Shown: piece by piece, positions 1 to 64,000 of the stretch
Numbering within the stretch: position 1 is the first letter of the stretch
Layout of the letters: each line of letters begins with the position of its first letter
IMG/VR virus record: IMGVR_UViG_3300042731_002679
Span: 4,304-68,303 of that record
Strand: one strand, 5' to 3'
Length of the DNA stretch: 64,000 nucleotides
Origin: a virus
Translations under genes and position numbers: made by a program
The notes under the pieces: model-generated
Databases searched by the model: none
Told to the model about the DNA's origin: nothing
What the model saw: only the letters and a program-made list of their open reading frames with translations

Positions 1-393
1 GGCAAGGAACTCCCGCAAGTGTTTCGGCAGCTTGCCCAGGATGGCCGCCCGGAGTTTGTCGGGGTGGTAGTCGACCCTAGCAGCGAGTTGATCGACAGGG
101 ATGCGTGCCTCACTTTGCTCCTCGACCCATTTCGTCGCCTTTACGCCAGGGCCGAGCTTGCCGTGGACCTCGGCCAACTGCTCTCGGTAGGCTTTGACGG
201 CGTGGGCCAATTCGACGTAGCGAACCCCCAGCATATCCAGGGCTGCCACGCACTCGATCACGTCTTCCCGCGCCCACTCGACAAGCCCCAGGCAGAGAGC
301 CAAATCAGGGTCCGCGACGTGACGCCTCTCCGCTTCCGGGTCGCTCCACGTCTCGGCGATCTGCTTGGCGCGTTTCTTCTGGCTGGGATTCAC
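1..393 (-). CDS. hypothetical protein, runs off window edge
   Basis: Read manually: GTG at 393 after GAGGA, open to position 1 (MNPSQKKRAKQIAETWSD...); same strand as the operon. Confidence 0.6.
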   Translation of the reverse strand, partial: MNPSQKKRAKQIAETWSDPEAERRHVADPDLALCLGLVEWAREDVIECVAALDMLGVRYVELAHAVKAYREQLAEVHGKLGPGVKATKWVEEQSEARIPVDQLAARVDYHPDKLRAAILGKLPKHLREFLA

Positions 394-1027
394 CGTCAAT
401 CCTCGCTGTTCGACGCCCTAACCAGTTCTTTCGGGTGGGTCCGATGTGAAGAACTTCCCAGGGCGGTCTCCGAAGATTCGCCCGCGGCCACTGCTTGTAG
501 AAAGCCGTGTCGCAGCCCTGGCAGTTGGGAAATTGGGCAGGATAGGCAAGTTCCCCTCTCAGTGACGGATCGCCGGCATGGAATATCTGGCAGTAGCCGG
601 CGAACTCCCCCGTCTTGCTTTCGCGATCTGCGAAACCGAGCCTGCCCCACTCCTCTTCCGGGGGGATTGCGGCGTGGTTGTCCAGGCTGCGCCGCAGCGG
701 CGAGTAGAGGAAGCCCGGCTGGTACTCGTAGTCCTTCGCCGCCCGTGGTATCACCACGTCGGCATCGAGAATCGCGATCCAGCCGAAGGGTTCCATCCAC
801 TTGAGGGCCTCATTCAAGCCTGCGCCCTTGTTTATGACAGCATTGTCTGCGAAAAACACGTCGGTTGCCAGCAGACATACCTTCTCGTCCGATTCGTGGA
901 CAAGGGCCTGTGTCCTGGCGTCCATGCTGGCCGTGACCACGATGATCTCCTCGAAGATCGGCAGCCAGCTTGGCAGCACCCGCTGGAGGTAGTCGTCGTA
1001 GCCCACGCAGGTCGTGACGGCTCGCAT
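305..1027 (-). CDS. GT-A fold glycosyltransferase (GT2-like)
   Basis: N-terminal beta-strand, NKGAGLN, DxD motif (ILDADV), GYCQIF. Confidence 0.75.
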   Translation of the reverse strand: MRAVTTCVGYDDYLQRVLPSWLPIFEEIIVVTASMDARTQALVHESDEKVCLLATDVFFADNAVINKGAGLNEALKWMEPFGWIAILDADVVIPRAAKDYEYQPGFLYSPLRRSLDNHAAIPPEEEWGRLGFADRESKTGEFAGYCQIFHAGDPSLRGELAYPAQFPNCQGCDTAFYKQWPRANLRRPPWEVLHIGPTRKNWLGRRTARIDGESQPEETRQADRRDVERPGSGEASRRGP

Positions 1028-1030
1028 GGA

Positions 1031-1243
1031 TCAGTCCTGTCCGCAATCGAACGCTGAGATTCGTTCCCGCTTCATGGCGTTGATGATCTCCCCTACCCCC
1101 TTCTGGACGCTCAGCACGGACGGATGGTTGCGGAAGGCCACAGCGCCGGACCCGATCTGCTGCGGGTGCTTCGCTACCCAGCACACGTCTTCGGTGTCGA
1201 TCAGGGCTACGCCGCCGTCTTGCATCTGGACTTCAATGAGCAT
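1031..1243 (-). CDS. small hypothetical protein
   Basis: Fills the gap between GT genes with tight spacing. Confidence 0.55.
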   Translation of the reverse strand: MLIEVQMQDGGVALIDTEDVCWVAKHPQQIGSGAVAFRNHPSVLSVQKGVGEIINAMKRERISAFDCGQD

Positions 1244-1248
1244 GTGAC

Positions 1249-2145
1249 TTACCAGTACGGGTTGCTCTCGCACCGCACGCCGGGAATCTCGGGGTAGTCC
1301 TCGACCCGGTCGTGCTGGAGCGGATAGGCGTGCCAGGGGTCCTCTTGCCGGAACCGCTGGCTCGGAAGGTGCGAACGGTAAAACTTACACTTCGGCGACA
1401 GCATCGCTGCCACGAAGGAGAACGTGCTGTTCGGGGCCAAAATGACTTTACACTGCGTCAGCAGGTAGAAATCCGGGTAGAAGTCCATCTGCGACGGGTC
1501 CTTCTCTTGAAGGTCCCTGGGCAGGTAGTTGTAGTTCGGCAGCGGTTGATCGTAGAGCGACATCCCCAGGTCTTCGGCCGTGGCCGGATCGTACTGCGAG
1601 AACTCACTGACCAGCGACTTGTCTTCGGTGGCAATGAACATTCTCGGCCGGCTCAGGGTCGGCCACACTTCCTCCAGGCAACGCAAGTACCACTCGACCG
1701 GCGTGATGTAGAAGTGCAGCCGGCCGTAGTCGCCTCGGCGAAGATGCACGCCGACCCAGGTGTCGTAGGTCCCCTTGTTCTTCACCGTCATGGTTCCGAA
1801 TCGGAACAACTGGAGGAACCGCTGCTTCCACTTGCCGAAGTAGGACGTGTGATACTGGGCATAGCCGACGAAGTCCCGGTTCACCACGTCGTCGTGATCG
1901 GGCGGCAAGGCTTGGTAGAGGTGACTGTTTTGCAGAACGGGTTCATGGTAAGGCGGCAACTCACAGTCGATCGGTTGATACCGCGCATAGAGAAGGTCTT
2001 CACCGACCCAGGGCGGAAGCTGGAGTTGGCAGCCGTGTTCTTCGGCGTAGAGCGACAGGAAGGCGTACTGGAAACACTGGTTCCCCCAGCGGCCCATCTT
2101 GCCGAAGTTCCGCATGGTGATGATGGGTTTGTTGCTTTGGAACAC
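1249..2145 (-). CDS. alpha-1,2-fucosyltransferase-like (GT11)
   Basis: GRWGNQCFQY, VHLRRGDY and NSTFS motifs typical of GT11. Confidence 0.85.
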   Translation of the reverse strand: MFQSNKPIITMRNFGKMGRWGNQCFQYAFLSLYAEEHGCQLQLPPWVGEDLLYARYQPIDCELPPYHEPVLQNSHLYQALPPDHDDVVNRDFVGYAQYHTSYFGKWKQRFLQLFRFGTMTVKNKGTYDTWVGVHLRRGDYGRLHFYITPVEWYLRCLEEVWPTLSRPRMFIATEDKSLVSEFSQYDPATAEDLGMSLYDQPLPNYNYLPRDLQEKDPSQMDFYPDFYLLTQCKVILAPNSTFSFVAAMLSPKCKFYRSHLPSQRFRQEDPWHAYPLQHDRVEDYPEIPGVRCESNPYW

Positions 2146-2157
2146 GGCATGACTCGC

Positions 2158-3693
2158 TTAGGAGGGCTTGAAGAATTGGAGGTAGCCGCCGTGCGTGTTG
2201 ATCCGGCCCACCGCCCCGCAGATCGTCGTGGCATCGGGTTCCAGGCCGAGGAACCGGACAACCGACTCCACGAACTGCACGGGCATCGACTTGATCGCCT
2301 CGTAGCTGGTTATCAGGCTCGGGCACTCCACGGTCGACAGGCAGCCCATAAGCTGCGCCAGCAGGTTCGCCGACCGCTCGAACGATTGGTAGGGTTTTCG
2401 CGGGTGCGTGTTATACAGACGCGACTGGGCCAACGCCACCAAGTCACGGAACACGAAGATGCAGCACGGGTTCCGCACGTTCGACGGCAGCATGTCCAGG
2501 GTCACACGCCCGTAGGGATTCTTGAACCCCCACACATCAAACCGCTCGTTGAGTTGCGAGACCTCATATTCCTGATCGGCCATCGACCCACGGACGAAAA
2601 TCTTGTTCTCGAAGGACCCGCCGGATGCCATATCCTCGGGCTCGCCCATGTGAACCCCAAGCCCATCGAGGACGGCCGCCACCGACGACGTACCGCCACG
2701 CGGCACGCCGACAACGAGGACCGTCTTGGGCTCGTCCGCGTCGGCCATTCCGTTGGCGACGAACATCACCGGGGCGGCGGCCCCGATGCCTTCCGTGGTG
2801 CGGTTCGTGGCAAGATCGAACGCCTCGATCTCCGGCATCTTCTCCACCGTTTTCTGCGTAACCGCCTCCAACTCGTAAACCTGCTGCGTGTTGTGGTGCT
2901 GTTGCGACAGCGCCCGCAGTTCCCCCACCAGAATGTCATTGAGCGCCCCCTTTTCTTCCGGGGCGCGGGCGTAGTTACTGGCCTCGCCGCTGGCGTAGGT
3001 GTGGTCGTACTCCAGGCCGCCCAGCACGGCCAGCGTGCGGCCACTGGCAAGCCAGTACATATTGAAGATGAACGAATCGTTGGCGTCGAAGATGAGTCTT
3101 GATCGGTGGCGTTGACGCTCGCCTTCCGGGAGTCCCAACCAGTTGGGCATTTCCAGATCGGCACGCCAACCACGGTACTCCCCGAACACCTCCAAGAAGG
3201 TTTCGCGATGCACGGTTTGGTTGCCGGTATTCAGCATGCAGCCGGCCATCGGCCGATCGACGAGATCGCCCGCTTCGCGTATCGACCAGGCGCCAATCAG
3301 TTCCCGGTAGTCGAACTCCGGGCGTGCGAACGAAGGGCAATACCACACGTTCGGGTCAAGGCACGGTTCGACCTGCAACAGCCGGTCAATGAACTCATGG
3401 CTCATGCAGTTGTCGGAATCGCAGTTGATAACCCATTCACCGGAACACTGGGCAATGGCCTCCAGCTTGTTGCCGAAAACGCCGAGATTGACCGTGTTTT
3501 GAAGAAACCGCGCTTTCGGACAGCCTGGACATGCCGTTACGCCGCCGCTCGGCGAAGCATCGTCCACGACGACGATTTCCGAAACAGCAGGATGGCCGTG
3601 GAGAGTTTCAATGGCACGGAAAAGAAGCTCGCCGTGTTCGCGCTCGGGTGTCAACTCGTTGTACGCGGTGATCGCAACGGAGAATTGTGTCAT
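2158..3693 (-). CDS. GT2 glycosyltransferase fused to a C-terminal sulfotransferase-like domain
   Basis: SVAITAYN, VVDDAS, NLGVFGN, DSD in N-half; VGVPRGGTSSVA PAPS-binding-loop-like motif, WGFKNP, FRD, SYE in C-half. Confidence 0.8.
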   Translation of the reverse strand: MTQFSVAITAYNELTPEREHGELLFRAIETLHGHPAVSEIVVVDDASPSGGVTACPGCPKARFLQNTVNLGVFGNKLEAIAQCSGEWVINCDSDNCMSHEFIDRLLQVEPCLDPNVWYCPSFARPEFDYRELIGAWSIREAGDLVDRPMAGCMLNTGNQTVHRETFLEVFGEYRGWRADLEMPNWLGLPEGERQRHRSRLIFDANDSFIFNMYWLASGRTLAVLGGLEYDHTYASGEASNYARAPEEKGALNDILVGELRALSQQHHNTQQVYELEAVTQKTVEKMPEIEAFDLATNRTTEGIGAAAPVMFVANGMADADEPKTVLVVGVPRGGTSSVAAVLDGLGVHMGEPEDMASGGSFENKIFVRGSMADQEYEVSQLNERFDVWGFKNPYGRVTLDMLPSNVRNPCCIFVFRDLVALAQSRLYNTHPRKPYQSFERSANLLAQLMGCLSTVECPSLITSYEAIKSMPVQFVESVVRFLGLEPDATTICGAVGRINTHGGYLQFFKPS

Positions 3694-4235
3694 GGCTTGA
3701 AGAACCAGAAAGAGGCGTTATCGTCGTGATCTTCGGGAACGGTATGGATGGGGGTATCGAACCGCCGGGCAAACTCGTCGGCGGCCGGCTTGACGGTCAG
3801 GGTGGGGTTGAGGTAGTCGTGGCCCGCCATGATTCCCCCTCGCCGCAGTTTGGGCCAGTAGCACTCCAGGTCACGCATCACGAACTCGTAGTAGTGCGTG
3901 GCGTCGATGTAGACGAAGTCGAGCGACCCATCGGGGATGCGGTCGGCCATGTCGTGCGACCAGCCGCGGAGGATCGCTACGCGGTCGTCGTTGCCGGCCG
4001 TGTTGGCGAGCATCCCCTGGTAGGCTTTGTCGTGGCGTTCGTTTGACCAGCCGCCGAGTTCGGCCTTCATGCCCTCGACGTGCTGCCAAAGGTCGATGAG
4101 ATACAGCAGCGACACACCCCAGGAAAGGATTTCCTTGGAGAACCGACCTTCGGCAACACCGACTTCGGCGGCGTGCCCGAGCAATTCGTGTTCGGCCAAG
4201 AGTTCACCGAACTGGCTGCGGTGTTTGATCTCCAC
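3690..4235 (-). CDS. class I SAM methyltransferase (Methyltransf_24-like)
   Basis: AEVGVAEG, LDFVYIDATH, GGIMAGHDY. Confidence 0.85.
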   Translation of the reverse strand: MEIKHRSQFGELLAEHELLGHAAEVGVAEGRFSKEILSWGVSLLYLIDLWQHVEGMKAELGGWSNERHDKAYQGMLANTAGNDDRVAILRGWSHDMADRIPDGSLDFVYIDATHYYEFVMRDLECYWPKLRRGGIMAGHDYLNPTLTVKPAADEFARRFDTPIHTVPEDHDDNASFWFFKP

Positions 4236-5007
4236 GATCCCCCCCCTTCTCCCAGTCGAACGTGCTGGGGTCGAAGTCTTCCATGCGCTCGGTCCACACA
4301 TAGGGACCGAGCTTCTTGAAGTGGCTGAAATGAGTGAACCCGCCCGTGCCGATGTCGCTGGCGTTGTCCATTTGCCACGCGGCGCCCGGGACGAGGCAGT
4401 AGCAGTTCAGGGCGTCCCCGATGCGAATGAAGTTGTGGTCGATGCCGTCCGAGTTGGGCAGCATTTCGTCCAGGGCGTCCAGTACCTTGCGGGCGTTGCG
4501 GCCGTTGACGAAGTAAGCGTAGGTTCCCCACTCCCCGAACACCCGCAGGATGTGCGGATCGTCTGTCGGTTCCACGTCGCGACCGCGATGGTGCCACGCC
4601 GCGCAGTCCGGGTTTGCGTACCACACCCCGGGCACATGAAACGTCGCCCCGAGGTAGAGCACGTCCCAGTCCCAGGTGAGGTGTTCTTCGAGGTACGCCA
4701 GCCGGTCCTGCAAGTCCTCGCAGAAGCACACGTCGTCCTCGAAGACTCCCACGATCCGATCCGAGCCAACGGCCGTGCGGATCACATGGGTCTGCGACTG
4801 GTAGCAGCCGATCGCTCCGGGCGTCCTGGCGCGGATACGGGCCACCTTCTCTTCCGGCCCCGGCCACTCTTCCGGCAGGAACGCCTCAAAACGATCAACC
4901 GGCAAGTTAGCGCGCGCGAACTGTTGATTGGCGTGGGCCATGCGATCCGTGCGGTGGGCCAGGTTGATTACCCAGTTATCCAGCCGGAAGCGGTCGAAGT
5001 GGCTCAT
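4204..5007 (-). CDS. glycosyltransferase family 25-like
   Basis: WVINLAHRTDR, GAIGCYQS, FEDD, WDVLYLG, TYAY motifs. Confidence 0.85.
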   Translation of the reverse strand: MSHFDRFRLDNWVINLAHRTDRMAHANQQFARANLPVDRFEAFLPEEWPGPEEKVARIRARTPGAIGCYQSQTHVIRTAVGSDRIVGVFEDDVCFCEDLQDRLAYLEEHLTWDWDVLYLGATFHVPGVWYANPDCAAWHHRGRDVEPTDDPHILRVFGEWGTYAYFVNGRNARKVLDALDEMLPNSDGIDHNFIRIGDALNCYCLVPGAAWQMDNASDIGTGGFTHFSHFKKLGPYVWTERMEDFDPSTFDWEKGGDRGDQTPQPVR

Positions 5008-5666
5008 GCTTCGCCTTTTCTGCGAAAGAGGTAGTTCTCGGAATACTCCCCGATGAGGTCGTGACCTGGCAGCAGGGCGATCAGTTCGTCAAGCGTCGGA
5101 TAGCCGAGGTACAACTGACCGAAGGACTGCTGGTTGTGGCACTCCACGTAGACGTAGCGGGTGCGGGCAAGGACTCTCTGCCCGCCGCGCAGCACCTTGG
5201 CCTCGGCGCCCTGCACGTCGATCCATGCCAAATCGACGGGAATGGGCAAATCAAACGTGTTGTCTGCCCACTCGTCGAGAGTCGTCGTCGGCACCTGGAT
5301 CGTGGAGTCGAACTTGCACCACGGGCTGTAGCTGAGGTGCCCAGTCGGCAGGCAGAGTGACCCGCTCTTGTCCCAATCTTGCCAGTCTTCCCGCTGGCAG
5401 TTCGGCGGCGTGCCGCCCGACTGGTAGAAGTCGAACTCTCCGCACTCGTCCGACAGGGCCATTTCAACGAGGGTGGCCCGGTTGCCGACGTTGGCGTGCC
5501 ACTTGGCGATCGCCCGCGGATCGCACTCGAAGCAGTAAACGTGCGCGTCGGGCAACGCCTCGACGAACCGAAGCGTGTCCTCCCCGTCGTTGGCACCGAT
5601 CTCCAAGATGGTCTGGGCGAACGGCCCGAGTAGATCGGGAAGTTCCTCGATGGGAAGTTCGGGCAT
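5004..5666 (-). CDS. FkbM-family methyltransferase
   Basis: ILEIGANDG, FECDP, TTLD, WIDVQGAE. Confidence 0.88.
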   Translation of the reverse strand: MPELPIEELPDLLGPFAQTILEIGANDGEDTLRFVEALPDAHVYCFECDPRAIAKWHANVGNRATLVEMALSDECGEFDFYQSGGTPPNCQREDWQDWDKSGSLCLPTGHLSYSPWCKFDSTIQVPTTTLDEWADNTFDLPIPVDLAWIDVQGAEAKVLRGGQRVLARTRYVYVECHNQQSFGQLYLGYPTLDELIALLPGHDLIGEYSENYLFRRKGEA

Positions 5667-5668
5667 CG

Positions 5669-6439
5669 TCACGTCCTCACGTACCGGGCCATGTTGTCCT
5701 GAATGGTCTCCTTCGACCGCCAGCCCTCGGCCATCCGGGGATGCTTGATGTGGAACAAACACATTTCGGGCTCGACCGGCATTTCCGCACGGTACTTCTC
5801 GCCGTATCTTCGCCAGATTTCCCGGTTCATCCACATATCCTCCCATCCCGATCCTGCGAAGGCTTCGCAGAATCTCAGGTCCCCCAAAGTTTCCCTGGTT
5901 ATCGAAAACTGGGAATTTCCGAACAGCGGTTCGCCGACCGGCTGATCGAGTTGCGGAAGGACCCGCCCCTCGTGGCGCAGCCGGTGGCGATCGTCATCGT
6001 ACCGTTCCCAGCAGTGATCCACGGCCTTGAGCCAATCCGGGTTGGTCACGTCGACCGAGAACGACACGGACGGCCGGAGGTCCCGAACCCGGTAGCAGAC
6101 CTTCGTGATCCGCGGATCGGCCAACCAGCGTGCGGCCTCGAACCACCGCCGGCCGACGAGGATGTCGGCGTCGAGGAAAGTCAGCACGTCGCCGGTTGCC
6201 GCTTCGATCCCCAGGTTCAGGGCCACCGGCTTGTTGTAGAGGTCCCCATCCTGTTCGTCTGCAACGAGCCGTACCGCGTCGTATTCCGTGCCCGGCAGCA
6301 GGCTGGATCGGTTGTCGACCACGACGATCTCGAAATCCCTGATGCGGCACGCCTTGGCCGATTCCACGAGGAAATGAAGGGCGCACGCCAGGTGGGCGTT
6401 GCGTTTCCTGTGCGGAATGATGATCGAGTGCCGAGGCAT
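5669..6439 (-). CDS. GT2/GT7-like glycosyltransferase
   Basis: SIIIPHRKR, VVVD, NKPVALNLG, FLDAD, GWED. Confidence 0.85.
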   Translation of the reverse strand: MPRHSIIIPHRKRNAHLACALHFLVESAKACRIRDFEIVVVDNRSSLLPGTEYDAVRLVADEQDGDLYNKPVALNLGIEAATGDVLTFLDADILVGRRWFEAARWLADPRITKVCYRVRDLRPSVSFSVDVTNPDWLKAVDHCWERYDDDRHRLRHEGRVLPQLDQPVGEPLFGNSQFSITRETLGDLRFCEAFAGSGWEDMWMNREIWRRYGEKYRAEMPVEPEMCLFHIKHPRMAEGWRSKETIQDNMARYVRT

Positions 6440-6605
6440 CCTGTGCCACCTTGGAGGGAGCAACCCGTGCGAAGGGAAAGCCTACCCGAGTTTTCGGGGT
6501 GCCGTCAAGATGGATTCCAGAAAAAACCTTCTGGCGCAACCCCCGCCCTGGATACACGTTATGTCACGCTGCGGAATTTCCCTGGCAATTTCACGGCATC
6601 ACTGC

Positions 6606-6633
6606 TTGACATCCCCGTCGCGTTCGATACACT
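6606..6633 (+). promoter_or_regulatory. sigma70-like promoter of the rightward replication operon
   Basis: TTGACA-N16-TACACT in the divergent intergenic region. Confidence 0.6.
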
Positions 6634-6685
6634 TGATGCCTATTCGGATTGGTTACTCCCTGGTGTTGAACGAGGCACACTTCTC

Positions 6686-6982
6686 ATGGACCAACATCCC
6701 CCCCCGCAGCCCGCGGACTACTGCTGCAACCCCGGCTGCACGAGCGACGGCGAGCAGAAAATCGCCAAGGCCCGAGGAATCTGCAACAACTGCTATCAGG
6801 TCCTTCGCCGCATGATCGCATCGAGCGAAAGCAGCCTGTCCTCCTGGGAAGAGGCGGAAGACCTGGGCTGGTGCCGGCCCCCGCGGCAACCGGGCGACAC
6901 CCGTTTCGATGTGTCAGCTATTTCTGCAAAAAACACGGAATCACCCGACAAAAGTGCTCGTGATGCTTGTTCTGGAAACTGA
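6686..6982 (+). CDS. small Cys-motif (putative Zn-finger) protein
   Basis: CCNPGC...ARGICNNCY; ATG after GAGG. Confidence 0.6.
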   Translation: MDQHPPPQPADYCCNPGCTSDGEQKIAKARGICNNCYQVLRRMIASSESSLSSWEEAEDLGWCRPPRQPGDTRFDVSAISAKNTESPDKSARDACSGN

Positions 6983-7023
6983 CAAGCACTGGGAAATCAA
7001 GACAACTTGCGCAAGGTGCGGGT

Positions 7024-7776
7024 ATGCGAATCCATCCAGCGGCAAAACTCTTCCCGCTCGACGACGGCGACAACCTGAAAGAGTTAGCCGCCGACATTCA
7101 AGAGCACGGCCAGCAAGTGCCCATTGAAATCTTCGAGGGACAACTGCTCGACGGGCGACGGCGTTTAATGGCGTGCGAATCCCTGGGCATCGCGTGCAAC
7201 TCCGTTGAGGTCGAACCGGAGGACCCCATCGCCTACGTCGTGTCGCTCAATGCCAAGCGGCGACACCTGACGCCGGCTCAGTTAGCCTTCGCAGCGGACA
7301 GTGCGAGGTCGCTGTACGATGAGCAGGCAAAGGAACGCCAGAAAGCTACCCTCAAACGCGGCAACGCACAGCCCGATGTGACCTCTGGATCACAACGGGA
7401 AAACCAGGGCAAGTCCCGCGATCACGTTGGGGCCGTTTTTGGCGTGAGCGGTCAGTCTGTTGACCGTGCGAAGCGCGTTCGACAGCAGGGTATACCGGAA
7501 CTGGAGTCTGCCGTCACGGCGGGCAAGGTGGCGCTGACACGGGCAGTGGAAATATCGCAACTGCCACGCGACGAACAGCCGGCAGCCCTGCAAGAAGCGA
7601 TCACTGTAAAACGGCGGCAACGCCCCATAAAGCCACCGCCTGCCGGAAGCATTCGTGGCAAAGGCATTAGGCTTGCCCACGAAGCGATAGCCTGCCTGAA
7701 AAAGATTCCAAAAAACGACGCATTACGGAAGCGCGGCTTCCAGGTCGTAACCGACTGGATCAGGCACAACAAGTGA
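7024..7776 (+). CDS. ParB/Srx N-terminal domain protein
   Basis: IHPAAKLFP, LAADIQEHG, LLDGRRR, SLNAKRRHLT, followed by HTH-like segment. Confidence 0.8.
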   Translation: MRIHPAAKLFPLDDGDNLKELAADIQEHGQQVPIEIFEGQLLDGRRRLMACESLGIACNSVEVEPEDPIAYVVSLNAKRRHLTPAQLAFAADSARSLYDEQAKERQKATLKRGNAQPDVTSGSQRENQGKSRDHVGAVFGVSGQSVDRAKRVRQQGIPELESAVTAGKVALTRAVEISQLPRDEQPAALQEAITVKRRQRPIKPPPAGSIRGKGIRLAHEAIACLKKIPKNDALRKRGFQVVTDWIRHNK

Positions 7777-7785
7777 GGAACCATC

Positions 7786-8562
7786 ATGGCGAAGTCAGCA
7801 ATCACGACAACAAAAAACTACAAGTTGTTTATGTTTAGCGATGAGAATCGCCCGCTTAACTTGAAGAAGCGGAAACGGCTCATGGAGTCGATGAAGCGGT
7901 ATGGCTTTCTGCGGTCGTTCCCGATTTCGTGCTATCGCTCTAATGGCAAAATCGTGGTGAAGGACGGTCAGCACCGGCTGGCGGTAGCCGAGGAACTCGG
8001 CCTTTCTGTCCACTATTACGTCGATGATGTCGACTACGACGTTGCGTTCGTGAACGGCTGCCAAGAGAAATGGACCGTGCGCGACTATGCCATGAAGCAC
8101 GCCAACGCTGGCATCAAACCGTATCAAGACGGGCTAGAGTTCTCCGACAGGTACGGCCTTCCCATCGGCGTCACGTTTGCCCTGCTGGCCGGCACCACAA
8201 CATTTGCCAACATCCAGCCCGCATTTGTCGATGGCACGTTCACGATCAAGGACATCGGATACGCATCGACCGTTGCGTCCACGTACCGAGCCTTGATCGA
8301 CCTGTCACCAGACATCAAAAATGCTCGCCTGATGGAAGCCTGCATGGCCGTCTGCCGCGTGCCAAAGTTCGACGCAACGAGACTTCTCACCGGGGCCAAG
8401 CGATGCCGGGATAAGCTGGTCGCCTACTCCACACGAGACGCCTACCTGGAACTGCTTGAAACCGTCTACAACTTTGGCCGCAAGGAACTGGTGCCGCTGA
8501 AAATCGAGGCAATCAATGCCATGCGAAAGCGGAGTCCTGTGCTCAAGCCCCCGAAGAAGTAG
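7786..8562 (+). CDS. ParB-like N-terminal domain protein
   Basis: ENRPLN, PI, DGQHRL motif. Confidence 0.75.
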   Translation: MAKSAITTTKNYKLFMFSDENRPLNLKKRKRLMESMKRYGFLRSFPISCYRSNGKIVVKDGQHRLAVAEELGLSVHYYVDDVDYDVAFVNGCQEKWTVRDYAMKHANAGIKPYQDGLEFSDRYGLPIGVTFALLAGTTTFANIQPAFVDGTFTIKDIGYASTVASTYRALIDLSPDIKNARLMEACMAVCRVPKFDATRLLTGAKRCRDKLVAYSTRDAYLELLETVYNFGRKELVPLKIEAINAMRKRSPVLKPPKK

Positions 8563-8602
8563 TACAACGGAGCCGCACGAAGCGGCATCACAAGGACGCG
8601 AC

Positions 8603-8794
8603 ATGCTTGTTCTGGAACGCGCGAAGAATGAGGCCGTCCTGGTCCCTTCCGTGTCAATGAAGATCGTCGTCATTTCGATCGACAACGGCAAGGTCAGGCT
8701 GGGATTCGAGGCCCCCCGGGAAGTTGACATCGTCCGCGACGACGCCAAAAACCCCAACCCCAAGGATCGAACCAACGGCGGGGAGCAAAGGTAG
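8603..8794 (+). CDS. csrA: carbon storage regulator CsrA/RsmA homologue
   Basis: MLVLERAKNE...VRLGFEAPREVDIVR matches the CsrA consensus MLILTR..GE...VRIGI.AP..V.V.R. Confidence 0.85.
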   Translation: MLVLERAKNEAVLVPSVSMKIVVISIDNGKVRLGFEAPREVDIVRDDAKNPNPKDRTNGGEQR

Positions 8795-8901
8795 CCGAAG
8801 ACCCGCAGAGGTGACGGCTCCCGGCTGTAGCAGGGCCTCTTGAGTGAGGTTGCGTCTCCTCCTGCGATGCCGGGCCCCCGCCCTTTTACTGGAGAGCGAA
8901 C

Positions 8902-9654
8902 ATGAGTGAAACCGCCCTACTCAACACGGCCCTCGACGCCACCTACAACGCGCTCGATGGCAAACCAGAACCCGCGTCCTACGACCGCGAACAGCTTCTC
9001 AGTCTGATCCAGGGCAGCGCCGATTGGGAGGCGGCGAGAATCGGCCGAATCACCGGGTCACGCTTTGCCGACATTCTCACCCAGCCGCGGTCGAAAAAAG
9101 ACAAGGAAGCCGGCGCCCTGTCGAAGACGGCCGAATCCTACATGCTCGACGTGATCGCCGAGCGACTGACCGGCGAGGCCCAAGAGGCTCCGATCCCCCA
9201 GCGCTACGTCGAGTGGGGCCACGAACACGAGCCCCACGCCCGGGTTGTGTACGAGGATTTGACCGGCAGTGAGGTCAAGCAGATCGGACTGCTGGCCCAC
9301 CCGGACGACCTGAACATTGCCGGCAGCCCAGATGGGCTGGTTGGCGCAGACGGCGGCCTGGAAATCAAGTGCCCGTACAACAGCCGAGTCCATCTTGGCT
9401 ACCTGCTGGGCGGCGTGCTGCCCAAAGAGTACGAGGCCCAAGTCCACGGCTACATTTGGATGTCCGGCCGCGACTGGTGGGATTTCGTGTCGTTCGACCC
9501 GCGGTTTGTGGATGCCGGCCTGCACGTCGCCCTGTTTCGCGTTCGGGTGCTTCGCGACGACGACTGGTGCGCCCGGCTGGACGAGGCCGTGTTCGCGTTC
9601 CGCGACAAGCTGGAAGAAACTCTCCAAACCATTCGAGAAAGGACAGCGGCATGA
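8902..9654 (+). CDS. YqaJ/lambda-type exonuclease
   Basis: W..AR.G.ITGS, WGHEHE, GSPDGLV, LEIKCP, Y..QV. Confidence 0.92.
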   Translation: MSETALLNTALDATYNALDGKPEPASYDREQLLSLIQGSADWEAARIGRITGSRFADILTQPRSKKDKEAGALSKTAESYMLDVIAERLTGEAQEAPIPQRYVEWGHEHEPHARVVYEDLTGSEVKQIGLLAHPDDLNIAGSPDGLVGADGGLEIKCPYNSRVHLGYLLGGVLPKEYEAQVHGYIWMSGRDWWDFVSFDPRFVDAGLHVALFRVRVLRDDDWCARLDEAVFAFRDKLEETLQTIRERTAA

Positions 9655-10736
9655 GTACCGAACTACAGACCACGAAACCCCAAGCGACCGGCCTGCGAGC
9701 CTGGGTCGAGCGCCCCGGCGTCCCCGAACAGATCGAGGCGGCCCTGGGCGGCGTGATGGCCACCGACACGTTCACGCAGCACATGATGATCGCGTTTCAG
9801 GACCCGGACGTGGCCAGGTGTTCCGACAAGTCCAAGTACACCGCGTTGCACCAGTGCGCCGCGATGGGACTGTTGCCCACGCTCGATCAGGTCAAGCTGA
9901 TCCCGTACAAGAATGAGGTCAAGGCCATGCCGCAGTGGCAGGGCTTCAAGGCGCTCATGGAGCGGAACCCGGACATCCTGGAAGTGACCGGGCACCTCGT
10001 CCACGTCACGGACCATTTCGAGATGCACAACGGCGTGCCGACCCACACCTTCAATCCGTTCGACGAGGCCCGGACGATTGCCGGCCCCAAGGACATCGTG
10101 GGCGGCTACTGCAAGATCGTCTACCGCGACGGTCGGCCGCCGAAGTACCATTTTGTGACCCGCAAGCACATCGAGAAGGCCCAGAAGTGCGCCCAGACGC
10201 AGAAAATTTGGAGCGCGTGGTACGAGCAGATGGCCCTGAAGACGCTCTACCGCGACTGCTACGCACGCCGGGCCGTGGCGTTCGACCCGATGGTTGCCGA
10301 CCGAGTGCAGCAGGCGATCGACCTGGACAACCTCAATATGGGCAACGACCCCCGGCGGGTCGAGCCCGACGCGATCGACAGCCTCCGCAAGCAGGCCCGT
10401 CTGGCACACCAGCAGCAGGAGGCCCCAGAAGACGCCCCGGAGCCCCCGGCGCCCGAAGAGGACCCCGAGCCGACCGAACAGCCCGGAGACGCTGAGGCGA
10501 GCCAGGAGGAACCGGAAGCGGGAGGAACGGAGTGGGTCTACGCCCACCTGGACCTGGGCAAGTTTCTCGACGACATCCCCCCGGGCTGGCGACACCAGCT
10601 TCGCGAATGCGATGATCCGGCCAAAGTGGAGTACCTCAAAGCCGCCGCCGGCCGGGACAAGCGGCTGACCGACAAGGCGGTCAAGGCGATCGTCGGGGCC
10701 TGCGACCGGATTCTGGCGGCAGAGATGGGAGGGTGA
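9651..10736 (+). CDS. recT: RecT-family ssDNA annealing protein
   Basis: CAAMGL, LIPYK, WQG, W..WYEQMALKT; directly downstream of exonuclease. Confidence 0.85.
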   Translation: MSTELQTTKPQATGLRAWVERPGVPEQIEAALGGVMATDTFTQHMMIAFQDPDVARCSDKSKYTALHQCAAMGLLPTLDQVKLIPYKNEVKAMPQWQGFKALMERNPDILEVTGHLVHVTDHFEMHNGVPTHTFNPFDEARTIAGPKDIVGGYCKIVYRDGRPPKYHFVTRKHIEKAQKCAQTQKIWSAWYEQMALKTLYRDCYARRAVAFDPMVADRVQQAIDLDNLNMGNDPRRVEPDAIDSLRKQARLAHQQQEAPEDAPEPPAPEEDPEPTEQPGDAEASQEEPEAGGTEWVYAHLDLGKFLDDIPPGWRHQLRECDDPAKVEYLKAAAGRDKRLTDKAVKAIVGACDRILAAEMGG

Positions 10737-10739
10737 GAC

Positions 10740-11141
10740 ATGGCACACGCCCCACTCGATTCTGACATTCAAGACCTCAAAGACGAGAAGCGACGAGCAG
10801 AGACTCGTCTCAGGGAACTCCGCGGAAAACTCGAAGCCGCAGAAGCCGCGAAACTCGACGCCGAGCGCGACGTTCTGAAACCGCTTGCGATTCGTGCCCA
10901 CGATCTGCTCTGCCAGTACAACCATACGGACGGATGCGGGTGGGGATACGAGAGCCAGGGAGGCCAGCACAACTGGCAGAGCCATGCCCACATTCGTTGG
11001 CTAGAAAAGGTTGTTCAGTGGACCGATACCCCCAAGTTCGGTGATCGTCTCACGCCAGAGAAGTTGGGCGAGATACTGGACATCATCGAGCAAGGCAAAA
11101 AGGCCCACCGTGACTTCCTGGTGATCGTGAGGAATATGTGA
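10740..11141 (+). CDS. hypothetical protein
   Basis: GGAGG SD; coiled coil followed by HDLLCQYNHTDGCGW. Confidence 0.7.
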   Translation: MAHAPLDSDIQDLKDEKRRAETRLRELRGKLEAAEAAKLDAERDVLKPLAIRAHDLLCQYNHTDGCGWGYESQGGQHNWQSHAHIRWLEKVVQWTDTPKFGDRLTPEKLGEILDIIEQGKKAHRDFLVIVRNM

Positions 11142-11146
11142 CACAA

Positions 11147-11221
11147 CCCAGCGGGGGCGTGGGGTGCAGAAGCCGGCCTATGGGCCGGTCGCGGTATCAA
11201 CCGCAAGACGCCCCCGCTGGG
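11147..11221 (+). other. intergenic three-way-junction RNA/DNA structure
   Basis: 14-bp perfect inverted repeat CCCAGCGGGGGCGT/ACGCCCCCGCTGGG enclosing two small hairpins. Confidence 0.55.
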
Positions 11222-11255
11222 GCTTTCCAACGTCAAACAACGAAGGAAAAGTTCC

Positions 11256-11591
11256 ATGTTTTTCGTTACACGCGAACAACTGATTGCTCTGTTGGAATGC
11301 CAACGCACGCACGACGCTGCATGGCGGGAATTTCCCATGCTGTACGAGGACAAGCCCGACTTGCAAATGCACACCCTCGATATAGTCGCCGACATCGTCG
11401 GCGTGCCGGCAGACAACACGGTGGAAACGCAAGCCTGCGAAATTGCCAACGCCACCGGCGAGTGGCCGGAAGATGCCTATTGCCGAGACTGGGTATTCCA
11501 CGACTGGGAATCGGTCGAGGATGGCAAACAGACCGCCGAGTGGTTTCTGCGCCAGCTTGAGGAAGAAGCAACTCGACACGCCGCGGGGTGA
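11256..11591 (+). CDS. acidic hypothetical protein
   Basis: AAGGA SD, ORF track. Confidence 0.65.
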   Translation: MFFVTREQLIALLECQRTHDAAWREFPMLYEDKPDLQMHTLDIVADIVGVPADNTVETQACEIANATGEWPEDAYCRDWVFHDWESVEDGKQTAEWFLRQLEEEATRHAAG

Positions 11592-11655
11592 CAGACAGCA
11601 CGACCCCCGGCCGCTTTGATTTCCGTAGACCACTTTCAACCCAGGGAGAAGAACG

Positions 11656-11937
11656 ATGGCGAAGAAGAAGCCCAGACAGACCCAGACAAGGATCGAGGGA
11701 ACCTACGATCCGGTCCCCGAATCCTGCGAGGACGCCGCGCGTGAGTACGTCGATGCGCTCTACAACCGCATGGAGTGGCAGCGCACCGAAGACGAAGCCC
11801 GGCCCAAGCTGGTCGACGCCATGAAGGCGGCCGGCGTCGATGCCTTCGAGTGCGACGGCTACAACGTCGAACTGCGCCACATCAGCGACGACAAGATCAA
11901 GGTCAAGAAGGTCAAGGCAGCCAAGGCCGATGACTGA
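11656..11937 (+). CDS. hypothetical protein
   Basis: GGAG SD, genome-typical GC3. Confidence 0.7.
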   Translation: MAKKKPRQTQTRIEGTYDPVPESCEDAAREYVDALYNRMEWQRTEDEARPKLVDAMKAAGVDAFECDGYNVELRHISDDKIKVKKVKAAKADD

Positions 11938-12121
11938 GCCTGAACCCACTCCCCGGTGCCCGTTCTGCGGGTCGAAGAAGACCTACGCGGAGGGGCATCG
12001 GAACTACTTCTGCATGTCCTGCAAGCGGGGCTTCGACGACGACCCCGACGAGGGCGGGGATTACTCCACGGACCCGACTCGGCGTATGGAGCAACTGGAG
12101 CGACGGAGGGCGCGACGATGA
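11930..12121 (+). CDS. small zinc-ribbon protein
   Basis: CPFC...CMSC. Confidence 0.65.
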   Translation: MTEPEPTPRCPFCGSKKTYAEGHRNYFCMSCKRGFDDDPDEGGDYSTDPTRRMEQLERRRARR

Positions 12122-12234
12122 TCTGCATCTACATCGTGGCCGGCTCGGCGCTGGCCGGGTTCGTGGCCGGCTGGATCACGAACTACGTGCTCTGGGCGTG
12201 GAGCGAGGGGTACGGACGCCGGAATCGTTCTTGA
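12118..12234 (+). CDS. small membrane peptide
   Basis: ATGA overlap, GGAGG SD, single hydrophobic helix. Confidence 0.5.
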   Translation: MICIYIVAGSALAGFVAGWITNYVLWAWSEGYGRRNRS

Positions 12235-12258
12235 CAGCCCGGCCGCGGCGCGGACAAT
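12231..12258 (+). promoter_or_regulatory. sigma70-like promoter upstream of the initiator gene
   Basis: TTGACA-N16-GACAAT. Confidence 0.5.
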
Positions 12259-12306
12259 GGCGGATGCCTTAACCAACACGGATGAAGGAATGGTCAGTCT
12301 ACGAAC

Positions 12307-12400
12307 AAACCCCCCGACCCAGTGGCCAGGGCGCTCCGCAAGGGCGTCCAAGGCGGCCCTTCACCGCCTGGCGACGACCACTGGGTCGGGGGGTTTCTTT
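12307..12400 (+). ncRNA. structured leader / attenuator (C4/CI-like architecture)
   Basis: 19-bp perfect inverted repeat AAACCCCCCGACCCAGTGG/CCACTGGGTCGGGGGGTTT with two inner hairpins and a T-rich tail. Confidence 0.5.
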
Positions 12401-12418
12401 GTGCGCGGAGGCTCTGCT

Positions 12419-13192
12419 ATGGCTGCCGATTGGATCAAGATTGAGCACGGACTGCACACGAAGCCCGAAGTTCTCCAGCTTGCCGATCTTCTCGAAACCT
12501 CCGAAAACGAGGTAGTTGGCCTACTCGTCCGATTCTGGCTTTGGGCTGACGCGAATCTGTCCCCTGAATGTCCCACCGTCGTCGGGACAACATCAGGACT
12601 GAATCGGGTCGTCGGGCGGGACGGCTTTGCCGAAGCGATGGTATCGACAGGGTGGTTGATTGCCGACAACGGCTCGGTCTCGGTTCCGAACTACGACCAC
12701 CATTTGTCGCAAAGTGCTAAACAGAGGGCACTTGAGGCGAAAAGGAAGCGAAAGCAACGTGCGAAAATGTCCCGAACTTGTCCCGGGACATCTGGGACAA
12801 AAGGTGGGACTAGAGAAGAGAAGAGAAGAGAAGAGAAGAAAGAACCCCCTAAGTCCCCCAAGGGGGATCAGTGGTTCGATGCGTTTTGGGCGTCGGTGCA
12901 TCTCAAGGTTGGAAAGGCTAACGCGGAGAAGGCTTTCGCGAAGGCCGTCAAGCGCGTAGCCCAGGAACGGGAGTGTCTGATGCATGAAGCGGCCGAGCAC
13001 ATCGTCGAGCGAATGAAGGCGTTTGCCAGGACGCCGCAGGCCAACCCGGCTGACCACAGCCCGGTCCACCCGGCGACGTGGCTTAACGGTGGCCGGTACG
13101 ACGACGACCCGGCAGCGTGGGGTCGCGGCGACCGCCAGCAGAGCCTTCCCCTGGACAACACCCCGCACCAGCCCACCCGGAGGTACGACTGA
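12419..13192 (+). CDS. phage replication initiator (replisome organiser)
   Basis: MAADWIKI...KPEV, REEKRREE linker, F..FW, HPATWLNGGRYDD; adjacent to dnaB. Confidence 0.8.
   Translation: MAADWIKIEHGLHTKPEVLQLADLLETSENEVVGLLVRFWLWADANLSPECPTVVGTTSGLNRVVGRDGFAEAMVSTGWLIADNGSVSVPNYDHHLSQSAKQRALEAKRKRKQRAKMSRTCPGTSGTKGGTREEKRREEKKEPPKSPKGDQWFDAFWASVHLKVGKANAEKAFAKAVKRVAQERECLMHEAAEHIVERMKAFARTPQANPADHSPVHPATWLNGGRYDDDPAAWGRGDRQQSLPLDNTPHQPTRRYD
12558..12845. repeat. putative replication origin: TGTCCC/GGGACA iterons plus purine tract
   Basis: TGTCCC and GGGAC(A) clustered at about 12558-12590 and 12768-12810, then (AGAAG)n; lambda-like ori inside the initiator gene. Confidence 0.55.
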
Positions 13193-14637
13193 TGGACGAC
13201 GACCGGCTGCCACCGCAAGACATCGACGCTGAGAAGAGTGTGCTGGGTTCTGTCCTGGTTGACCCAACCTGCCTGGATGCCCTGGCTTTCCTAAAGCCCG
13301 AAGACTTCTACGCCGACGCCCATCAACGGCTCTACCGCCACCTGTCCGCGATGTACGACGAGGGCCGCAAGGTGGACCCGGTGATGGTGATCGACCGGCT
13401 ACGGAGCGCCGGGGACCTGGAGGCGATCGGTGGACCGGCCTACATCGCCGAAGTGGCCGCGACCGTCCCCTACGCCAGCAACGCCGCCCACTACGCGAAG
13501 ATCGTGAAGAACCGAGCCACCCGCCGGCGAATGATCGACGCCCTGGAAGTTGCCCGGGGGGAACTCTACAGCGACATCGGCTGCGACCCCGACAAGGTTG
13601 CCGACGCCGTTCAGCAGCAACTCACCGAAGCGGCCACCGGGGGGACGGACGGGAAGCCGATCCACGTATCCGCGGCGACCCTGGATTTCCTCGACCACGT
13701 CGACCGCATCATGGAAGGCAGCGAGCAGGCCGGCATGATGACCGGGCTGCCGCACTTCGATGAGCAGATCGGCGGCCTATTCGCCCGGGAGCTTGCCCTG
13801 GTGGCTGCCTGCACCGGGTTCGGCAAGACGGCGTTCGGCTGCCAGGTGGCTTACCACTTCGCCTCGCACGGCCGGGGGGTGGCCTACTTCTCCCTGGAAA
13901 TGGCCGCCCGAGAACTCGCCCAGCGAATCCTGTGCTCGGAAGCCAACGTCAGCAGCCGGCTGATCCGCACGAACACGCTGAAGGCGACCGACCGGGAACG
14001 GCTTGTGTCGGCCTCGCAGCCAACCACCGAACTGCCGCTGTGGTTCAACGCCCAGTTCAACCTGACCACCCAGGAGATACATCGGTGGGTGAAGTGGCTG
14101 CAACGGGAGCGCGACATCAAGCTGGTCGTCGTCGACTACATCCAACGGCTGACTCCGACGGCGCCGCGTGGTTCGACCAGGGAACGAGAGGTGGCGTCCC
14201 TGAGCGACGGGCTGAAACGGCTGTCGGTCGACACGAACACGGCGGTCCTGGCCTTGTGCCAGTTGAACCGAGAGGCCGATAAGGAGCGGTTTCCGGCAAC
14301 GCGGCACCTCAAGGAGTCCGGGGCGCTGGAGCAAGACGCCGATCTTGTGGCGTTCCTTTGGAAGTACGACTGGGATAAGACCGAGTCGGCGACCGAAGAG
14401 GCGGAAGCGGAGTCGCTGAAGGAAGGCCACCAGGATCATCCCTACAGCCGGATGCTGTACGTTCGCAAGAGCCGCAACGGCGAGGTGGGCGACTTCCCGC
14501 TGTCGTGGGTTCCGGCGCGAACGAAGTTCTACCGGCGTGGGGATTACCAGCCCGAGTACACGCCGCACCAGCAAGGGCCGCCGCCTGGTGCTCACGAAGA
14601 GTTTACCCCATACGCACAAGAGAGGATGGACTTTTGA
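13192..14637 (+). CDS. dnaB: replicative DNA helicase
   Basis: PPQDIDAEKSVLG, GFGKT Walker A, FSLEM, VVDYIQ, QLNR, LKESGALEQDAD, KSRNG. Confidence 0.96.
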   Translation: MDDDRLPPQDIDAEKSVLGSVLVDPTCLDALAFLKPEDFYADAHQRLYRHLSAMYDEGRKVDPVMVIDRLRSAGDLEAIGGPAYIAEVAATVPYASNAAHYAKIVKNRATRRRMIDALEVARGELYSDIGCDPDKVADAVQQQLTEAATGGTDGKPIHVSAATLDFLDHVDRIMEGSEQAGMMTGLPHFDEQIGGLFARELALVAACTGFGKTAFGCQVAYHFASHGRGVAYFSLEMAARELAQRILCSEANVSSRLIRTNTLKATDRERLVSASQPTTELPLWFNAQFNLTTQEIHRWVKWLQRERDIKLVVVDYIQRLTPTAPRGSTREREVASLSDGLKRLSVDTNTAVLALCQLNREADKERFPATRHLKESGALEQDADLVAFLWKYDWDKTESATEEAEAESLKEGHQDHPYSRMLYVRKSRNGEVGDFPLSWVPARTKFYRRGDYQPEYTPHQQGPPPGAHEEFTPYAQERMDF

Positions 14638-14816
14638 ACGGGACCAACACCCTTGCCGACCGAGCGGCAAACCCGACCGGCTATCAGAAGATCACATTCG
14701 ACGACAAGCTGATCGTGATGCTGCGAAACGACCTCGACCGAGATCGAGCCATTCTGCTACTCCACCAGATTGCCGACCGGCTGGAGTTGGCCCGAGAACA
14801 GGAGTTGACGCGATGA
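14634..14816 (+). CDS. small hypothetical protein
   Basis: TTG start overlapping the dnaB stop; stop overlaps rusA start. Confidence 0.5.
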   Translation: MNGTNTLADRAANPTGYQKITFDDKLIVMLRNDLDRDRAILLLHQIADRLELAREQELTR

Positions 14817-15256
14817 TCCAATTCACCGTGCCAGCAGTCCCCGTCGCCCAGCCAAGGCCCCGAGCCTGCATGGTCGGCAGCGGCAAGGGCGCACGCGCTG
14901 GCCTGATTGGTGCGTCAAGCAAACACCCGATCAACAGTTTCAAGGCGGCGGTAGCCCATGCCGCGGCCGAAGCGTACTCGGGGCCGCCGCTCGACTGCCC
15001 GCTGGTAATGCGCATCGTCGCCGTGTTTCCGAGGCCGAAGGCGAAACAGTGGAAAACTCGGCCGATGCCGCGGGAACCCTACATCGCGAAGAAGAACGAT
15101 TGGGACAACGTCGGCAAGGGCGTCTGCGATGCGTTGAATCAGCGGGTGTTCGTTGACGACGGGCTCTTGTGGCGTGTCACGGTTGAACGATGGATTGCGG
15201 CCGGCGACGAACAACCGCACGTCGAGGTGACGATCGAAGCACTTGCCCCGGCCTAG
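14813..15256 (+). CDS. rusA: RusA-family Holliday junction resolvase
   Basis: PVAQPRPR, DWDNVGKGVCDALN...DD. Confidence 0.9.
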   Translation: MIQFTVPAVPVAQPRPRACMVGSGKGARAGLIGASSKHPINSFKAAVAHAAAEAYSGPPLDCPLVMRIVAVFPRPKAKQWKTRPMPREPYIAKKNDWDNVGKGVCDALNQRVFVDDGLLWRVTVERWIAAGDEQPHVEVTIEALAPA

Positions 15257-15272
15257 CCGGAGGGAGAAGCCG

Positions 15273-15893
15273 ATGAGTGAATATCCGAAATGTCAACACG
15301 GTATCGGTGATCCGAATGGGCTGGAGGAATGCCGAGAGTGCCGCATCGCGGAACTGGAGGGCGACGTCGAGCAACTCCGTAAGGCCCTTGACCATGAACA
15401 CGAACAGAGAATCGAGGCGGCTGTCGAAGGCAGCCGATGGAAGGCGGAAGCGGAGCGGCTGAAGGCGCACGACCCCGAGGGATGGGCCGATTGTGCTTTG
15501 CACGAATACGAGCAGCGGGAAAAGATACAAACCCAACATGCTGCCGAAGTGGCCGAGTTTAACGCTGGCTGGGAGGCGGCCCAACGTGGCGAGCCCATGA
15601 GCAACGACCCCGAGCCGCCAGAAGATAATTGGCGGAATGGCTGGTGTGCGTTTCACGGGCTGAATCTACAGGCCGAAGTCGAGCGGCTGCGAGAGCACAA
15701 CGCCGGGGCGTTGGGAGCACACCTGGCGGTGTCGGCAGAGCGGGACAAAGCGGTTGCCGAAGTCGAGCGGCTTCGCGGCATCTTCATTCCGTTGGCCCAC
15801 AACATCGCCGCCGAACTAGACGGCGGCAACTACGACTATTTGGCCGAGGAGCTACGCGAAGCCGCCGAGAAGGGAGAAGCCGATGCCAACTGA
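15273..15893 (+). CDS. mosaic coiled-coil protein (ead/Ea22-like)
   Basis: Repeated AEVERLR/AEAERLK segments. Confidence 0.65.
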   Translation: MSEYPKCQHGIGDPNGLEECRECRIAELEGDVEQLRKALDHEHEQRIEAAVEGSRWKAEAERLKAHDPEGWADCALHEYEQREKIQTQHAAEVAEFNAGWEAAQRGEPMSNDPEPPEDNWRNGWCAFHGLNLQAEVERLREHNAGALGAHLAVSAERDKAVAEVERLRGIFIPLAHNIAAELDGGNYDYLAEELREAAEKGEADAN

Positions 15894-16266
15894 CCAAACC
15901 AACGGCCGCCTGGCATGTAGCTGGATGCGTGACCGCAAACCGCCCGAGCCCGAGCGGCCGAAGGTGGCGCTATGCGTGTGCGGGGGTACGCACCGCCCCG
16001 CTTTCGATCCGGCTGACGTTTCGTGGTACTGCCCGTCGTGCGGGCGCAACGGCCCCGATGGCGACCCAGACGCCGCGAAGTGGAACGCCGACCAGCGGGC
16101 GTTGCGGGAGCATGAGTTACTGCGGGCCTACTTGGCAACCGTTTGCGATCATGCCCCCGTTAGATGGCGCAAGTTCTTTGACAGGTTTGGCATCGAGCCA
16201 TCATACCCGGCTGCCGTCAGCGTTCTCGCCCGCCTGGCCGAACTGGAAGAGGAGGCGATGGGATGA
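15883..16266 (+). CDS. Lar-like zinc-finger protein
   Basis: CVCG...CPSCG...AAKWN pattern resembles the restriction-alleviation Lar family. Confidence 0.5.
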   Translation: MPTDQTNGRLACSWMRDRKPPEPERPKVALCVCGGTHRPAFDPADVSWYCPSCGRNGPDGDPDAAKWNADQRALREHELLRAYLATVCDHAPVRWRKFFDRFGIEPSYPAAVSVLARLAELEEEAMG

Positions 16267-16427
16267 AAACCCCCAGGCGAATCTTCCTGCAACCTGACAT
16301 GGGTGACGGCGAAGGCCGGACCTGGGCCGGCAACCGCGTAACCCCCGACGACGTGGAGTACGTGCGGGCCGATCAGGTTGCACGGCTGAAAAAGCACCCG
16401 AAACCCAAGGGAAAGCCGAAGCCATGA
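16263..16427 (+). CDS. small hypothetical protein
   Basis: MKTPRRIFLQ...DVEYVRAD; GGAGG SD; ATGA overlaps at both ends. Confidence 0.6.
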   Translation: MKTPRRIFLQPDMGDGEGRTWAGNRVTPDDVEYVRADQVARLKKHPKPKGKPKP

Positions 16428-17002
16428 CCCCACCTGTCCCGATCCCCGACTTCGCAATCCGCCGGTTCCAAGAGACGGGCGAGGTGGCGCTGGTGTGGCC
16501 GGTCGTGCCGCAGCCGCCGGAGTATGCGTTGCCGACTTCCTGGTGGAGCAGCGGCCAGACCCCGGTAGCGATTGAATTCGACCGCATTAGGTACGACTTT
16601 CCCGTCCGCCCCGGCGATGTGCTGGAGGTGAGGGGCAGTCCATACGGACGGTGCCCCCGCTGTAATGCTCTGGGGGAATTGCGTGAGCGGCGACCAAACG
16701 GGAACGATACGTGCCACAATGGGCACGTCTATCCCAGCCGTGACGCCAAACCTGACACGCTTCGCCTCCCCGTCGCCGCCGTCGATGCCAAGCGGTTCTC
16801 GGAAGTGACGGAAGAGAAACTGAGACAGGCGGGAGTCGGGAGTCTGATGCCAGAAATGCCCCAAGACCCAGGGGATGATTACCCAGACCCGTGGGAAGTG
16901 TTTGGTCACTGGTGGAACGAACAGCACGCCCACCTCGGCCCGGCGTACCTGGCTGAGGCTGACCCGTATCTGTGGATGATAACTTGCAAGGGAGGTGGGT
17001 GA
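16424..17002 (+). CDS. hypothetical protein (ASCH-like frame with Cys/His insert)
   Basis: PGDVL.V...L.V..V...W....P..W pattern interrupted by YGRCPRC...NDTCHNGH. Confidence 0.6.
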   Translation: MTPPVPIPDFAIRRFQETGEVALVWPVVPQPPEYALPTSWWSSGQTPVAIEFDRIRYDFPVRPGDVLEVRGSPYGRCPRCNALGELRERRPNGNDTCHNGHVYPSRDAKPDTLRLPVAAVDAKRFSEVTEEKLRQAGVGSLMPEMPQDPGDDYPDPWEVFGHWWNEQHAHLGPAYLAEADPYLWMITCKGGG

Positions 17003-17202
17003 TGGACGATTTCAAGTGGGTAGGTATTTGCCTGTCCGTGCTTTTTGTGGGGGTGGGCGTTACTAAGTCGGTGGAAACGTACATGGACAGAGCCAGCGAT
17101 CAGAAGGCAATGGAATTGGGCTACGAGCAGGTATGGGATGCTGAGGCCAAACAGGTCTTGTGGAAGCCGATAACCAAACCGCCCAAGGGGCCGGGGGGGT
17201 GA
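17002..17202 (+). CDS. small membrane protein
   Basis: GGAGGT SD, N-terminal hydrophobic helix. Confidence 0.6.
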   Translation: MDDFKWVGICLSVLFVGVGVTKSVETYMDRASDQKAMELGYEQVWDAEAKQVLWKPITKPPKGPGG

Positions 17203-17286
17203 TGCCACATGACTCCGCAGCCGGCCTTTAGCCCAGTACCGCGGAACTTGTAACGACGCCCGGCGGCGAAGCCGGGCACAAGACAA

Positions 17287-17383
17287 GGCCCCGTGGCATA
17301 ATTCGAGGTCAAGCCAACGGGATGGACTGGCGGGACTACTTTCCGCTTGCCGCTGGCTCCGGGTTCGACTCCCGGCGGGGCTT
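17287..17383 (+). ncRNA. tRNA-like RNA with a 29-nt structured insert in place of the anticodon loop
   Basis: Acceptor GGCCCCG/CGGGGCT, T-arm CCGGG-TTCGACT-CCCGG, D-arm with AATT..GG, anticodon stem AACGG/CCGCT. Confidence 0.6.
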
Positions 17384-17412
17384 ACTTAAACCACTAGCAA
17401 GGGAGGCGAGTG

Positions 17413-17847
17413 ATGAGTAGTTACGAACAGCAAGCCCGTGACCTGCTTGAACAGATGTGCGGTGCTTTTGAGTGGAACTACCCCCAACGGCTGACGGCCA
17501 GCGACGTGGTCGAACTAGCAAACATGCTTGCCGAACTCGCCCGCCTCCGCCAGCGGGTGGCCGAGTTGGAGGCGGAGTGCGATCGGTTGCGGGAAGACCT
17601 GGCAACCGCCAACGACGATTACAATCGCCAGTTCATTGGGAGAAGCAGAGCCGAAGATGCCCTGAAATTCGCCGTCGGGTTCCTGCGGGCGATGGCTTGT
17701 AAGGCCGTTGTCAATTGGGGCGATCTAGCAGGGATGGTTCGGCCGTATCCGATACCGCCGGATGGTGGACTCTACCGCCACTACGCCCGCCGGGTCCTCG
17801 ACCGGATCGCGGAAATGCGGGAGGGAGGGCAGGGCGATGCCGACTGA
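17413..17847 (+). CDS. hypothetical coiled-coil protein
   Basis: GGGAGG SD, ORF track. Confidence 0.65.
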   Translation: MSSYEQQARDLLEQMCGAFEWNYPQRLTASDVVELANMLAELARLRQRVAELEAECDRLREDLATANDDYNRQFIGRSRAEDALKFAVGFLRAMACKAVVNWGDLAGMVRPYPIPPDGGLYRHYARRVLDRIAEMREGGQGDAD

Positions 17848-18271
17848 CCTATCAACCATCGACCCCACCACGCTCCAGCCCGGCCCGTCTACGGATGCCC
17901 TGGTTGCCGAGTTGCTGGGGTGGAAGAAATCCAAGCCGCCAAGTTATGTTGACAAACAGTGTCAACGGTGGATCACGCCGGACGGTGACTTGAGGTACAT
18001 TGGCGGGTGCTTCATATATGCCAACTCGTTTCGCCCGAGCCGCGATCCGGACCACGCCGGGGAGTTGCGGAGGGCGGCGGTGGACTTCACGCTCTACTAC
18101 ATGCCGAAACTCGCTAGCGTAGGGTGTTATATCTGGCATGACGAAGACGGTAAAGCCTCGCACTCCGCTGCATCCCTGGAGGAAACCAACGGCGACAAGG
18201 CAGCAGCCGAGGCCCTCGCCGTCACCCGAGCGTTCGTCGCGGCGATGATTGCGGAGCAGGAGAAAAAGTGA
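17837..18271 (+). CDS. hypothetical protein (possibly phage ABA sandwich-like)
   Basis: DALVAELLGW...F.PS.D...A...AV.RA pattern. Confidence 0.55.
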   Translation: MPTDLSTIDPTTLQPGPSTDALVAELLGWKKSKPPSYVDKQCQRWITPDGDLRYIGGCFIYANSFRPSRDPDHAGELRRAAVDFTLYYMPKLASVGCYIWHDEDGKASHSAASLEETNGDKAAAEALAVTRAFVAAMIAEQEKK

Positions 18272-18531
18272 AGAACCGGCAAATAGCCAACCTTGTCGAC
18301 CAATCATGCGGTCACGCACGGCACGCATGTTATTTGTGCGCCGCAGAACCCGTCGAGGCAATCGTCGTGATGGGACCGAAGTGGTCGCAACTGGTTGGTC
18401 TTCCGCCCGAGGTAGGGTTGTACCTCGCCTTGTGCGGACGTTGCGAACGGGACTACCTGACTGAGGGACAGGCTATACTGACGGATGTATTCCTTCGTCG
18501 CCACCGCTGTAGGGTGGCCGAACTGAACTGA
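18268..18531 (+). CDS. small Cys-rich hypothetical protein
   Basis: CxxC pairs; GTGA overlap. Confidence 0.5.
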   Translation: MKNRQIANLVDQSCGHARHACYLCAAEPVEAIVVMGPKWSQLVGLPPEVGLYLALCGRCERDYLTEGQAILTDVFLRRHRCRVAELN

Positions 18532-18552
18532 TACCCCAAGGGAGAGGATTCG

Positions 18553-18930
18553 ATGTCGGATGAAATTACCGTGGTGGCTCAGGTGTCCGTGGACAACAGC
18601 CCGTATGTGTACCGCGACACCAGTCAAAACTTCGAGCACGACCAGGCGACGGCCGGCGGAACCAAGGTCTGCATGGACGTGGGAACCAGCGAAGAGGACA
18701 TCGACTTCGGCGACGTGGACGCCGGTTGGTGCAAGATCACGAACCTCGACGACGCCATCCCCATCCAGATCGGCAAGAAGGACGGATCGGGCAACATGCA
18801 GGCGATGATCGAGTGCCCGCCCCTGTCCGAGCAAATCTGCTACCGGCCTTCCGGCACGACCTGGAGGACTGCGGCGCCGACGGCCGCCACGCTTACGGCC
18901 CGGCTGATTATCGACGCCCACGATCGGTAG
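18553..18930 (+). CDS. acidic beta-rich hypothetical protein
   Basis: GAGG SD, genome-typical codon use. Confidence 0.7.
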   Translation: MSDEITVVAQVSVDNSPYVYRDTSQNFEHDQATAGGTKVCMDVGTSEEDIDFGDVDAGWCKITNLDDAIPIQIGKKDGSGNMQAMIECPPLSEQICYRPSGTTWRTAAPTAATLTARLIIDAHDR

Positions 18931-18934
18931 GACC

Positions 18935-19279
18935 ATGCGAAAGCCGAGCGATCCGAAACTGGTGGAAGAGATGCGCCTGTTGGCCGTCGAGCACTTGAGC
19001 CGCTACGCGAGGTTTGACCTGAAGCGGTTCATGCGGTGGTTTGCCCGTCAGGCGGGCGATCGGCAGCGGTACTGGCTCGACCAGGGGATCGTCAAGGCGG
19101 CTCAGCAGGCACGCGAAGCGAAGAAGCGCAAGCAGCGCACTGTGCGGGATCGCGGCAGTGAACTCTACAACGACTTGAAGCGACACGAGGCCGTGTGCTT
19201 GACCAGCGACGGCCGCTACCTCAAGGGTTGGGACGACGTGATCGCTGAACACGAACGACGGATGGGAGAACCAAGGTGA
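18935..19279 (+). CDS. basic hypothetical protein
   Basis: ORF track, operon-coupled. Confidence 0.65.
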   Translation: MRKPSDPKLVEEMRLLAVEHLSRYARFDLKRFMRWFARQAGDRQRYWLDQGIVKAAQQAREAKKRKQRTVRDRGSELYNDLKRHEAVCLTSDGRYLKGWDDVIAEHERRMGEPR

Positions 19280-19341
19280 ACGGCAAAGGCTCAGCCCGAC
19301 GCCCGTGCTTTGTCAGCGACGAGCAGTTCAAGGAGAACTGG

Positions 19342-19675
19342 GATGCTATCTTCACCCATTCCCCCCTGGCGGCCGACGTTCAACAACTGGCTTGCCCAAC
19401 GGGACCTGAGCAACCTGACCCCGCAGCGGGCAGCCGAAATGGCCTTCTGCGACGGGTTCACCATCGGACACACGCTGGCCCAGAAGCAGCCGGCAGTGAC
19501 GCCCGAGCAGATGAGGAAGGCACTCGATGAAGCCAAAGCAGGCCCCGAGCGAATGGCCGCCGAAATGGGCCGACCTCCCAGACCCGGAAACCCTGGAGCG
19601 GCTGAGCCACCCGGGCGCCAAGCCGCCGAGCAGGAAGAGGCAACTGGCCCGGATTCGACGGGAAATGGGGATTGA
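19342..19675 (+). CDS. hypothetical protein
   Basis: AAGGAG SD before ATG 19342. Confidence 0.55.
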
Positions 19676-19677
19676 CG

Positions 19678-19824
19678 ATGCCGAAGAACACCAAAGTCCA
19701 CAAGTTGGCCGATGCTTTGCGGAAGAAGGGGCACTCGAAGCAGTCGGCGATCAAGATTGCCCAGGCCAAGACCGGCCAGTCCTACAAGACGGGCCGGAAG
19801 ACCAGGAAGAAGACACGCAAGTAA
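19678..19824 (+). CDS. small highly basic protein (48 aa)
   Basis: Read manually: MPKNTKVHKLADALRKKGHSKQSAIKIAQAKTGQSYKTGRKTRKKTRK; below the ORF-track cutoff. Confidence 0.65.
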   Translation: MPKNTKVHKLADALRKKGHSKQSAIKIAQAKTGQSYKTGRKTRKKTRK

Positions 19825-19975
19825 CCGGGTGAGGCGTCCGAGCCCGTTAAACGGCGCGGCATCTTGGCTTCCAAGTTCACAAGATGCCCTGATTCATCCT
19901 CGCCAGCCCGCCCCCACTGGTGCCGATCGACGCCCGGGGGCACTTTTTTCACACCTTCAACCAAGGAGAGACGCG

Positions 19976-20194
19976 ATGAAGAAGAAGCTCTACGAGTACG
20001 CCGTGCTGGTTCACCCGCGGGACTGCGACACCTGCCTGGACACCGAACTGGTCGTCGGCCCCGCCACGATGCTGGCCGCCAGCGAGCAGGAAGTTACCAT
20101 CAAGGCCCACCGAGCAGTCCCGGGCGACAAGCTCCCCGAAGACCTGGGCCGCCTGGAGGTGCTCGTGCGGCCCTTTTGTGGCTGCTGCTCCTGA
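19976..20194 (+). CDS. hypothetical protein
   Basis: AAGGAG SD; LYEYAVLVHP...EVLVRPF. Confidence 0.7.
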   Translation: MKKKLYEYAVLVHPRDCDTCLDTELVVGPATMLAASEQEVTIKAHRAVPGDKLPEDLGRLEVLVRPFCGCCS

Positions 20195-20630
20195 GTGGAT
20201 CATCAGCGTCGACCCGGGGAACCCCGACTGTTGCGTGGCGATCCCAGCGGACTGGGGCGCAAAACCTGAAGACATCCCCGCTGGTTGGGCAAAGGTCGAA
20301 GCGACAGACTACAGCATCGACCGGCACGAGTACGACGCCGTCCTGTCCTGCAATCACACGATTAGCCGAAGCGTGGCTAGCTCGTACCCGCTCGCCCCGG
20401 AAGAACTACTCAACCGCAACCCATTCACGGTCGGGGCTATCGTCGAGTGCCACAAGTGCAAGGACCCCGACGACTGCCAGCGGACAATCGTGGATGTCGA
20501 CAACGGCGGCGGCTACTACCGCTACCATCTCAGTTGCGGGCACAGGGAGTACGGCACCTCGCCCCCGCGGTCGCGGTACAGCACCATCAAGTGCTCGACT
20601 TGCAAGCTGAACCACTCACAACAGAAATGA
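20178..20630 (+). CDS. Cys-rich hypothetical protein
   Basis: Repeated LSC.H and CxxC motifs. Confidence 0.55.
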   Translation: MAAAPEWIISVDPGNPDCCVAIPADWGAKPEDIPAGWAKVEATDYSIDRHEYDAVLSCNHTISRSVASSYPLAPEELLNRNPFTVGAIVECHKCKDPDDCQRTIVDVDNGGGYYRYHLSCGHREYGTSPPRSRYSTIKCSTCKLNHSQQK

Positions 20631-20789
20631 TCCCAACCAGCCTGATCCACTGGATACTCGATTCACCGCGGCTGCCCATGCCGGCAGGGCATGATGAAGT
20701 TGTCGGCGCCCCCCAGATAGAACCTAAACCGCCCAACCAGAAAGCATCCACCTACGGTTAGCGCCGCATCAATGTCCGCGGTGCTTTTG

Positions 20790-20830
20790 AAGCCCGTCCC
20801 GTCGCGAAATGACGGGGCGGGCTGCTTTTC
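20790..20830 (+). terminator. intrinsic terminator-like hairpin
   Basis: AGCCCGTCCCGTC/GACGGGGCGGGCT stem then GCTTTT. Confidence 0.5.
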
Positions 20831-21058
20831 CCAAGTGATCACCGCCACCACAGAGGGGTTCCGGTGACCGTAACCGACCTTCTTCGCAAGCATCTACTGG
20901 ATTCGCTCGGCTACGCCCCACCGCGTCGCCGTGGCAAGCCTACTAGACCAGCAGACAGAACAGGTGACCGGGGATTTGGTGAAGGCTCGGAGGGAGCGGC
21001 CCAGGCGGGGGCGGTCTACCTTGAGGGAGGTTCTGGGAAAACAGGAAAGGACGTGACG

Positions 21059-21466
21059 ATGAATGACCCACTGCGCGATTACGAAGCAGGAAGTCGTAGC
21101 AACGCAACCATAGCTGCAATAGCCAGTGCCCTGCGGTCTGCACGGCGGCTGATAGCTGACTTGGAATCGCAAGTACGTCAGCCCAACCCGGCCCGAGACA
21201 TCGTCAACGAGTGCAACGACTTGCTGGCGGCGAAGGATGCTGAAATCGAGCGGCTGCGTGCCGGCCTGCGCGGCATCCGCCGGGAGTTCGGGCACATGAG
21301 CATCAACAACGGCACGTCGACGCTCGGGCTGTTCATCGACATGCTCGTGAACAACGACGTGGAAGCAGCAAAGGCGTTGGAAGCCGCCGAGGCCGACCGC
21401 AAGCTCGACCCGTGGGAACCGACAAACCCGTACTACAGAGACAGGGCACGAAAGGATGAGCCATGA
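21059..21466 (+). CDS. hypothetical protein (DAEIERLR module)
   Basis: AAGGA SD before ATG 21059. Confidence 0.6.
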   Translation: MNDPLRDYEAGSRSNATIAAIASALRSARRLIADLESQVRQPNPARDIVNECNDLLAAKDAEIERLRAGLRGIRREFGHMSINNGTSTLGLFIDMLVNNDVEAAKALEAAEADRKLDPWEPTNPYYRDRARKDEP

Positions 21467-21532
21467 CCTTCCAAGAAGCCCGAGAACGCCGAACCTTTCC
21501 GCCGACGCCGGCAAAATGGTAGGACCGCCAAG

Positions 21533-21724
21533 ATGCACCTTAGAACCATCACAGCATGGGCTCTGATAGCCGCCGGCTTCGCCTGCATCCTGGCTGGCGG
21601 TGCGTATCACCTCTTCTGCCGCCCCGAATGGACGCAGGCCCAGGCGTTCTGGAACCTGTGGTACTTGTGGCTCGCCGGCGTGACCCTGACGATCTTCGGT
21701 TCGTCCATGCAAAGCCGCGGGTAG
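21533..21724 (+). CDS. small two-helix membrane protein
   Basis: AGGA SD, two hydrophobic segments. Confidence 0.55.
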   Translation: MHLRTITAWALIAAGFACILAGGAYHLFCRPEWTQAQAFWNLWYLWLAGVTLTIFGSSMQSRG

Positions 21725-21810
21725 ATCGGCCTGAACCCCCAAAAAAGTTTCTTCTCCCTACCAGACAACGACTTATGACCCAAAATGGCCCACTTCTCAC
21801 GGTTTTCTGA

Positions 21811-21840
21811 TTGACACGAACCCCGAATCGGGGCTATCTT
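21811..21840 (+). promoter_or_regulatory. possible promoter
   Basis: TTGACA-N18-TATCTT with CCCCGAATCGGGG near-palindrome in the spacer. Confidence 0.4.
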
Positions 21841-21904
21841 GCCCGTCGTTGGGCCACTGGAAAGGATAAACAGCGATTTTCACGGCCCCGAGCCGATCGA
21901 AAAT

Positions 21905-21951
21905 AGCCCGCCTCCTTTTCAGTGGCATGAAATTCGGCGGGCTTCTTTTTC
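21905..21951 (+). terminator. terminator-like hairpin
   Basis: AGCCCGCC/GGCGGGCT stem followed by TCTTTTT. Confidence 0.55.
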
Positions 21952-22049
21952 GCGCCCCTCCACGAAAAGAAGCCCAGCAACGACGCAAGGGTATTTATCG
22001 TGGAGGGGAGTCTCCGTGCGGATCACAACCAACACCAGCCACCAGAAGC

Positions 22050-22091
22050 AAAGCCCCACGGCCTCAGACGAGACCGTAGGGCTTTCTTTCT
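22050..22091 (+). terminator. terminator-like hairpin
   Basis: AAAGCCC-CACGG/CCGT-AGGGCTTT then CTTTCT. Confidence 0.5.
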
Positions 22092-22119
22092 GCGCCGGCA
22101 CCAACCCCTGACCAACACC

Positions 22120-22446
22120 ATGCCACGAGACGACTGGGCAAAAGCCCGAAGAAAAGACGCCTCCAAGCAAGCAACCGCAGACGCGGCCAAGAAACGTCAT
22201 GGCCAACGCCACGCCGCAAGGAAAAGAATCACCAAGTCTCTCGGACCACACACCAAACTCTGGTTCGGGAAACACAAAGGCCGCCCACTTTCCCAAATCC
22301 CCCGGCCTTACCTGGCTTGGCTGTCTCAACAGCCGGCCGCCTCTTCCTGGCGACTACAAATCCTCCAGAACTTCCTGCTGGAGACCTATCTCCCACAAAC
22401 CTCCGGACAACCGGAAGAAAGGAACTCAAGAGTAAGCCCCTGTTAG
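22120..22446 (+). CDS. DUF3820-like protein
   Basis: WFGKHKGRPLSQIPRPYLAWL motif. Confidence 0.65.
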   Translation: MPRDDWAKARRKDASKQATADAAKKRHGQRHAARKRITKSLGPHTKLWFGKHKGRPLSQIPRPYLAWLSQQPAASSWRLQILQNFLLETYLPQTSGQPEERNSRVSPC

Positions 22447-23416
22447 GCAAACCCAGGCCAGCCGCAGGTTCCCCCAAACGAACAAACGGGAACCAAACAG
22501 TCGCCAAACCCTCTCGCGACCGGCCAAAGGGTCAAAAAGGCTCCGAGGAGCCTACCGCCAAGGCGAAAGCACAGCAACAATCCCCGATCCAACCAAGTGT
22601 GCGGAGTCGGTTTACCGAAATCCGGGGAACCTGGCCGCACAAAACCAAAGTCTCGGCAAGTCGCCCCACGATTGGCCAACGCCGAGCCGTCGCGAAGGAA
22701 CCTGCCAACAAAGGCAGATTGGGGAGGTCAAAAAAACCTCCGTTTGGCTGCGACGATAAATAACACGCCGGGGAATAGGAAGGGAACCTCTGCGCGCCCG
22801 AACCACCTACACCTCCAAAAACCCACCTAAACCCTGCCGTGTTACCAACTTCCACTTCCGTAATATCCTACTCCAGGCAATCTGGGTAAGATGGGTAGCA
22901 CCCTGGGAAATGCTCAAAAAGTCCGGGGAGGTAGCTACAATCTGTGACTTGGGGTGGGAAAAAGGGTGCTGCCCCGGGTGGGTTGGGCACGGGTTTGGCC
23001 GATACGCCTAGACGTTTCGATCCGACGCGGCCGGAATCCGGTGGCGCGTTCGCACGGAACTAATTTTCGCAGCGTTTCCTGTCTAAAACGTAAGCCGACT
23101 CACAGCCTAGACTTAGCCCAACCACTAATGGGGCGAATGGCCCAACAAGCCTACTTCTGAGGGGCATGATAACCTGGTTCGGTTCTGCCGGTTGTCCCGA
23201 ATCCCAAGTGTCCACATAACGTGTAGTCGCGTAACGGAGGGGTTTACTTGACGTAACCGATTGTTGGGATATACTTGAGTGTATGACTTCGGGCGACTTG
23301 CCCGTGGTCCGTTCTTTGACAACCTATCCGAGTTTTCTGCCGATCGGCCGGCGAGTTTCAAGTTGAAACTGGTTGTTCTCGCCGATCGGTTCACCCGTAG
23401 CAAAGGGAGAGAGAGA

Positions 23417-24379
23417 ATGAAAGCCGTAAGCGCGATGGTCGCGGAGTTCGGCAACTTGTCGCGGGCGAAGCAAGAGAAGGGTATCGTGGACCGGGAGTTG
23501 TCGAAGGACAAGGCCGACCGGAACCATACCCGCGAACAGTCGGCGGCTGTCTATGCTGCCCTCTTGCACGCGACGCGGAACCCGGCAGAACAGGGTGATT
23601 CGGCGGCTTTGTGTCGTCAGTCCCTATTCGCCCGACTGGCCGACAAGACTAAGAAGGACGGAAAAACCTTCTATACCTATGCAAAGCAAGGCTTCGCTAT
23701 GGTGAAGGTTCCCCTTCTTGACCGCGACGGGATGACGGCGCAGCTACGCGAAGCTTGCCGGTTGCTGGAGTTCGACGACAAGGACTCCGACAATCCGGTG
23801 AGAGAGTGCAAGGCCGGCGCGTTGTCGAAGCTTTCCGGGTTCTTGGCCGACTGTGAGTCGGACAAGGACAAGGACGGTTCCGCGGCAGAGTTCCGCAAGA
23901 TTGCGGAGACTGTCAAGCCGCGTGCGGGTCGTGAGCCGCGGACGGGTGGAACGGAAGCCCCGAAGGATTCGCCGAATCCGGTTGAGGGCGAACCCGGCTT
24001 GACTTCCCGCCCTGAAGGATTCGCCACGGACCCGTTTATCCGCATGCTGGCGAAAATGCGGGGCGATGCTGCCACCGATACCGTTTACAAGCTCTCCGAA
24101 GTGGTGGCAGGGCATGAGGAAGTGGAAGCGCTTATCATGTCGCAACTGGCAGCTATCCGTGATAGCTGGAGTACTTCGGTGGAGGGATTCGCCAAGTGGG
24201 AGTGGTTTGTGGATGCGGTCACGCATGAATGTTCCACACACTTCACCGAAGCGCGTCTGGAAGCGCTGCAGGAAGCCGAAGCCGCCAGCAAGGGTGAGGC
24301 GAAGCGCAAGGCCGAGAAGCTCCGCAAGGGCGGAGCTACTCCCCAGGAAGTCGAAGAAGCGCTTGCGGGCGCGGCATAG
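23417..24379 (+). CDS. hypothetical protein, first gene of the early array
   Basis: Long ORF; ATG 23417 follows CCCGTAGCAAAGGGAG motif. Confidence 0.75.
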   Translation: MKAVSAMVAEFGNLSRAKQEKGIVDRELSKDKADRNHTREQSAAVYAALLHATRNPAEQGDSAALCRQSLFARLADKTKKDGKTFYTYAKQGFAMVKVPLLDRDGMTAQLREACRLLEFDDKDSDNPVRECKAGALSKLSGFLADCESDKDKDGSAAEFRKIAETVKPRAGREPRTGGTEAPKDSPNPVEGEPGLTSRPEGFATDPFIRMLAKMRGDAATDTVYKLSEVVAGHEEVEALIMSQLAAIRDSWSTSVEGFAKWEWFVDAVTHECSTHFTEARLEALQEAEAASKGEAKRKAEKLRKGGATPQEVEEALAGAA

Positions 24380-24385
24380 TCAACC

Positions 24386-24420
24386 TACCCCCTGCCCTAC
24401 CTTGGGCAGGGGGTTTGCTT
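24386..24420 (+). terminator. intrinsic terminator
   Basis: ACCCCCTGCCC/GGGCAGGGGGT stem then TTGCTT. Confidence 0.6.
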
Positions 24421-24480
24421 ATGCGCTTTTCTGGAGTGTGCAAGCAAACCCCCTGTATTCTCGATTATTGTCAATTCTGT

Positions 24481-24508
24481 TTGACATACCCCCCTGCCGT
24501 GGTAGAAT
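24481..24508 (+). promoter_or_regulatory. strong sigma70-like early promoter
   Basis: TTGACA-N16-TAGAAT. Confidence 0.75.
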
Positions 24509-24679
24509 AGGGGTATCGTCGAACATGAGTGAGGCGGTTGTGAATTTTCAAGCGGCGCGCGGTTGTCCCGTCTGCCGCTTGCTCCCTTGGCAGCGATGCT
24601 AAGGTTTTCTTGTGCGCCGTGTTCGCGGGTTTGCGAACGGTCAAGCGGCGCGCGGCCCCGTAGCTTGGAGGGTGGAATC

Positions 24680-24940
24680 ATGGCAGTTCTCAGACTGGTG
24701 CGGGTGTATTTCCGGCCGGAGGATCATCCGGCGGTGCGCCCGGGGATCATCGCCAAGACCTTGCGCGAATTTCCAGCGGCCGATGGTCTGGAGTTGCACG
24801 ACGACTCGGACGTTGTGCGGATCATTGACCGGAAGGGTCGCGCGGTTTCCTGCGATGGCGAGCAGTATGTCGCGGTAATCAACCGGCGGCACGAATCGGA
24901 CGGTCGCGGGTGTTTCGTGCCCGCGGCGCTGTACGGGTGA
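24680..24940 (+). CDS. hypothetical protein
   Basis: Preceded by motif and GGAGG. Confidence 0.7.
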   Translation: MAVLRLVRVYFRPEDHPAVRPGIIAKTLREFPAADGLELHDDSDVVRIIDRKGRAVSCDGEQYVAVINRRHESDGRGCFVPAALYG

Positions 24941-24951
24941 AGGGAGGCGTC

Positions 24952-25179
24952 ATGGACTTTCCGATCTACAACCAGATTGTCGAATTGCCCGATGGGCGCT
25001 GGCAGGCGTTTTTGCAGTCGGCGTCGGGCGCAGTCCACCAGAAGCGCTTCCGGTTGCTGGAAGAGGCGCAAGCGTGGGCGAAACACCGGGCTTTGACCGC
25101 TCTGCCGCGGGAAAACTGGGTGAGCGAGATCATTTCCCTGGACGCCGCGCTCTTCTGCCGCGGCTACCTGATCTTCTAG
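24952..25179 (+). CDS. hypothetical protein
   Basis: GGGAGG SD. Confidence 0.65.
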   Translation: MDFPIYNQIVELPDGRWQAFLQSASGAVHQKRFRLLEEAQAWAKHRALTALPRENWVSEIISLDAALFCRGYLIF

Positions 25180-25243
25180 CGCGGCCCGCGTGTGGCCGCG
25201 TTTCTGTTTCCTGTCCCCCGTAGCTCTATTGGAGGGTGTAGCG

Positions 25244-25429
25244 ATGAAACGCTGGAATGTGATGCAGTTTCGGGCTTCGGCGATGTCCTGGTTCTGGGTG
25301 GATCAGGTCGAAGCCCGCAGCCCGCGTGAAGCGGCGAGGATCGCCCGCGCGAAGCATCCGGGCCTGGGGCTGCTCGTGAAAGTGGTGGCGACCGATCTGG
25401 TGGCCGAGCCGGTTCGGGTGGCTGGCTGA
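25244..25429 (+). CDS. hypothetical protein
   Basis: Motif plus GGAGG; VEARSPREAA. Confidence 0.65.
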   Translation: MKRWNVMQFRASAMSWFWVDQVEARSPREAARIARAKHPGLGLLVKVVATDLVAEPVRVAG

Positions 25430-25529
25430 CGACCTGGCCGTGAGGGGCTCGGCATCGCGCTGAGCCCCGATCGGGCTGGCCGTTGGTGCGGCTGGTTGCT
25501 GTTTTCCTGTAGCCCTGGAGGATGAAGTT

Positions 25530-25712
25530 ATGGCGAAATTGGACCTGGACGAAATCATGGCGGCGTGCGAATCGGGCGACAACATGGGCTTTTGCACGGC
25601 CTGCGGGGCCGAAGCCTACGGCGTGGAACCGGACGCCCGCCGTTACGAGTGCGAAGAGTGCGGCGCCCGGGCGGTGTACGGGGCCGAAGAGTTGCTGATC
25701 GGTTGCATCTGA
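25530..25712 (+). CDS. small zinc-ribbon protein
   Basis: GFCTACG...VEPDA..YECEECG..AVYGAE. Confidence 0.8.
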   Translation: MAKLDLDEIMAACESGDNMGFCTACGAEAYGVEPDARRYECEECGARAVYGAEELLIGCI

Positions 25713-25827
25713 CGTGCGACCCGGCCGTGAGGGCTTCGCTTTGCCGAACGGTGAAGCGGAGCCCGACCGGGCGGGCCGGCGGCGTGCTGGCCCTCGGTGT
25801 TTCCCGTAGCAAGGGAGGATGTTCTCT

Positions 25828-26166
25828 ATGACACGCAAGGCCAAGGTTCTCTACGTGTTCCTGGCCGACGATGAGTGGGGCAACTTCGCGATGGAGCAGG
25901 TTGCCCAGGTCGCGTTCCACAAGTATCCGTGGCTGGACGCCGTGCATGTGTACAAGCACGGCGGCTGGTGGCTGATGTGGGACCGCGATCTAAACATCGT
26001 CGGTACGGCGAACGACATGGCCCGGATGAGCGAAGCCGCGAACGAGTTCTGGCGTGCCTATCCCGACTACGAGATTGTGGCGACCGTTCGCCGCGATCAG
26101 CCTGGTTGGGAGTGGCCCGAACTGAACCGTCGAGCGGAGCGCGAACGAGAGGGGGTGGCCGCATGA
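25828..26166 (+). CDS. hypothetical protein
   Basis: Motif plus GGAGG. Confidence 0.7.
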   Translation: MTRKAKVLYVFLADDEWGNFAMEQVAQVAFHKYPWLDAVHVYKHGGWWLMWDRDLNIVGTANDMARMSEAANEFWRAYPDYEIVATVRRDQPGWEWPELNRRAEREREGVAA

Positions 26167-26378
26167 GAGTCGCCCTCGAAGTGAACGTAATGCGGCTTCG
26201 GTTCGACCCGGTGATGAATCGCCCGACGCTGTTCGTGTGCCTCACCCTCATCTGGTGGACGTTCTGGTTCCAGTGGTGGGACACGGAGCGATGCCGGGAC
26301 AAGCGGATTCTTTGGCGCAGTTGGGACCGGCTCATGTGCGCCACTGGAGGGGTGCATGTTCATCGAAGCAGCGTATGA
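26163..26378 (+). CDS. Trp-rich hypothetical protein
   Basis: ATGA overlap with upstream gene. Confidence 0.45.
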   Translation: MRVALEVNVMRLRFDPVMNRPTLFVCLTLIWWTFWFQWWDTERCRDKRILWRSWDRLMCATGGVHVHRSSV

Positions 26379-26592
26379 ACGACCGGACCCGCGCGCCGAG
26401 TGCGCTGCCCGCATGGCCCGCAACGGGTCGCATCTGGGCAAGCCGGCGAACAACGAGTCGGCCGATTACTACTGCGTGGACGGGAAGGTGTGGCTGATTA
26501 CGCCGGAGCGATCCGTGCTGTTGGGCTGCTACTTCCTGTTTATGAACGAAGTGCGGCTCGGGATTCGAGCCGTCTCGCCGCCTGGAGACTGA
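26356..26592 (+). CDS. hypothetical protein
   Basis: GGAGG SD. Confidence 0.6.
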   Translation: MFIEAAYERPDPRAECAARMARNGSHLGKPANNESADYYCVDGKVWLITPERSVLLGCYFLFMNEVRLGIRAVSPPGD

Positions 26593-26695
26593 GACCTGCG
26601 CTGCCGACCCGGCGTGCCGCTCCGGTCCCCCGACCGAGGCGGCGCAGCGGGCCGATGGGCGGTTCGCGTGTCACCTGTAGCGAAAGGATGAATCC

Positions 26696-26911
26696 ATGCA
26701 AGCGTACCTCAAGCCCGGCAGCGGGTACTGGGACATCACGGTTCTCGGTATCGGCGGGCACTTCCGGCGGGTCGGCGAGAACCGGATGCCGGTTCACGAC
26801 ATCGAGGTGATCCCGAAGTGGCGCGGCGTAGACCGCAAGGCGATCACCGACGACGGCCGAAAGGTGGCTTTCCAGTCTTACCTGCTGGAGGAGGTTGCCG
26901 ATGAGCATTGA
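26696..26911 (+). CDS. hypothetical protein
   Basis: Motif plus AAGGA. Confidence 0.7.
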   Translation: MQAYLKPGSGYWDITVLGIGGHFRRVGENRMPVHDIEVIPKWRGVDRKAITDDGRKVAFQSYLLEEVADEH

Positions 26912-27143
26912 CTGGGAGCAGATCGAACAGGAGGACCGGCTGTGGCCGTGGTTGGCCGATGGGTCGATGGGCGATGAAACCTGCGATCCATCGTTCGACG
27001 ACCTCTACGGCGATCCCGAGCCTTACTACTTCTGCGATTCGTGCGACTGCGGCTTGTCGGACGATGAAGCGGAGGGCGACAAGTGCCCCGAGTGCGGGGC
27101 GGTGTTCGACAACGAGAACCCGCTGGTGACGAACGGAGGATGA
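26901..27143 (+). CDS. acidic zinc-ribbon protein
   Basis: GGAGGT SD; CDSC...CPECG. Confidence 0.65.
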   Translation: MSIDWEQIEQEDRLWPWLADGSMGDETCDPSFDDLYGDPEPYYFCDSCDCGLSDDEAEGDKCPECGAVFDNENPLVTNGG

Positions 27144-27144
27144 A

Positions 27145-27312
27145 ATGATCTACTTTTGCATCCGTGGAGTTCGATGCAATCCCAAAACCCGATGCAACTG
27201 GATTCCGGCCAGTTGCCTGGAGCGATCTGCGCGATGGACTCACTACGCCCATTCCTACAGGGCGTGGACCTATGCCCCATGCGAAACGACACGAGCGGCG
27301 ATCTTCGGATAG
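27145..27312 (+). CDS. small hypothetical protein (55 aa)
   Basis: Read manually: GGAGG SD, ATG 27145 to TAG immediately before a GACCCGG element. Confidence 0.5.
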   Translation: MIYFCIRGVRCNPKTRCNWIPASCLERSARWTHYAHSYRAWTYAPCETTRAAIFG

Positions 27313-27436
27313 CCGACCCGGCCCCGAGGCGTCTTAGAACGATCTAAGGCGCCGAGGGAGCGGGCCGACCCGCGAACCGGGCCACCGGGTTGACAGGTGG
27401 CAACGATCGAACGCCCTATGGGCAGGAGACGCAGCG

Positions 27437-27742
27437 ATGGCACGGTATCGGATGGACGACGGCAGCGTGGTGGACACCGACAGGGCCACGCAGTCGTGGG
27501 AGGAGGAGACCGATTGGGACGGTAGGAACCACATCAGCCGGGCGACCGGCTCGCAGTGGGACCACGAGACCCTGTATCGGTCCCGTAAGGGGCGGTACTA
27601 CGTCGAGCACACCTCCCAGTGGCAGGGCAGCCGGCCGCACGTCGAGTGGCTCAGCCCCGAAGCGGCGGCCCGGTGGCTGCTGCTGATGGACGAGGAACTG
27701 CCGGAGGACCTGGCGCAGTACGCCGACGAGATCATCGAGTAG
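27437..27742 (+). CDS. hypothetical phage protein
   Basis: AGGAG SD; ETLYRSRKGRYY...SPEAAARW. Confidence 0.75.
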   Translation: MARYRMDDGSVVDTDRATQSWEEETDWDGRNHISRATGSQWDHETLYRSRKGRYYVEHTSQWQGSRPHVEWLSPEAAARWLLLMDEELPEDLAQYADEIIE

Positions 27743-27835
27743 CGCGACCCGGCCCCGACCCCTCCGGTGTGAGCGGAGGGGAAGGGAGCGGGCCGACTGA
27801 GAGCCCGCGTTCCTGTAGCAAGGGAGGATGAGCGA

Positions 27836-28594
27836 ATGGAAACGAAGACGCGGCGGGTCCGCATCGTGCAAGACTGCGATGCCGACAGCCCGCGGACCTG
27901 GGACAACATGGGCGTCATGGCCTGCTGGCACAGCCGGTACACCCTTGGCGACGAACAGCCGAAGGTGGACTCCGGCGAGTGGCTGCGCGACCTGGCTGTC
28001 GAAGCCTGCCCCCGGCTCGGTGAAATCATCGAGTATTGGGAGAACGAGGGCTGGGACTGGTTGCAGTCGAAGCTCGGCACGTACAGTGAGGCCGACCAAG
28101 CGATCATTCCCCACCTCGACGACCTCATCGGTCGTGTGCTGGTCAAGCATTTCGTGATCCTGCCGCTGTACCTGTACGATCACAGTGGCATCACGATGAA
28201 CGTGGGCGGGTTTTCCTGCCCGTGGGACAGTGGCCAAGTGGGCTACATCGTGTGTTCGCTCTCGAAAGCCCTGGAGTGCTGGCTTCTCTCGGAGGGCGAT
28301 TGGGATACCGAGGTCGAGTACACCGATGGGCCGGTCACTCTGCGGGAAGGGACCACGCGCAACCTCAAGTGCGAAGTGGAGACCTACGCCCAGTTCCTCG
28401 AAGGCAACGTGTACGGGTTCATCGTGGAAGAGTGCGAAGAGTGCGACTGCTGCGGTCACGCCGAGTGGGAGCACGTCGATTCGTGCTTCGGCTTCTACGG
28501 CTACGACCCCGAAGAGAACGGCATGGCGGATCATCTCGACGATGATCTGCTGGAGATGGCCAAGGACGCGGAACCCGAGTATCGGAGATACTGA
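27836..28594 (+). CDS. acidic hypothetical phage protein
   Basis: SPRTWDN, LYLYDHSGIT, CPWDSGQVG, DSCFGFYG. Confidence 0.8.
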   Translation: METKTRRVRIVQDCDADSPRTWDNMGVMACWHSRYTLGDEQPKVDSGEWLRDLAVEACPRLGEIIEYWENEGWDWLQSKLGTYSEADQAIIPHLDDLIGRVLVKHFVILPLYLYDHSGITMNVGGFSCPWDSGQVGYIVCSLSKALECWLLSEGDWDTEVEYTDGPVTLREGTTRNLKCEVETYAQFLEGNVYGFIVEECEECDCCGHAEWEHVDSCFGFYGYDPEENGMADHLDDDLLEMAKDAEPEYRRY

Positions 28595-28597
28595 CCC

Positions 28598-28993
28598 ATG
28601 AAGCAGAACCCACCCAACGCCCGGTTCTGGGTGTACCTCAACGGCAGCCCGGTCAAGCTGACGCTTCGGCCGGGCGCGGAGTTGCACCACTACTGGGGTG
28701 AGCCGAACGACGAGGGCGGCTGGTCGAGCGCGGCGCATCGCTGGGAGTACGTGGTCAACGACCCGGACTTCCCGCCGCATGTGCTGCGAGAGTGTACCAT
28801 TGACGGCCGCGATTGCGACGGTCGTTTGACGCAACACTACGACTCGGTATGCTCGGTGGAAGACCTGGCGGCCCACGTTGTCGAGGGGGCCGAGTACAAG
28901 GACTTTCACGACGGGCGGGAGATTTGCTACCCGAAGTGGGAGCGGACGACCGCTTGGAACCGCGACGAGTTCGCGGAAGCGATGGGGTACTAA
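28598..28993 (+). CDS. hypothetical protein
   Basis: RDCDG motif, C-terminal RDEFAEAMGY. Confidence 0.75.
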   Translation: MKQNPPNARFWVYLNGSPVKLTLRPGAELHHYWGEPNDEGGWSSAAHRWEYVVNDPDFPPHVLRECTIDGRDCDGRLTQHYDSVCSVEDLAAHVVEGAEYKDFHDGREICYPKWERTTAWNRDEFAEAMGY

Positions 28994-29033
28994 CGGGCCG
29001 CGTGGCCCTTTCTTTCCTGTAGCATGAGGACCA

Positions 29034-29222
29034 ATGCAAATGGACAACCAATGGTGTGTGCTGGTCAAGAACGACCCTATCGTGTCGGTCGGCCAGTCTG
29101 TCGCCGGTCCCTTTGACTCGGCTGGCAAAGCAGAAGGGTGGATCGCGGAGGACTTGGACATCAACAATGATGTGCGGGACAACTACCTCATTCTGCCTTT
29201 CTTCGATACGCGGGACGACTGA
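29034..29222 (+). CDS. small hypothetical protein
   Basis: Motif plus GAGGA; GPFDS...A..W. Confidence 0.65.
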   Translation: MQMDNQWCVLVKNDPIVSVGQSVAGPFDSAGKAEGWIAEDLDINNDVRDNYLILPFFDTRDD

Positions 29223-29260
29223 TCGTTACTACTTTTCCTGTAGCATGAGGAGGATGAAGA

Positions 29261-29854
29261 ATGAGCAAAGTGACCGAGGCGATTGATCGGCTCGCAGAAA
29301 CCCCGAGCCGACCGGCCGACGAGTTCTGGACTCACGAGCAGGCCCAGGCTTCGATCAACGAGTTCTGGGAGGTGCGAACCGACAAGTCGATGAGCGAGGA
29401 TTCGCGGGCCGAGCGGTGCGCGGAGATCATCGCTAGCTCGAAGCCGATTCGGAACGTGTCAGAGAACGACAGCGGCAACACGGTGGTCCGCTCGAACGCC
29501 GATTCGCTGGGGGTATCCCACGAGCGGTACGTGTTCGACTTCGACGACGACTTTCGAGCGGCCGGGTGGTTGCAGTTCGACACGAACCAGGACGCCTGGT
29601 ACTTCGGCGTGTGGGTCAATCCCAAGACCTTTCAGACATTGACCTACGCGGAGGGCGACGTGACGCTGGTATTGTGCCGCGATGCCGAGCACTACAACGC
29701 CGAGATTCGTGATGCGTGCGATTTCTACGGCGAGGGGTTTCAATTCTTGGAGTGCAACATGGAAGGTCTGCAAAGCGTGCTGCTGGGAACGCATGACCGA
29801 GACGCTTCGGTTGTGGCCCATCGTCAGCAGCGGGAGAAGTTCCTGGTTTCGTAA
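29261..29854 (+). CDS. hypothetical protein
   Basis: Motif plus GGAGG; WLQFDTNQDAWYFGVWVNP...YAEGD. Confidence 0.75.
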   Translation: MSKVTEAIDRLAETPSRPADEFWTHEQAQASINEFWEVRTDKSMSEDSRAERCAEIIASSKPIRNVSENDSGNTVVRSNADSLGVSHERYVFDFDDDFRAAGWLQFDTNQDAWYFGVWVNPKTFQTLTYAEGDVTLVLCRDAEHYNAEIRDACDFYGEGFQFLECNMEGLQSVLLGTHDRDASVVAHRQQREKFLVS

Positions 29855-29937
29855 CACCCCACCACGAACCCGCCCTCGCAAGGGGGCGGGCTGTTGTGCG
29901 GTGTTTCTTCTCACCTCGTAATACGAAGGAGGATGTG

Positions 29938-30312
29938 ATGCACAGACAAGCCGTTAAGCGATTGCGAGACCAGATTCAAGCCATGTTTGACGCGGCCGAC
30001 CTTGGGGGCTACCACGTTACTGTTGGCAACGCAACGTATTGCGACAACAACGCGACGTTCAAGGTGGAGTTCGCCGAGAAGGCCGCCGATGGGACTGTGT
30101 TGACAAAGGACGCGATCGCCTTCAAGGAGTTGTGTAGCCTGCACGGGCTGTCCGCAGACGACCTGGGGAGGGACTTCACCTGCCAGGGAAGGACCTTCAA
30201 GATTGCCGGTCTGAAACCTCGGGCGACGAAACGCCCGATTCTTTGCGACGGCGACGACGGCAAGCAATACAGCTTTCCGGCAAAGGCCGTCATCATGGGT
30301 CTTAAGAAATGA
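29938..30312 (+). CDS. hypothetical protein
   Basis: AAGGAGG SD. Confidence 0.75.
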   Translation: MHRQAVKRLRDQIQAMFDAADLGGYHVTVGNATYCDNNATFKVEFAEKAADGTVLTKDAIAFKELCSLHGLSADDLGRDFTCQGRTFKIAGLKPRATKRPILCDGDDGKQYSFPAKAVIMGLKK

Positions 30313-30941
30313 AATCCATTCTCAGCCTATGCGACCTGTCGGGCTCGTGGAGCTTGCCATACGTCGAGGCGGGCTACGAGGTCGTGCAGGTGGATGTGCT
30401 GCATCCTTCAGGGTGCAGGAAGGTGGCCCCCAACGTGTGGCGTGTCGGGTGTGATCTTCTCGACGTTACGCAACAGACATGGTATCGGGGTTTACCATTT
30501 CATGGAGTTCTCGCAGCGCCGCCGTGTACTTGCTTCTGTCGGCCGGCGGCTCGATGGTGGGCACGGCAGGATGCCGAGGGGAAAACGGATCGAGACGTGG
30601 CGCTTATCCGTCGATGCCTCGACTTGTGCCAAACTGCCACCGCATGGTGGGCACTGGAAAATCCACCGGGTCGGGCACCGAAACTCATACCGGAACTAGG
30701 TCGTCCAGCCTGGCAATTTCACCCGTGGCACTACGGAGACCCGTGGCGCAAGCAGACCTACATTTGGGGCACGGCAGTCAAACCTCCCCCGACCGTAACT
30801 ACTGAACCGCCGCGGCTAACGTACCGGACGCCTAATGGGAGACTGCAAGGACGCATTTCCAGAATGTCCTCTTCATGGCAAAACCAACGCAGCGAGACTC
30901 CGGCAGGATTCGCCCGCGCGTTTTGTCTTGCAAACCCTTAG
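30309..30941 (+). CDS. short phage-type DNA cytosine-C5 methyltransferase
   Basis: ILSLCD.SG.WS (motif I variant), AAPPCT (catalytic PC), WALENP, RS.TP.GFA. Confidence 0.8.
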   Translation: MKSILSLCDLSGSWSLPYVEAGYEVVQVDVLHPSGCRKVAPNVWRVGCDLLDVTQQTWYRGLPFHGVLAAPPCTCFCRPAARWWARQDAEGKTDRDVALIRRCLDLCQTATAWWALENPPGRAPKLIPELGRPAWQFHPWHYGDPWRKQTYIWGTAVKPPPTVTTEPPRLTYRTPNGRLQGRISRMSSSWQNQRSETPAGFARAFCLANP

Positions 30942-30970
30942 TCCCTAACCACAGCAAGGAGACCTTGCCC

Positions 30971-31585
30971 ATGAGTGAAACCACAGTGACCCTTCCCAGT
31001 CACGCCGAGATCGAAGCCCTGATCGAAGCGGCCGGCGATCGCATCAACGGACTGACGTTCGTTGAAGAGTATGTGATCGAAGACTACCCGATCAGCTTCC
31101 GCGACCGCGGCCGATGCTACATGGCCGTGGAGTTCAAGTCGAAGAAGGGCTGGCGTACCGTGAAGCGGACGACCAACCGGCGCGGGACGTGGTGCAAGCC
31201 GAAGTCCTGCACCTACGACGGGCTGCCGATCGCCGTCGTCACCGGGGAGGACATCGAGAAGGAAGCCGCCTGGCTGCGTGTCAGCAGCCACGGCCAAGCG
31301 GCGATCTACCTGCAAGCGGCCAACGGGGACTGCGAGGACGTGATCCTGCGGCGCCCCGATGGGATTCCTGGCATGCAGCCCCGGCGCGAGCCGCATCGGT
31401 ATTCGATGAAGGTCGAGCGGTTTACGTTCGGCGACGACCACAAGGAGTCCGAGGTCGAACACCACGAGTTCCCGGCCGACCCGCCGGAAGTGTGCGATGC
31501 CTACGACGTGTGGGTCGATGGCCTCACGCGGCTGGTCAAGCTGGTGAAGCAGAAGATGCCGCAGGCGGTGTCGAGCACCGCCTGA
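30971..31585 (+). CDS. hypothetical protein
   Basis: AAGGAG SD; DYP...WCKPK..TY. Confidence 0.75.
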   Translation: MSETTVTLPSHAEIEALIEAAGDRINGLTFVEEYVIEDYPISFRDRGRCYMAVEFKSKKGWRTVKRTTNRRGTWCKPKSCTYDGLPIAVVTGEDIEKEAAWLRVSSHGQAAIYLQAANGDCEDVILRRPDGIPGMQPRREPHRYSMKVERFTFGDDHKESEVEHHEFPADPPEVCDAYDVWVDGLTRLVKLVKQKMPQAVSSTA

Positions 31586-31586
31586 G

Positions 31587-31614
31587 TTGACATACCCCCT
31601 TGCGGGTGTATAAA
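31587..31614 (+). promoter_or_regulatory. sigma70-like promoter of the candidate sRNA
   Basis: TTGACA-N16-TATAAA; shares TTGACATACCCCC with the promoter at 24481. Confidence 0.7.
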
Positions 31615-31620
31615 GCAGAC

Positions 31621-31700
31621 AACTCCTTTGCTACGGGGAGTGGCGGCGGTCGGGCTTGACACCCCCTTGCCGGCCTTGGCCGGGGCCGCCGCCTTTTTCT
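31621..31700 (+). ncRNA. candidate trans-acting antisense sRNA
   Basis: Lies between the promoter and terminator stem GGCGGCGGTC/GGCCGCCGCC-TTTTTCT; 5' hairpin is the reverse complement of the RBS motif. Confidence 0.65.
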
Positions 31701-31739
31701 TCCCTCCCCAGAAGCGGGGGCATCTTGCCTATCTTAACC

Positions 31740-32021
31740 CTAAAGTGGCTGTTTTTCGTCCGATGTACTTTGGGTGGCTCGGGAATCGCCTTGACCCTCA
31801 TCCCGAGTTTTCCCCTGCGGTAGCTTGCGAGCTTTTCGCAAGGCGTCGACGTTCCCCTGCCTGCCGGCCATCGCAGGGTTCTTCCCGAGCCGGTACGGGT
31901 AGAGGGGGCACAAACCAGACTGGGTTCCGTCACACGGGCACAGCTTGACCTCGTTGGACGAGCCACAGCAGCAGTCGAGGCACTTGGCACGGATCGCCTT
32001 GATGGGAGTCAGTCGCTTCAT
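31740..32021 (-). CDS. small Cys-rich phage protein, lone reverse-strand gene
   Basis: CAGGAG SD; PIKAIRAKCLDCCCG..NEVKLCP...CPLYPYRLG. Confidence 0.75.
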   Translation of the reverse strand: MKRLTPIKAIRAKCLDCCCGSSNEVKLCPCDGTQSGLCPLYPYRLGKNPAMAGRQGNVDALRKARKLPQGKTRDEGQGDSRATQSTSDEKQPL

Positions 32022-32124
32022 CGGGTAGTTCTCCTGGGGCAACGGGAAAGTGGACTGCCATAGGGTAACGCACCCGCCGTTTTGGGTACAAGATCAGTTT
32101 TCTCTTTTCAGTGGAGGATGAGCG

Positions 32125-32640
32125 ATGATTACCATTCGCAACGCCAACAGTTCCTACGGCATGGCCGTGGACTTCACCGCCGAAGACCTGCCCTCGGCCG
32201 TGGCTGAAATGCAGGACACGATCCGCATGTGCGGTGAGGAGTTCGCCGACGTGGTCGTGACCGAGGATGACTACGAGATCGTGGAGTCGCACGAAGCGAA
32301 GCACACACCGGGACCGTGGAAAGCCGAACACGACAACTACGGCGACGAAATTTGGTACGGCGGCAACGCTTGCGGGATGTGGACAATCCGCGGTCCTAAT
32401 GGTTGCTACATGGCATCCTGCGACAACGGGAGCGAAGCCGAACGCGCTCGATGCGAAGCTGACGCCCGGCTGATCGCGGCCGCGCCGGAGTTGCTGGCCG
32501 TCTTGCGAGAGTTTGTCCCCCCAGGATCGGCAGCCCACGACCCCACCTGCCCCCGCGTCCGGCACGGGGATTACGAGTCGTGCAACTGCCGCGCTGGCCG
32601 TGCCCGCGCCGCCATCGCCAAGGCCGAGGGCAACCACTAA
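32125..32640 (+). CDS. mosaic hypothetical protein
   Basis: HTPGPW...DARLIAAAPELL...ARAAIAKA motif common in phage ORFs. Confidence 0.75.
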   Translation: MITIRNANSSYGMAVDFTAEDLPSAVAEMQDTIRMCGEEFADVVVTEDDYEIVESHEAKHTPGPWKAEHDNYGDEIWYGGNACGMWTIRGPNGCYMASCDNGSEAERARCEADARLIAAAPELLAVLREFVPPGSAAHDPTCPRVRHGDYESCNCRAGRARAAIAKAEGNH

Positions 32641-32661
32641 CCAACCACCCGGAGAAGTAGA

Positions 32662-32946
32662 ATGGAAGCAAACACTCCACCAACCACGATGGACCGGACC
32701 ATGCCATTCGACAAGAAGAGCCGCAAGATGTGGCTCACCCCGGAAGCCTACATGGGGCTTCAAACCGCAGCGATCCGGCAGGCAACACTACGCCATGCCA
32801 TCACGCTGGCAGAGAACACCGTAACCAACTTCGAGCGGCTATCGAAATGCCGCGGCAGCATCAACCCCGACGAAGCGCTGGACTTGCTGCGGTCCATCGT
32901 CGCTCGCTTCGCCGACATTCTGGAAGGAGGTGAGGAGGATGAGTGA
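32662..32946 (+). CDS. hypothetical protein
   Basis: GGAG SD. Confidence 0.6.
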   Translation: MEANTPPTTMDRTMPFDKKSRKMWLTPEAYMGLQTAAIRQATLRHAITLAENTVTNFERLSKCRGSINPDEALDLLRSIVARFADILEGGEEDE

Positions 32947-33157
32947 GATTCGCTTGTATGGGCACACCACCGACGGCGGCGCACAGTATTTGTGCGATCA
33001 GTTCGTCGAGTGCCCCAACGGAGAACGGGAGGGAGTATTTCAGGGCTCCAACATTATCGTCAGGCTGGACGGCGAGCCGGAGGTCATGCTTCGGGGTGAA
33101 TATGCCTCCGCATCTTTAGACAGGAGGATGAACCTTGCGACTGATCGGTCAGGCTAA
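32939..33157 (+). CDS. hypothetical protein
   Basis: GGAGGT SD; TDGGAQYLC. Confidence 0.6.
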   Translation: MSEIRLYGHTTDGGAQYLCDQFVECPNGEREGVFQGSNIIVRLDGEPEVMLRGEYASASLDRRMNLATDRSG

Positions 33158-34169
33158 GGGTGGCTTCTACGCAGCCGCCCCGGAGGCGATCGCCGAAGTC
33201 CTCACAAGACTCAGGCGACCGCCCGACGACCAACCCTGTACCCTCATCGACCCGTGTGCCGGCGAAGCTGCCGCCCTGTTGCAGCTTGCCGAAGGGCTCA
33301 ACGCCGAACCCTACGGGATCGAACTCTCAGAAGACCGGGCTTCGGAGGTGGCCCGCTTGCTCCCCGAGGGGCAGTTCATCGCCCCCGCCGACCTCCTGGG
33401 CTGCGTGATCCAGTCCAGGTGCTTCTCGTTCGTGTGGTGTAATCCCCCCTACGATTACGCCACCGGGAGTCTCGGCCGAGTCGAGTGGCATTTTCTGGAC
33501 AAGTGCCTGCCGCTGCTGGTCGACCACGGGATCATGGCCCTGGCCTGCCCCGAGTCGGTCGCCGACAAGCACGAGACTCAGGTGTGGTTCGAGACCTACT
33601 GCGAGGACGTGTCGTGCTTCCCCTACCCCGAGGACGTTCGCCACTTCAACGAAATGGTGATCGTGGGACGGAAGCGGGAAGCGGTCAACCCGCGACCGCA
33701 GACGTGGAACGCCCGCCGAGAGTGGCGGGAACGGCACCTCGTCTACGATCTTCCACCAGGCAGACGGCCCGAGACGTTCATCAAGAACGAACCGACCGAC
33801 GCCGAAGTGATCCGCATGCTGGCGGATAGCCCGCTGCAACCGAAGCCGATCCGTAACATCGACCGCCGCCCCCGGCCACCGATGAGTCCTGGCGAAGGAC
33901 ACCAGGCCATGCTGCTGGCGTCGGGGTTCCTCAGCGGTCTGATCTGCCCACCCGATGAACCGCCCCATGTGATCCGGGGCCTTGCCAGAAAGGAGAAGTT
34001 CCTACGGGAGCAAACCGAAGAGGAAAACAAGGATGGTAGCGTGACCACGCGAACGGTCTACAGTGAGAAGATCAACCTCGTTGTTCGCACGGTAGACTCG
34101 TTCGGAAACCTCGTAACCCTTGGGGAGGATGATGATGAAGCGAGTGGACACACTGAAGACGGGGGATAA
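33135..34169 (+). CDS. N6A/N4C DNA methyltransferase (DUF6094-like)
   Basis: GFY, DPCAGEA, YGIEL, NPPY. Confidence 0.85.
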   Translation: MRLIGQAKGGFYAAAPEAIAEVLTRLRRPPDDQPCTLIDPCAGEAAALLQLAEGLNAEPYGIELSEDRASEVARLLPEGQFIAPADLLGCVIQSRCFSFVWCNPPYDYATGSLGRVEWHFLDKCLPLLVDHGIMALACPESVADKHETQVWFETYCEDVSCFPYPEDVRHFNEMVIVGRKREAVNPRPQTWNARREWRERHLVYDLPPGRRPETFIKNEPTDAEVIRMLADSPLQPKPIRNIDRRPRPPMSPGEGHQAMLLASGFLSGLICPPDEPPHVIRGLARKEKFLREQTEEENKDGSVTTRTVYSEKINLVVRTVDSFGNLVTLGEDDDEASGHTEDGG

Positions 34170-34359
34170 GGTAGACCTCGACTCCTGCCCGTTTCTCCAT
34201 GACGAACCGGCAGCCGAGTTCGAGTATGCCGTAGTTGGGGAGATTCGCCCAGAAGGCCCCGTGCTTGTCGTGGACTACGACAATCTTGGGTTGTGCTGCG
34301 CGTATCACCCTGAGCAATTACTGGAGGTGGCCGATGATAGCAGCACCACCGATGAGTGA
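34135..34359 (+). CDS. small hypothetical protein
   Basis: GGAGG SD. Confidence 0.55.
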   Translation: MKRVDTLKTGDKVDLDSCPFLHDEPAAEFEYAVVGEIRPEGPVLVVDYDNLGLCCAYHPEQLLEVADDSSTTDE

Positions 34360-34948
34360 ACCGGAGACGGACAACACCCTCGCCAGGCTCAGGGCCACGT
34401 CGGAGAACTCCCGGTTCACCGTCAAGGTCGAGTCGGCCGCGTGGCATCACAAGTATTACTACGAACCCCGGCGGCTGCTGACGCTCTCCTGCGTCGGCTC
34501 GGACACCGCCATCAAAGCCATCCGGGCCATGTTGTTGGACCCGGAGATTCCCGTGCGGCTCGACTTCTGGGACGACGACGCCGACCGCACCACCATGCTC
34601 GCCAAGGCGTCCGAGAACGGAGGCCGGAAGCTGTGCAAGTACGCCACCCGGGTCGCCCGGCTGGCACGCGGGGCAACCCACTTGGTTGCCACAGCGAAGA
34701 TGGATGGTCTACTGCGTGAACTCTCCGACGATGCCCTCTGGCTGGCGTTCAGCGGAGACGACTTCGATACCCCGGTCCTGCGTGGCTGGGTGCCGTGGCT
34801 TCGCAAGAAGCTGGAAGAGAACGACCTGTTGCAATCCTGCGATGGGTACAACCAATCCGTCGGCGTCCTGCTGGCCAGCAGCGCTCAACTCGATGAGCTT
34901 GTGTCCCGCGGGGTGAAGACGGGGAACCTCAAGATGGAGGATGAGTGA
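34334..34948 (+). CDS. hypothetical protein of the MTase-helicase module
   Basis: GGAGGT SD; lies between MTase and helicase; TP.L..W.PWL. Confidence 0.7.
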   Translation: MIAAPPMSEPETDNTLARLRATSENSRFTVKVESAAWHHKYYYEPRRLLTLSCVGSDTAIKAIRAMLLDPEIPVRLDFWDDDADRTTMLAKASENGGRKLCKYATRVARLARGATHLVATAKMDGLLRELSDDALWLAFSGDDFDTPVLRGWVPWLRKKLEENDLLQSCDGYNQSVGVLLASSAQLDELVSRGVKTGNLKMEDE

Positions 34949-35230
34949 ATGGCAACACGAAGCGCTGACGGATACCAACTTTTCTACGGGGCGTTCGTCT
35001 ACATCCGGGTTGGCGGCGAGTATCCCCCTGGCAGGTATCGCGCAAGTTCCATGAAGATCGCGTCGATCAACCCAAACCGACGCAAGAGCCTGCGTTTAGA
35101 GCCGCCCCCGGATTCTGGCAGGACAAAGGGCTGCTGGCGATCACCCGACGAGGTGTACCGCAACGGAGACGTTGCCAGGGGGCTGAGGCCCAATGGTTCA
35201 CAGCGACAGGAGGATGCCCATGCAAGCTAA
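34949..35230 (+). CDS. hypothetical protein
   Basis: GGAGG SD. Confidence 0.5.
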   Translation: MATRSADGYQLFYGAFVYIRVGGEYPPGRYRASSMKIASINPNRRKSLRLEPPPDSGRTKGCWRSPDEVYRNGDVARGLRPNGSQRQEDAHAS

Positions 35231-37442
35231 GACACTCGACGACTACCTCGCCCGCTACGGCGGTCTCATCGCCGCCAAGACGGCCGAGGCGTTCGTGCCA
35301 CTCCACGTCCCCAGCCGGGACAAACCCTGGCACGTCGAACTGGAACGTGCCCCCTTCGGCGCCCAAGCCCACGCCATGACGGCCATCGCCAAGGCGTGGG
35401 ACAAGCGGAAAAGCATCATGCTGATCGCCGAGATGGGGACCGGCAAGACGCTCATGGGAATTGCCGCCGCCCACATGCACGCTCGGGGCAAGCCCTACCG
35501 GGCCATCGTCATGGCACCGGATCACCTGCCCAAGAAGTGGTGCCGGGAAATCCAAGAGACGATTCCCGGGGCGACGACCAGGATCATCAAGACCTGGAAG
35601 GATGTCGTCCGCATGACAACCGACCCGCCCACCGGGTCCGAGTGGGTTGTGATCGGCCGCAACAAGGCCAAGCTGGGGGCCAAGTGGAAGGCCGCCTACT
35701 GGAAGGCCAAGGCGTGCTTCAAGTGGGAAGGAACCCGCTACCAGCCCGAGACTCTGCGTTGCCCGTCCTGCGGTGCCCCGCTCATCAAGAAGATCGAGGA
35801 AGATGGACGGACATCGTTTTGGGAAGTCGCCGAACTGGACAAGACCAAGCGGGCTTGCCGGGACTGCGGCGGCGCCCTCTGGCAGTACCACGGCGAACTG
35901 CGGCGCTGGGCTCCGGCGCAGTACATCCACAAGCACCGGAAGAACTACTTCGACTACTTCGTGCTTGATGAGTGCCACGAGGAGAAGGGGGAGAACACTG
36001 CCCAGGGCCTTGCCGCCGGAAGCCTGGCCGCTGCCTGCAAGCGGGTGATCGCCCTGACCGGGACGCTCATCGGAGGGTACGCCCACCACATCCGGCCCCT
36101 GCTGTTCCGCCTCGCCCCGCACTCCCTGGTCGAAGAAGGACTGGGATGGAAGGACTCGACGGAGTTTAATCGGCGCTATGGCCGCCTGGACACGATCATC
36201 ACCCAGAAGGACGGTACCGTGGTAAGCAACCGGCAGTCCCGTGGGTCCAAACGGAACAAGGACGAGAAGGTACGGCCCGGGGTGATGCCCACGCTCTACG
36301 GCCGACACCTGATCGACAACACCGTGTTCCTGTCGCTGTCCGAGGTGGCCGCCGGTCTGCCGGGGCTGCACGAGGACGCCATCGCCGTGCCCTTGCCGCC
36401 CGACCTGGAAGGGGCCTACAAGGTGGTCGAGGACGATCTCAAGGAAGAGGTCAAGCGGATGATGCGGAAGCGAAACACCCGCCTGCTGGGGACGATGCTG
36501 CAAACCCTGCTGGCTTACCCAGATTACCCATACGACTGGAAGGAGATCGGCTACTACGACAAGGACGAGGACTCGGGCACGATGCGGTGGGTCGGCGTGA
36601 CCACGCCCCTGAACTTCCCCAAGTCCCGAAGCTACGATCCGAAGGAAATGAAGCTGCTGGAAATGGTGAAGGAAGCCAAGGCCAACGGGCATCAAACCTG
36701 GGTGTACGTCCAGTTCACCGACAAGCGGCCCGTGCCCGACCGGCTGCTGGCGATGTTCGAGAAGCACGGCATCAAGGCGAAGTGGCTCAAGTCGTCCGTC
36801 CAGTTGGCCAAGCGGGAGGACTGGATCACCGAACACGGCAAGGACGTGGACGTGGTGATCTCCCACCCGAAGCTGGTGGAGACCGGGCTGGACCTGTTCG
36901 ACAAGGGAGGCGGCCACAACTTCTCCACGCTGATCTTCTACGAGACCGGCTACGCCCTGTTCACCCTCCGGCAGGCGGCACGCCGGGCATGGAGAATCGG
37001 GCAGCGGCGCAACTGCAAGACCTACTACCTCTACTACCAGAACACCATGCAGGAACGGGCGATGGAACTGATGGGCAAGAAGCTCACCGCCTCGCTCGCC
37101 CTGGAAGGACAGTTCTCCGAGGAAGGGCTGGCCGCCATGACCGAAGACTCCGGCTCGGTGGAAATGGAATTGGCCAAGTCGCTGTCGAACAACCTGGAGT
37201 TCGGAGAGACCCAGCGGGTGTGGGAGAAGGCGGGCCAGGCAGCCAGGAGAAGCAACGTCACCCCGCAGTCTCTACGCAAGGCCAGGGAAAGGCTGCGCAA
37301 ACGAAGAAAGTCGTTGACACAAGCCAACGGCAATGGACAATTACCACCACCTGCACCACCGGGGGACGACGAGGAACTCTCTGCCGCCGATCGCCTTCGC
37401 CGCCGACTGAAGCGCCGCAAAGTCAACTGCTTCGCTTCCTAA
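35220..37442 (+). CDS. superfamily 2 (SNF2-like) helicase with Zn-ribbon insert
   Basis: EMGTGKT, DECH, LTGT, TGLDL, QAARRAWRIGQ; CPSCG...CRDCG insert. Confidence 0.9.
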   Translation: MQAKTLDDYLARYGGLIAAKTAEAFVPLHVPSRDKPWHVELERAPFGAQAHAMTAIAKAWDKRKSIMLIAEMGTGKTLMGIAAAHMHARGKPYRAIVMAPDHLPKKWCREIQETIPGATTRIIKTWKDVVRMTTDPPTGSEWVVIGRNKAKLGAKWKAAYWKAKACFKWEGTRYQPETLRCPSCGAPLIKKIEEDGRTSFWEVAELDKTKRACRDCGGALWQYHGELRRWAPAQYIHKHRKNYFDYFVLDECHEEKGENTAQGLAAGSLAAACKRVIALTGTLIGGYAHHIRPLLFRLAPHSLVEEGLGWKDSTEFNRRYGRLDTIITQKDGTVVSNRQSRGSKRNKDEKVRPGVMPTLYGRHLIDNTVFLSLSEVAAGLPGLHEDAIAVPLPPDLEGAYKVVEDDLKEEVKRMMRKRNTRLLGTMLQTLLAYPDYPYDWKEIGYYDKDEDSGTMRWVGVTTPLNFPKSRSYDPKEMKLLEMVKEAKANGHQTWVYVQFTDKRPVPDRLLAMFEKHGIKAKWLKSSVQLAKREDWITEHGKDVDVVISHPKLVETGLDLFDKGGGHNFSTLIFYETGYALFTLRQAARRAWRIGQRRNCKTYYLYYQNTMQERAMELMGKKLTASLALEGQFSEEGLAAMTEDSGSVEMELAKSLSNNLEFGETQRVWEKAGQAARRSNVTPQSLRKARERLRKRRKSLTQANGNGQLPPPAPPGDDEELSAADRLRRRLKRRKVNCFAS
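37314..37341 (+). promoter_or_regulatory. possible promoter for the recombinase unit
   Basis: TTGACA-N16-GACAAT inside the helicase low-complexity tail. Confidence 0.45.
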
Positions 37443-37461
37443 CACACGGAGGACCAGGACC

Positions 37462-37719
37462 ATGCCATACGCAAGCGTCGACCCGGAAATACTCACCCCG
37501 AACCAGACCGTGTACTTCGACCCAGCCTGCCCCCACCGTGAATGGAGAAAGCAACGGCTGTGGCTCGTGGAGGACTACAAGGCGAAGAACATCGTCAAAC
37601 TCTACATCGAACGGATCAACCTGCCCTACGTTCTCGGGCTCCGCAAGCGGCTTCGCAAGTTCGTGACCGTCGTTGTGGACACCCGAGTCTGCCAACTCTT
37701 GCAAAAGGAGGATGAGTAG
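37462..37719 (+). CDS. hypothetical protein
   Basis: GGAGG/AGGA SD. Confidence 0.6.
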   Translation: MPYASVDPEILTPNQTVYFDPACPHREWRKQRLWLVEDYKAKNIVKLYIERINLPYVLGLRKRLRKFVTVVVDTRVCQLLQKEDE

Positions 37720-38592
37720 ATGCCCCAAATCTACGGCTACGCACGAGCAAGCACGAAGAAGCAAGAGGACTCGCCGACCGTGCAGGCCGACAAGATCGTG
37801 GCCAGGGCCACGCAACTGATCGAGGACGACCCCACGCTGTCGCCCCTGGACCCCGAAGAACACATCGCCTCCGAACACAAGTCGGCCGACCGAATCTCAT
37901 GGGAAGACCGACCGGCCTTTCAGTCGCTCATGCGGACGATCGAAGAAGGAGACGTGCTGATCGTCACCCACTACGATCGCCTCGACCGCAACCCGCTACG
38001 GTTCATCGCCTGCCTTGCCGAGCTACAAAGGAAGAAGATCAGGCTGATCCTGCTGAACTGCGACTTTATGATGCTCAACAAGGAGTTCGATCTGGACGAT
38101 GCCCAGTGCGTGTTCCTCGCCTTCCAGTGGGCCTTGTTTCTGAAGATGTGGTCCGACTACAACAGGCAGCGCCTCCTCGACATGAACGTCTGGCTGAAAA
38201 AACAAGGGCGGTGCCGAGGGCGAGTGCCGTTCGGCATGGTGGCCTACAAGAAAACGGACGGCAAATACTACCTCCGCTGGGACAAGCAGCAATGCACCTA
38301 CATGCTGGAACTCTACAACCGAATCCAGTGTGGCGAGACGTTCATTGAAATCGGACACGACTGGCACCAACGCGGGCTCACTCGCCAGCGAGTTCCCGGG
38401 GGTGAACCGGAGCCCTGGGTGGCACGCAACTCCCGCTGCGACCGGAACAACCCGAAGTGGCAGCCCCACGCCCACCGGATAAAGGACGCCTACAAGCGAG
38501 CCGCCAAGATGATCGAAGAAGAGGGCATGGTCGGCTGCGTGCCCTACGATCCTACCGTGGGAGTTGAGTACGCATGTTCTGCAACTCCTTGA
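37720..38592 (+). CDS. serine recombinase (resolvase/integrase family)
   Basis: YGYARAST catalytic Ser, DRP.F, GDVLIV..YDRL.R, G..PFG. Confidence 0.9.
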   Translation: MPQIYGYARASTKKQEDSPTVQADKIVARATQLIEDDPTLSPLDPEEHIASEHKSADRISWEDRPAFQSLMRTIEEGDVLIVTHYDRLDRNPLRFIACLAELQRKKIRLILLNCDFMMLNKEFDLDDAQCVFLAFQWALFLKMWSDYNRQRLLDMNVWLKKQGRCRGRVPFGMVAYKKTDGKYYLRWDKQQCTYMLELYNRIQCGETFIEIGHDWHQRGLTRQRVPGGEPEPWVARNSRCDRNNPKWQPHAHRIKDAYKRAAKMIEEEGMVGCVPYDPTVGVEYACSATP

Positions 38593-41500
38593 TTCGCTGC
38601 AATCGCTGCAACGTGCTGGGCATCGCGTCGGCCCGCAGGTGCTTCGGAACGTACATCTGCTCGTACTGCCGCACCGTCTCGTCCTGTTCCAGTTCCGCTT
38701 CCTGGGCGTTGATCGCGTCGATCAGTCTCCACTTGGCCGGGTTGTAGGTCGAGAACCGCAACCCGGTCAAGATTTTGACCGCCCGCAAGGCCGGGTGCGT
38801 GTCCTTGTCGACGTACTTGCCGACTTCCCCGATCGCGCGGGACCACGGGCCGACGCCCTCCAGCCGCCGCAAGACGGCCGGCATCTGCGACCCGGTGAGT
38901 TCCTTGTAGTACGGGGCCAGCCGGCTGCGAAGGTGCTTGAGTTCACGGCCGCTGTACGCCTGCCGACCGGACGGGAACTCGTAAAGCAACGCCGTGGCCA
39001 ACGGGTTGAAGTTGCTGATGAAACTCTCGCCCGTCCTGCGAGCCGTCTCCGTCAGGCTGCCACGCAGCTTGAGCATGTTGAGGTCTTCGGTCGGCAGCCC
39101 GAGCGACGTGAGGTAGGACATCGCACGGTTGTTGCCGAGCACCGGGAACCCGCCACGCTCTCGCAGAAACGCCGGCGTCCACCCGGAGCGGTTGCCCTCC
39201 CGCTGCGGGTAGGTGGTCGCCAGGATCGCCTGTCCCTTGGGGCCGAACGGACGCTCGAACACCTTGCGCAACGTGTGCGGTACGCTCTTGCGGAGCCACG
39301 AGTAGAACAGCAAGCCACGCCGGCCAACCAACTTCTCGGCCTTGGCCAAGTCCCGGTAGTTGAAGTGCGTCTTGTTGACGATCTGAGACGCATGCCCCAC
39401 CGAATAGCCCGCCTTGCGCAGGCCCTCGAAGTAGCCCGCCCGCAGAATGAACTCGGTTACGTTGTTCAGGTTCTCGCCCCACTCGGCCGTCCACGACAAC
39501 GGAACCTTCTCGCCCGGCTTGACCTTGGTGGGATGCTTGTACCAGCCACGCACGGCAAACGGGTTCCACGCCTTGCCCTCGGTGGCTGCTCGCTTGAAAG
39601 GGCCGCCCATCAGCTTGCCGAGGCTCCCCTTCGTCGGCAGCCGGAAGGCATGCTCGGCCCCCTCCTCGCCAACCACCTCGGCGATCCTTCCCAGCCCGGC
39701 CAACGCGCCGCTGTCGATCGCCTCTTGCAGGTGGTCGAGGTCGCCCTTCCCGCGAAGGAACTGGATGGCCTTGAGCTTGGCCTTCCTGATTTCGCGGAAC
39801 CCCAGGTGGGCGTCGGTCAACTCCTGGAAGATGCCCGAGGCCATGTTTCGTGTCTGGAACGAGACGCTCAGTGGGCCGAAGCCGGTTGTCAGCCACCCGC
39901 GGTAGAGTGCGTTCAGCTTGTCGACCATCTCGGTCAGTTCCGACATTTTCCCGGGCTTGATGACCTCGGTGTACGCCCGCATCGCCTTGGCCACGTTCTG
40001 CGGGACGTACAGCGTGTGGGCCTGATTCAGGGGAATGCCCAAGTCCTCCATGAACTTGTTCAGCCCGTGCTGAGTCAGCCCGGCGCCGGGGACGAAATCG
40101 CCCGTCTCCCGGGCAGCCTCCAGGGCCTTGCGGCTCTGCGGCAACCAGGCAGCAGCCAGGGGAACGCCGTCCGTGATCTCGTTGGCCGTGCCCAGGTTGC
40201 CGCGGTAGCGAAGCAACTCGTGCATGGACCGGACGGTCGCCAGCTTGTCGATCTTGGCCGCCGTGTTCTGCCCCCACACCCGATGCCACTCCGGGTCGAA
40301 CAACCCGTCCGGGTACTTCTCGGGATCGATCTTGGCAATCGACTCTCGCAGCCAGTCGATTCGCGACTGCGTGCGTCCAACTACTTTCTCGGCGCCTTCT
40401 TCGGCGGTCTCCTTGACGAACTGGAGGGTCGCCGACTCTCGCCAATACTTTTCCAAATCATCCAGCCCCAACTCCCGAGACCCGGGAATCAACCGCCCTG
40501 CCTGGTCGAAGTCGCCCAGGATGGGGCCGCTGGTGTCCATCGCATCCCGGTAGCCTGGCAGGACGTAGCGTTGCAGCAGGTACTCGCTGTCGAGTGCCTC
40601 GCCCTTGAGCGGCTCCCTCGTGACCGGGTGCAGCAGCCCCTTCCTGCCCCGCTCCGTCGCATTGATCGGAAGATCGGCGTTCTCCCGCAACCACTGGTAC
40701 ATCTGGGCACGGTTGGCCCCCAGTTCCTTGCCCTGCCGCAACGCTTGTCCCATCAGGTGCGGGTCGCGCGACGCCTGTTGCAAGCCCACGTCCCCGCCGG
40801 GGAAGTGGCGGTAGACGTTGTCGCGAACCGCCGTGGCGTCCTTCAACTTCCCGAGGTGCTCCGCTCCGTACCGGGGGGAGTATTCCTGCATCAGGTCCCA
40901 CAGGTACTCGGTGGGAATCCCGGCGTCGTGAAGCTGCTTTTGCAGGTAGTCATTGACCCGCTTCGTACCGACGACGTAGTCGCCCAGCGCCTTCCGCATC
41001 GGCTCCAGGGACGCCGGCCTGATGTTCTCGGGGATGGCGTTGCCCAGGCGGGTGAGGATTTCGTTCTCCACGTCCGTCATGCGGGCGGCGTCCATCAGTT
41101 CGCCGTACTCGGGCCACAGTCCCTTGATCGTCTGAACGTCGTGCAGCGTCTCGGCAAAGGCCCGCTGCATGTGGGGGAGCTTGTCGCTGTCGCCAAGCTG
41201 CGACTTCATCACGTCCGTAAAGGCGTCCATCGCCTGACGGTAGTTCTTCGACGCCACGGCGGCCATGTTGTGACCAGCGGCCGAGAGGTGTTGGAAGTTG
41301 GCGTAGCGAAGATCAGCGAGCCTGTGGTACTGACCGTTTAGAATGCCGGCCCGTTTTCCGCCGGCGGAAGACGAAACGAGGGACCGCAAACCGATGATGG
41401 GTCGTGACATCATCTTCCAAAGCAGACTGTTTTCGCTGCTGTAGAAGAACTTGTCGACGGTGTCGGCGATCGCGTTGGCTACCTTGCTGTCCTTGGCGGC

Positions 41501-42289
41501 GTTGCCAGGCGTCCATCCGATCCACTGCTCCGTGCTGAATGGTTTGCGCATCCCGAGCAGGCCCCGTTCACCGCTACGGATGCCTTCGGTCCACGTCCCG
41601 GGAACGTCGGTGAGAATCTCCTTGGGCTTAGCCCCCTTGGTGAATGCCGCGATCGCCTGGGACGTTGCTTCGGCAACGTCGTCCGCTTGCTTGATCGCCG
41701 CCCGGGTGCCGATCTTCGACCCCTTGGCCACCGTACCCAGCGGACCCGTGATGTACGACGCCGGCAGCGATGTGGCGATCTCCGTGGCCAAGCCGCCCCA
41801 GAAGTTTCCCCAGGTATCTTCCTCGCCGGCCCAGCCCAGCGCCCGGTTCAGAGCACGCCCGGAGGTCCGGTTGCCGGCATCCCGCCACCACGCCGTCCCG
41901 AACTGGTCGATCGGGTTGTACTGATCCCAGTCGCCGGTCGCCACCCCGCCGATCACGTCACGAACGGCCGAGAACGGAAGATCGAGCGTGTTGCCCAGCG
42001 CCGCAACGCCGCCGAGAACCGTCCCAAGTACGCTGCGCTCCTCTTTACGGGAAATAGGGCGGGGGAGGCTGCGGTCTGGTTGCTGTCTCGGCGGGCGTTG
42101 TAGCGCCGGTAGCCCCAGTCCTGCGACCGGGGGCGGCATCGGAGGAACCGGCGGCGCTGGTGCCATCGGAACGGGCATCGTGGGAAGCATGCCGGGAAGA
42201 GTCTGCATGCCGACCGGGACCGGGCTCGACGTAACCGGGGGCGGCACGAAGCGGCGTTGCCACGGCGGGTTGTAGGCGAAGGGTGGCAT
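38552..42289 (-). CDS. large internal virion / ejection-like protein
   Basis: 1245 aa, helical; C-terminal ..FYSW.R.. and Y(S)GR features seen in podovirus-type ejection proteins; last gene of the late operon. Confidence 0.6.
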   Translation of the reverse strand: MPPFAYNPPWQRRFVPPPVTSSPVPVGMQTLPGMLPTMPVPMAPAPPVPPMPPPVAGLGLPALQRPPRQQPDRSLPRPISRKEERSVLGTVLGGVAALGNTLDLPFSAVRDVIGGVATGDWDQYNPIDQFGTAWWRDAGNRTSGRALNRALGWAGEEDTWGNFWGGLATEIATSLPASYITGPLGTVAKGSKIGTRAAIKQADDVAEATSQAIAAFTKGAKPKEILTDVPGTWTEGIRSGERGLLGMRKPFSTEQWIGWTPGNAAKDSKVANAIADTVDKFFYSSENSLLWKMMSRPIIGLRSLVSSSAGGKRAGILNGQYHRLADLRYANFQHLSAAGHNMAAVASKNYRQAMDAFTDVMKSQLGDSDKLPHMQRAFAETLHDVQTIKGLWPEYGELMDAARMTDVENEILTRLGNAIPENIRPASLEPMRKALGDYVVGTKRVNDYLQKQLHDAGIPTEYLWDLMQEYSPRYGAEHLGKLKDATAVRDNVYRHFPGGDVGLQQASRDPHLMGQALRQGKELGANRAQMYQWLRENADLPINATERGRKGLLHPVTREPLKGEALDSEYLLQRYVLPGYRDAMDTSGPILGDFDQAGRLIPGSRELGLDDLEKYWRESATLQFVKETAEEGAEKVVGRTQSRIDWLRESIAKIDPEKYPDGLFDPEWHRVWGQNTAAKIDKLATVRSMHELLRYRGNLGTANEITDGVPLAAAWLPQSRKALEAARETGDFVPGAGLTQHGLNKFMEDLGIPLNQAHTLYVPQNVAKAMRAYTEVIKPGKMSELTEMVDKLNALYRGWLTTGFGPLSVSFQTRNMASGIFQELTDAHLGFREIRKAKLKAIQFLRGKGDLDHLQEAIDSGALAGLGRIAEVVGEEGAEHAFRLPTKGSLGKLMGGPFKRAATEGKAWNPFAVRGWYKHPTKVKPGEKVPLSWTAEWGENLNNVTEFILRAGYFEGLRKAGYSVGHASQIVNKTHFNYRDLAKAEKLVGRRGLLFYSWLRKSVPHTLRKVFERPFGPKGQAILATTYPQREGNRSGWTPAFLRERGGFPVLGNNRAMSYLTSLGLPTEDLNMLKLRGSLTETARRTGESFISNFNPLATALLYEFPSGRQAYSGRELKHLRSRLAPYYKELTGSQMPAVLRRLEGVGPWSRAIGEVGKYVDKDTHPALRAVKILTGLRFSTYNPAKWRLIDAINAQEAELEQDETVRQYEQMYVPKHLRADAMPSTLQRLQRIKELQNMRTQLPR

Positions 42290-42301
42290 GGCGCTATTGG
42301 G

Positions 42302-44338
42302 TTAGGCCCCTTGGAAAGAACCCATCGAAGGAATGAACCTGTTTCGGGGGACCGTAAACCCTGGCTGCGGGACGGTGATGGGAAGCAGGCCAGCCGCGGC
42401 CGGTGCAACATTGGGCTGAATCAATGGCTTGGGCTTGATGGATTTCTTCTCGGCCTTGTTCTTCGGCGCTGGCTTTGTTGCGTTTTCCCCACCGGCCGGC
42501 GACATCCCCATCAAGCCCATCCACTCGTTTAGCCCCATCATCGGCTCGCGTTCTTCCGGCGGGATGCCCTGCATGGACGCTTGCCAGCCGGTGACGTAGT
42601 TGCCGTAGGACTCCATTGCGGACTGCCGCATCTGGGCATCGTAGTAGGTCTGGATTGTGTCAGGATGCTGGTTTGCCGGAAGTCCCACGCCGACCCACTC
42701 ACCGATCGTCGGGGTCTTCTTGTTTCGGACGGCAATGTCGAACGCCGCCCGTGTCGGGTCGGGCGTGATCCCGTTGGCCCGCTGCCTGACCATTTCGGCC
42801 CGAATCTTGGGGTCCTTGATGGCCGTGCGATCCCGCATGGCAGCTACGTCTTCGCGATGTTGCAGCAGTCGCTCAAGCCTCGTCGGGTCAGGATCACTCC
42901 GAGCCCGGTCAACTGCGGCCTCCCACGACGACATCGGGGAGCCAAGGCCAACCTTAGCCCGTTCTGCATCAATCGCCTCTCGCTTGGCGCGGGCCTCTTC
43001 CATCGCTCTCGTGGACTTCTCTGCCTGGGCGTCGAGGTCCCTGGCCAGCTTCGCCTTCTTCCTTGCGGAGAGCTTCTCTTTCTTCGCCCTCGTCTGGGCA
43101 ATCGCCGCCTCGCCCATGCGGGGATCGCGGGCAAGCTGCCGCTGAAACGCCGGCGTGCTAATGTAGCCATCGTCCATGCCGGCCTGCCACATGCCAAGAC
43201 GTTCTTCGGTGTCTCGGGGCTGGTCGGTCCAGGTGCCATCTTCCGTCTGGCGGAACCCCATTCGCTGCAACTGGGCGGCGTTGTGCTGACGCTGGTTCTG
43301 GAGCGAGGCGATGGAGTCGGCGGTTTGCGCCGCTTGCGGCGACCCCAGGTAGTCTTGGACGCCGGCAGCAATCGACGGCGCGGCCGCCTCCTGCGTCGAG
43401 GGCAAGACATCGCCCCTGGCTTCCACCTGATTGAGCGTGGCCATCTGCTGGGCGTTCCACCAGTCCTGAGTGAGCTGCTCATTCGACGGCTGCGGGTAGA
43501 ACCGCCGGTGAATTTCTTCCGGCAGCGGCGGGTCCTGGTTTCGGAAGTCGCTGTTCAGCGATGCCTGCAACCTGGCGCTGCCCTCCGGGGTCGACCAGTA
43601 ATCCGTTCCCGAAGTGTCAACCCAGTCGGGAACCGCCCCCTGCTGGATCGGCGGGTTCAGGTACGGGTCGCCTTCGACCGGGGGCTGCCACGTCTGGATC
43701 GGCCGGTACATATTGGCGATCTGATCCAGTTCGGGGGACAGCCCAGTCGCAGGGACCGGCTGGAATGCCGGGCCTGTCCCTACGCCGACATCCTGGCTGT
43801 ATTGAGTCGCCTGTGGTTGCTGCTGCAACCCGACTTGAGGCTGCTGCGGCGTCAGCCTGCCCCAAGGCCCAGCGGTGCCAGTATCAATGGCTCTTTGCCG
43901 ATACGCTTCGATTCTGGCGGCCTCATCCTCCGGTTGCAACCCGACTCGCTGCTGCTTCGCCCGGCGGCGGTAGTATTCCATCGGGTCCGGGTTGAAGGCG
44001 TCGTAAGGCATCGCTATCTCCTTTCCCATCGGGGAAATGGACTGGGCTTGACTGTTTGCTGGGGCCGCAGTGGCCCCCTTGGGTCGTGAATAGTACCGAC
44101 CATCATCCCCTTGGTATATCTCGTATCCAGCTTCACGCTCACCTTCTTCCAGCAAGTCCCATGTTTCATGCTGACGACCCTTGAGAAGAACGCCAGTTTT
44201 GGGATCGCGACTGGACCAGTGGCCCGTTTCGTCTGGACCTATGCCAGATGCTACTGCTGTCCGATAGTCGTAGCCGCTGCCCTCGGGGTCAAACGGCTCG
44301 AAGAAGCCGAACAGTTTTTTCAACATGGAGCCGGGCAT
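42302..44338 (-). CDS. Gln/Pro/Ala-rich putative ejection protein
   Basis: Low complexity; possible second start at 44011. Confidence 0.6.
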   Translation of the reverse strand: MPGSMLKKLFGFFEPFDPEGSGYDYRTAVASGIGPDETGHWSSRDPKTGVLLKGRQHETWDLLEEGEREAGYEIYQGDDGRYYSRPKGATAAPANSQAQSISPMGKEIAMPYDAFNPDPMEYYRRRAKQQRVGLQPEDEAARIEAYRQRAIDTGTAGPWGRLTPQQPQVGLQQQPQATQYSQDVGVGTGPAFQPVPATGLSPELDQIANMYRPIQTWQPPVEGDPYLNPPIQQGAVPDWVDTSGTDYWSTPEGSARLQASLNSDFRNQDPPLPEEIHRRFYPQPSNEQLTQDWWNAQQMATLNQVEARGDVLPSTQEAAAPSIAAGVQDYLGSPQAAQTADSIASLQNQRQHNAAQLQRMGFRQTEDGTWTDQPRDTEERLGMWQAGMDDGYISTPAFQRQLARDPRMGEAAIAQTRAKKEKLSARKKAKLARDLDAQAEKSTRAMEEARAKREAIDAERAKVGLGSPMSSWEAAVDRARSDPDPTRLERLLQHREDVAAMRDRTAIKDPKIRAEMVRQRANGITPDPTRAAFDIAVRNKKTPTIGEWVGVGLPANQHPDTIQTYYDAQMRQSAMESYGNYVTGWQASMQGIPPEEREPMMGLNEWMGLMGMSPAGGENATKPAPKNKAEKKSIKPKPLIQPNVAPAAAGLLPITVPQPGFTVPRNRFIPSMGSFQGA

Positions 44339-44371
44339 TAGCCTTTCCCTCTCGGGGGGTATGACCTCATT

Positions 44372-44734
44372 CTACCGCGTCGGCGGTTCCTTTTCCTCGC
44401 ACCCCTCGTTGTGACCGATCAGCCGAAGCAGCGCCAGCTTAGCCTCAGACGCCGCCAGGGACGCCGTGTCACGCACCCAGGCGTCCAGGCGGTTCAGCTT
44501 CTTCCGCCGCTTGCCGCAGCCACACGGGCGCCCTAGCCACGCTGAGACCCGTTCTTCGGTGATGCCGATTGCCGACAGGGCAGCGTGGATGTGGTCGCCG
44601 AGTAGCTTGCGGGTTTCCTTGGGTCGGTTGGGGCACCGCTTGCGGGGGGGCTTTGGTCGCTTCTTCGGGTAGACGTATCCGCACGTCGGGCACTCCCACA
44701 GTTCGTCGTCGTTCAGGTTGAATGGGCAGTCCAT
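44372..44734 (-). CDS. small Cys-motif phage protein
   Basis: CPTCG; LGD.....L..IGI......PCGC.KRR.KLN. Confidence 0.7.
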   Translation of the reverse strand: MDCPFNLNDDELWECPTCGYVYPKKRPKPPRKRCPNRPKETRKLLGDHIHAALSAIGITEERVSAWLGRPCGCGKRRKKLNRLDAWVRDTASLAASEAKLALLRLIGHNEGCEEKEPPTR

Positions 44735-45330
44735 TATGGTGTTTCGACAGTCACGGTGAAGTTGTCCATGTCGCAGCAGTACAGGGCAGGCTTGGCAAAA
44801 CTCCAGGGAACATTCTGGGCACCGCTGAAGTTACACGGTATGTCTTCCGTAAGGGCAGAGACACCTGTGTCGTACCAGCCTTCAAATAATTGCGACTCAG
44901 CATCACCTGGCCCCGCAGCCGGCCTACAACCAGAAGCTCCAACACACTGCTGAGAGGTGATGTTTACCCGCACCTGCCATGTGCCTCCTTTTGCTTCCCA
45001 TACCACCCAAATTGTAAACGTCCGCGCTACCGTGTAGCCGGTCGGACAGCACGCGGTCATTGAACCCTTGTATTCCCAGCGACACGTCCCCTGAGCATCG
45101 TAAAGGTCTTCGTCAAATTCGCAGACGAACGAATCGTTCAGTGTGTCACAGTCGGTGCAGTAGTCATTGTCGTGGGTATCGGCCCCGCTGCAAGTGACCG
45201 TGTACGTGCTAGGCGTAGCGCCCCCCGAATCACAGCCGCAGTCCGCTGTTTCGCAGCAGCAGTCCGAGTGAACCGCAACATCACCGCCCGGCGTAATCAG
45301 TGGGACACCGCCCCAAAGCTGCACCGTCAT
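44734..45330 (-). CDS. Cys-rich putative tail-tip protein
   Basis: MTVQLWGG...DCCC; abuts both neighbours. Confidence 0.6.
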   Translation of the reverse strand: MTVQLWGGVPLITPGGDVAVHSDCCCETADCGCDSGGATPSTYTVTCSGADTHDNDYCTDCDTLNDSFVCEFDEDLYDAQGTCRWEYKGSMTACCPTGYTVARTFTIWVVWEAKGGTWQVRVNITSQQCVGASGCRPAAGPGDAESQLFEGWYDTGVSALTEDIPCNFSGAQNVPWSFAKPALYCCDMDNFTVTVETP

Positions 45331-45332
45331 GG

Positions 45333-46925
45333 TCAGCACTCCGTACCCGTGAACACCGTGGAGTCGGAGCCAGAGCCAGCGCAAAGGATCGTCAGCGTCT
45401 TCTTCGTCTGCGTTAGGACGCCAGCGCTGTAGCTCACGTCGGTCACAACGGATTGCGTGACGGTTGGCAGGGCTATCGTCACGACCTTGCCGGCCACCGT
45501 GACGGTGAGCCAAGTGCTATCGAAGATGATGTCGGTAACGTCCGTGGTCTCCACGTCCGAAGCCGAGCCGCTGCACCCGCTGCGGGTCGCACTGCCGGTC
45601 ACGTCAAGGTCGCCAACGCCCGAACTCTCGTAGGGTCCGATCAGCACGTAGCCACCGCTGTCGCTATCGTATGTTGCCGGGCACTCGCCGCTGCTGTCCT
45701 TCGAGCATCCGAACGGGTTGCCAACCGAAGTAACGGCACCGGGGGACAAGTCGCCCGCCCGGTTCATCTTCGTCGGCCCGCTGCACCCCACCGGGTCGTC
45801 GTTGTACTCGAATGGCCCGGCCGTGACATAGATTAACTGCGGGTACTGCTGACACGTCACGACGACGTACTTCTGGTCGTCGTCGTTCCAGCACGCCAAT
45901 CCCTTGCCGCCCTGCTTGCCGCGCGGCCACAGGCCAACCGTGTCGTGGACTTTGAAGCCACCTTCTCCCCAGTCGATGTCGTCGGGGTCGTGCCCGTCCC
46001 AGAAGTCCTGGACCGTCGCCGTGGCCTCGTTGGGGTTCGTGTTCCCCATGTCTTCGTCAAGGTAGAACAGCACCCAGCGGGCTAGGTTCTCCATCACCAG
46101 GATTTCCCAGTGCTCGCTGTCGGGCCACTTGCGGGCCACCCCGAAGAACGGCGTCGATTCCGCCTCGCTTGTCGGCTTCGAGTAGATGTTCAGCGTCTCG
46201 TAGATGCTGAACGTCGTTGAGCCACATTCCCATTGGCCGTAACCGTCGCAAGCCTCGTCGTTCCACTCTTTCAGGTAGGCCGTGGCCGGGTCGTCGCAGT
46301 TCAGCTTCGTCACTTCGTCGTAGACGCAGAAGTAACGATAGTCCGGGTCGGTCGTCTCGCTGGCCGGCGGCGGCGGGTTGCTCAACCGCAGCCGAGCCCA
46401 CACGTAGCCGGTCCCTGACTCTTTCCAGAGAATGTGGGCGTTGCCCCGCTCCGCAGAAACAAGGTGCTGCGTGTCCGTGTCAGCGTCCACGTCGCAGTAG
46501 TCGTGGTTCTCATCTTGGACGTAGATGTATGCCGAGCACTCCCCCGAGACCACCACGCGGCCGTCACAGCCCTGCCCAATCCCCTCGTCGATGATGACCC
46601 CGTACTTGGAGACCAGATCAGAACTTCCCTCAGACCCGCTGTAGGCGGCTTCGGCTTGGAACCGCTTCAAGCCCTGGGTCGGAGTGTACCCGTCACTCAG
46701 ATTGTCCAAGCAAAGGTATTGGCCGTGCGTAAGGTTGGCACTGCTGTTGTTGCGGACCCACACAATGCGATGGTCGATAGGCTGAGGAGCGCTGGCGTCC
46801 GTGGCAGAATCCAACGAGTGATTGTGGCCGATGGTCGTGCGCCCCAGGAGTTCGCGCAGAATGTTCTCCTCTTCGGCGCTAATGACATCGCCAGGAGACA
46901 CGCGGCCTAAGTGATCGGGGATCAT
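45333..46925 (-). CDS. putative tail protein
   Basis: PGD.ISA N-terminus, ILWKE.GTG..WA; position in tail cluster. Confidence 0.55.
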   Translation of the reverse strand: MIPDHLGRVSPGDVISAEEENILRELLGRTTIGHNHSLDSATDASAPQPIDHRIVWVRNNSSANLTHGQYLCLDNLSDGYTPTQGLKRFQAEAAYSGSEGSSDLVSKYGVIIDEGIGQGCDGRVVVSGECSAYIYVQDENHDYCDVDADTDTQHLVSAERGNAHILWKESGTGYVWARLRLSNPPPPASETTDPDYRYFCVYDEVTKLNCDDPATAYLKEWNDEACDGYGQWECGSTTFSIYETLNIYSKPTSEAESTPFFGVARKWPDSEHWEILVMENLARWVLFYLDEDMGNTNPNEATATVQDFWDGHDPDDIDWGEGGFKVHDTVGLWPRGKQGGKGLACWNDDDQKYVVVTCQQYPQLIYVTAGPFEYNDDPVGCSGPTKMNRAGDLSPGAVTSVGNPFGCSKDSSGECPATYDSDSGGYVLIGPYESSGVGDLDVTGSATRSGCSGSASDVETTDVTDIIFDSTWLTVTVAGKVVTIALPTVTQSVVTDVSYSAGVLTQTKKTLTILCAGSGSDSTVFTGTEC

Positions 46926-46928
46926 CGA

Positions 46929-47708
46929 CTAGAACACCGTCTTGGGGAACATGAGCAGTTGCCGGCCGCCAGGGTCCTTGATAAAGCAGTCGTCGTAGCC
47001 GCCGAACACGCCCTTATCGAGCCGCCACACCTTGTTCCAGCCGTCGTACTTGTAAAGGAACCGGCGGCTGATTGACCACTTCTGCGAACCACCGGCAGAT
47101 ACGCGACGGCGAAGCGTGCAACCGCCGTAAAGCAGCGTCTCGGCACCAAAGATGCGATTGAAGGTGTAGCACGCCACTGCATTGGCGTTGATGTATCCAA
47201 CAAAACTCAGCGTGTCGGCCGGGGGCGTGGTCAACTGGGTGAACTTCTGGACGTAGACGATTCCGTAGTAGGTGCCCGTGGGGGCCTCGTTGGGACGAAG
47301 CCCCTGACCATTCACGCCATCCCATGCCAGCTTCGTCCAGTCGGCCTGGTGCCGTTCCTGCCAGGGCTCGAACCACTCTTCGACGTAGTTGCCGTTTACA
47401 TAGGTCGGTCCCTTCGTCGTATACCGTACCGTCAGCAAGGCGTGCTGGTAACTGGCGCGCGGGTCAAGAGTCGTCCCCGCCTGGGTGATCCGGGCAGGGA
47501 ACGGGCGGCTCTCGATGTCGAAGGCCAAAGCATCCGAACTGCCACCAGGGTACGGCCACACGTTGTTCGGATACGTGTCGAGTTCCTGGGCAAGCGTGGC
47601 CTGATCGTCCCAGGCGCAGAGCAGCTTCCGTTCGCCGTAGAACTCGCCCTGGCGCCAGCGCCAACGAGGCCAACCGTGCCATTCGGAATGTTCGATCGTG
47701 AACGCCAT
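46929..47708 (-). CDS. putative tail hub / distal tail protein
   Basis: VG.IN...F.AETLLY.G...F.Y...GWN pattern; position. Confidence 0.5.
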   Translation of the reverse strand: MAFTIEHSEWHGWPRWRWRQGEFYGERKLLCAWDDQATLAQELDTYPNNVWPYPGGSSDALAFDIESRPFPARITQAGTTLDPRASYQHALLTVRYTTKGPTYVNGNYVEEWFEPWQERHQADWTKLAWDGVNGQGLRPNEAPTGTYYGIVYVQKFTQLTTPPADTLSFVGYINANAVACYTFNRIFGAETLLYGGCTLRRRVSAGGSQKWSISRRFLYKYDGWNKVWRLDKGVFGGYDDCFIKDPGGRQLLMFPKTVF

Positions 47709-47723
47709 GCTTCCCTCGCTCGG

Positions 47724-48215
47724 CTATGGGCCGTAAGTTCCGGCCTGCTGTTCATCAAGCTTGTCGCTGATCTCTTGCAAGAGGTCGCGAATCTCGGTGA
47801 CGATCCCCACAAGTTGCGAGGCTCCGTCACCGCCGAGATCGCCGCCGGGAGTGGAGGGGGGTTCGGGCGCTTGCGGAACGACCTGGATGCCAGTGTCCGC
47901 GAAGGTGTTGAAGAGAGGGTCTTGCGGGCTGGCGGCCTGTGGAGGAGGACCGGGGATGCGCTGGTACTGCGGACCCGGCTGCGGTGGAGGTTGGGAAGGC
48001 TCAGGTGGAGGGGCCTCCATGCCCGGCTCCACCAGATCGTCTGCGGTCAGGTCGGTATCTGCCGGCGTGGGCAGTTTGAACGGGCTGTCCGGGTGCATCC
48101 CGATGCCCTGGGGAATCTCCGGCGGGATCGGACCTTCGACCTCGGCCGGCTCGGGGGCTTCCACCTTGTCGGCGTAGTCCCGCGGAATCGCGTTTTCTGG
48201 GCGTTGTTCGTCCAT
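47724..48215 (-). CDS. Pro-rich acidic protein
   Basis: ORF track; low complexity with short C-terminal helix. Confidence 0.6.
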   Translation of the reverse strand: MDEQRPENAIPRDYADKVEAPEPAEVEGPIPPEIPQGIGMHPDSPFKLPTPADTDLTADDLVEPGMEAPPPEPSQPPPQPGPQYQRIPGPPPQAASPQDPLFNTFADTGIQVVPQAPEPPSTPGGDLGGDGASQLVGIVTEIRDLLQEISDKLDEQQAGTYGP

Positions 48216-48218
48216 TGC

Positions 48219-49040
48219 TTAGGTCCCCGATCCGCCCCACCACTGCTCGCCATCGGGGGCGGTGATGAAGCCTACGTTGCCGTCGCTGTCCACTTGGGTC
48301 CACCGACCGGCGATCGACACGGCGTTGCCGACCGCATGGCCCTGCTGGTTCCCGCCGGGAACGATTGTCGGAGGCGACTTCTCGATGAAGCCGTACTCGA
48401 TGCTGAAATACTTCGTCTTGTCCCGCCGGGTGTAGAACGCCAGCTTCTTGTACTCGCCACGTCTGGGGTACTCTGCCGGATCGGCGAAGTAGGCGTCGAA
48501 GCTGAACTGCACCCGGCTGTTGCCCCTGGCTCGCGCCGTGAACCCTTGCGTGTCCGTGTCGTTGTACGCTGCGTTGAGGTCCAGCAGCAGCAGGCGGTAG
48601 TTGCGAACCGAGTAGTCCACCCCGTCGATGCTGATGCCGATGGCCCGCGCAGCAACCGGCGAAGGAGTCCCGCTGTCCGTGACCGAGGTGGTCCCCACCG
48701 TCAACTCCCCGTTGCCCGAGAAGTAGTAGAAGTGGTACAGCAGGTTGGCGTCTTCCACGTCGGCGCGGATGTCCACCGCATCGACGATCGCCGGCCCCGA
48801 CAGCGACTTGCCGCTGCGAGTCGCCCCCGTGAACGTGAAGGTCTCGCCCGGCAGCTTCACCGGCTCCGCACCGTAGGCGCGTGCCCGAACGTGCCAGTCG
48901 TAGTTCCCGCCGTCGACGAACTCCCCGCCGTCGCCCGAAGAACAGAACCCCGAAGCGGCCACCTGTTCGTCGGGGATGGAAAAGTAGTCGATGCAGGAAA
49001 TGCCGTCAATTGCGGCTTGGCGTCCAGTTTCAAACCCCAT
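48219..49040 (-). CDS. putative tail tube-like protein
   Basis: GGAGG SD; beta-rich, F.GNG.LT; follows terminator-like gene. Confidence 0.45.
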   Translation of the reverse strand: MGFETGRQAAIDGISCIDYFSIPDEQVAASGFCSSGDGGEFVDGGNYDWHVRARAYGAEPVKLPGETFTFTGATRSGKSLSGPAIVDAVDIRADVEDANLLYHFYYFSGNGELTVGTTSVTDSGTPSPVAARAIGISIDGVDYSVRNYRLLLLDLNAAYNDTDTQGFTARARGNSRVQFSFDAYFADPAEYPRRGEYKKLAFYTRRDKTKYFSIEYGFIEKSPPTIVPGGNQQGHAVGNAVSIAGRWTQVDSDGNVGFITAPDGEQWWGGSGT

Positions 49041-49041
49041 C

Positions 49042-49554
49042 TTATGTGCCTCCTTCGGCGGCGTAGATCATGTCGTTGATGAGCCACTGGCAGAGGGCTT
49101 CACCCCTCCAAACCGTAGCCCACGACTTCAAGCCGCGTGTCTGGTCGTTGCTCAGTGTCGTGTCGGAGGGGATGCACCGCACGTCCTTGACCATGTCGGG
49201 CTCGTTGAAGAAAGCCAGGTCGGTCAGGTAGTCGGCCCAGTTTTCCAGTGCGCACTGGACGTACCAGGACACGTCGGCCATTTCGTCTTCCTGCTGGTCG
49301 GCGGTTGCCACCTGGATGGCAATCTGAAACCAGGCCCGCGTGTGCGAACTGTCGTCGGCGACGTGGTTGCGGATTCCGGTAAACACAACTCTCGTGGAGG
49401 GGAAGTTGGAGTCCATGCCCCCGAACAGTTCGGGCTGGTCGATCCCGCTGTACTCCTTGATGCGGTTGCCTTCTTTCACGGCAGCCGCAAACGAGGGATG
49501 CCCTTCCAGGCACGCCCACAGAGCGTCATGCACCAATCGTTGCGGTGTGGTCAT
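49042..49554 (-). CDS. putative tail terminator / completion protein
   Basis: Size and position after connector gene. Confidence 0.45.
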   Translation of the reverse strand: MTTPQRLVHDALWACLEGHPSFAAAVKEGNRIKEYSGIDQPELFGGMDSNFPSTRVVFTGIRNHVADDSSHTRAWFQIAIQVATADQQEDEMADVSWYVQCALENWADYLTDLAFFNEPDMVKDVRCIPSDTTLSNDQTRGLKSWATVWRGEALCQWLINDMIYAAEGGT

Positions 49555-49937
49555 TACAGGATCGCGTTGAGCTTGATCGAACCGTCTTGAATCCTACGGA
49601 GGGTCTCGTAACAGCGCTGCCTCCGGGCCGAGTAGATGTGGCCATGCTCGGGGCCGACCGCCTTGGGGCCGGTCGCCTCGAACAGCCACACCGACACGAG
49701 TTCCGCACACAGCCACTTGATCGAGGTCGGCGTATCGCCATCCGGGTCTTGGAGGGGAATGAAGTACGCGGACGCGCCCCTGGCGTAGTTGTCGATCTCC
49801 TCGGTGGCCCACTCGATGCCCCGATTCACCTGGGTCGTCACGTCGGCCGCCAAGCCGGTCTTGTTGAGGTCGGCGTACTGGGCGACGTTGTTTACGCCCG
49901 TCACCGCTTCCACGTCTGCTTGTTCGCAATAGCTCAT
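49554..49937 (-). CDS. head-tail connector (Mu gp36/DUF1320-like)
   Basis: MSYC...DV, A...ID.Y....Y.IPL, L..I..G.I.L. Confidence 0.7.
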   Translation of the reverse strand: MSYCEQADVEAVTGVNNVAQYADLNKTGLAADVTTQVNRGIEWATEEIDNYARGASAYFIPLQDPDGDTPTSIKWLCAELVSVWLFEATGPKAVGPEHGHIYSARRQRCYETLRRIQDGSIKLNAIL

Positions 49938-49940
49938 GGC

Positions 49941-51143
49941 TTACTCCACGACGTAACGGTCGGCGAGCCGGGTAGGCGTCCTGCTTCGCCGGCCCATGAT
50001 TCGGTCAGGTTGTTCCACCGCATCGTCGCCCTTGGCCTTGTTGATCGCCACCATGTAGGCCCGCTCGTGTTCGCGAACCGTTTTCAGCCCCCGCGCCCGG
50101 GCCAAGTGCAGTTCCGCGCACCTCCGCAGGGCGTTCCAGGCACAGCGGCCGACACTCAGGGGATCAGAGATTCGGTAGCCCACGTCAGTCGCCGTCGTGC
50201 CGGAGACCGCCAGGGTGAGGGTGGTCGCGTCCGTGACACTGGAGATCAGCCGTTCTTCGGCGAACAGGTTGTCCGTCATGCCGGCCACACCATCGGGAGG
50301 CGCCGAGGTCGACGACACGCGGAGGATCGAACCCGCCATTGCCGAAGTGAACGCCGTGTCGGTGCCCGTGACTGTCGTGCCAGAGACGCTGATCGTTCCG
50401 GCCCGGTGGGCTGAACCGACCCCGGTGATCGCCACGTCACGGGGACGCTTGCTGTAGGGGAGGTCGATCCGGGTCGCCGAGGTCAGCGCCGGGTAAACGT
50501 AGAGCGCATGACCGCCGTTCGGGTTCAAGCCGATGCACCAGTAGCGGAAGTCGCCGGTCGTCTGGTCCGATTGATGGATGTACGGAAACTGCGAGAACGG
50601 AAGATGTCGCCCCAGCCGGCTCAGGTCTTCGGCTGTTGGGTCCTTGGTGTCCATGAAATCCTGCGGCAGGGCGTACCAGTGCTTGAACAGCTTGTACGAC
50701 TCGGCGGTCAGGTCGGTCTCCGGGTTGCGGTTGGTTCGCAGCCGCACCGTGGTCGACGACAGCCTCGCCTCGATTTCGCAGATCACGTCGTCAACGTAGA
50801 TCGCCCCGCCCTGGCCATCGGCCCAACTGGGGAAGGTGGCATCGGTAAGCGTGGCGACCCGGGTGGAACTGTTGTACGACAGCGTCCCATCCGTCTGCGT
50901 GGCGTACCCGTAGATACGTTCGACACCGCGGAGAAACGACCAGTCGTGGGCCTGAATGACTTCCTCGTATGCCGAGACCACCGCACCGCGGATCACGGCG
51001 GTTGGTGCCCCAACATTGGAGCCCTGCGAAAAGTTGAACAGGTGCTCGTAGAGGTCAGAGTACGTCAGCCACGGGGCTGCGGAGGTGCTGTCTGCCAGTG
51101 GGGAGGATACAGCGGACCCTTCGTTGATGATTGTTTCGCCCAT
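49941..51143 (-). CDS. head-tail adaptor-like virion protein
   Basis: TY.DL, HDWSFL, YALP.DF, ..YP; GTISVSGTTVTG insert. Confidence 0.6.
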   Translation of the reverse strand: MGETIINEGSAVSSPLADSTSAAPWLTYSDLYEHLFNFSQGSNVGAPTAVIRGAVVSAYEEVIQAHDWSFLRGVERIYGYATQTDGTLSYNSSTRVATLTDATFPSWADGQGGAIYVDDVICEIEARLSSTTVRLRTNRNPETDLTAESYKLFKHWYALPQDFMDTKDPTAEDLSRLGRHLPFSQFPYIHQSDQTTGDFRYWCIGLNPNGGHALYVYPALTSATRIDLPYSKRPRDVAITGVGSAHRAGTISVSGTTVTGTDTAFTSAMAGSILRVSSTSAPPDGVAGMTDNLFAEERLISSVTDATTLTLAVSGTTATDVGYRISDPLSVGRCAWNALRRCAELHLARARGLKTVREHERAYMVAINKAKGDDAVEQPDRIMGRRSRTPTRLADRYVVE

Positions 51144-51149
51144 CGGTGA

Positions 51150-52949
51150 CTACTCCGTAACCGTGAAGGACTGCGGGTTGGTGAAGTTGTAGCCGCCAAG
51201 TTGGCGCCAGGCGTAGTACGTTCCCGCATCGAGCATGAAGTCCACCTCGCCGGCACTGTCGGTAATCAGGGTTCCGGCAATGACGTTGGCGCCATCTTCG
51301 TCCGTCGTGACCCAAACTTCCACGCCCTCAATCGGCGTGCCCGCCACCTGGCACTCGATCGTCCAGGCAATTGCCCCCGACCCAGCCTCGCCCCCGACCA
51401 GGGCCAGCACTTCGCTGATCGCCTCGGTCGAGTCGGCCGCCGGGCTGAACGTACCGCCCACGTCGCTGGGGGTGTCGGCAGTCTTCGACAGCAGGGCTTT
51501 GAAGAAGCCAAGCACCGTGTTGACGCCGGAGCCAGTAAAGGCGCCGAGGCGGGAGAGAATGGTCGTCTGGTTGGCTGCCGTAGCCAACCCGCTCACGTCA
51601 GCCTTGTAGGTCGCTGCTGCGTCCGAGTGCGCCAGTGTCCCCGACACGTTCAGCTTGTCGAGGTAAGCAGCACGCACCGCCGATAGTCTGGTTTCCAACT
51701 CGTCGACATAGGCGAGGATCGTCACCTGATTGGCGGCTGTGGCGTCCCCGCCACCGCCACCAGGGGCAGCCGCCAGGGCTTCCGCCGTGAAGTCGTAGAC
51801 CGCACCGTCCTGAACCAGGGCCGTGTCGAGCTTATCCGTGACCTCCTTGATCGCGTCAATGAGAGCATCAACAGCAGCCAGCGCGGCGGTGGTCGCCAGG
51901 GCCGACACATCTGCCTTGCTGGCCGTGCGGCTGGCGGCATCGGTCGTGACTTCCGGCAGGCTGGTGAACGTCGAGCCGTCCAGGGTTGCGGGCAGGCAGT
52001 CGACGTAGCCGTTGATCGTTGACAGCGTGGCGGGCAGCGTGGTCCCGGTGTCTTCAACAATCGCTGCTAACTGAGTCGAATTGGAATCCATTTCCGTGCG
52101 GATTTGTTCGACGGTAGGAGGCGTGGTGGTATTCCAGTCCCCCTTGCCGTTCAGCGACGATGCCGCAAACGTAGCCGCAACCAAAGCCCCGGCCGCAAAC
52201 GCATCGGCCGTGAATGCCCCGGTGTTGATGCTGGCCGCGGTGATGATGTCCGCCGGCAGCGTCACGCCATCCAGTCCGTCCGCTGCGAGTGAGTAGCCGG
52301 TTTTGGCCGTTACGCTGGCCGCCACCACCTGCCCGCTAAACGGGTCGGCGGCCGTTGTGCCGACGAAATCCTGGGCGTTCGTGACCCAGGCGTTGCGGTC
52401 GGTGTTGTAGTTGGTGGCGAAGTCGGTAGAAAAGACGATCTCGGCATTATCGGCGGAAGTTACGCTGTTGCTGATCGAATAAATATCAACCTGGGGATAA
52501 CCATTGCCGCTAGTGCTGGCGGGCGCACCGTCCCACGCTTTCACGTCGGCGTACCAGCGGTCATTCGTGGCATCGTAGTTGCTCGCAAAGTCCGTATGGA
52601 ACACCACCTCGACGTTGTCGGCCGCCGTGGTCGAGCCGCTGATAGCTCCTACGTCCACCGTTCCGGCCACTGCCGTTGCCGTCGTGACCACCGTAATCGA
52701 AGCCGACGTGCAGGACGCCTTGTAGACCAGCACCATGAACGACGTGTAGTTCGTCTCCGCTTGGGTAGGAGTGTAGTGCCAGATGCCACTCGTGGAGTCG
52801 CAGGCCAGCGTACCGCCACCGGCCCCGGCGGCCCCGCCCTGCGGCATCACCCGCACACTCGCACCGGCCGTCTGGATCGCTCCATCGCTGATCTGGTAAA
52901 TCGCACCGACTGCGATGCGTTCGGGGGATGCAGCGTTCTTGGGGTACAT
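51150..52949 (-). CDS. Ala/Thr/Asp-rich fibre-like virion protein
   Basis: Internal repeats (ADN.E.VF.TDFA.NY x2; ATAANQ x2), C-terminal beta-sandwich (TD..G...F.LD.G.Y). Confidence 0.65.
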   Translation of the reverse strand: MYPKNAASPERIAVGAIYQISDGAIQTAGASVRVMPQGGAAGAGGGTLACDSTSGIWHYTPTQAETNYTSFMVLVYKASCTSASITVVTTATAVAGTVDVGAISGSTTAADNVEVVFHTDFASNYDATNDRWYADVKAWDGAPASTSGNGYPQVDIYSISNSVTSADNAEIVFSTDFATNYNTDRNAWVTNAQDFVGTTAADPFSGQVVAASVTAKTGYSLAADGLDGVTLPADIITAASINTGAFTADAFAAGALVAATFAASSLNGKGDWNTTTPPTVEQIRTEMDSNSTQLAAIVEDTGTTLPATLSTINGYVDCLPATLDGSTFTSLPEVTTDAASRTASKADVSALATTAALAAVDALIDAIKEVTDKLDTALVQDGAVYDFTAEALAAAPGGGGGDATAANQVTILAYVDELETRLSAVRAAYLDKLNVSGTLAHSDAAATYKADVSGLATAANQTTILSRLGAFTGSGVNTVLGFFKALLSKTADTPSDVGGTFSPAADSTEAISEVLALVGGEAGSGAIAWTIECQVAGTPIEGVEVWVTTDEDGANVIAGTLITDSAGEVDFMLDAGTYYAWRQLGGYNFTNPQSFTVTE

Positions 52950-52952
52950 CGT

Positions 52953-54638
52953 TTATGCTCCAATCCCGATACCGGAACCGAGAATGTGTGATCTGCTTGT
53001 CAGTGCCCACCACGGCACGCCGCTCGGCGGTGCTTCCCCCGTCGCCACCGGGAACCACCGCAGCGAGCGGTTGAGGGCGCGCTGGTAGCCGGTGCGGGAG
53101 TCGTCGTAGACCTGGCGGACTTCGGCGGCAGACAATCCGCGATTCCAAAAACGAACGTCGGAAATCTGACCGTCGAGATGCGAAGACAACCCCGCAATAG
53201 CATCAGCGTAGGAACTGGTTGTGTGATTGTATGTATTGCTGCCAAAACTGACACCTGCTGGGCTGTCAAAATGTCCGTTGAGGCTAATTTGGATTGTGTC
53301 GTTACTGTAGTCGAGGATGCCAACGCAATGATTCCACCCATCTGCAACAGTTGTGCCGCTTGATATTGTGGATTGAAAAGCATCACCGTTCTGGCTTCGC
53401 CCCCCAGCTAAAATTTTGGTCCCGCCGGTGACGTTAATCCAGATATTGTTGTTGTTTCCAATAGAACCAGCGAAAAGCACGTTGTCCCAATAACCAGCGT
53501 CTAAGGTGCCGGAGGCATAGTAAAACCAGAGCGAGAAACAACTAGCTGAAGCACCCTGGAGTAGGTTCCCAACGCAGTTTGTTCCCAATGACACATAGTC
53601 ATTGCTGCCGTCGAAGTCCAGAGCGAAGTCGCCCCTGGGAGTCGGCACCCAGTCCGTTGCCGGGTCCATACTGGTGAGCGTGCCGTCATGCTGCTTGGCC
53701 AGGTCACGTGCCAATCCACCTCCGCTGTACGTCGGTAGACCGAGCCACCAGAATTGCAGCCCATCATTCAGCCCCTCCCCCCAGTTGACCGGCTGGGCGG
53801 GGTCAACGGATGCGAGAGACCTACTGGCAGGGAACGGGGCGATACCGACTGTCGCGGCTTCCTCTTCTTCCGCTACTGCTACCGGGAAGTAGGTCAGGCT
53901 GCGGTTTAGCGTGCGGGTGTAGCCGGTGCGGGAGTCTTCGTAGATGTTCCATAGTTCGGCGTCCGACAACGCATGGTCGAAGACACGAACATCATCTACG
54001 AGTCCGTCCCACCAGTTGTAGTTGGTGGACAAAATACGCAGTCGGCCAATCGAAAACAGGTCCGGTGTGGCCGGTGTCAGGTCGGTAGTGGTGCCATTTT
54101 CGATTATGCCATTGACCGCGATTCGCCGCAGAGTCGAGCTATAAAATACGGCGGCAACATGAAACCAGGTATTGGCTACAACGGAGGTTAACGACAAGGC
54201 CGAGCTAACCGAACCACTTGCCCTAACCACTGCGGCAAACTTGTTGCCATTGGTCATCTGCAACTGAAACCCGTTGTTGCTGCCTCCCGCTGACAGCGAG
54301 ACAGCATCACGGTAATTCCCCAGCGACCCCGCCTGGACCCAGGCTGTAATCGTAAACGGCACCGAAACATTGTGAGCATTTCCGCCATCGACGTAATCCG
54401 ACGAACCGTTGAATTCAGCAACCTGCCCACGGTCGCTAGTGACCAGCGTTGCTCCGTAGTTTGTGCCGATATTTCGGGCGGTCAGGTCGCGGCCAATGTT
54501 GCTGCTGGGCAACATTTTGAATTGGGCCTTGAGCCCACTATTCAACGCCTCCCCCCAGTCAACCGGCTGGGCGGGGTTGACGGAGGCGAGGCTGGAAGGC
54601 AGCCATAGCTTTCGAGTTGGAGCGATGATGTTCGCCAT
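52953..54638 (-). CDS. tandem LamG/ConA-like lectin-domain protein (receptor binding)
   Basis: Two F(N/D)G..DYV...W.H....DG...DVR.....LS..E modules. Confidence 0.85.
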   Translation of the reverse strand: MANIIAPTRKLWLPSSLASVNPAQPVDWGEALNSGLKAQFKMLPSSNIGRDLTARNIGTNYGATLVTSDRGQVAEFNGSSDYVDGGNAHNVSVPFTITAWVQAGSLGNYRDAVSLSAGGSNNGFQLQMTNGNKFAAVVRASGSVSSALSLTSVVANTWFHVAAVFYSSTLRRIAVNGIIENGTTTDLTPATPDLFSIGRLRILSTNYNWWDGLVDDVRVFDHALSDAELWNIYEDSRTGYTRTLNRSLTYFPVAVAEEEEAATVGIAPFPASRSLASVDPAQPVNWGEGLNDGLQFWWLGLPTYSGGGLARDLAKQHDGTLTSMDPATDWVPTPRGDFALDFDGSNDYVSLGTNCVGNLLQGASASCFSLWFYYASGTLDAGYWDNVLFAGSIGNNNNIWINVTGGTKILAGGRSQNGDAFQSTISSGTTVADGWNHCVGILDYSNDTIQISLNGHFDSPAGVSFGSNTYNHTTSSYADAIAGLSSHLDGQISDVRFWNRGLSAAEVRQVYDDSRTGYQRALNRSLRWFPVATGEAPPSGVPWWALTSRSHILGSGIGIGA

Positions 54639-54647
54639 CGGGCGATG

Positions 54648-55097
54648 CTAGCTTGCGGGAATAACGGTCTTCGGCGTGGCTTTCAGGTCCCAGCCAGCCG
54701 ACAAGTTCTGGTCGGTGCTGTTCTTGATCGAGAACTGGCAGTCCGCGACAATCGGTATGCCGTCTAACGGATAGCTGGCCGATGCCGATGCCCCCGACGG
54801 AATCTTGAACGACCCGACGTACAGGTGCGGGCAGCTTGCCGACGGCGCAGGGGCATCGTTCGCCCCGTCAATGTTCAGGTCTTGGCGAAACAGATCAACG
54901 GTCGAACCGGCCGCCACCGCCGCACCGAAATCGCAGGTCAAGACGAAGTCGGCCAGCGGGTAGTTGTTGTGCACGCCGCTTTCCAGCGTGTCGTCATCGG
55001 CTGCCACGTAGGCATCCGACGCCGCCGAAGTACCACTGTCTTCCAGCGTCACTTGGGACGCATACTCGTAAATCACACTATTGGTCGTTGCAGCCAT
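54648..55097 (-). CDS. putative virion protein
   Basis: Beta-rich, precedes LamG gene. Confidence 0.65.
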   Translation of the reverse strand: MAATTNSVIYEYASQVTLEDSGTSAASDAYVAADDDTLESGVHNNYPLADFVLTCDFGAAVAAGSTVDLFRQDLNIDGANDAPAPSASCPHLYVGSFKIPSGASASASYPLDGIPIVADCQFSIKNSTDQNLSAGWDLKATPKTVIPAS

Positions 55098-55758
55098 CGG
55101 CTGTTCTCCTTTTCTCTAATTCGTCTGCCAGGGCATCGCGATAGGTGTAGTGCCTTGGGCCAACATGGAACAACTTCTTACTCGCATCGTGGTCCACATG
55201 CAGGCTGAATCCAGCCTCTCGGGCACGCTGAGAGAACACATAGTCCTGGGTGACGTGGCCATTCTCTTCCGACCAACCCTGGCAGTACCAAGGCCGGGGG
55301 ATCGTCTCGTAGACCTCACGCCGAACCAGCGTCAGTCCTTGCGGCAGCAGGTCCACCTCTTCGACGCCGGTGGATTCCTCGGTCGTCAGCACCGTCTTGC
55401 CACCCTTCTGGGCTGTAAACCGCAGCGGGCTGCCCTTGTTGACCGAGTAGTTGGCCCCAACGATGTCGAGCCGCCTACTTGCCAACAGATGCAGCACGTC
55501 GGGTGCAAACCCCATGTCGTCCTCGATGGAAAGGAAATGCGTCCATCGCAGCCGGTCGTCTTCGAGGTACTTGTCGATCATCCGCTCGTAGTTTGCCCCG
55601 ATGCCGCTGCCCTCCACGCCGTCGGTGACGAGGTGCTGTGTCTCCTCGTCGGCGTAGATTCGCTGCTGGGCGAAGTACGCCACCAGCTTCGCCAAGCTCT
55701 GGGCATAGCAGAGTCGGCAAAGTCCGGTGGACGGTGTTAGGACAGCGACGTTGAACAC
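55078..55758 (-). CDS. GT-A glycosyltransferase-like protein
   Basis: THFLSIEDDM, DIVGANY, G..LV.R.V, QD..FS..A...GF...VD. Confidence 0.75.
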   Translation of the reverse strand: MFNVAVLTPSTGLCRLCYAQSLAKLVAYFAQQRIYADEETQHLVTDGVEGSGIGANYERMIDKYLEDDRLRWTHFLSIEDDMGFAPDVLHLLASRRLDIVGANYSVNKGSPLRFTAQKGGKTVLTTEESTGVEEVDLLPQGLTLVRREVYETIPRPWYCQGWSEENGHVTQDYVFSQRAREAGFSLHVDHDASKKLFHVGPRHYTYRDALADELEKRRTADGCNDQ

Positions 55759-55760
55759 GG

Positions 55761-56066
55761 CTAGCTCCCGTCGGCGAAGACATCCACGGCGGCGTCCACC
55801 TTGGTCTGGATCGCGGCGTCCGACGCACCCTGAATCACGCTGGCATCCAGGTCTTTGTTCGCGGCGAGCATGGCCATGAGCATTTCGCTGGCCGCCCCGA
55901 CCGGGTTAGCGAATGCCTGCTTGGCCCAGATCAGCCGGTTGGCGTGATTCGCCGTCCCGGCATCCTCGTTGCGAATCGCTTCTGCCGCAACGATGCACGC
56001 CACAGCGGTTCGGTTCTTCAAGGCGCTGTCGCCCATCAGGGACTTCAGTTCGTTATAGCTAGCCAT
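55761..56066 (-). CDS. hypothetical virion-region protein
   Basis: AGGAG SD; NHANRL.WA. Confidence 0.7.
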   Translation of the reverse strand: MASYNELKSLMGDSALKNRTAVACIVAAEAIRNEDAGTANHANRLIWAKQAFANPVGAASEMLMAMLAANKDLDASVIQGASDAAIQTKVDAAVDVFADGS

Positions 56067-56229
56067 CGGTTTCTCCTATTGGTTCGATGGTCGCGGAGAT
56101 CACGTCAACCCTGCCTGCCAGGACGATGACGCACTGCTCCGCTTCTTCACGGTCAGCGAAAGGCCCGTACAAAGGACCGTCCGCACGAACGTCGTACACC
56201 GCACGGACGTTGTATTGCGGTTTTGGCAT
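56059..56229 (-). CDS. small hypothetical protein (56 aa)
   Basis: Read manually: CAGGAG SD; MPKPQYNV...YGPFADREEAE. Confidence 0.6.
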   Translation of the reverse strand: MPKPQYNVRAVYDVRADGPLYGPFADREEAEQCVIVLAGRVDVISATIEPIGETDG

Positions 56230-56248
56230 CGGATTTCTCCTGAATTGG

Positions 56249-56680
56249 TTATCCGTGAATGTTCTCCGGGTCGTCGCCCCGCCGGTGGATGCCGGACTGT
56301 GCGGCCAGGTTGGCCGATATTTCCGACCGGGTTCGTGAGCACGTTTCCGTCATCGCTCGGAGGGTGTCGTTCAGCTTTTCGCTGTCAGCGTGCAACTGCT
56401 GCCGCCATTCGTTCTGGTTTCGTTCCTGCCGCTCGGAGATCGTGTCCAGCGTTTTGCGAAAGTTGTCGCGGGACCGTGGCATTTCCTTCGCCAACAGATA
56501 CCACAATGCCCAGGCCAATACGCCGAAGGCCGATAGCTGAACGCCATCGTTGAACCAGGGGGGCGTAGGCATGGATTGGGAAATGGCGGCCGTGTAGAGC
56601 GCGGCGGGAATCGACACCATCGCTATTGTGAGTAGGGCGCTGTGCGTAAACATTGTTCTGGTTCCTGTGTTGGTATTCAT
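56249..56680 (-). CDS. membrane protein with coiled coil (holin-like)
   Basis: Two hydrophobic helices followed by coiled coil. Confidence 0.5.
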   Translation of the reverse strand: MNTNTGTRTMFTHSALLTIAMVSIPAALYTAAISQSMPTPPWFNDGVQLSAFGVLAWALWYLLAKEMPRSRDNFRKTLDTISERQERNQNEWRQQLHADSEKLNDTLRAMTETCSRTRSEISANLAAQSGIHRRGDDPENIHG

Positions 56681-56695
56681 CGCCGCAGCCCCCTG

Positions 56696-58318
56696 TTAGG
56701 TGCTTCCGGCCTCGTAGGGATGGTCTCTGTCGACGAACACCCGCGTCCCGTCCGGCTCGACTACCCAGAAGTTGTTCACCGCGCTGCCGATCCACTCGAC
56801 CAGGCCAAATGACGCCCCGCCTTCCAGCGTCGTGCCCTCGAACTCCGTGCCGGTGCTGCCGTAAATCCAGAATCCCGCCCGCAGGGTCGAGTAGCGGGGA
56901 TCGTTGCCCGTGCGGACCAGTGTGCAATCCTCGATCCGGGCCGAATGGCCGACGCCCCCGGGCTCGCCCAGCAGCACGTTAGCCAGCGGTGACTCCATGC
57001 GAATGTCGCGGTACAGCACGACAGGGTGAGGGCCGGGGTCGCTTCCGTTTCCCATCACGCTCATGCACGCGACTTGCTGGTGGAAGTCGTCCCACAGGTC
57101 CTCCGTCTCGACCGTGACCGAACCGCCCTGGACGACGATGTTGTGGTTCGTCAATCCGCCGCCGACCCAGTAGCCGGTGCCGTAGGCTTTACCGGCCAAA
57201 CGAATGATGATCTCGTTGTCCCGAATGTCGAGGTTGCTGCTGTCGTCGCGGCAACGGATACCATGAGCACTCGCACGGTCGCCGTACTCGCCAGATCGGT
57301 TGATCGGCCCTTCCATCGACAGTTCGACGTAGTTGCCGACCGCCTCCGAGTCGGACCCGCCGCCGGTGAAGCTAATCGCGATGACATGCTCGCCCCTGCC
57401 GTAAATATAGTTGTAGTTGGCCGACACGTTCGTCTTGCCGTAGGCCAGCACCGCCCCAGCGTTGGTCGCCCAGGAGTCGATCATAAACTCGTTGTGCTGG
57501 ATCGTGTCCCCGCCCTGGAGGTTGAACGCCCGATGCCGGGTGGTGATGACGTTGTGCTCGGCGACGATGCCGGTCCCGAGGATGCCAATCGTCGTTACTC
57601 CGACGTGCCGATTACTGATGCCCGTACCGCGATCCCGGACGACGCTGTGATGGAGATACCCGGCATGGCCATCACGCAAGTAGATGGCCATAGAGTCGTC
57701 GCCTGCGTATTCAATCTCAACACCCGCGATTTCTGCACCCTGCATGGCAATGGAGTAGATTGGGTGCTGGTTCGTGCGCGATACCCCTTCACGAATGAAG
57801 CCATTGAACACCTCCAATCCCGAACGGTTCCAGGTGTCGCCGTGAACCCCGTATCCAAACTCACTGTTGCCGTAGGTGATCGTGTGGCCATTCAGGTCGA
57901 GCGTGACCCCGCTGGCCTGGACGGTGATTGCCGTGCCGGGCGCGTCGATGTCGGCCGTCAGGTGGTAGTGGCCGGGGGTAGCAATCGTTGTCGGGGAATC
58001 AATGGGCGTCGAGTTGGCGAATGCCACCGGCTGGAGCGTGACGCCCTGCCCAGTCGGCTGGCCGTCCTGGTAGAACACCGCGTCGACCGCCTCGCCGGGC
58101 AATAGTCCGTCAACGTGCCAGAAGTGGCCGTGCTTGCCGCTGAATGAGGGCCGGGCCGACGACTCGCCTTCGATCTGCAAGTGAACCGACGACGGCTCGG
58201 CGGTTTCGCAGTAGACCACCGCCGCGTCCTGGCTGTCGTGCTGCCATACGTTCATCACCGAGAGAAGCGTTCGCGTCTCCAGTGGTTCGATTCGGCATTG
58301 ACGGGTTGCGGTCAGCAT
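56696..58318 (-). CDS. parallel beta-helix (pectin-lyase-fold) protein with LEPRxLL-type N-terminal motif
   Basis: RIEPLETRTLLS; PG.Y.LT.DI...AI.V....VTLDLNGHTI; repeated N..I. Confidence 0.8.
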   Translation of the reverse strand: MLTATRQCRIEPLETRTLLSVMNVWQHDSQDAAVVYCETAEPSSVHLQIEGESSARPSFSGKHGHFWHVDGLLPGEAVDAVFYQDGQPTGQGVTLQPVAFANSTPIDSPTTIATPGHYHLTADIDAPGTAITVQASGVTLDLNGHTITYGNSEFGYGVHGDTWNRSGLEVFNGFIREGVSRTNQHPIYSIAMQGAEIAGVEIEYAGDDSMAIYLRDGHAGYLHHSVVRDRGTGISNRHVGVTTIGILGTGIVAEHNVITTRHRAFNLQGGDTIQHNEFMIDSWATNAGAVLAYGKTNVSANYNYIYGRGEHVIAISFTGGGSDSEAVGNYVELSMEGPINRSGEYGDRASAHGIRCRDDSSNLDIRDNEIIIRLAGKAYGTGYWVGGGLTNHNIVVQGGSVTVETEDLWDDFHQQVACMSVMGNGSDPGPHPVVLYRDIRMESPLANVLLGEPGGVGHSARIEDCTLVRTGNDPRYSTLRAGFWIYGSTGTEFEGTTLEGGASFGLVEWIGSAVNNFWVVEPDGTRVFVDRDHPYEAGST

Positions 58319-58351
58319 GACACTTTTATTGAACTCGTTCCGCTTTGCGTG

Positions 58352-58462
58352 TTATCGGATTAGCTGCCAGGCTAACCACCAGCCAAGTCCGTAGATGGTA
58401 GCAGCAGCAGCCAGGATAACACCAACCAGCCACAGCAGCCATTTCGGGATAAAGATGTTCAT
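58352..58462 (-). CDS. 36-aa transmembrane peptide
   Basis: Read manually: MNIFIPKWLLWLVGVILAAAATIYGLGWWLAWQLIR. Confidence 0.5.
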   Translation of the reverse strand: MNIFIPKWLLWLVGVILAAAATIYGLGWWLAWQLIR

Positions 58463-58463
58463 G

Positions 58464-58808
58464 CTACTTTTCGTCCTGCCGTCGCTTCCACCACTCATAA
58501 AGTTCCATGATGAGGATGCGGATCAGCATTCCCACCACCTGCATCACAATGAAAATGACGATCGGGTTGCGGGTCTTGTCCCGCGCCCGCTTGATTGCTC
58601 GCTCTTTTACCAACTCACCGAACTGGTCGATGCCAAAGTCGTCGGGCTGTTCGCCAACCGACATCGCCTCATCGACAACGATCTCGGTAAGGTTCCGCAG
58701 CCGGTTAAGACTCAGCCGCCGCATGAGAAACGACTTCTCCCGGGCGGTCGAGACCTTCGCCCAGGCGTCCATCTTCTGGGCGAGGTAGGGGGGCTGTTGG
58801 TGGCTCAT
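58464..58808 (-). CDS. protein with C-terminal TM helix
   Basis: GGAG SD; PIVIFIVMQVVGMLI. Confidence 0.65.
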   Translation of the reverse strand: MSHQQPPYLAQKMDAWAKVSTAREKSFLMRRLSLNRLRNLTEIVVDEAMSVGEQPDDFGIDQFGELVKERAIKRARDKTRNPIVIFIVMQVVGMLIRILIMELYEWWKRRQDEK

Positions 58809-59032
58809 CACTTCTCCCTCCAACCGACCATGAGGATTACGCCGAACGCAAATACCCGGAAGCTCTCTTGGGCAACGGACCCTGTCAATCTTTTGATCCA
58901 CTCCGTTTCCGGCTGGCACGTCACGACCAGAGTTACTACCGCCACCAGCGCCGCACCAATTCCGGTTATCAACACGCCCGGTATGAAGGCCAGCACTCGC
59001 AGCACAACGTACAGGGCGTCACTCAGCATCAT
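58808..59032 (-). CDS. two-TM membrane protein (holin candidate)
   Basis: GGAGG SD; two hydrophobic helices. Confidence 0.55.
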   Translation of the reverse strand: MMLSDALYVVLRVLAFIPGVLITGIGAALVAVVTLVVTCQPETEWIKRLTGSVAQESFRVFAFGVILMVGWREK

Positions 59033-59742
59033 GCGGCCTCCACAACGGTTCGTGCCGCCCAGGCACCGTACCGCCAGTTGACGTTGCTGGGGCTGGCCCA
59101 CTCGCCGAACCCGCCATTCTTCCAGTTGGTGCCCCAGGAATTCACGTCCAACGTCCGACCGTTCCCAAGGTACTGCAACTTCAACACACTATGCCCCCGT
59201 GCACCGTAGACGACCGGGTAGCCTAGTGCAAGAGACGATAGCAGTTCACGGACGGTTGTGATGTCGTAGAACTCTTCCACACGGTACTTGAGTGCCTCGG
59301 CGATTGCCTCTTCGCTCGGCTTGCGGCGGAAGCCTCCGCTCCGTGGATACAGCGACTCGGGAGCGATGCCCTTTTCACGCACGAACCGCAGGTTCTCGTC
59401 GATGCTGCTTCCGGCGTCGCGACCGTGCGACGTGGTGTTGTAGATGAACAGCGGCGACAAGAGGACGAACGGCTGCCCGGAGAACGCCCGAATGACCATC
59501 GTATCCTGCCCGGTCGATTCGGTGGCACACGAACCGTGGCCATTCTGGTCGAGGACCTCTTCCACGAACTGCTGATTGTTCACCAGCGGCCCGATCTCTT
59601 CGATCTCTGCATCGGTCAGCACGTCAAGCCGCTCGCTGTAGAGCGGGAACCATTCACCCGGCCGGCTCACACGCGGCAGGCATCCCGTCGCCCGGCCACG
59701 GGGTACGGGATTCGGCTCCATGCAGGCGTCGATGGTACTCAT
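59029..59742 (-). CDS. papain-like C1 cysteine peptidase
   Basis: DQNGHGSC (Gln, Cys), GHSV (His), NSWG.NW..GG(F) (Asn). Confidence 0.88.
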   Translation of the reverse strand: MSTIDACMEPNPVPRGRATGCLPRVSRPGEWFPLYSERLDVLTDAEIEEIGPLVNNQQFVEEVLDQNGHGSCATESTGQDTMVIRAFSGQPFVLLSPLFIYNTTSHGRDAGSSIDENLRFVREKGIAPESLYPRSGGFRRKPSEEAIAEALKYRVEEFYDITTVRELLSSLALGYPVVYGARGHSVLKLQYLGNGRTLDVNSWGTNWKNGGFGEWASPSNVNWRYGAWAARTVVEAA

Positions 59743-60656
59743 GGGGCGGTCTCCAGAACGGGAATGTACTTGCACTTTCCGCCCGGCTCACACACCCGGC
59801 GATATAGGGTCCGTTCGCTGCTCGCCTCGTCACTGGGCATCGGCAGCCCAGCGTCGACCTCGGCATCGGTGTGCTTGTCGACTAACTCCAGTACCTCGCC
59901 AGCGGTGTCGGGCAGCTTGCCAGACCAGAGAATCTGCATCTTTCCGTCGCCGCGCGGGCCAACGGTCAAGAACAAGGCGGGCAAGCCGATGTCCTTCGCC
60001 TTGTCCGCGTACCACTTCACCCACTCGGCATCGCTATCCTTGTCGAGAATCCGTAGCCGCGACCCGCCGTCGTCCTTCTTGAACAGGTCCCGCACCTTGC
60101 GATCCGTGTAGATGAGGGCCTGCTTCGGAGTCCTATCAGCGGATTCCTCGATAATCACCCCGTATAGTTCCTCGGGCGGAACCGGATCGGGATCGGGATC
60201 AGGGTCCGGGTCTGGGTCTGGATCGGGGTCAGGTTCGCCACCCACGACAATCTCGTAGCTCGCCCGCTCCGTCCTGTCCACGATGTCGATGAGGTAGCGG
60301 CCGGGCTTGCTGGCCTTGAACAGCAGTTGCGGCGTGCTGCCCCAGCGGTGCCAGGTCGAACTGCTGACTTTGTTCGACGTGCCCAGAATCGGCCGGAACT
60401 CGACGCCATCCTCGGGCCAGCAGCGGACCTCGGCCGTGGAAACGTCGGCCAGGCCGATCACCTCCAGGGTGATCTGCTCTCCGACCTCCACGTCTTCGTC
60501 GCCGTCAACCGGGCGAATCTGGAATGAGTCGCCGGGGGCAGCGACCACCTCGGCCACCACCGGCACGTCCAGCACGTCGATCTGCTCGGCCCCGACGACG
60601 GCAGGCATCCAGCACGCCAGCAGCAGGACGACGAACGACCATCGAACTGGCTTCAT
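59739..60656 (-). CDS. secreted protein: beta-sandwich, (PD)n linker, thioredoxin-like-fold domain
   Basis: Signal peptide MKPVRWSFVVLLLAC; PG.Y; EPDPDPDPDP; LP.L.L. Confidence 0.7.
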   Translation of the reverse strand: MKPVRWSFVVLLLACWMPAVVGAEQIDVLDVPVVAEVVAAPGDSFQIRPVDGDEDVEVGEQITLEVIGLADVSTAEVRCWPEDGVEFRPILGTSNKVSSSTWHRWGSTPQLLFKASKPGRYLIDIVDRTERASYEIVVGGEPDPDPDPDPDPDPDPDPVPPEELYGVIIEESADRTPKQALIYTDRKVRDLFKKDDGGSRLRILDKDSDAEWVKWYADKAKDIGLPALFLTVGPRGDGKMQILWSGKLPDTAGEVLELVDKHTDAEVDAGLPMPSDEASSERTLYRRVCEPGGKCKYIPVLETAP

Positions 60657-60694
60657 GGCTTCTGCTCCTTTCTCGTGTGAGGTGTAGAGCGAGC

Positions 60695-60946
60695 CTAGCC
60701 GTAGTTCACGTCGCCGACGATGTTGGCCTTGTCCTTGAGCCAGTTCATCAGGGCGTCGTAGCCGTTGCCACTGCCGTTGGCGATCGCCTTCTTGATGAGC
60801 GGGTCGATCAGGTCGTCGGGCACGAACGGAATGTCGAACGGCTCGATGCCGACCTCGTAGACCGTGCCAACGAGGTTGCCGAACTGCTCCCGTTTGTTGC
60901 TGAGCAACTCGAACAGCGCCGCGTAGAGTTTCGTCGTCTTGTCCAT
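60695..60946 (-). CDS. hypothetical protein
   Basis: AAGGTGAG SD; DIPFVPD..D. Confidence 0.65.
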   Translation of the reverse strand: MDKTTKLYAALFELLSNKREQFGNLVGTVYEVGIEPFDIPFVPDDLIDPLIKKAIANGSGNGYDALMNWLKDKANIVGDVNYG

Positions 60947-60987
60947 CGTCTCTCACCTTTCAGAAGGAGGAAGTGATTGCCGGCTCG

Positions 60988-61446
60988 CTACTGCTTGCCG
61001 GATAGTTTGGTCTTGAGGGCTTGCCGCTGCTCGGCTTTCTGTTTGGGAGTGAACGGAACGCCGCCCCTTTCCGTCTGCTCTTTTCGCTTGATCTCTTTCT
61101 CCACAATATCAGGGGCCACCTCGTATTTTTCCTTGGGCTCGGGGAATCGCGGCTTCACTCCAAGGGTCTCAGAACCCCAGCCCTTTTCTTCAAGTACCTT
61201 TCGGGCATGTCCCCGGGAGTAGATCGTCTGGTTGAGTTGCTCCGAGAAGACGCCGTGCCCCCGCTCGAACTGGGCATCACGCCCGCCCATGAATCGCGTG
61301 TCCGTCTGGAGCCGCGGCGTGGGCATCAGCTTGCGCATGCCCTCGCCGCACTGCGGACACTCCACATTGGGCGTGGCATCCCAGGCGTGCATAACGTCCT
61401 CGGTGATTGTCCCGCAGTCGTCGCATTCGTAGTCATAGAACGGCAT
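60988..61446 (-). CDS. FmdB-family zinc-ribbon protein
   Basis: MP.YDYECDDCG...CPQCG..MRKL. Confidence 0.85.
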   Translation of the reverse strand: MPFYDYECDDCGTITEDVMHAWDATPNVECPQCGEGMRKLMPTPRLQTDTRFMGGRDAQFERGHGVFSEQLNQTIYSRGHARKVLEEKGWGSETLGVKPRFPEPKEKYEVAPDIVEKEIKRKEQTERGGVPFTPKQKAEQRQALKTKLSGKQ

Positions 61447-61460
61447 GGTGGAGGGCCTTT

Positions 61461-63419
61461 CTACGCTGGTCCTTGAGGTGGCGCAGCTTGCTGCTGCTGG
61501 GCAGCCAGCATTGGCATGAGCATTTCCGGGGCCACTTGGAGTTTGCTCAACGGCAGATCGTAGGCGTCCGACAGGAGCGTCATCAGGTTGTTGAACGGCT
61601 GTGGAATACCACCCATCAGCATTTGCGAGAACTGCGGCAGTAGGTTCTGGCTGAGCATTTGGGCGTCAGCCGTCTGCTTCTGCTTGTTTCTCCGCGTTCC
61701 CGTGCCCGACTCGCAGGTGTAGCTGCACTCGGCAGCGGCCACCTCGGGACGGTCGGTATTGACGAACGCGGCCCATGCTGCCGTGAGCGGCATTTCACCC
61801 CGGAGGTTCGGGTTTGTGCCGAAGGCTTGCACGAGTTCCTCGTTGGATTCGTTCTTGATGGCGTGTCCTTCACCGAACAAGTTTGCCACTTCCCGCGGCC
61901 CCACGTTCATCCGAGCCAGCATCCCTTCCTTGCTCGCACAAGCGGACATCCAATTCTTCACGGCGTCGGCGTAGTCTTCGGGGCGGGCGGCCACGTTGCT
62001 CTGGCGCACGCGGACCTCGTAGGCGCTTCGCGGCTGCGTGTCGCCGGTGTTGCCGTACATCAACGGCGTCATGCCCGTGGATTCCTCCCACTTCCTTTCG
62101 GCCGCATCGAGAATCTTCCACGCATCGCCGTTGATCTCGGGGAACTCGATCATCGCGAACAGGCGATTCAGCTCGACCGCCTCGCCATCGTGTTCGCAGA
62201 CCACAAGGTCGTTGCCCTCGGCTAGCTTTGTCTTGATCTGCTCCGCAAGCTGCTTGGCCGCCACGCCGATCTGTCTGCCGGTTCCGCGAATCCTGGCAAA
62301 CAGGTAGGCATACATTTCGTCGATGAACACCTGCAACGGCAGCGCCGCTTCGATGGGGCTGGTGGCGTAAGGGTTCTTCGGGTTGGGGTAGAACTCCAGA
62401 AAGCTCGCTGGCCACGGATTCGACGGCTCCTCGTAGGTCTTCATGTCCCACTCGACGCGGCGAATCAGGTCTTCCTTGTCCTCGCTTTCCAGCACTTCGG
62501 GCGGGATGTTCAGCGGGTGATCCATCCCCGGCATGATCGCCAAGTAGACGTGATCGTTCAGAGACTCCACTGCGGCGGCGAGGTTCTTCACTTCATCGCC
62601 GGCATCCTTGAGGTGCTGCCCAACGCCCATTCGGGACCAGACTTCGTACCACACGCACACGTCCCGGTCGGCGTGGGCGATGTCGTCGTCCTTGTTGGCC
62701 GAGGCTTTGCGGAGGTTGGTCATCCAGTGCGACGACTTCGACGAGCGAATCTTGTTCGCGTCGACGTTGAACAACTTGGCTACCTGCCACACCGACTCCA
62801 CGCGCTCGCGGACCATGAACCCGGCATGGCGGCGCTGCCGACAGTCGGGATCGAAGAACAACCCGTCGATGGTGTCGAAGCTGGAGACCGGCATCCTGCC
62901 GTAGGGGCCGTCGACGAACTCGTGGTAGACAACTCCCATCCCCTTGCACAACGCCTCTTCGCAGGCCATGCGGGACTCGAACAGTAGCCCGTACTCGCCG
63001 GGGGTGTAGTTCAGGTAGTATTCCAGTAGCCAACTGCGAAGAAAGTCGTCCGGTCCCGGGCCAATGCCGATCGGCTGTTCTGCCGTCAGCAGTTCCGCCG
63101 CCATCATGGCTTGATGCAACTCATCCGGCGGAACAGGGATGCGCGGCCTGACCGTGCGATGGGGCACCTTCTCGTGGATGTACGGCAACATGAGGCTGAC
63201 GAACTCACGGACCTTGGCGACCCGCACCTTTTCCGGCCCCTCCTGGTCGCGGGGCATGCGATAGCCCCAGCCTTCCAGTTCCACGGCCAGGTCACGGTAG
63301 GACTTGCCCATGTAGTGCCAGATGGCATCGGCCGTATCGCCGAACTGCTTCTGCTTGACCGTTTTCGCGGTCTCGATCTGCTTGCCCCACAGTTCGGTCA
63401 TTTCGCCAAGGATTGCCAT
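61461..63419 (-). CDS. portal protein (P22-like)
   Basis: 652 aa; W...I..A N-terminus, FFDP, ESTG....YG.....SA.E, Gln-rich C-terminus. Confidence 0.75.
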   Translation of the reverse strand: MAILGEMTELWGKQIETAKTVKQKQFGDTADAIWHYMGKSYRDLAVELEGWGYRMPRDQEGPEKVRVAKVREFVSLMLPYIHEKVPHRTVRPRIPVPPDELHQAMMAAELLTAEQPIGIGPGPDDFLRSWLLEYYLNYTPGEYGLLFESRMACEEALCKGMGVVYHEFVDGPYGRMPVSSFDTIDGLFFDPDCRQRRHAGFMVRERVESVWQVAKLFNVDANKIRSSKSSHWMTNLRKASANKDDDIAHADRDVCVWYEVWSRMGVGQHLKDAGDEVKNLAAAVESLNDHVYLAIMPGMDHPLNIPPEVLESEDKEDLIRRVEWDMKTYEEPSNPWPASFLEFYPNPKNPYATSPIEAALPLQVFIDEMYAYLFARIRGTGRQIGVAAKQLAEQIKTKLAEGNDLVVCEHDGEAVELNRLFAMIEFPEINGDAWKILDAAERKWEESTGMTPLMYGNTGDTQPRSAYEVRVRQSNVAARPEDYADAVKNWMSACASKEGMLARMNVGPREVANLFGEGHAIKNESNEELVQAFGTNPNLRGEMPLTAAWAAFVNTDRPEVAAAECSYTCESGTGTRRNKQKQTADAQMLSQNLLPQFSQMLMGGIPQPFNNLMTLLSDAYDLPLSKLQVAPEMLMPMLAAQQQQAAPPQGPA

Positions 63420-63434
63420 TGCTTCTCGCCTTGG

Positions 63435-63881
63435 TTAGGTCCTGGGGTGCTTCGGAGGACGCCCCGGGCCACGCTTCGGGGTGCTGACCGCGTTGCGAAG
63501 TTCCGTGACTTTCTGCTGGAGGGTGGAAAGCTGCCCGGCAAGGTCGGCGTGAAGCCGCTTCATCCCAAGGTTGTCTTCCTGGACCGCACGGATGATTTTC
63601 ATGGCTTCGCGGCGTTCCTTCTCGCCGGGCGCCAAATCCCATACGGCCATGTGCGGCGCTTCGCGGATGGCGCTCTCTCGCCGCTCCAGGTTCGGATCGG
63701 CGATGTGAACGCAATCGGAATACGCTCGAATGTCCTGCGGCGAGAACATATAGATCGCCACCGCACGAGGAAACACCTCGACCACGATTCCGAAGCCCGG
63801 GTGGTCAAACCGCGGGTTGGGGTCGACCACGACCGGGGTTCCGATGCCAACTTCGGGCATGCGCCATTGAGGCTCACTCAT
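63435..63881 (-). CDS. hypothetical protein with coiled coil and KRGPGRP tail
   Basis: ORF track; AT-hook-like C-terminus. Confidence 0.7.
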   Translation of the reverse strand: MSEPQWRMPEVGIGTPVVVDPNPRFDHPGFGIVVEVFPRAVAIYMFSPQDIRAYSDCVHIADPNLERRESAIREAPHMAVWDLAPGEKERREAMKIIRAVQEDNLGMKRLHADLAGQLSTLQQKVTELRNAVSTPKRGPGRPPKHPRT

Positions 63882-63923
63882 CACAAAACCTTTCGCTTGG
63901 AGGATAGAGGGGAAACAGGAGGG

Positions 63924-64000
63924 TTACATTTTCCGGGCAAGCATGCGGCGGCGGCGTTCGCGATCACGCATGCGGGTCTTCTTTTTCTCGAACTGTTCAC
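63924..64000 (-). CDS. C-terminus of a gene outside the window (terminase large subunit by position only)
   Basis: Open frame ...EQFEKKKTRMRDRERRRRMLARKM* upstream of the portal unit. Confidence 0.35.
   Translation of the reverse strand, partial: EQFEKKKTRMRDRERRRRMLARKM

Follow-up and report, generated by a model that had tools for sequence, protein, structure and literature searches.

The 64,000-nt stretch of viral DNA analysed here (IMG/VR record IMGVR_UViG_3300042731_002679, positions 4,304 to 68,303; hereafter the window) contains a run of small + strand genes separated five times by short elements that share their ends and differ in their middles. In the early and accessory operons of phages many tiny genes follow one another, and the ways in which such messages are divided, protected and balanced are, to our knowledge, known for few model phages only. 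A sequence-only reading of the window described the five elements as switch-like and offered three roles for them: attenuator, processing element or recombination unit. The locus thus raises the question of whether these elements belong to one structured family, whether they are read as RNA or as DNA, and what they could do within an operon. The five repeats are true copies of an uncatalogued RNA hairpin family that punctuates polycistronic operons of small phage genes.

Architecture of the five window copies

The composite pattern GACCYGGC-N28-52-GSKGGCC occurs five times in the window against an expectation of 0.19, and five or more occurrences are reached in 0 of 100 shuffles; GACCYGGC by itself occurs 20 times against 10.3 expected. 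The pattern scan returns the five copies, W1 to W5, on the + strand exactly where the sequence-only reading had placed them, at 25431–25481, 25718–25777, 26606–26653, 27315–27366 and 27746–27794. Their placement right after a stop codon also holds, with gaps of 1, 5, 13, 2 and 3 nt, respectively, between the end of the stop codon and the element. The whole intergenic regions fold into structures more stable than those of shuffled sequences (z = −1.97, −3.25, −2.02, −3.15 and −2.40).

The window copies are 48–60 nt long and fold in three tiers. Above a CCCG/CGGG base and its 2 × 2 loop (GC/AG) lies a middle stem of 3 bp, which another small loop separates from an apical stem peculiar to each copy. 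The five apical stem sequences proposed earlier are correct, as is the plan of conserved ends enclosing a paired top that differs from copy to copy, but the simple CGGCC/GGCCG foot has to be replaced by the CCCG/CGGG base with its 2 × 2 loop and 3-bp middle stem; this basal pairing is preferred in folding and backed by covariation. The canonical arrangement of 4 bp, 2 × 2 loop, 3 bp, 2 × 2 loop (GA/GA) and 11 bp is seen in W4, between genes 27145–27312 and 27437–27742, and again, with an apical stem of 8 bp, in W5, between genes 27437–27742 and 27836–28594. In W2, 3′ of gene 25530–25712, the base is CCCG/CGGG, the middle CCG/CGG stem is shifted by one position and the apical stem extends to 15 bp. 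W3, 3′ of gene 26356–26592, retains the base and the GC/AG loop and is without the second internal loop, so that its upper stem is continuous; this copy was missed by one of the copy searches. W1, 3′ of gene 25244–25429, is a variant with a CCUG/CUGG base containing a U·U mismatch and with inner loops of 1 × 1 and 3 × 3.

The operon that carries the five copies is probably driven by a sigma-70-like promoter at 24481–24508 (+ strand; TTGACA-16-TAGAAT, 11/12, with a TG extension), which is a consensus match only. The strength of this promoter-like site, together with gene content, suggests that the genes between the copies are early genes. Promoter-like sites between 21500 and 31500 fall at 21811, 23248, 24481 and 28826, none of them at any copy, and the 16 terminator-like sites in the same interval do not include a three-tier hairpin. 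Plain hairpins followed by a T-rich tract are found at 25178–25202 (+ strand), a junction that has no three-tier hairpin, and, in comparable form, at 28995–29008. The three-tier hairpins are not canonical terminators and carry no promoter: a GC-rich hairpin with an immediate U-tract, the signature of an intrinsic terminator, is found at these copies only in the alternative hairpin of W1.

Such alternative hairpins, which reuse the 3′ strand of the base, are present for all five window copies, as had been proposed, and in each copy the two folds are mutually exclusive. All are on the + strand. The W1 alternative hairpin (25474–25497) runs into GCTGTTTTCC and has a terminator-like score; that of W2 (25773–25793; GGGCCGGC/GCUGGCCC) appears in the centroid structure; that of W3 (26648–26666; CGGGCCG/CGGUUCG, with two G·U pairs) is a by-eye reading; and those of W4 (27360–27373) and W5 (27788–27808) pair GCGGG with CCCGC and GCGGGC with GCCCGC, the latter being followed by GUUCCUGUAGC. 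The GTAGC motif noted 3′ of the second hairpin in four of the five copies is there, the exception being the hairpin at 27360. As a −10 box this motif was set aside because a start 6–8 nt downstream would land in or after the ribosome-binding site; the frame from the first ATG looks non-coding.

Taken over the whole family, the 3′ strand pairs with the leader more than it does in shuffles (mean z = −0.85, t-test p = 0.001), with 5 of 29 copies at or below the 0.05 level, statistics that are inflated by paralogues; in L336, L518 and L520, which belong to the family, the 3′ strand finds no partner downstream. The alternative hairpin is thus enriched in some phages and absent from others, and is therefore no family feature. 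The term switch-like finds weak support here: the overall enrichment speaks for it, whereas the three members without a partner, and the restriction of terminator-like character to W1, do not.

Covariation and distribution of the family

At least 13 further contigs, from phages or metagenomes, have hairpins of 42–60 nt with the same architecture, and one of them, an 86-kb phage without detectable protein similarity to the window phage, has 11 copies; family size and host range, as obtained from genome_contigs, viral_contigs and metagenome pattern scans, are lower bounds. Carrier phages have G+C contents of 54–68%, and a comparison of G000 with G001 gave no common protein at E ≤ 1e-4 and noise only at E ≤ 1. 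Conservation is limited to the base of the helix, GA-CCCG-GC ... AG-CGGG-CC. The second loop, a tandem G·A motif in window-type copies, differs between subtypes and is missing in W3 and L510c. All tabulated copies are intercistronic and sense with respect to the flanking ORFs. In 21 of 28 copies no more than 6 nt separate the element start from the upstream stop codon, and a leader of 22–85 nt with a strong ribosome-binding site separates the hairpin from the next gene. Some copies are followed by A-, C- and U-rich linear motifs; in G001 the downstream sequence is CGCUACCUGAGAGGAG, with no U-tract, and G001 copy h is preceded, at a distance of 11 nt, by half a copy of the 5′ motif.

In a MAFFT alignment of 31 copies, in which the copies of one phage are paralogues and not independent observations, 97.9% of stem cells are paired and both-sided changes occur at 11 of 13 pairs, a result reached by 0 of 500 shuffles. 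In 12 distinct sequences that form an independent set, 99.4% of cells are paired and 9 of 14 pairs have both-sided changes. The hairpin structure is under selection, and the description of these elements as structured, co-varying units between small co-directional genes is borne out. The same exchange of sequence is visible at orthologous sites. A copy in L341 lies upstream of a homologue of the W4 downstream gene 27437–27742 (61% protein identity), and G001 copy h corresponds to a copy in G007, both upstream of an AAA ATPase that is ~40% identical between the two; in each pair the base is retained and the top replaced.

A reading at the RNA level is favoured by the orientation of the copies, by the excess of G·U over A·C stem pairs (22 vs 10), by the tetraloops (among 13, three GNRA and two UNCG on the sense strand and none on the antisense strand) and by the length of the 5′ arm (17–26 positions, median 19, about two helical turns). 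On average the antisense strand folds better (−36.7 vs −33.7 kcal/mol; n = 29, p = 0.0013) because the conserved mismatches, C·A in loop 1 and A·C at the foot, would be G·U on the other strand. Close relatives L001 and L464–L467 are without any element. L336 and L518 carry, letter for letter, the same 42-nt element in unrelated flanks, and the elements of L339 and L520, again in unrelated flanks, agree at 38 of 42 positions; such patchy presence and identical copies in unrelated surroundings could be expected of a mobile or recombining DNA element as well. In L510/L528 a breakpoint lies inside the upstream ORF.

The elements had not been recognised as a known riboswitch, and the window indeed has no Rfam 15 match at gathering threshold; at E ≤ 10 there are two chance-level matches only, BjrC174 (20.6 bits vs a threshold of 45) and sR52. 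Family copies in 10 + 9 other loci have no Rfam match, the sole match there being a separate hammerhead in L514. A riboswitch was also rejected on the confinement of conservation to the helix base and on the three members without an alternative hairpin. Full-text literature searches (the 9-mer motif; phage intergenic stem-loops and RNase III; conserved stem-loops of actinobacteriophages) found no description. Searches by blastn with the region and a 61-nt element gave chance-level matches only among 50,697 phage records, and no close cultured relative emerged when the ATPases of G001 and G007 and the product of gene 27836–28594 were used in protein searches. No copy is present in the whole records of phiC31 and of Streptomyces phage Jay2Jay, the first 20 kb of the latter also being searched unfiltered. 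No hairpin-type copy came, by pattern or by model, from one Streptomyces genome and four Planctomycetota MAGs, where the pattern matches were non-hairpin sequence and the model scored 150 of many thousands of first-look candidates; in genome_contigs, none of the 80 loci listed exceeds 30 bits.

A proposed processing signal and its alternatives

Contig L514 offers a point of comparison for function. A type II hammerhead ribozyme (RF02276; 49.1 bits vs a gathering score of 37) begins there 1 nt after a stop codon, with a leader and ribosome-binding site downstream, and hairpins fill the same stop+1 slot at two other junctions, an association that is seen in one contig. A search for a relative of L514 in which hammerhead and hairpin are exchanged at orthologous junctions gave one weak match. 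The hairpin thus shares with the type II hammerheads of phage intergenic regions an identical slot, just past the stop codon and before leader and ribosome-binding site; it differs from them in fold and has no visible catalytic core.

The explanation that we tentatively favour is that the hairpin marks places between cistrons at which the RNA is processed, stabilised or insulated, in the manner of the RNase III sites of the T7 early region. Among the three roles originally offered, processing gains most, because the helix spans about two turns and a hammerhead occupies the same slot in a related contig. The hairpin would act as a punctuation mark on the mRNA. Its conserved base would be the target of a double-strand-reading factor, in the simplest case RNase III of the host or an endoribonuclease like it, and a cut there would leave the upstream cistron with a protective 3′ hairpin and insulate the downstream cistron from its neighbour, as at the T7 sites. 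In the window phage the 3′ strand may also pair downstream to give a weak terminator-like hairpin or one that masks the ribosome-binding site, and the fold could be switched by a ribosome halted on the stop codon next to it; such behaviour would be a local addition that does not characterise the family. Action as RNA, a cleaved or protective role and the identity of the reader are all points that we infer. Sharing of the element by phages without detectable protein similarity agrees with a reader that is universal or encoded by the host. This reader could be other than RNase III, for which no requirement for conserved sequence of this kind is known.

The early genes of T7 are separated by RNase III sites R0.3, R0.5, R1, R1.1 and R1.3. 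Here, as there, several irregular hairpins of about two turns with internal loops, as arm length and position indicate, lie between the cistrons of one host-transcribed, polycistronic phage message, sequence is conserved around the loops while the upper stem varies, and the upstream message would keep the hairpin at its 3′ end. The two sets have no sequence relationship, and the base of the present hairpin is far more conserved and common to phages without shared proteins; most copies here adjoin a stop codon, and cleavage is in this case a proposal. REP/BIME elements are likewise GC-rich imperfect palindromes just past stop codons inside operons, and REPs stabilise upstream mRNA and affect translation when near the stop codon. 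REPs, however, are chromosomal, abundant, present in both orientations and alike over their whole length, whereas the copies here are found in phages only, in sense orientation only and with unrelated tops, and none was found in the five cellular genomes tested. Membership in the REP, REPIN or MITE classes was rejected on this last result, on the scores of the 80 genome_contigs loci listed and on the lack of a transposase in the scanned ORFs.

That the three-tier hairpin is instead an antiterminator or anti-sequestor, competing with the downstream hairpin under control of a ribosome or a factor, is possible but not probable. A ribosome on the adjacent stop codon would melt the 5′ strand, the 3′ strand would form the downstream hairpin, and transcription would stop or exposure of the next ribosome-binding site would change; with the stop codon as close as it is in most copies, the terminating ribosome must open the base. 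The mutually exclusive folds, the terminator-like end of W1 and the pairing above shuffles suit such an attenuator, as does a rise in predicted ribosome-binding-site exposure from 0.42 to 0.48 when the 5′ strand is blocked (p = 0.03, n = 29), but this effect is small, few copies are significant individually, three members have no partner, the G001 copies have no U-tract, and the invariance of CGGG leaves no covariation signal for the alternative hairpin. RAT/antiterminator hairpins and leader-peptide attenuators such as trp are the comparison systems. As in these, one strand is common to an upstream hairpin and a terminator-like hairpin further down, and a ribosome at a nearby stop could choose between the two, most clearly at W1; here the alternative hairpin is not family-conserved, and neither a regulatory protein nor a leader peptide is apparent. 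We consider plain constitutive terminators that need no U-tract very unlikely. The hairpins are stable, GC-rich and directly 3′ of genes, and terminators without poly-U tails were reportedly described in 1995 for the phiC31 early region, but phiC31 itself has no copy, none of the terminator-like sites of the region is a three-tier hairpin, termination leaves the conserved base and loops unexplained, and 5–11 full stops in one operon would silence the downstream genes.

An element acting on DNA, with any effects on RNA being secondary, is unlikely, whether as a REP/MITE-like palindrome, small and mobile, that travels as a single-stranded hairpin or as a PeSL- or attC-like recombination site for cassette swaps. 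Its patchy distribution, the near-identical elements in unrelated flanks, the more stable antisense strand with conserved mismatches of A·C type, the half motif beside copy h and the RecE/RecT-like recombination proteins encoded by the window phage are in its favour. Orientation, however, always matches that of the genes, apical stems within one phage are unrelated, unlike those of copy-and-paste repeats, and orthologous sites are kept across 40–61% protein identity with compensatory replacement; the scanned ORFs include no integrase, HUH/Y1 transposase or RAYT, and no hairpin-type copies were found in the five cellular genomes or among the 80 listed loci. PeSLs (promoter-early stem-loops) of T4-type phages are by definition composite terminator/promoter cassettes (PMC4122927). 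They too are short repeated motifs bordering small accessory genes, the same motif lying between otherwise unrelated sequences (PMC4122927); the five copies here are without a promoter-like site and their hairpin is without a T-tract. For want of such a site at every one of the copies, the earlier PeSL analogy fails in its promoter half. The identical elements in unrelated flanks make a role in gene shuffling conceivable. An integron attC site was rejected, as the RYYYAAC/GTTRRRY core sites are absent from the sequence and the scanned ORFs hold no integrase.

A docking site for a sequence-specific, non-cutting RNA-binding protein, whether for nut/boxB- or RAT-like antitermination that reloads RNA polymerase or as a translational operator, seems quite unlikely. 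A conserved base with a free top is what a protein reading the foot of the helix would lead one to expect, and the tandem G·A loop of window-type copies and the linear motifs after some copies agree with it, but 5–11 sites per operon is a number unlike that of nut sites and no candidate binder was found among the scanned ORFs; since the two best-sampled phages share no detectable protein, the docking protein would have to be the host's. A new small self-cleaving RNA is extremely improbable: the slot shared with the hammerhead and a distribution independent of host and phage proteins would suit it, yet a rod-like hairpin with two 2 × 2 loops leaves little room for an active site, and the second loop is neither conserved between subtypes nor always present.

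Implications for phage operons

A compact, strongly co-varying signal common to phages of differing G+C content without shared proteins points to a general host reader or to self-sufficiency. By a bolder conjecture, which we regard as doubtful, the hairpin would be a portable cistron-punctuation module, interchangeable with hammerheads and active in unrelated phages of different hosts, that either cuts itself or has its base read by a widely conserved bacterial enzyme with unrecognised sequence specificity; opened by the terminating ribosome, it would have its processing timed by upstream translation. The co-occurrence of hammerhead and hairpin in one slot is a clue to the role of intergenic ribozymes in phages. 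If the hairpin is a processing or insulating site, as we tentatively propose, it would be a natural counterpart of the cistron decouplers of synthetic biology (ribozymes, RNase III sites, Csy4 hairpins) and a marker for annotating phage operons in metagenomes.

The five hairpins of the phage contig

The phage record is a single contig of 68,303 bases, 64,000 of which are covered by the window; it is classed as linear in IMG/VR and has an estimated completeness of 74% (CheckV). Its products include virion proteins and a head-tail adaptor, several DNA methyltransferases, RusA, ParB-like proteins, RecE/RecT-like recombination proteins, a DnaB-like and one other helicase, and a replication initiator. 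The elements lie in a run of small co-directional genes on the plus strand (about 24680–30941), almost none of which gave a family match. To call these genes early is a reasonable inference from gene content, the strong sigma-70-like promoter at 24481 (plus strand; TTGACA-16-TAGAAT, 11/12 consensus), and the hairpin with a T-tract directly before it (24387–24414). Further upstream, a gene-poor, A/C-rich stretch (21740–23400) has sigma-70-like promoter matches at 21811 and 23248 and at least one small basic ORF (about 22121–22440, plus strand) that was skipped by the crude gene caller.

Five copies, W1 (25431–25481), W2 (25718–25777), W3 (26606–26653), W4 (27315–27366), and W5 (27746–27794), were found on the plus strand exactly where the sequence-only reading had placed them, against 0.19 expected for the composite pattern in the window. 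The upstream stop codon ends 1, 5, 13, 2, and 3 nt before W1–W5, respectively, and each of the five intergenic regions, taken whole, folds more stably than shuffled sequence (z between -1.97 and -3.25). In isolation, the element is predicted to form a three-tiered rod that opens with two unpaired bases (GA), followed by a 4-bp basal stem (CCCG/CGGG), a 2×2 internal loop (5′ GC versus 3′ AG), a 3-bp middle stem, a second 2×2 loop, and an apical stem of 6–15 bp capped by a loop of 3–8 nt. W4 and W5 have this canonical architecture; in W1 and W2 the middle stem is shifted by one position (1×1 and 3×3 loops), with a U·U in the basal stem of W1, and W3 does not have the second internal loop. In window-type copies of several contigs (e.g., W4, L336, L339, and L341), the hexamer GCCGAC is a direct repeat on both sides of the hairpin; paired antiparallel, its two copies would lengthen the helix by four Watson–Crick pairs and two A·C oppositions.

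A dispersed family with covarying stems

Most of the matches listed by a pattern search of viral contigs were single chance ones; the search also turned up G001 (contig L212), a complete phage of 86,416 bases with terminal repeats whose last 10 kb, read on the minus strand, carry 11 copies between small genes. These and the five window copies were the training set of a covariance model, which, with further scans, recovered three copies in the 108-kb record G007, copies in the records G008, G009/L339, G010/L341, G011/L336, and L342, and copies in the metagenome contigs L483, L514 (two), L518, L510 (three in 1.4 kb), L520, and L528. Two subtypes are seen, a window type (GGCC-CC-GA ... (G/A)A-GGG-AG-CGGGCC-GAC) and a G001 type (GGCC-NC-UA-G ... 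C-CU-GNG-AG-CGGGCC), and the exact canonical dot-bracket is found in 24 of 31 family copies, the other seven keeping the basal stem. No protein is common to the two phages by tblastn at 1e-4, with noise only at E ≤ 1. A G+C content of 68%, collagen-like repeats in the tail fibre, and a terminase whose nearest matches (about 35% identity) are in phages of Streptomyces, Arthrobacter, and Microbacterium make G001 probably an actinobacterial phage. In L336, the element (83% G+C) stands out from a contig of only 54% G+C.

The conserved pairing proposed in the sequence-only reading is borne out. In a MAFFT alignment that was not fitted to the structure (31 sequences, 30 distinct), 97.9% of cells are paired and 11 of 13 pairs are changed on both sides (84 cells), a level reached by none of 500 shuffles, although copies within one phage are paralogues and these counts are thus not of independent events; sliding the 3′ partners lowers pairing to 22–51%. 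None of 500 shuffles reaches the values of the training set alone (16 sequences, 96.4% paired, 12 of 14 pairs changed on both sides) or of the model-fitted matches outside it (12 distinct sequences, 99.4%, 9 of 14). Even the nearly invariant base has compensating variants (CCCA/UGGG, UCCG/CGGA, CCUA/UGGG), and the middle stem occurs as CCC/GGG, CAC/GUG, CGC/GCG, CCG/CGG, GCC/GGC, and GGC/GCC. Orthologous comparisons are cleaner than paralogue counts. W4 and the L341 copy each lie upstream of a homologue of gene 27437–27742 (61% protein identity) and have the base alone in common, and G001 copy h and a G007 copy, each before an AAA ATPase of ~630 aa (about 40% identity), share the base and a CGC/GCG middle stem, whereas their apical stems are wholly different and both paired.

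Several G001 copies carry a CAUCAC(C) motif in their apical loops, as do other nearby hairpins (L212 minus strand, for example around 10870, 8800, 3160, 1700, and 1100). On the same strand, around 8050–8030, a half-copy (GCCGACCCGG) of the 5′ motif directly follows a stop codon, 11 nt upstream of complete copy h, and copies f and k have in common a further 14 nt on their upstream side; both features resemble scars left by duplication or recombination.

Position and strand

In every tabulated copy the orientation is that of the flanking ORFs. The stop codon lies between 2 nt inside and 6 nt before the element in 21 of the 28 copies for which a script found one, the exceptions being W3 and six G001 copies; in three copies that the script missed, sequence reading places it 4, 2, and 2 nt away. 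The next start codon follows 22–85 nt downstream, behind a strong ribosome-binding site. Given the known ribosome footprint, a ribosome that stops at the end of the upstream gene would have to unwind the basal stem, if not more.

Action as RNA rather than as single-stranded DNA is favored by the orientation shared with the genes, the excess of G·U over A·C in the stems (22 versus 10), a G·U that recurs as the closing pair of the apical stem (9 of 30 sequences), and GNRA or UNCG in 5 of 13 tetraloops on the sense strand and in none on the antisense. In contrast, antisense folding is better on average (-36.7 versus -33.7 kcal/mol, p = 0.0013), since conserved C·A or A·C mismatches become G·U on the other strand.

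A separate start-associated motif, YYYGTAGC-N3-8-GGAGG(ATGA), precedes nine start codons on the window's plus strand (G at 23397, 24660, 25220, 25509, 25806, 26677, 27815, 29019, and 29240), all within 23.4–29.3 kb, of 12 such sites on that strand genome-wide. Its pyrimidine run is predicted to pair with the ribosome-binding site, which would place GUAGC in the loop of a masking hairpin. Junctions without the three-tier hairpin have the motif too, and it never exceeds one site per strand in 80 loci retrieved through gene 27836–28594. The 252-aa product of this gene (plus strand) belongs to phrog_6186, a family of unknown function, with relatives on 199 viral contigs. The relatives from cultured phages are often encoded no more than a few kb from an end of the genome (e.g., in Bacillus phage vB_BcoS-136, in Sphingobium phage Lacusarx, and in Ruegeria phages).

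Possible functions of the element

Our preferred reading, held tentatively, is an intercistronic processing, stabilizing, and insulating signal. Most economically, a double-strand-specific factor would read the hairpin at its conserved base and leave it on the upstream cistron as a 3′ cap. Such a signal would resemble the early RNase III sites of T7, and the two-turn length of the element fits; the unusually conserved base is the weak point, as RNase III is not known to require one.

A ribosome- or factor-controlled attenuator, somewhat unlikely in our view, would draw on the two folds described as switch-like in the sequence-only reading. The 3′ strand is indeed predicted to pair downstream instead in all five window copies, and the alternative hairpin of W1, followed by GCTGTTTTCC, has a terminator-like score. 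Among 29 family copies, this pairing with the leader is better on average than with shuffled leaders (mean z -0.85, p = 0.001), with only five copies reaching 0.05 and 16 reaching 0.2, but the A/C-rich leaders of L336, L518, and L520 offer no partner; the predicted fold is thus a real tendency in some phages, this one included, and is not a defining feature of the family. With the 5′ strand held open, predicted exposure of the ribosome-binding site increases only from 0.42 to 0.48 (p = 0.03). That the copies are plain terminators is very unlikely; none is a canonical intrinsic terminator. A new ribozyme is more improbable still.

A clue to function comes from the 1,134-base contig L514, which has three non-overlapping gene junctions and a fourth gene pair that overlaps as ATGA. 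The first junction holds, at 110–176 (plus strand), a hammerhead ribozyme of type II (RF02276; 49.1 bits against a gathering score of 37). It starts 1 nt after the stop codon, as do the three-tier hairpins of the other two junctions, and similar leaders and ribosome-binding sites follow all three, so that in this one contig a self-cleaving RNA and the hairpin fill the same slot. No further ribozyme was found in the window's phage, G001, or the sampled part of G007.

A mobile or recombination element acting at the DNA level is unlikely, although the distribution gives it some footing. The 42-nt elements of L336 and L518 are identical, although their flanks show no detectable similarity, and those of L339 and L520, again with unrelated flanks, agree at 38 of 42 positions. 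With the retention before orthologous genes, this means that the element has lasted long at some sites and has also passed from one context to another, a pattern that would be explained by recombination inside the element or by mobility of its own. Four homologues of gene 27437–27742 (45–63% identity) have other hairpins or none upstream, and L001, the closest relative found through gene 27836–28594 (59% identity), has compact junctions without a copy. The element has none of the core sites of integron attC, and the scanned ORFs gave no hit to an integrase, transposase, or nuclease family. The analogy to PeSL elements loses its promoter half, a defining part of such elements (PMC4122927), since no promoter-like site lies inside the copies. 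A docking site for a protein that does not cleave the hairpin is quite unlikely.

In line with the sequence-only reading, which recognized no known riboswitch, no Rfam 15 family matches at gathering scores, nor is there a meaningful weak match. Among the candidates scored, no hairpin-type copy was found in four Planctomycetota MAGs or one Streptomyces genome, and none was found in the 80 genome-collection loci listed; phiC31 and Jay2Jay are without a copy, and a full-text literature search found no description of the element. This is a real, well-supported, and uncatalogued feature. Its sequence and predicted pairing make it a new RNA-like motif that belongs to a general kind already known, the repeated intercistronic hairpins of phage operons.

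Follow-up and report, generated by a model that had tools for sequence, protein, structure and literature searches.

Why does a short motif that otherwise marks gene starts occur once in inverted orientation, inside the 155-nt gap separating two convergent genes, and why does it stand there between a promoter-like site and a terminator-like hairpin? We asked this for a 64-kb window (the whole stretch of 64,000 nt of DNA from an uncultured wetland phage analysed here), in which an initial annotation had proposed that the inverted copy forms part of a single small RNA silencing about nine dispersed early genes. The sequence observation behind that proposal was confirmed, and the antisense interpretation as a whole was partly supported.

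The motif belongs to translation start regions

The core CCYGTAGC was found ten times in the window against 2.78 expected, a number reached in none of 100 shuffled sequences. Nine copies are located on the plus strand and one, the inverted copy at 31630-31637, on the minus strand. All nine plus-strand copies lie 14-19 nt 5' of a start codon with a Shine-Dalgarno sequence in between, and because of this constant position the motif belongs to translation start regions. The starts concerned are those of nine of the 18 plus-strand genes in 23.4-31.6 kb, with the copies themselves falling within 23.4-29.3 kb; that the genes of this array are 'early' is an assumption. The longer anti-motif sequence CTCCTTTGCTACGGGGA (31623-31639), when up to three mismatches were allowed, had exactly three matches in the window, where 0.20 were expected and none of 100 shuffles gave as many, these being itself and reverse complements at 25801-25817 (two mismatches) and 27810-27826 (three mismatches). 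As both counts exceed expectation and shuffles, the inverted copy is not a product of chance.

The start-site element takes the form YCCY-GUAGC-N-GGAG, and in eight of nine local folds YCCY pairs with the purines of the Shine-Dalgarno sequence, leaving GUAGC in the loop. Five intergenic regions have a structured element in common, the end of which is the motif, and a promoter scan found no sigma70-like promoter inside these regions. The distance from the motif to the upstream hairpin, as measured on the printed sequences, varies between about 3 and 18 nt.

A predicted RNA between a paralogous promoter-like site and a terminator

The promoter-like site TTGACA-N16-TATAAA (P2), the GC stem, the T-tract and the anti-motif described in the initial annotation are all present, at the positions given in Table 1. 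From the -10 of P2 it is 7-8 nt to the start of the 5' hairpin, and the RNA from 31618 to 31700 folds into this hairpin plus the terminator hairpin; its energy of -41.7 kcal/mol (z -2.89) was equalled by 2 of 200 shuffles. The 10-bp GC stem does have its ten pairs, but it is just the lowest part of a branched hairpin of 52 nt. This hairpin and the T-tract are, as read from the sequence, a strong intrinsic terminator for both plus-strand transcripts, the P2 RNA and that of the gene 18 operon, which in any case requires a terminator at its end.

It had also been claimed that this stretch holds no ORF. Two ORFs with TTG starts do begin inside the predicted RNA (31628-31948, 106 aa, and 31656-31823, 55 aa); both are devoid of a Shine-Dalgarno sequence and have GC3 values of 0.60 and 0.68 (called genes are mostly at 0.70-0.92, with g1 at 0.69 and g17 at 0.60). 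They also lie on the strand opposite a conserved gene, and are probably not genes. The stretch was listed for a single DNA run and for no RNA run, and reads of the former gave no variant within 31587-31700 and no supported rearrangement. Searching the whole window against Rfam gave no match at gathering score, while at E up to 5 the region 31500-31800 had four weak, unrelated matches far below gathering, none of them to a phage family.

The exact 17-mer TTGACATACCCCCYTGC, which comprises the -35 box plus spacer of P2, occurs in the window only at 31587 and at 24481, that is, in the promoter-like site P1 heading the motif array, and P2 is by sequence a paralogue of P1. The similarity is restricted to the stretch from -35 to -10 (27 nt, 81%) with differing flanks, a pattern better matched by a functional constraint on both sites than by recent duplication of a block; the repeated box ACCCCCYTGC is present at both. 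P2 is one of six sites of the form TTGAC(A/G)-N16-18-TAnnn(T/A), each of which precedes a gene block. Its -10 ends in A, lacking the usual final T, and P2 is missing from the list of the promoter scan because that scan demands T as the last -10 position. Neither the promoter scan nor the pattern sites gave any other sigma70-like promoter for the plus-strand operon at 32125-38592.

Table 1. Positions of the features of the inverted locus, the start-site array and the two promoter-like sites in the window.
Feature	Position	Strand	Description
P1	24481..24508	+	TTGACA-N16-TAGAAT (11/12), TG before -10; heads motif array
Terminator-like hairpin + TTTTCTT, P1 leader	24585..24604	+	about 70-98 nt past predicted start
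P2, sigma70-like promoter	31587..31614	+	TTGACA 31587-31592, N16, TATAAA 31609-31614
Predicted RNA, ~78 nt	31621..31698	+	predicted start 7-8 nt after -10, predicted end at T-tract
5' hairpin	31622..31641	+	7 pairs (2 G.U), loop UGCUAC; contains anti-motif 31623-31639
Branched GC-rich hairpin + TTTTT	31642..31698	+	hairpin 31642-31693, 10-pair GC base; TTTTT 31694-31698
Second TTGACA..CCCCCTTGC box	31656..31670	+	within terminator hairpin; no -10 downstream of box
Gene 18	30971..31585	+	204 aa, conserved, unnamed; last of plus-strand array; stop 1 nt before P2
Cys-rich zinc-ribbon-like gene	31740..32021	-	convergent, 93 aa, widespread unnamed family
One-mismatch motif CCCGTTGC	32039..32046	-	17 nt before zinc-ribbon gene ATG, AGGAG between
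g1 motif start site	23394..23419	+	CCCGTAGC-aaagggag-ATG 23417; 14 contiguous pairs with predicted RNA
g2 motif start site	24657..24682	+	ATG 24680; 9 contiguous pairs
g4 motif start site	25217..25246	+	ATG 25244; 9 contiguous pairs
g5 motif start site	25506..25532	+	ATG 25530; 11 contiguous pairs
g6 motif start site	25803..25830	+	ATG 25828; 20 contiguous pairs, GGAG included
g8 motif start site	26674..26698	+	ATG 26696; 11 contiguous pairs; net cofold gain 0
g12 motif start site	27812..27838	+	ATG 27836; 17 contiguous pairs, GGAG included
g14 motif start site	29016..29042	+	ATG 29040; 12 contiguous pairs
g15 motif start site	29237..29263	+	ATG 29261; 12 contiguous pairs

Pairing of the predicted RNA with the start sites

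The predicted RNA can pair ungapped with all nine motif start sites, over 9-20 nt each. The pairings that the initial annotation had listed were all recovered: the 17-nt pairing at 25801-25817 lies inside a run of 20 contiguous pairs (25798-25817, five G.U), that at 27810-27826 has 17 contiguous pairs (three G.U), the 13-nt perfect match at 23394-23406 consists of 13 Watson-Crick pairs extended by one G.U to 23407, and the six remaining sites, claimed to pair through the CCYGTAGC core, have 9-12 contiguous pairs each. Loop complementarity was likewise borne out, with five bases of the UGCUAC loop complementary to the target loops at all nine sites and six bases at six of them (one via a G.U pair). 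The differences in the two 17-nt targets are all wobble-compatible, as had been noted, and the variable core position Y stands opposite a G in the RNA; such differences are equally expected from a pyrimidine-rich arm opposite a purine-rich arm. The proposed extension of pairing over GGAG holds in full at two sites and in part at a third, and not at the remaining ones when ungapped pairing is considered, so that the Shine-Dalgarno sequence is covered without bulges at only two to three sites.

Calculated duplex energies were -26.6 to -37.1 kcal/mol for the motif sites and -15.5 to -24.6 kcal/mol for 14 other start sites. When 70 start regions were ranked by net cofold energy, for which the motif genes had been expected to come out on top, the first seven were all motif sites and eight of the nine motif sites were found within the top ten, with no net gain at 26674. 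Once the cost of opening both partners, the hairpin of the RNA and the folds of the targets, was counted, the predicted net gain was modest, at -7.1 to -12.6 kcal/mol for eight sites and 0 for 26674. The mean net binding was -8.1 kcal/mol, a value that 7 of 100 shuffled 5' heads also reached. Taken as a 'universal' antisense to the start sites, the inverted copy ranked second of ten by mean and first by worst case.

A possible feedback RNA

How could such an RNA act? P2 probably drives a discrete plus-strand RNA, from 31621 to 31698, with the UGCUAC-loop hairpin at its 5' end followed by the intrinsic terminator, and since P2 and P1 are alike in -35 box and spacer its synthesis would accompany that of its targets. 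In vivo, its loop would then contact the GUAGC loops of the start sites, whereupon pairing would spread into the 5' arm and, at two to three sites, also across the Shine-Dalgarno sequence, thereby blocking ribosome entry. At those sites that pair through CCYGUAGC alone, the Shine-Dalgarno sequence could instead be released. The RNA would thus serve as feedback or shut-off of the gene block, doing as an RNA what RegA of phage T4 does as a protein.

That an RNA of about 78 nt driven from P2 acts on the nine start sites through their loops, as feedback or shut-off, we consider quite possible, though short of probable. Promoter-like site, terminator, anti-motif in a loop and complementarity to all nine starts speak for the reading of one RNA silencing many genes; the ungapped pairing across GGAG at only two sites, the zero net gain at one site and the shuffled heads that bind equally well speak against it. 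More doubtful is the complete scheme, in which one phage small RNA, made from the twin of its targets' promoter, recognises nine hairpin loops at ribosome binding sites and thereby tunes or shuts off the block. It had also been suggested that the RNA is an immunity repressor. The sole basis of this idea was that no CI-like protein had been recognised; Pfam and PHROGs scans, which identified a small serine recombinase and two ParB-like proteins, named no repressor and left most small proteins unnamed, and they give no evidence either way.

Alternative explanations

We regard it as rather unlikely, while still a reading to be weighed in full, that the short RNA is a by-product. Here the motif at gene starts would act in cis, as a weak hairpin occluding the Shine-Dalgarno sequence, or be read by a protein or the ribosome; the inverted copy would be an unused start site left behind an inverted unit of the zinc-ribbon gene; and P2 with its terminator would be a promoter-attenuator for the plus-strand operon at 32125-38592, of the same build as P1 and its leader hairpin. 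What is predicted as a short RNA would then be a terminated leader without any action in trans. The inverted copy may be such a leftover, as it lies directly 3' of the zinc-ribbon-like gene. Read on the minus strand, the order is one-mismatch motif, AGGAG, ATG (32046-32019), gene, hairpin, perfect motif and GGAG, which is the order of the plus-strand array, and the gene is real, with 533 homologues found (the predicted fold of its protein, at a mean pLDDT of 61.4, was too poor for a structure search). A leftover should decay, however, and yet the inverted copy has kept 8 of 8 core bases together with GGAG, compared with 7 of 8 at the gene's own start site. Moreover, when 31700-31623 was tried as an inverted copy of the whole intergenic element, a covariance model gave no match at E up to 10, and only the 17-18 nt motif is held in common rather than the whole junction.

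The attenuator part of this explanation draws on the plus-strand operon being without any other sigma70-like site upstream, and on P1 likewise having a terminator-like hairpin within about 100 nt; transcription from P2 may leak past its terminator into that operon, in the way that P1 may serve its own genes past its leader hairpin. A promoter for the operon would, on the other hand, have to get through a GC stem of ten pairs followed by U5, and after that through 280 nt antisense to an expressed gene. Antitermination of the Q type at P1 and P2, with their common spacer and short terminated leaders, was considered and rejected as a separate candidate, no -10-like pause element being seen after P2; it is kept only as a variant of the by-product explanation. 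With regard to the motif itself, net binding barely exceeds that of shuffled heads, the passages of PMC3203893 on Cluster K phages describe the same pattern of one-direction copies plus a single reversed copy away from starts, and a protein can control many starts, as exemplified by T4 RegA, a repressor of about 30 mRNAs whose binding sites are at the AUG or immediately 5' of it (PMC3014915, in part). The Pfam and PHROGs scans identified no candidate RNA-binding protein, though, and a hairpin that begins right at the predicted transcript start is left unexplained.

It is improbable that function resides in the minus strand, as the start site of a small ORF or as a 3' element of the zinc-ribbon mRNA, with the P2 RNA as its cis-antisense partner of perfect complementarity, in the manner of type I toxin-antitoxin systems or lambda OOP/cII, and with the pairing to nine plus-strand sites a side effect. 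The ORF in question would have 30 codons from an ATG at 31593, in frame with ORF 31501-31662, and a GNRA-capped hairpin following GGAG would bridge the 29-nt gap to this ATG. The hairpin of the zinc-ribbon gene has no T-tract, so transcripts should continue through the motif, and P22 and lambda have cis-antisense RNAs, 68-77 nt long, that carry terminator hairpins, according to the parts of PMC12197685 drawn on here. Yet the spacing of 29 nt compares with 14-19 nt at the nine real sites, and no canonical start codon is found on the minus strand at that distance from the inverted copy; as a minus-strand ribosome binding site, a possibility raised at the outset, the copy thus adjoins a real gene with a one-mismatch start motif of its own while having no start codon at the usual place. 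The 30-codon ORF furthermore lies opposite the part of gene 18 that encodes its conserved C-terminus; the high GC3 of the ORF is inherited from the frame of gene 18, and the peptide is, by eye, just moderately hydrophobic.

Very improbable, finally, is the motif being a DNA site for binding, for modification or as a promoter element for a phage factor, with the inverted copy as one more such site: all ten exact copies lie outside coding sequence, two DNA methyltransferases are predicted by the Pfam and PHROGs scans and the ACCCCCYTGC box exemplifies repeated DNA boxes at P1 and P2, but nine of the ten copies point in one direction at a fixed 14-19 nt from starts and at variable distance from upstream hairpins, no conserved second promoter element was found upstream of the plus-strand copies, scans of 105 proteins picked up neither an RNA polymerase nor a sigma factor, and the motif is non-palindromic.

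Search for relatives

Using 22500-32500 as query, megablast against phage GenBank gave no match, and single-protein viral scans with gene 18, with the gene at 32125 and with a 652-aa protein of the structural region gave no relatives. Alignment searches with gene 18 yielded 35 viral loci (best identity 36%), 80 metagenome loci (best 39%) and one locus in a Planctomycetota MAG (34%), and the zinc-ribbon alignment yielded 80 viral loci. The core plus GGAG was found among 120 fetched loci only in the four loci of the window itself, and among a further 80 loci one had a single match and none had two or more. Among viral contigs, an 18-mer of the RNA had no exact match, the 18-mer start-site pattern had one match, located inside coding sequence of a contig with 36% GC, and the promoter 17-mer had ten, none with the motif or similar flanks; the matches of both patterns are put down to chance. 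A contig of 70,173 nt, with identical copies of two proteins, is a lead towards relatives. The pattern matched in 99 of 401 genomes from the phylum of the MAG, Planctomycetota, without any cluster, at most four times per genome and then on different contigs, and less often than a control pattern; two records searched directly showed no clustering. No motif-bearing relative was thus found across the viral, metagenome and genome searches.

Comparison with known systems

Repeated structured elements between phage genes are known from the PeSL cassettes of T4-type phages, where intergenic stem-loop elements flank small variable genes (PMC2839356 and PMC4122927, in part). The structured element repeated in five gaps of the window, ending in the motif, resembles these; PeSLs contain an early promoter, whereas the five gaps are without promoter-like sites.

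CopA/CopT and RNA I/RNA II are cis-encoded, fully complementary plasmid pairs with complementary hairpin loops. As in those pairs the loops of the predicted RNA and its targets are complementary, so first contact could be loop-loop, but here the predicted pairing is partial and in trans. The YUNR U-turn motif is, by eye, absent from both the RNA loop and the target loop.

Among phage RNAs, c4 of P1 and P7, sar of P22 and OOP of lambda are small RNAs that measure about 70-80 nt, have a terminator hairpin and present complementary bases in loops, c4 and sar blocking translation around a ribosome binding site (PMC12197685, in part). Each of the three addresses one mRNA, whereas nine dispersed start sites would present a common target here, and the predicted RNA has no Rfam match at gathering score to any described family, those of c4 and of the P4 CI immunity RNA included. 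The c4 RNA has two target sites, and to our knowledge known phage antisense RNAs are each directed to one message.

One phage factor for many translation start regions, as proposed here, is also the principle by which T4 shuts off its early genes globally after transcription, through RegA, which binds at or just 5' of AUG in about 30 mRNAs, and through RegB, which cleaves GGAG in early intergenic regions (both from the cited part of PMC3014915). Those factors are proteins, and their targets, A/U-rich or GGAG, are loose and unstructured, while here an RNA would recognise an 8-nt core presented in a hairpin loop.

The closest analogue, as an analogue and not as a member, is provided by the start-associated sequences (SAS) of Cluster K mycobacteriophages. 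According to the passages of PMC3203893 concerned, the SAS is short and asymmetric and either contains the Shine-Dalgarno sequence or adjoins it, with a 13-bp consensus GGGATAGGAGCCC allowing up to two deviations; 11-19 copies lie a few bases from start codons, in one direction and confined to the genome's non-structural half, and a single opposite-direction copy lies away from gene starts. A phage- or host-encoded factor, 'RNA or protein', was allowed for by the authors, with no RNA role reported in those passages (PMC3203893), and the role is still termed undefined in the cited parts of PMC11373665 and PMC12699233, with no function assigned there since 2011. For phage Anaya we counted 16 plus-strand SAS copies and one minus-strand copy in the right-hand 41 kb, with no promoter/terminator pair seen around the latter. 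The present system is like the SAS in its copies near starts, in their single direction, in their confinement to a non-structural region and in the one reversed copy. It differs in its sequence, CCYGTAGC-N-GGAG as opposed to GGGATAGGAGCCC, in an unrelated phage and host, in a motif 5' of the Shine-Dalgarno sequence and able to pair with it, and, compared with Anaya, in a reversed copy lying between a clear promoter-like site and a terminator.

The locus joins two things known separately, phage antisense RNAs and start-site motifs common to many phage genes, in the form of a common start-site hairpin and a single inverted copy, the latter framed as a small RNA gene. Even with an inactive RNA, the locus would still be a second case of start-associated motifs, independent of the first and from an unrelated phage. 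An RNA that is both real and active would mean that a phage can coordinate a block of otherwise unrelated genes by a single RNA and one short tag, as an RNA counterpart of T4 RegA and a compact design for multi-gene translational control. It would then give a testable answer to the purpose of start-associated sequences, one that would cover the single reversed copies left unexplained in Cluster K mycobacteriophages, and it would offer a simple hypothesis for those cultivable phages.

A recurrent motif at the start sites of the gene array

Between 23417 and 31585, ORF-based calls gave 18 plus-strand genes, nine of which are preceded by the sequence CCYGTAGC, always 14–19 nt ahead of the start codon and with the Shine-Dalgarno sequence in between. 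This motif has nine copies on the plus strand and one on the minus strand, against an expected 2.78, and none of 100 shuffles gave ten. Of the nine array genes that have no motif, most are coupled to the preceding gene, and three (g7, g11 and g16) come after a gap. Since the distance between the motif and the upstream hairpin is variable (about 3–18 nt, as measured from the sequences), the motif should be seen as part of the start region and not of the hairpins. At eight of the nine sites, the local minimum-energy fold pairs YCCY with the Shine-Dalgarno purines and places GUAGC in the loop, at -5.7 to -9.1 kcal/mol; the local fold at site 29016 differs from these. With one core mismatch allowed, 119 matches were obtained genome-wide; a Shine-Dalgarno-like word lies close to 24 of these, and beyond the ten exact copies only one precedes a supported start (CCCGTTGC, 32046–32039, minus strand). 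The start region (32097–32124) of the plus-strand gene at 32125 has GGAGGATGAGCGA and a T-rich lead in common with the motif site at 27812, with CTTTTCAG where the latter has the CCYGTAGC core.

Five intergenic regions (25427–25532, 25710–25830, 26590–26698, 27310–27439 and 27740–27838) were found to have a common structured element, opened by the box CGACCCGGCC immediately past the stop codon. Its outer stem (CCGGCC/GGGCCG) is conserved and its inner hairpin shows compensatory changes at 10 of 22 predicted pairs; the start-site motif ends four of the five regions. A covariance model of this element recovered its five source gaps (61–99 bits) together with four weaker plus-strand motif sites. 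That the stretch around the minus-strand motif copy is a whole inverted element was not borne out, the model having no match there at E up to 10; the two have only the 17–18 nt motif in common.

Scans of viral contigs, metagenomes and genomes gave no relative with the motif; the matches were distant homologues, either of the zinc-ribbon-like protein encoded at 31740–32021 or of gene 18, the last gene of the array (at most 39%). Among 120 loci, the core with GGAG was found only in the window's own four; in another set of 80, a single match was seen, in one locus. Exact-pattern matches in viral contigs were at chance level only, and no motif cluster was found in 401 genomes of the phylum of the one MAG with a homologue locus.

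A candidate RNA and its promoter

The minus-strand copy and its frame occupy a 155-nt gap between convergent genes, for which the initial annotation had described a promoter, an anti-motif, a GC stem and a T-tract, all of which are present (see table).

Features of the candidate RNA locus and gene layout of the window
Feature	Location	Strand	Basis
TTGACA (-35)	31587–31592	+	sequence
TATAAA (-10), 16-nt spacer after TTGACA	31609–31614	+	sequence
Anti-motif CTCCTTTGCTACGGGGA	31623–31639	+	sequence
GC-rich hairpin, then TTTTT	TTTTT 31694–31698	+	sequence
Glycosyltransferases	left end of window	-	
Two ParB-like proteins, YqaJ exonuclease, RecT, replication initiator, DnaB, RusA	block	+	
Array of small unnamed genes	23.4–31.6 kb	+	
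Methyltransferases, SNF2-type helicase, small serine recombinase	further block	+	
Structural genes	from 38.5 kb onward	-	

The RNA 31618–31700 is predicted to fold into two hairpins, one at its 5' end (31622–31641, seven pairs, loop UGCUAC) and a branched one that forms the terminator and stands on a 10-pair GC base, at -41.7 kcal/mol (z -2.89; 2 of 200 shuffles as stable). As the 5' hairpin starts 7–8 nt past the -10 element of the promoter-like site, here called P2, a transcript from P2 would begin at the hairpin foot and end about 78 nt later. The window is listed in one wetland-metagenome DNA run and in no RNA run, and among the contigs of the former no variant of 31587–31700 was seen.

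P2 is credible as a member of the phage's promoter set because of its similarity to the promoter-like site P1 and because four further like sites lie before gene blocks. The 17-mer TTGACATACCCCCYTGC has exactly two copies in the window, at 31587 (P2) and 24481 (P1), with no third match there even at three mismatches. P1 (TTGACA-N16-TAGAAT, 11/12 in the promoter scan) heads the motif array, and the similarity between the two extends over 27 nt from -35 to -10 (81%), with differing flanks. Six sites of the form TTGAC(A/G)-N16-18-TAnnn(T/A) are found ahead of gene blocks, at 6508(-), 6606(+), 21811(+), 23248(+), 24481(+) and 31587(+), the four besides P1 and P2 having TAnnnT as the final element; the -10 of P2 ends in A, and a stricter promoter scan passed over it. 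Several of the six have a CCCC...GGGG dyad in the spacer. The sequence ACCCCCYTGC, perhaps a site at which a regulator binds, has only three exact copies, in P1 (24488–24497), P2 (31594–31603) and the terminator hairpin of the candidate RNA (31661–31670), the last being part of a second TTGACA..CCCCCTTGC box with no -10. Within the P1 leader (24509–24680, about 165 nt), which may be an attenuator placed upstream of the first motif gene, lie a 24-codon ORF, two direct copies of AAGCGGCGCGCGG (24550 and 24643) and, at 24585–24604, a terminator-like hairpin followed by TTTTCTT.

Predicted pairing of the candidate RNA with the start sites

The anti-motif 17-mer has two reverse-complement matches, 25801–25817 and 27810–27826 (0.20 expected; none of 100 shuffles reached three). 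The complementarity between RNA and start sites claimed in the initial annotation was confirmed, with all nine motif sites pairing ungapped over 20, 17, 14, 12, 12, 11, 11, 9 and 9 pairs and with the same G.U counts; as to the further claim that pairing extends over GGAG, ungapped pairs do so at two sites only and in part at a third. Raw duplex energies were -26.6 to -37.1 kcal/mol for the motif sites versus -15.5 to -24.6 kcal/mol for 14 other start sites. To count opening costs as well, we subtracted the minimum free energies of both monomers from that of the dimer, which gave net gains. The expected ranking of motif genes as top cofold matches was largely obtained, as they took the top seven places among 70 start regions and eight of the nine were in the top ten, but the gains were modest (-7.1 to -12.6), with none at site 26674. 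Shuffled versions of the 21-nt head gained on average -5.7 (sd 1.6) across the nine sites, versus -8.09 observed, and 7 of 100 equalled or beat the latter, because such heads are unstructured and pyrimidine-rich. Thermodynamics alone thus does not carry the antisense case, which would rest on loop-loop contact. When ranked as a universal antisense against the reverse complements of the nine sites, the inverted copy came second of ten by mean and first by worst case, a weak hint of fit. At sites without GGAG pairing it is the loop and the pyrimidine arm that the RNA would occupy, which could free the Shine-Dalgarno sequence instead of hiding it, so that some genes may respond in the opposite direction to others.

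Alternative readings of the locus

The observation is real and non-random, and a chance co-occurrence of the P2 frame, the hairpin loop and the terminator is hard to credit. Our preferred reading, held tentatively, is a trans-acting antisense RNA, a mechanism that is plausible as judged from one genome and predictions. The anatomy would be that of an antisense RNA gene: its promoter is the twin of the one for the target operon, its transcript would begin at the foot of a hairpin whose loop is complementary to that of the targets, and a strong terminator closes it.

The strongest rival, which we regard as only somewhat less likely, is that the motif works in cis or via a protein, the inverted copy being a start site left over downstream of the minus-strand gene, with P2 and the terminator as a promoter-attenuator serving the operon 32125–38592. 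In its favour, no other promoter-like site was found for that operon, and the leader of P1 also contains a terminator-like hairpin. The minus-strand order of motif-like start site, gene, hairpin and perfect motif with GGAG is the same as in the plus-strand array, the gene's own start site having the one-mismatch motif. No ATG, GTG or TTG lies 14–19 nt after the perfect inverted copy on that strand; the nearest ATG (31593) is separated from GGAG by 29 nt, which include a small hairpin, and starts a frame of 30 codons running antisense to gene 18. It appears improbable that the minus strand is the functional one and the P2 RNA its cis-antisense partner, and highly so that the motif acts as a DNA-level site.

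Genomic setting

For gene 18 (30971–31585), the left neighbour of the candidate RNA, 17 homologues were found, itself among them; the closest of the rest is at 55%. Contigs of the same DNA run show a second, rarer strain in 31256–31501 of this gene (depth about 6 versus 16), with 11 substitutions and a 59-nt stretch replaced. An 18-nt perfect inverted repeat, by a rough estimate far beyond chance length in 9.5 kb, is formed by 26759–26776 in g8 coding sequence and 31475–31492 in the conserved C-terminal part of gene 18. The product of the right neighbour (32021–31740, minus strand) is Cys-rich and 93 residues long. It belongs to an unnamed family of small proteins that is widespread in phages and metagenomes (533 homologues at E up to 0.001, the closest about 70–79% identical over the N-terminal 50 residues), and the protein itself has no Pfam or PHROGs match and a poor AlphaFold model (mean pLDDT 61).

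The source IMG/VR record (68,303 bases, classed linear, CheckV completeness 74%), of which the window covers bases 4304–68303, is marked as a tailed phage, judged by gene content. Searches of the window for tRNAs, and for Rfam families at gathering score, gave no match. The glycosyltransferase block with an FkbM-type methyltransferase (1–6463, minus strand) adjoins the two ParB-like genes (6967–8562, plus strand), which may point to host surface modification and plasmid-like maintenance. An ORF at 22000–22446 (plus strand), downstream of the promoter-like site 21811 in a stretch empty in crude gene calls, matches Pfam QSregVF_b (26.1 bits, cutoff 22).

Comparison with known systems

The nearest described system is that of the start-associated sequences of Cluster K mycobacteriophages, to which the motif system here is analogous without belonging to it, since the sequence differs. 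In the accessible text of Pope et al. (PMC3203893), these are 13-bp motifs in 11–19 copies, a few bases ahead of start codons in the non-structural genome half and in one direction, with one reversed copy, not placed at a gene start, in four phages, and with a reader that may be RNA or protein; in excerpts of papers from 2024 and 2025 their role is still given as undefined (PMC11373665, PMC12699233). Phage Anaya has 16 forward and one reversed copy in its right 41 kb (L208), and a simple scan gave no clear promoter-terminator pair around the reversed one. That copy lies at L208 39871–39883 (record 59870–59882) in the 385-nt gap between gp96 and gp97, with TTGACC 9 nt ahead of it.

A limited full-text literature search gave, by title or abstract, no case of a phage small RNA against a motif common to many ribosome binding sites. 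The phage antisense RNAs c4, sar and OOP, as outlined in extracts of PMC12197685, have size and hairpin design in common with the candidate RNA, but each targets a single message, unlike the nine sites considered here. RegA and RegB of T4 follow a like logic, in that many early start regions are under the control of a single factor, but unlike the candidate RNA they are proteins (PMC3014915, in extract).
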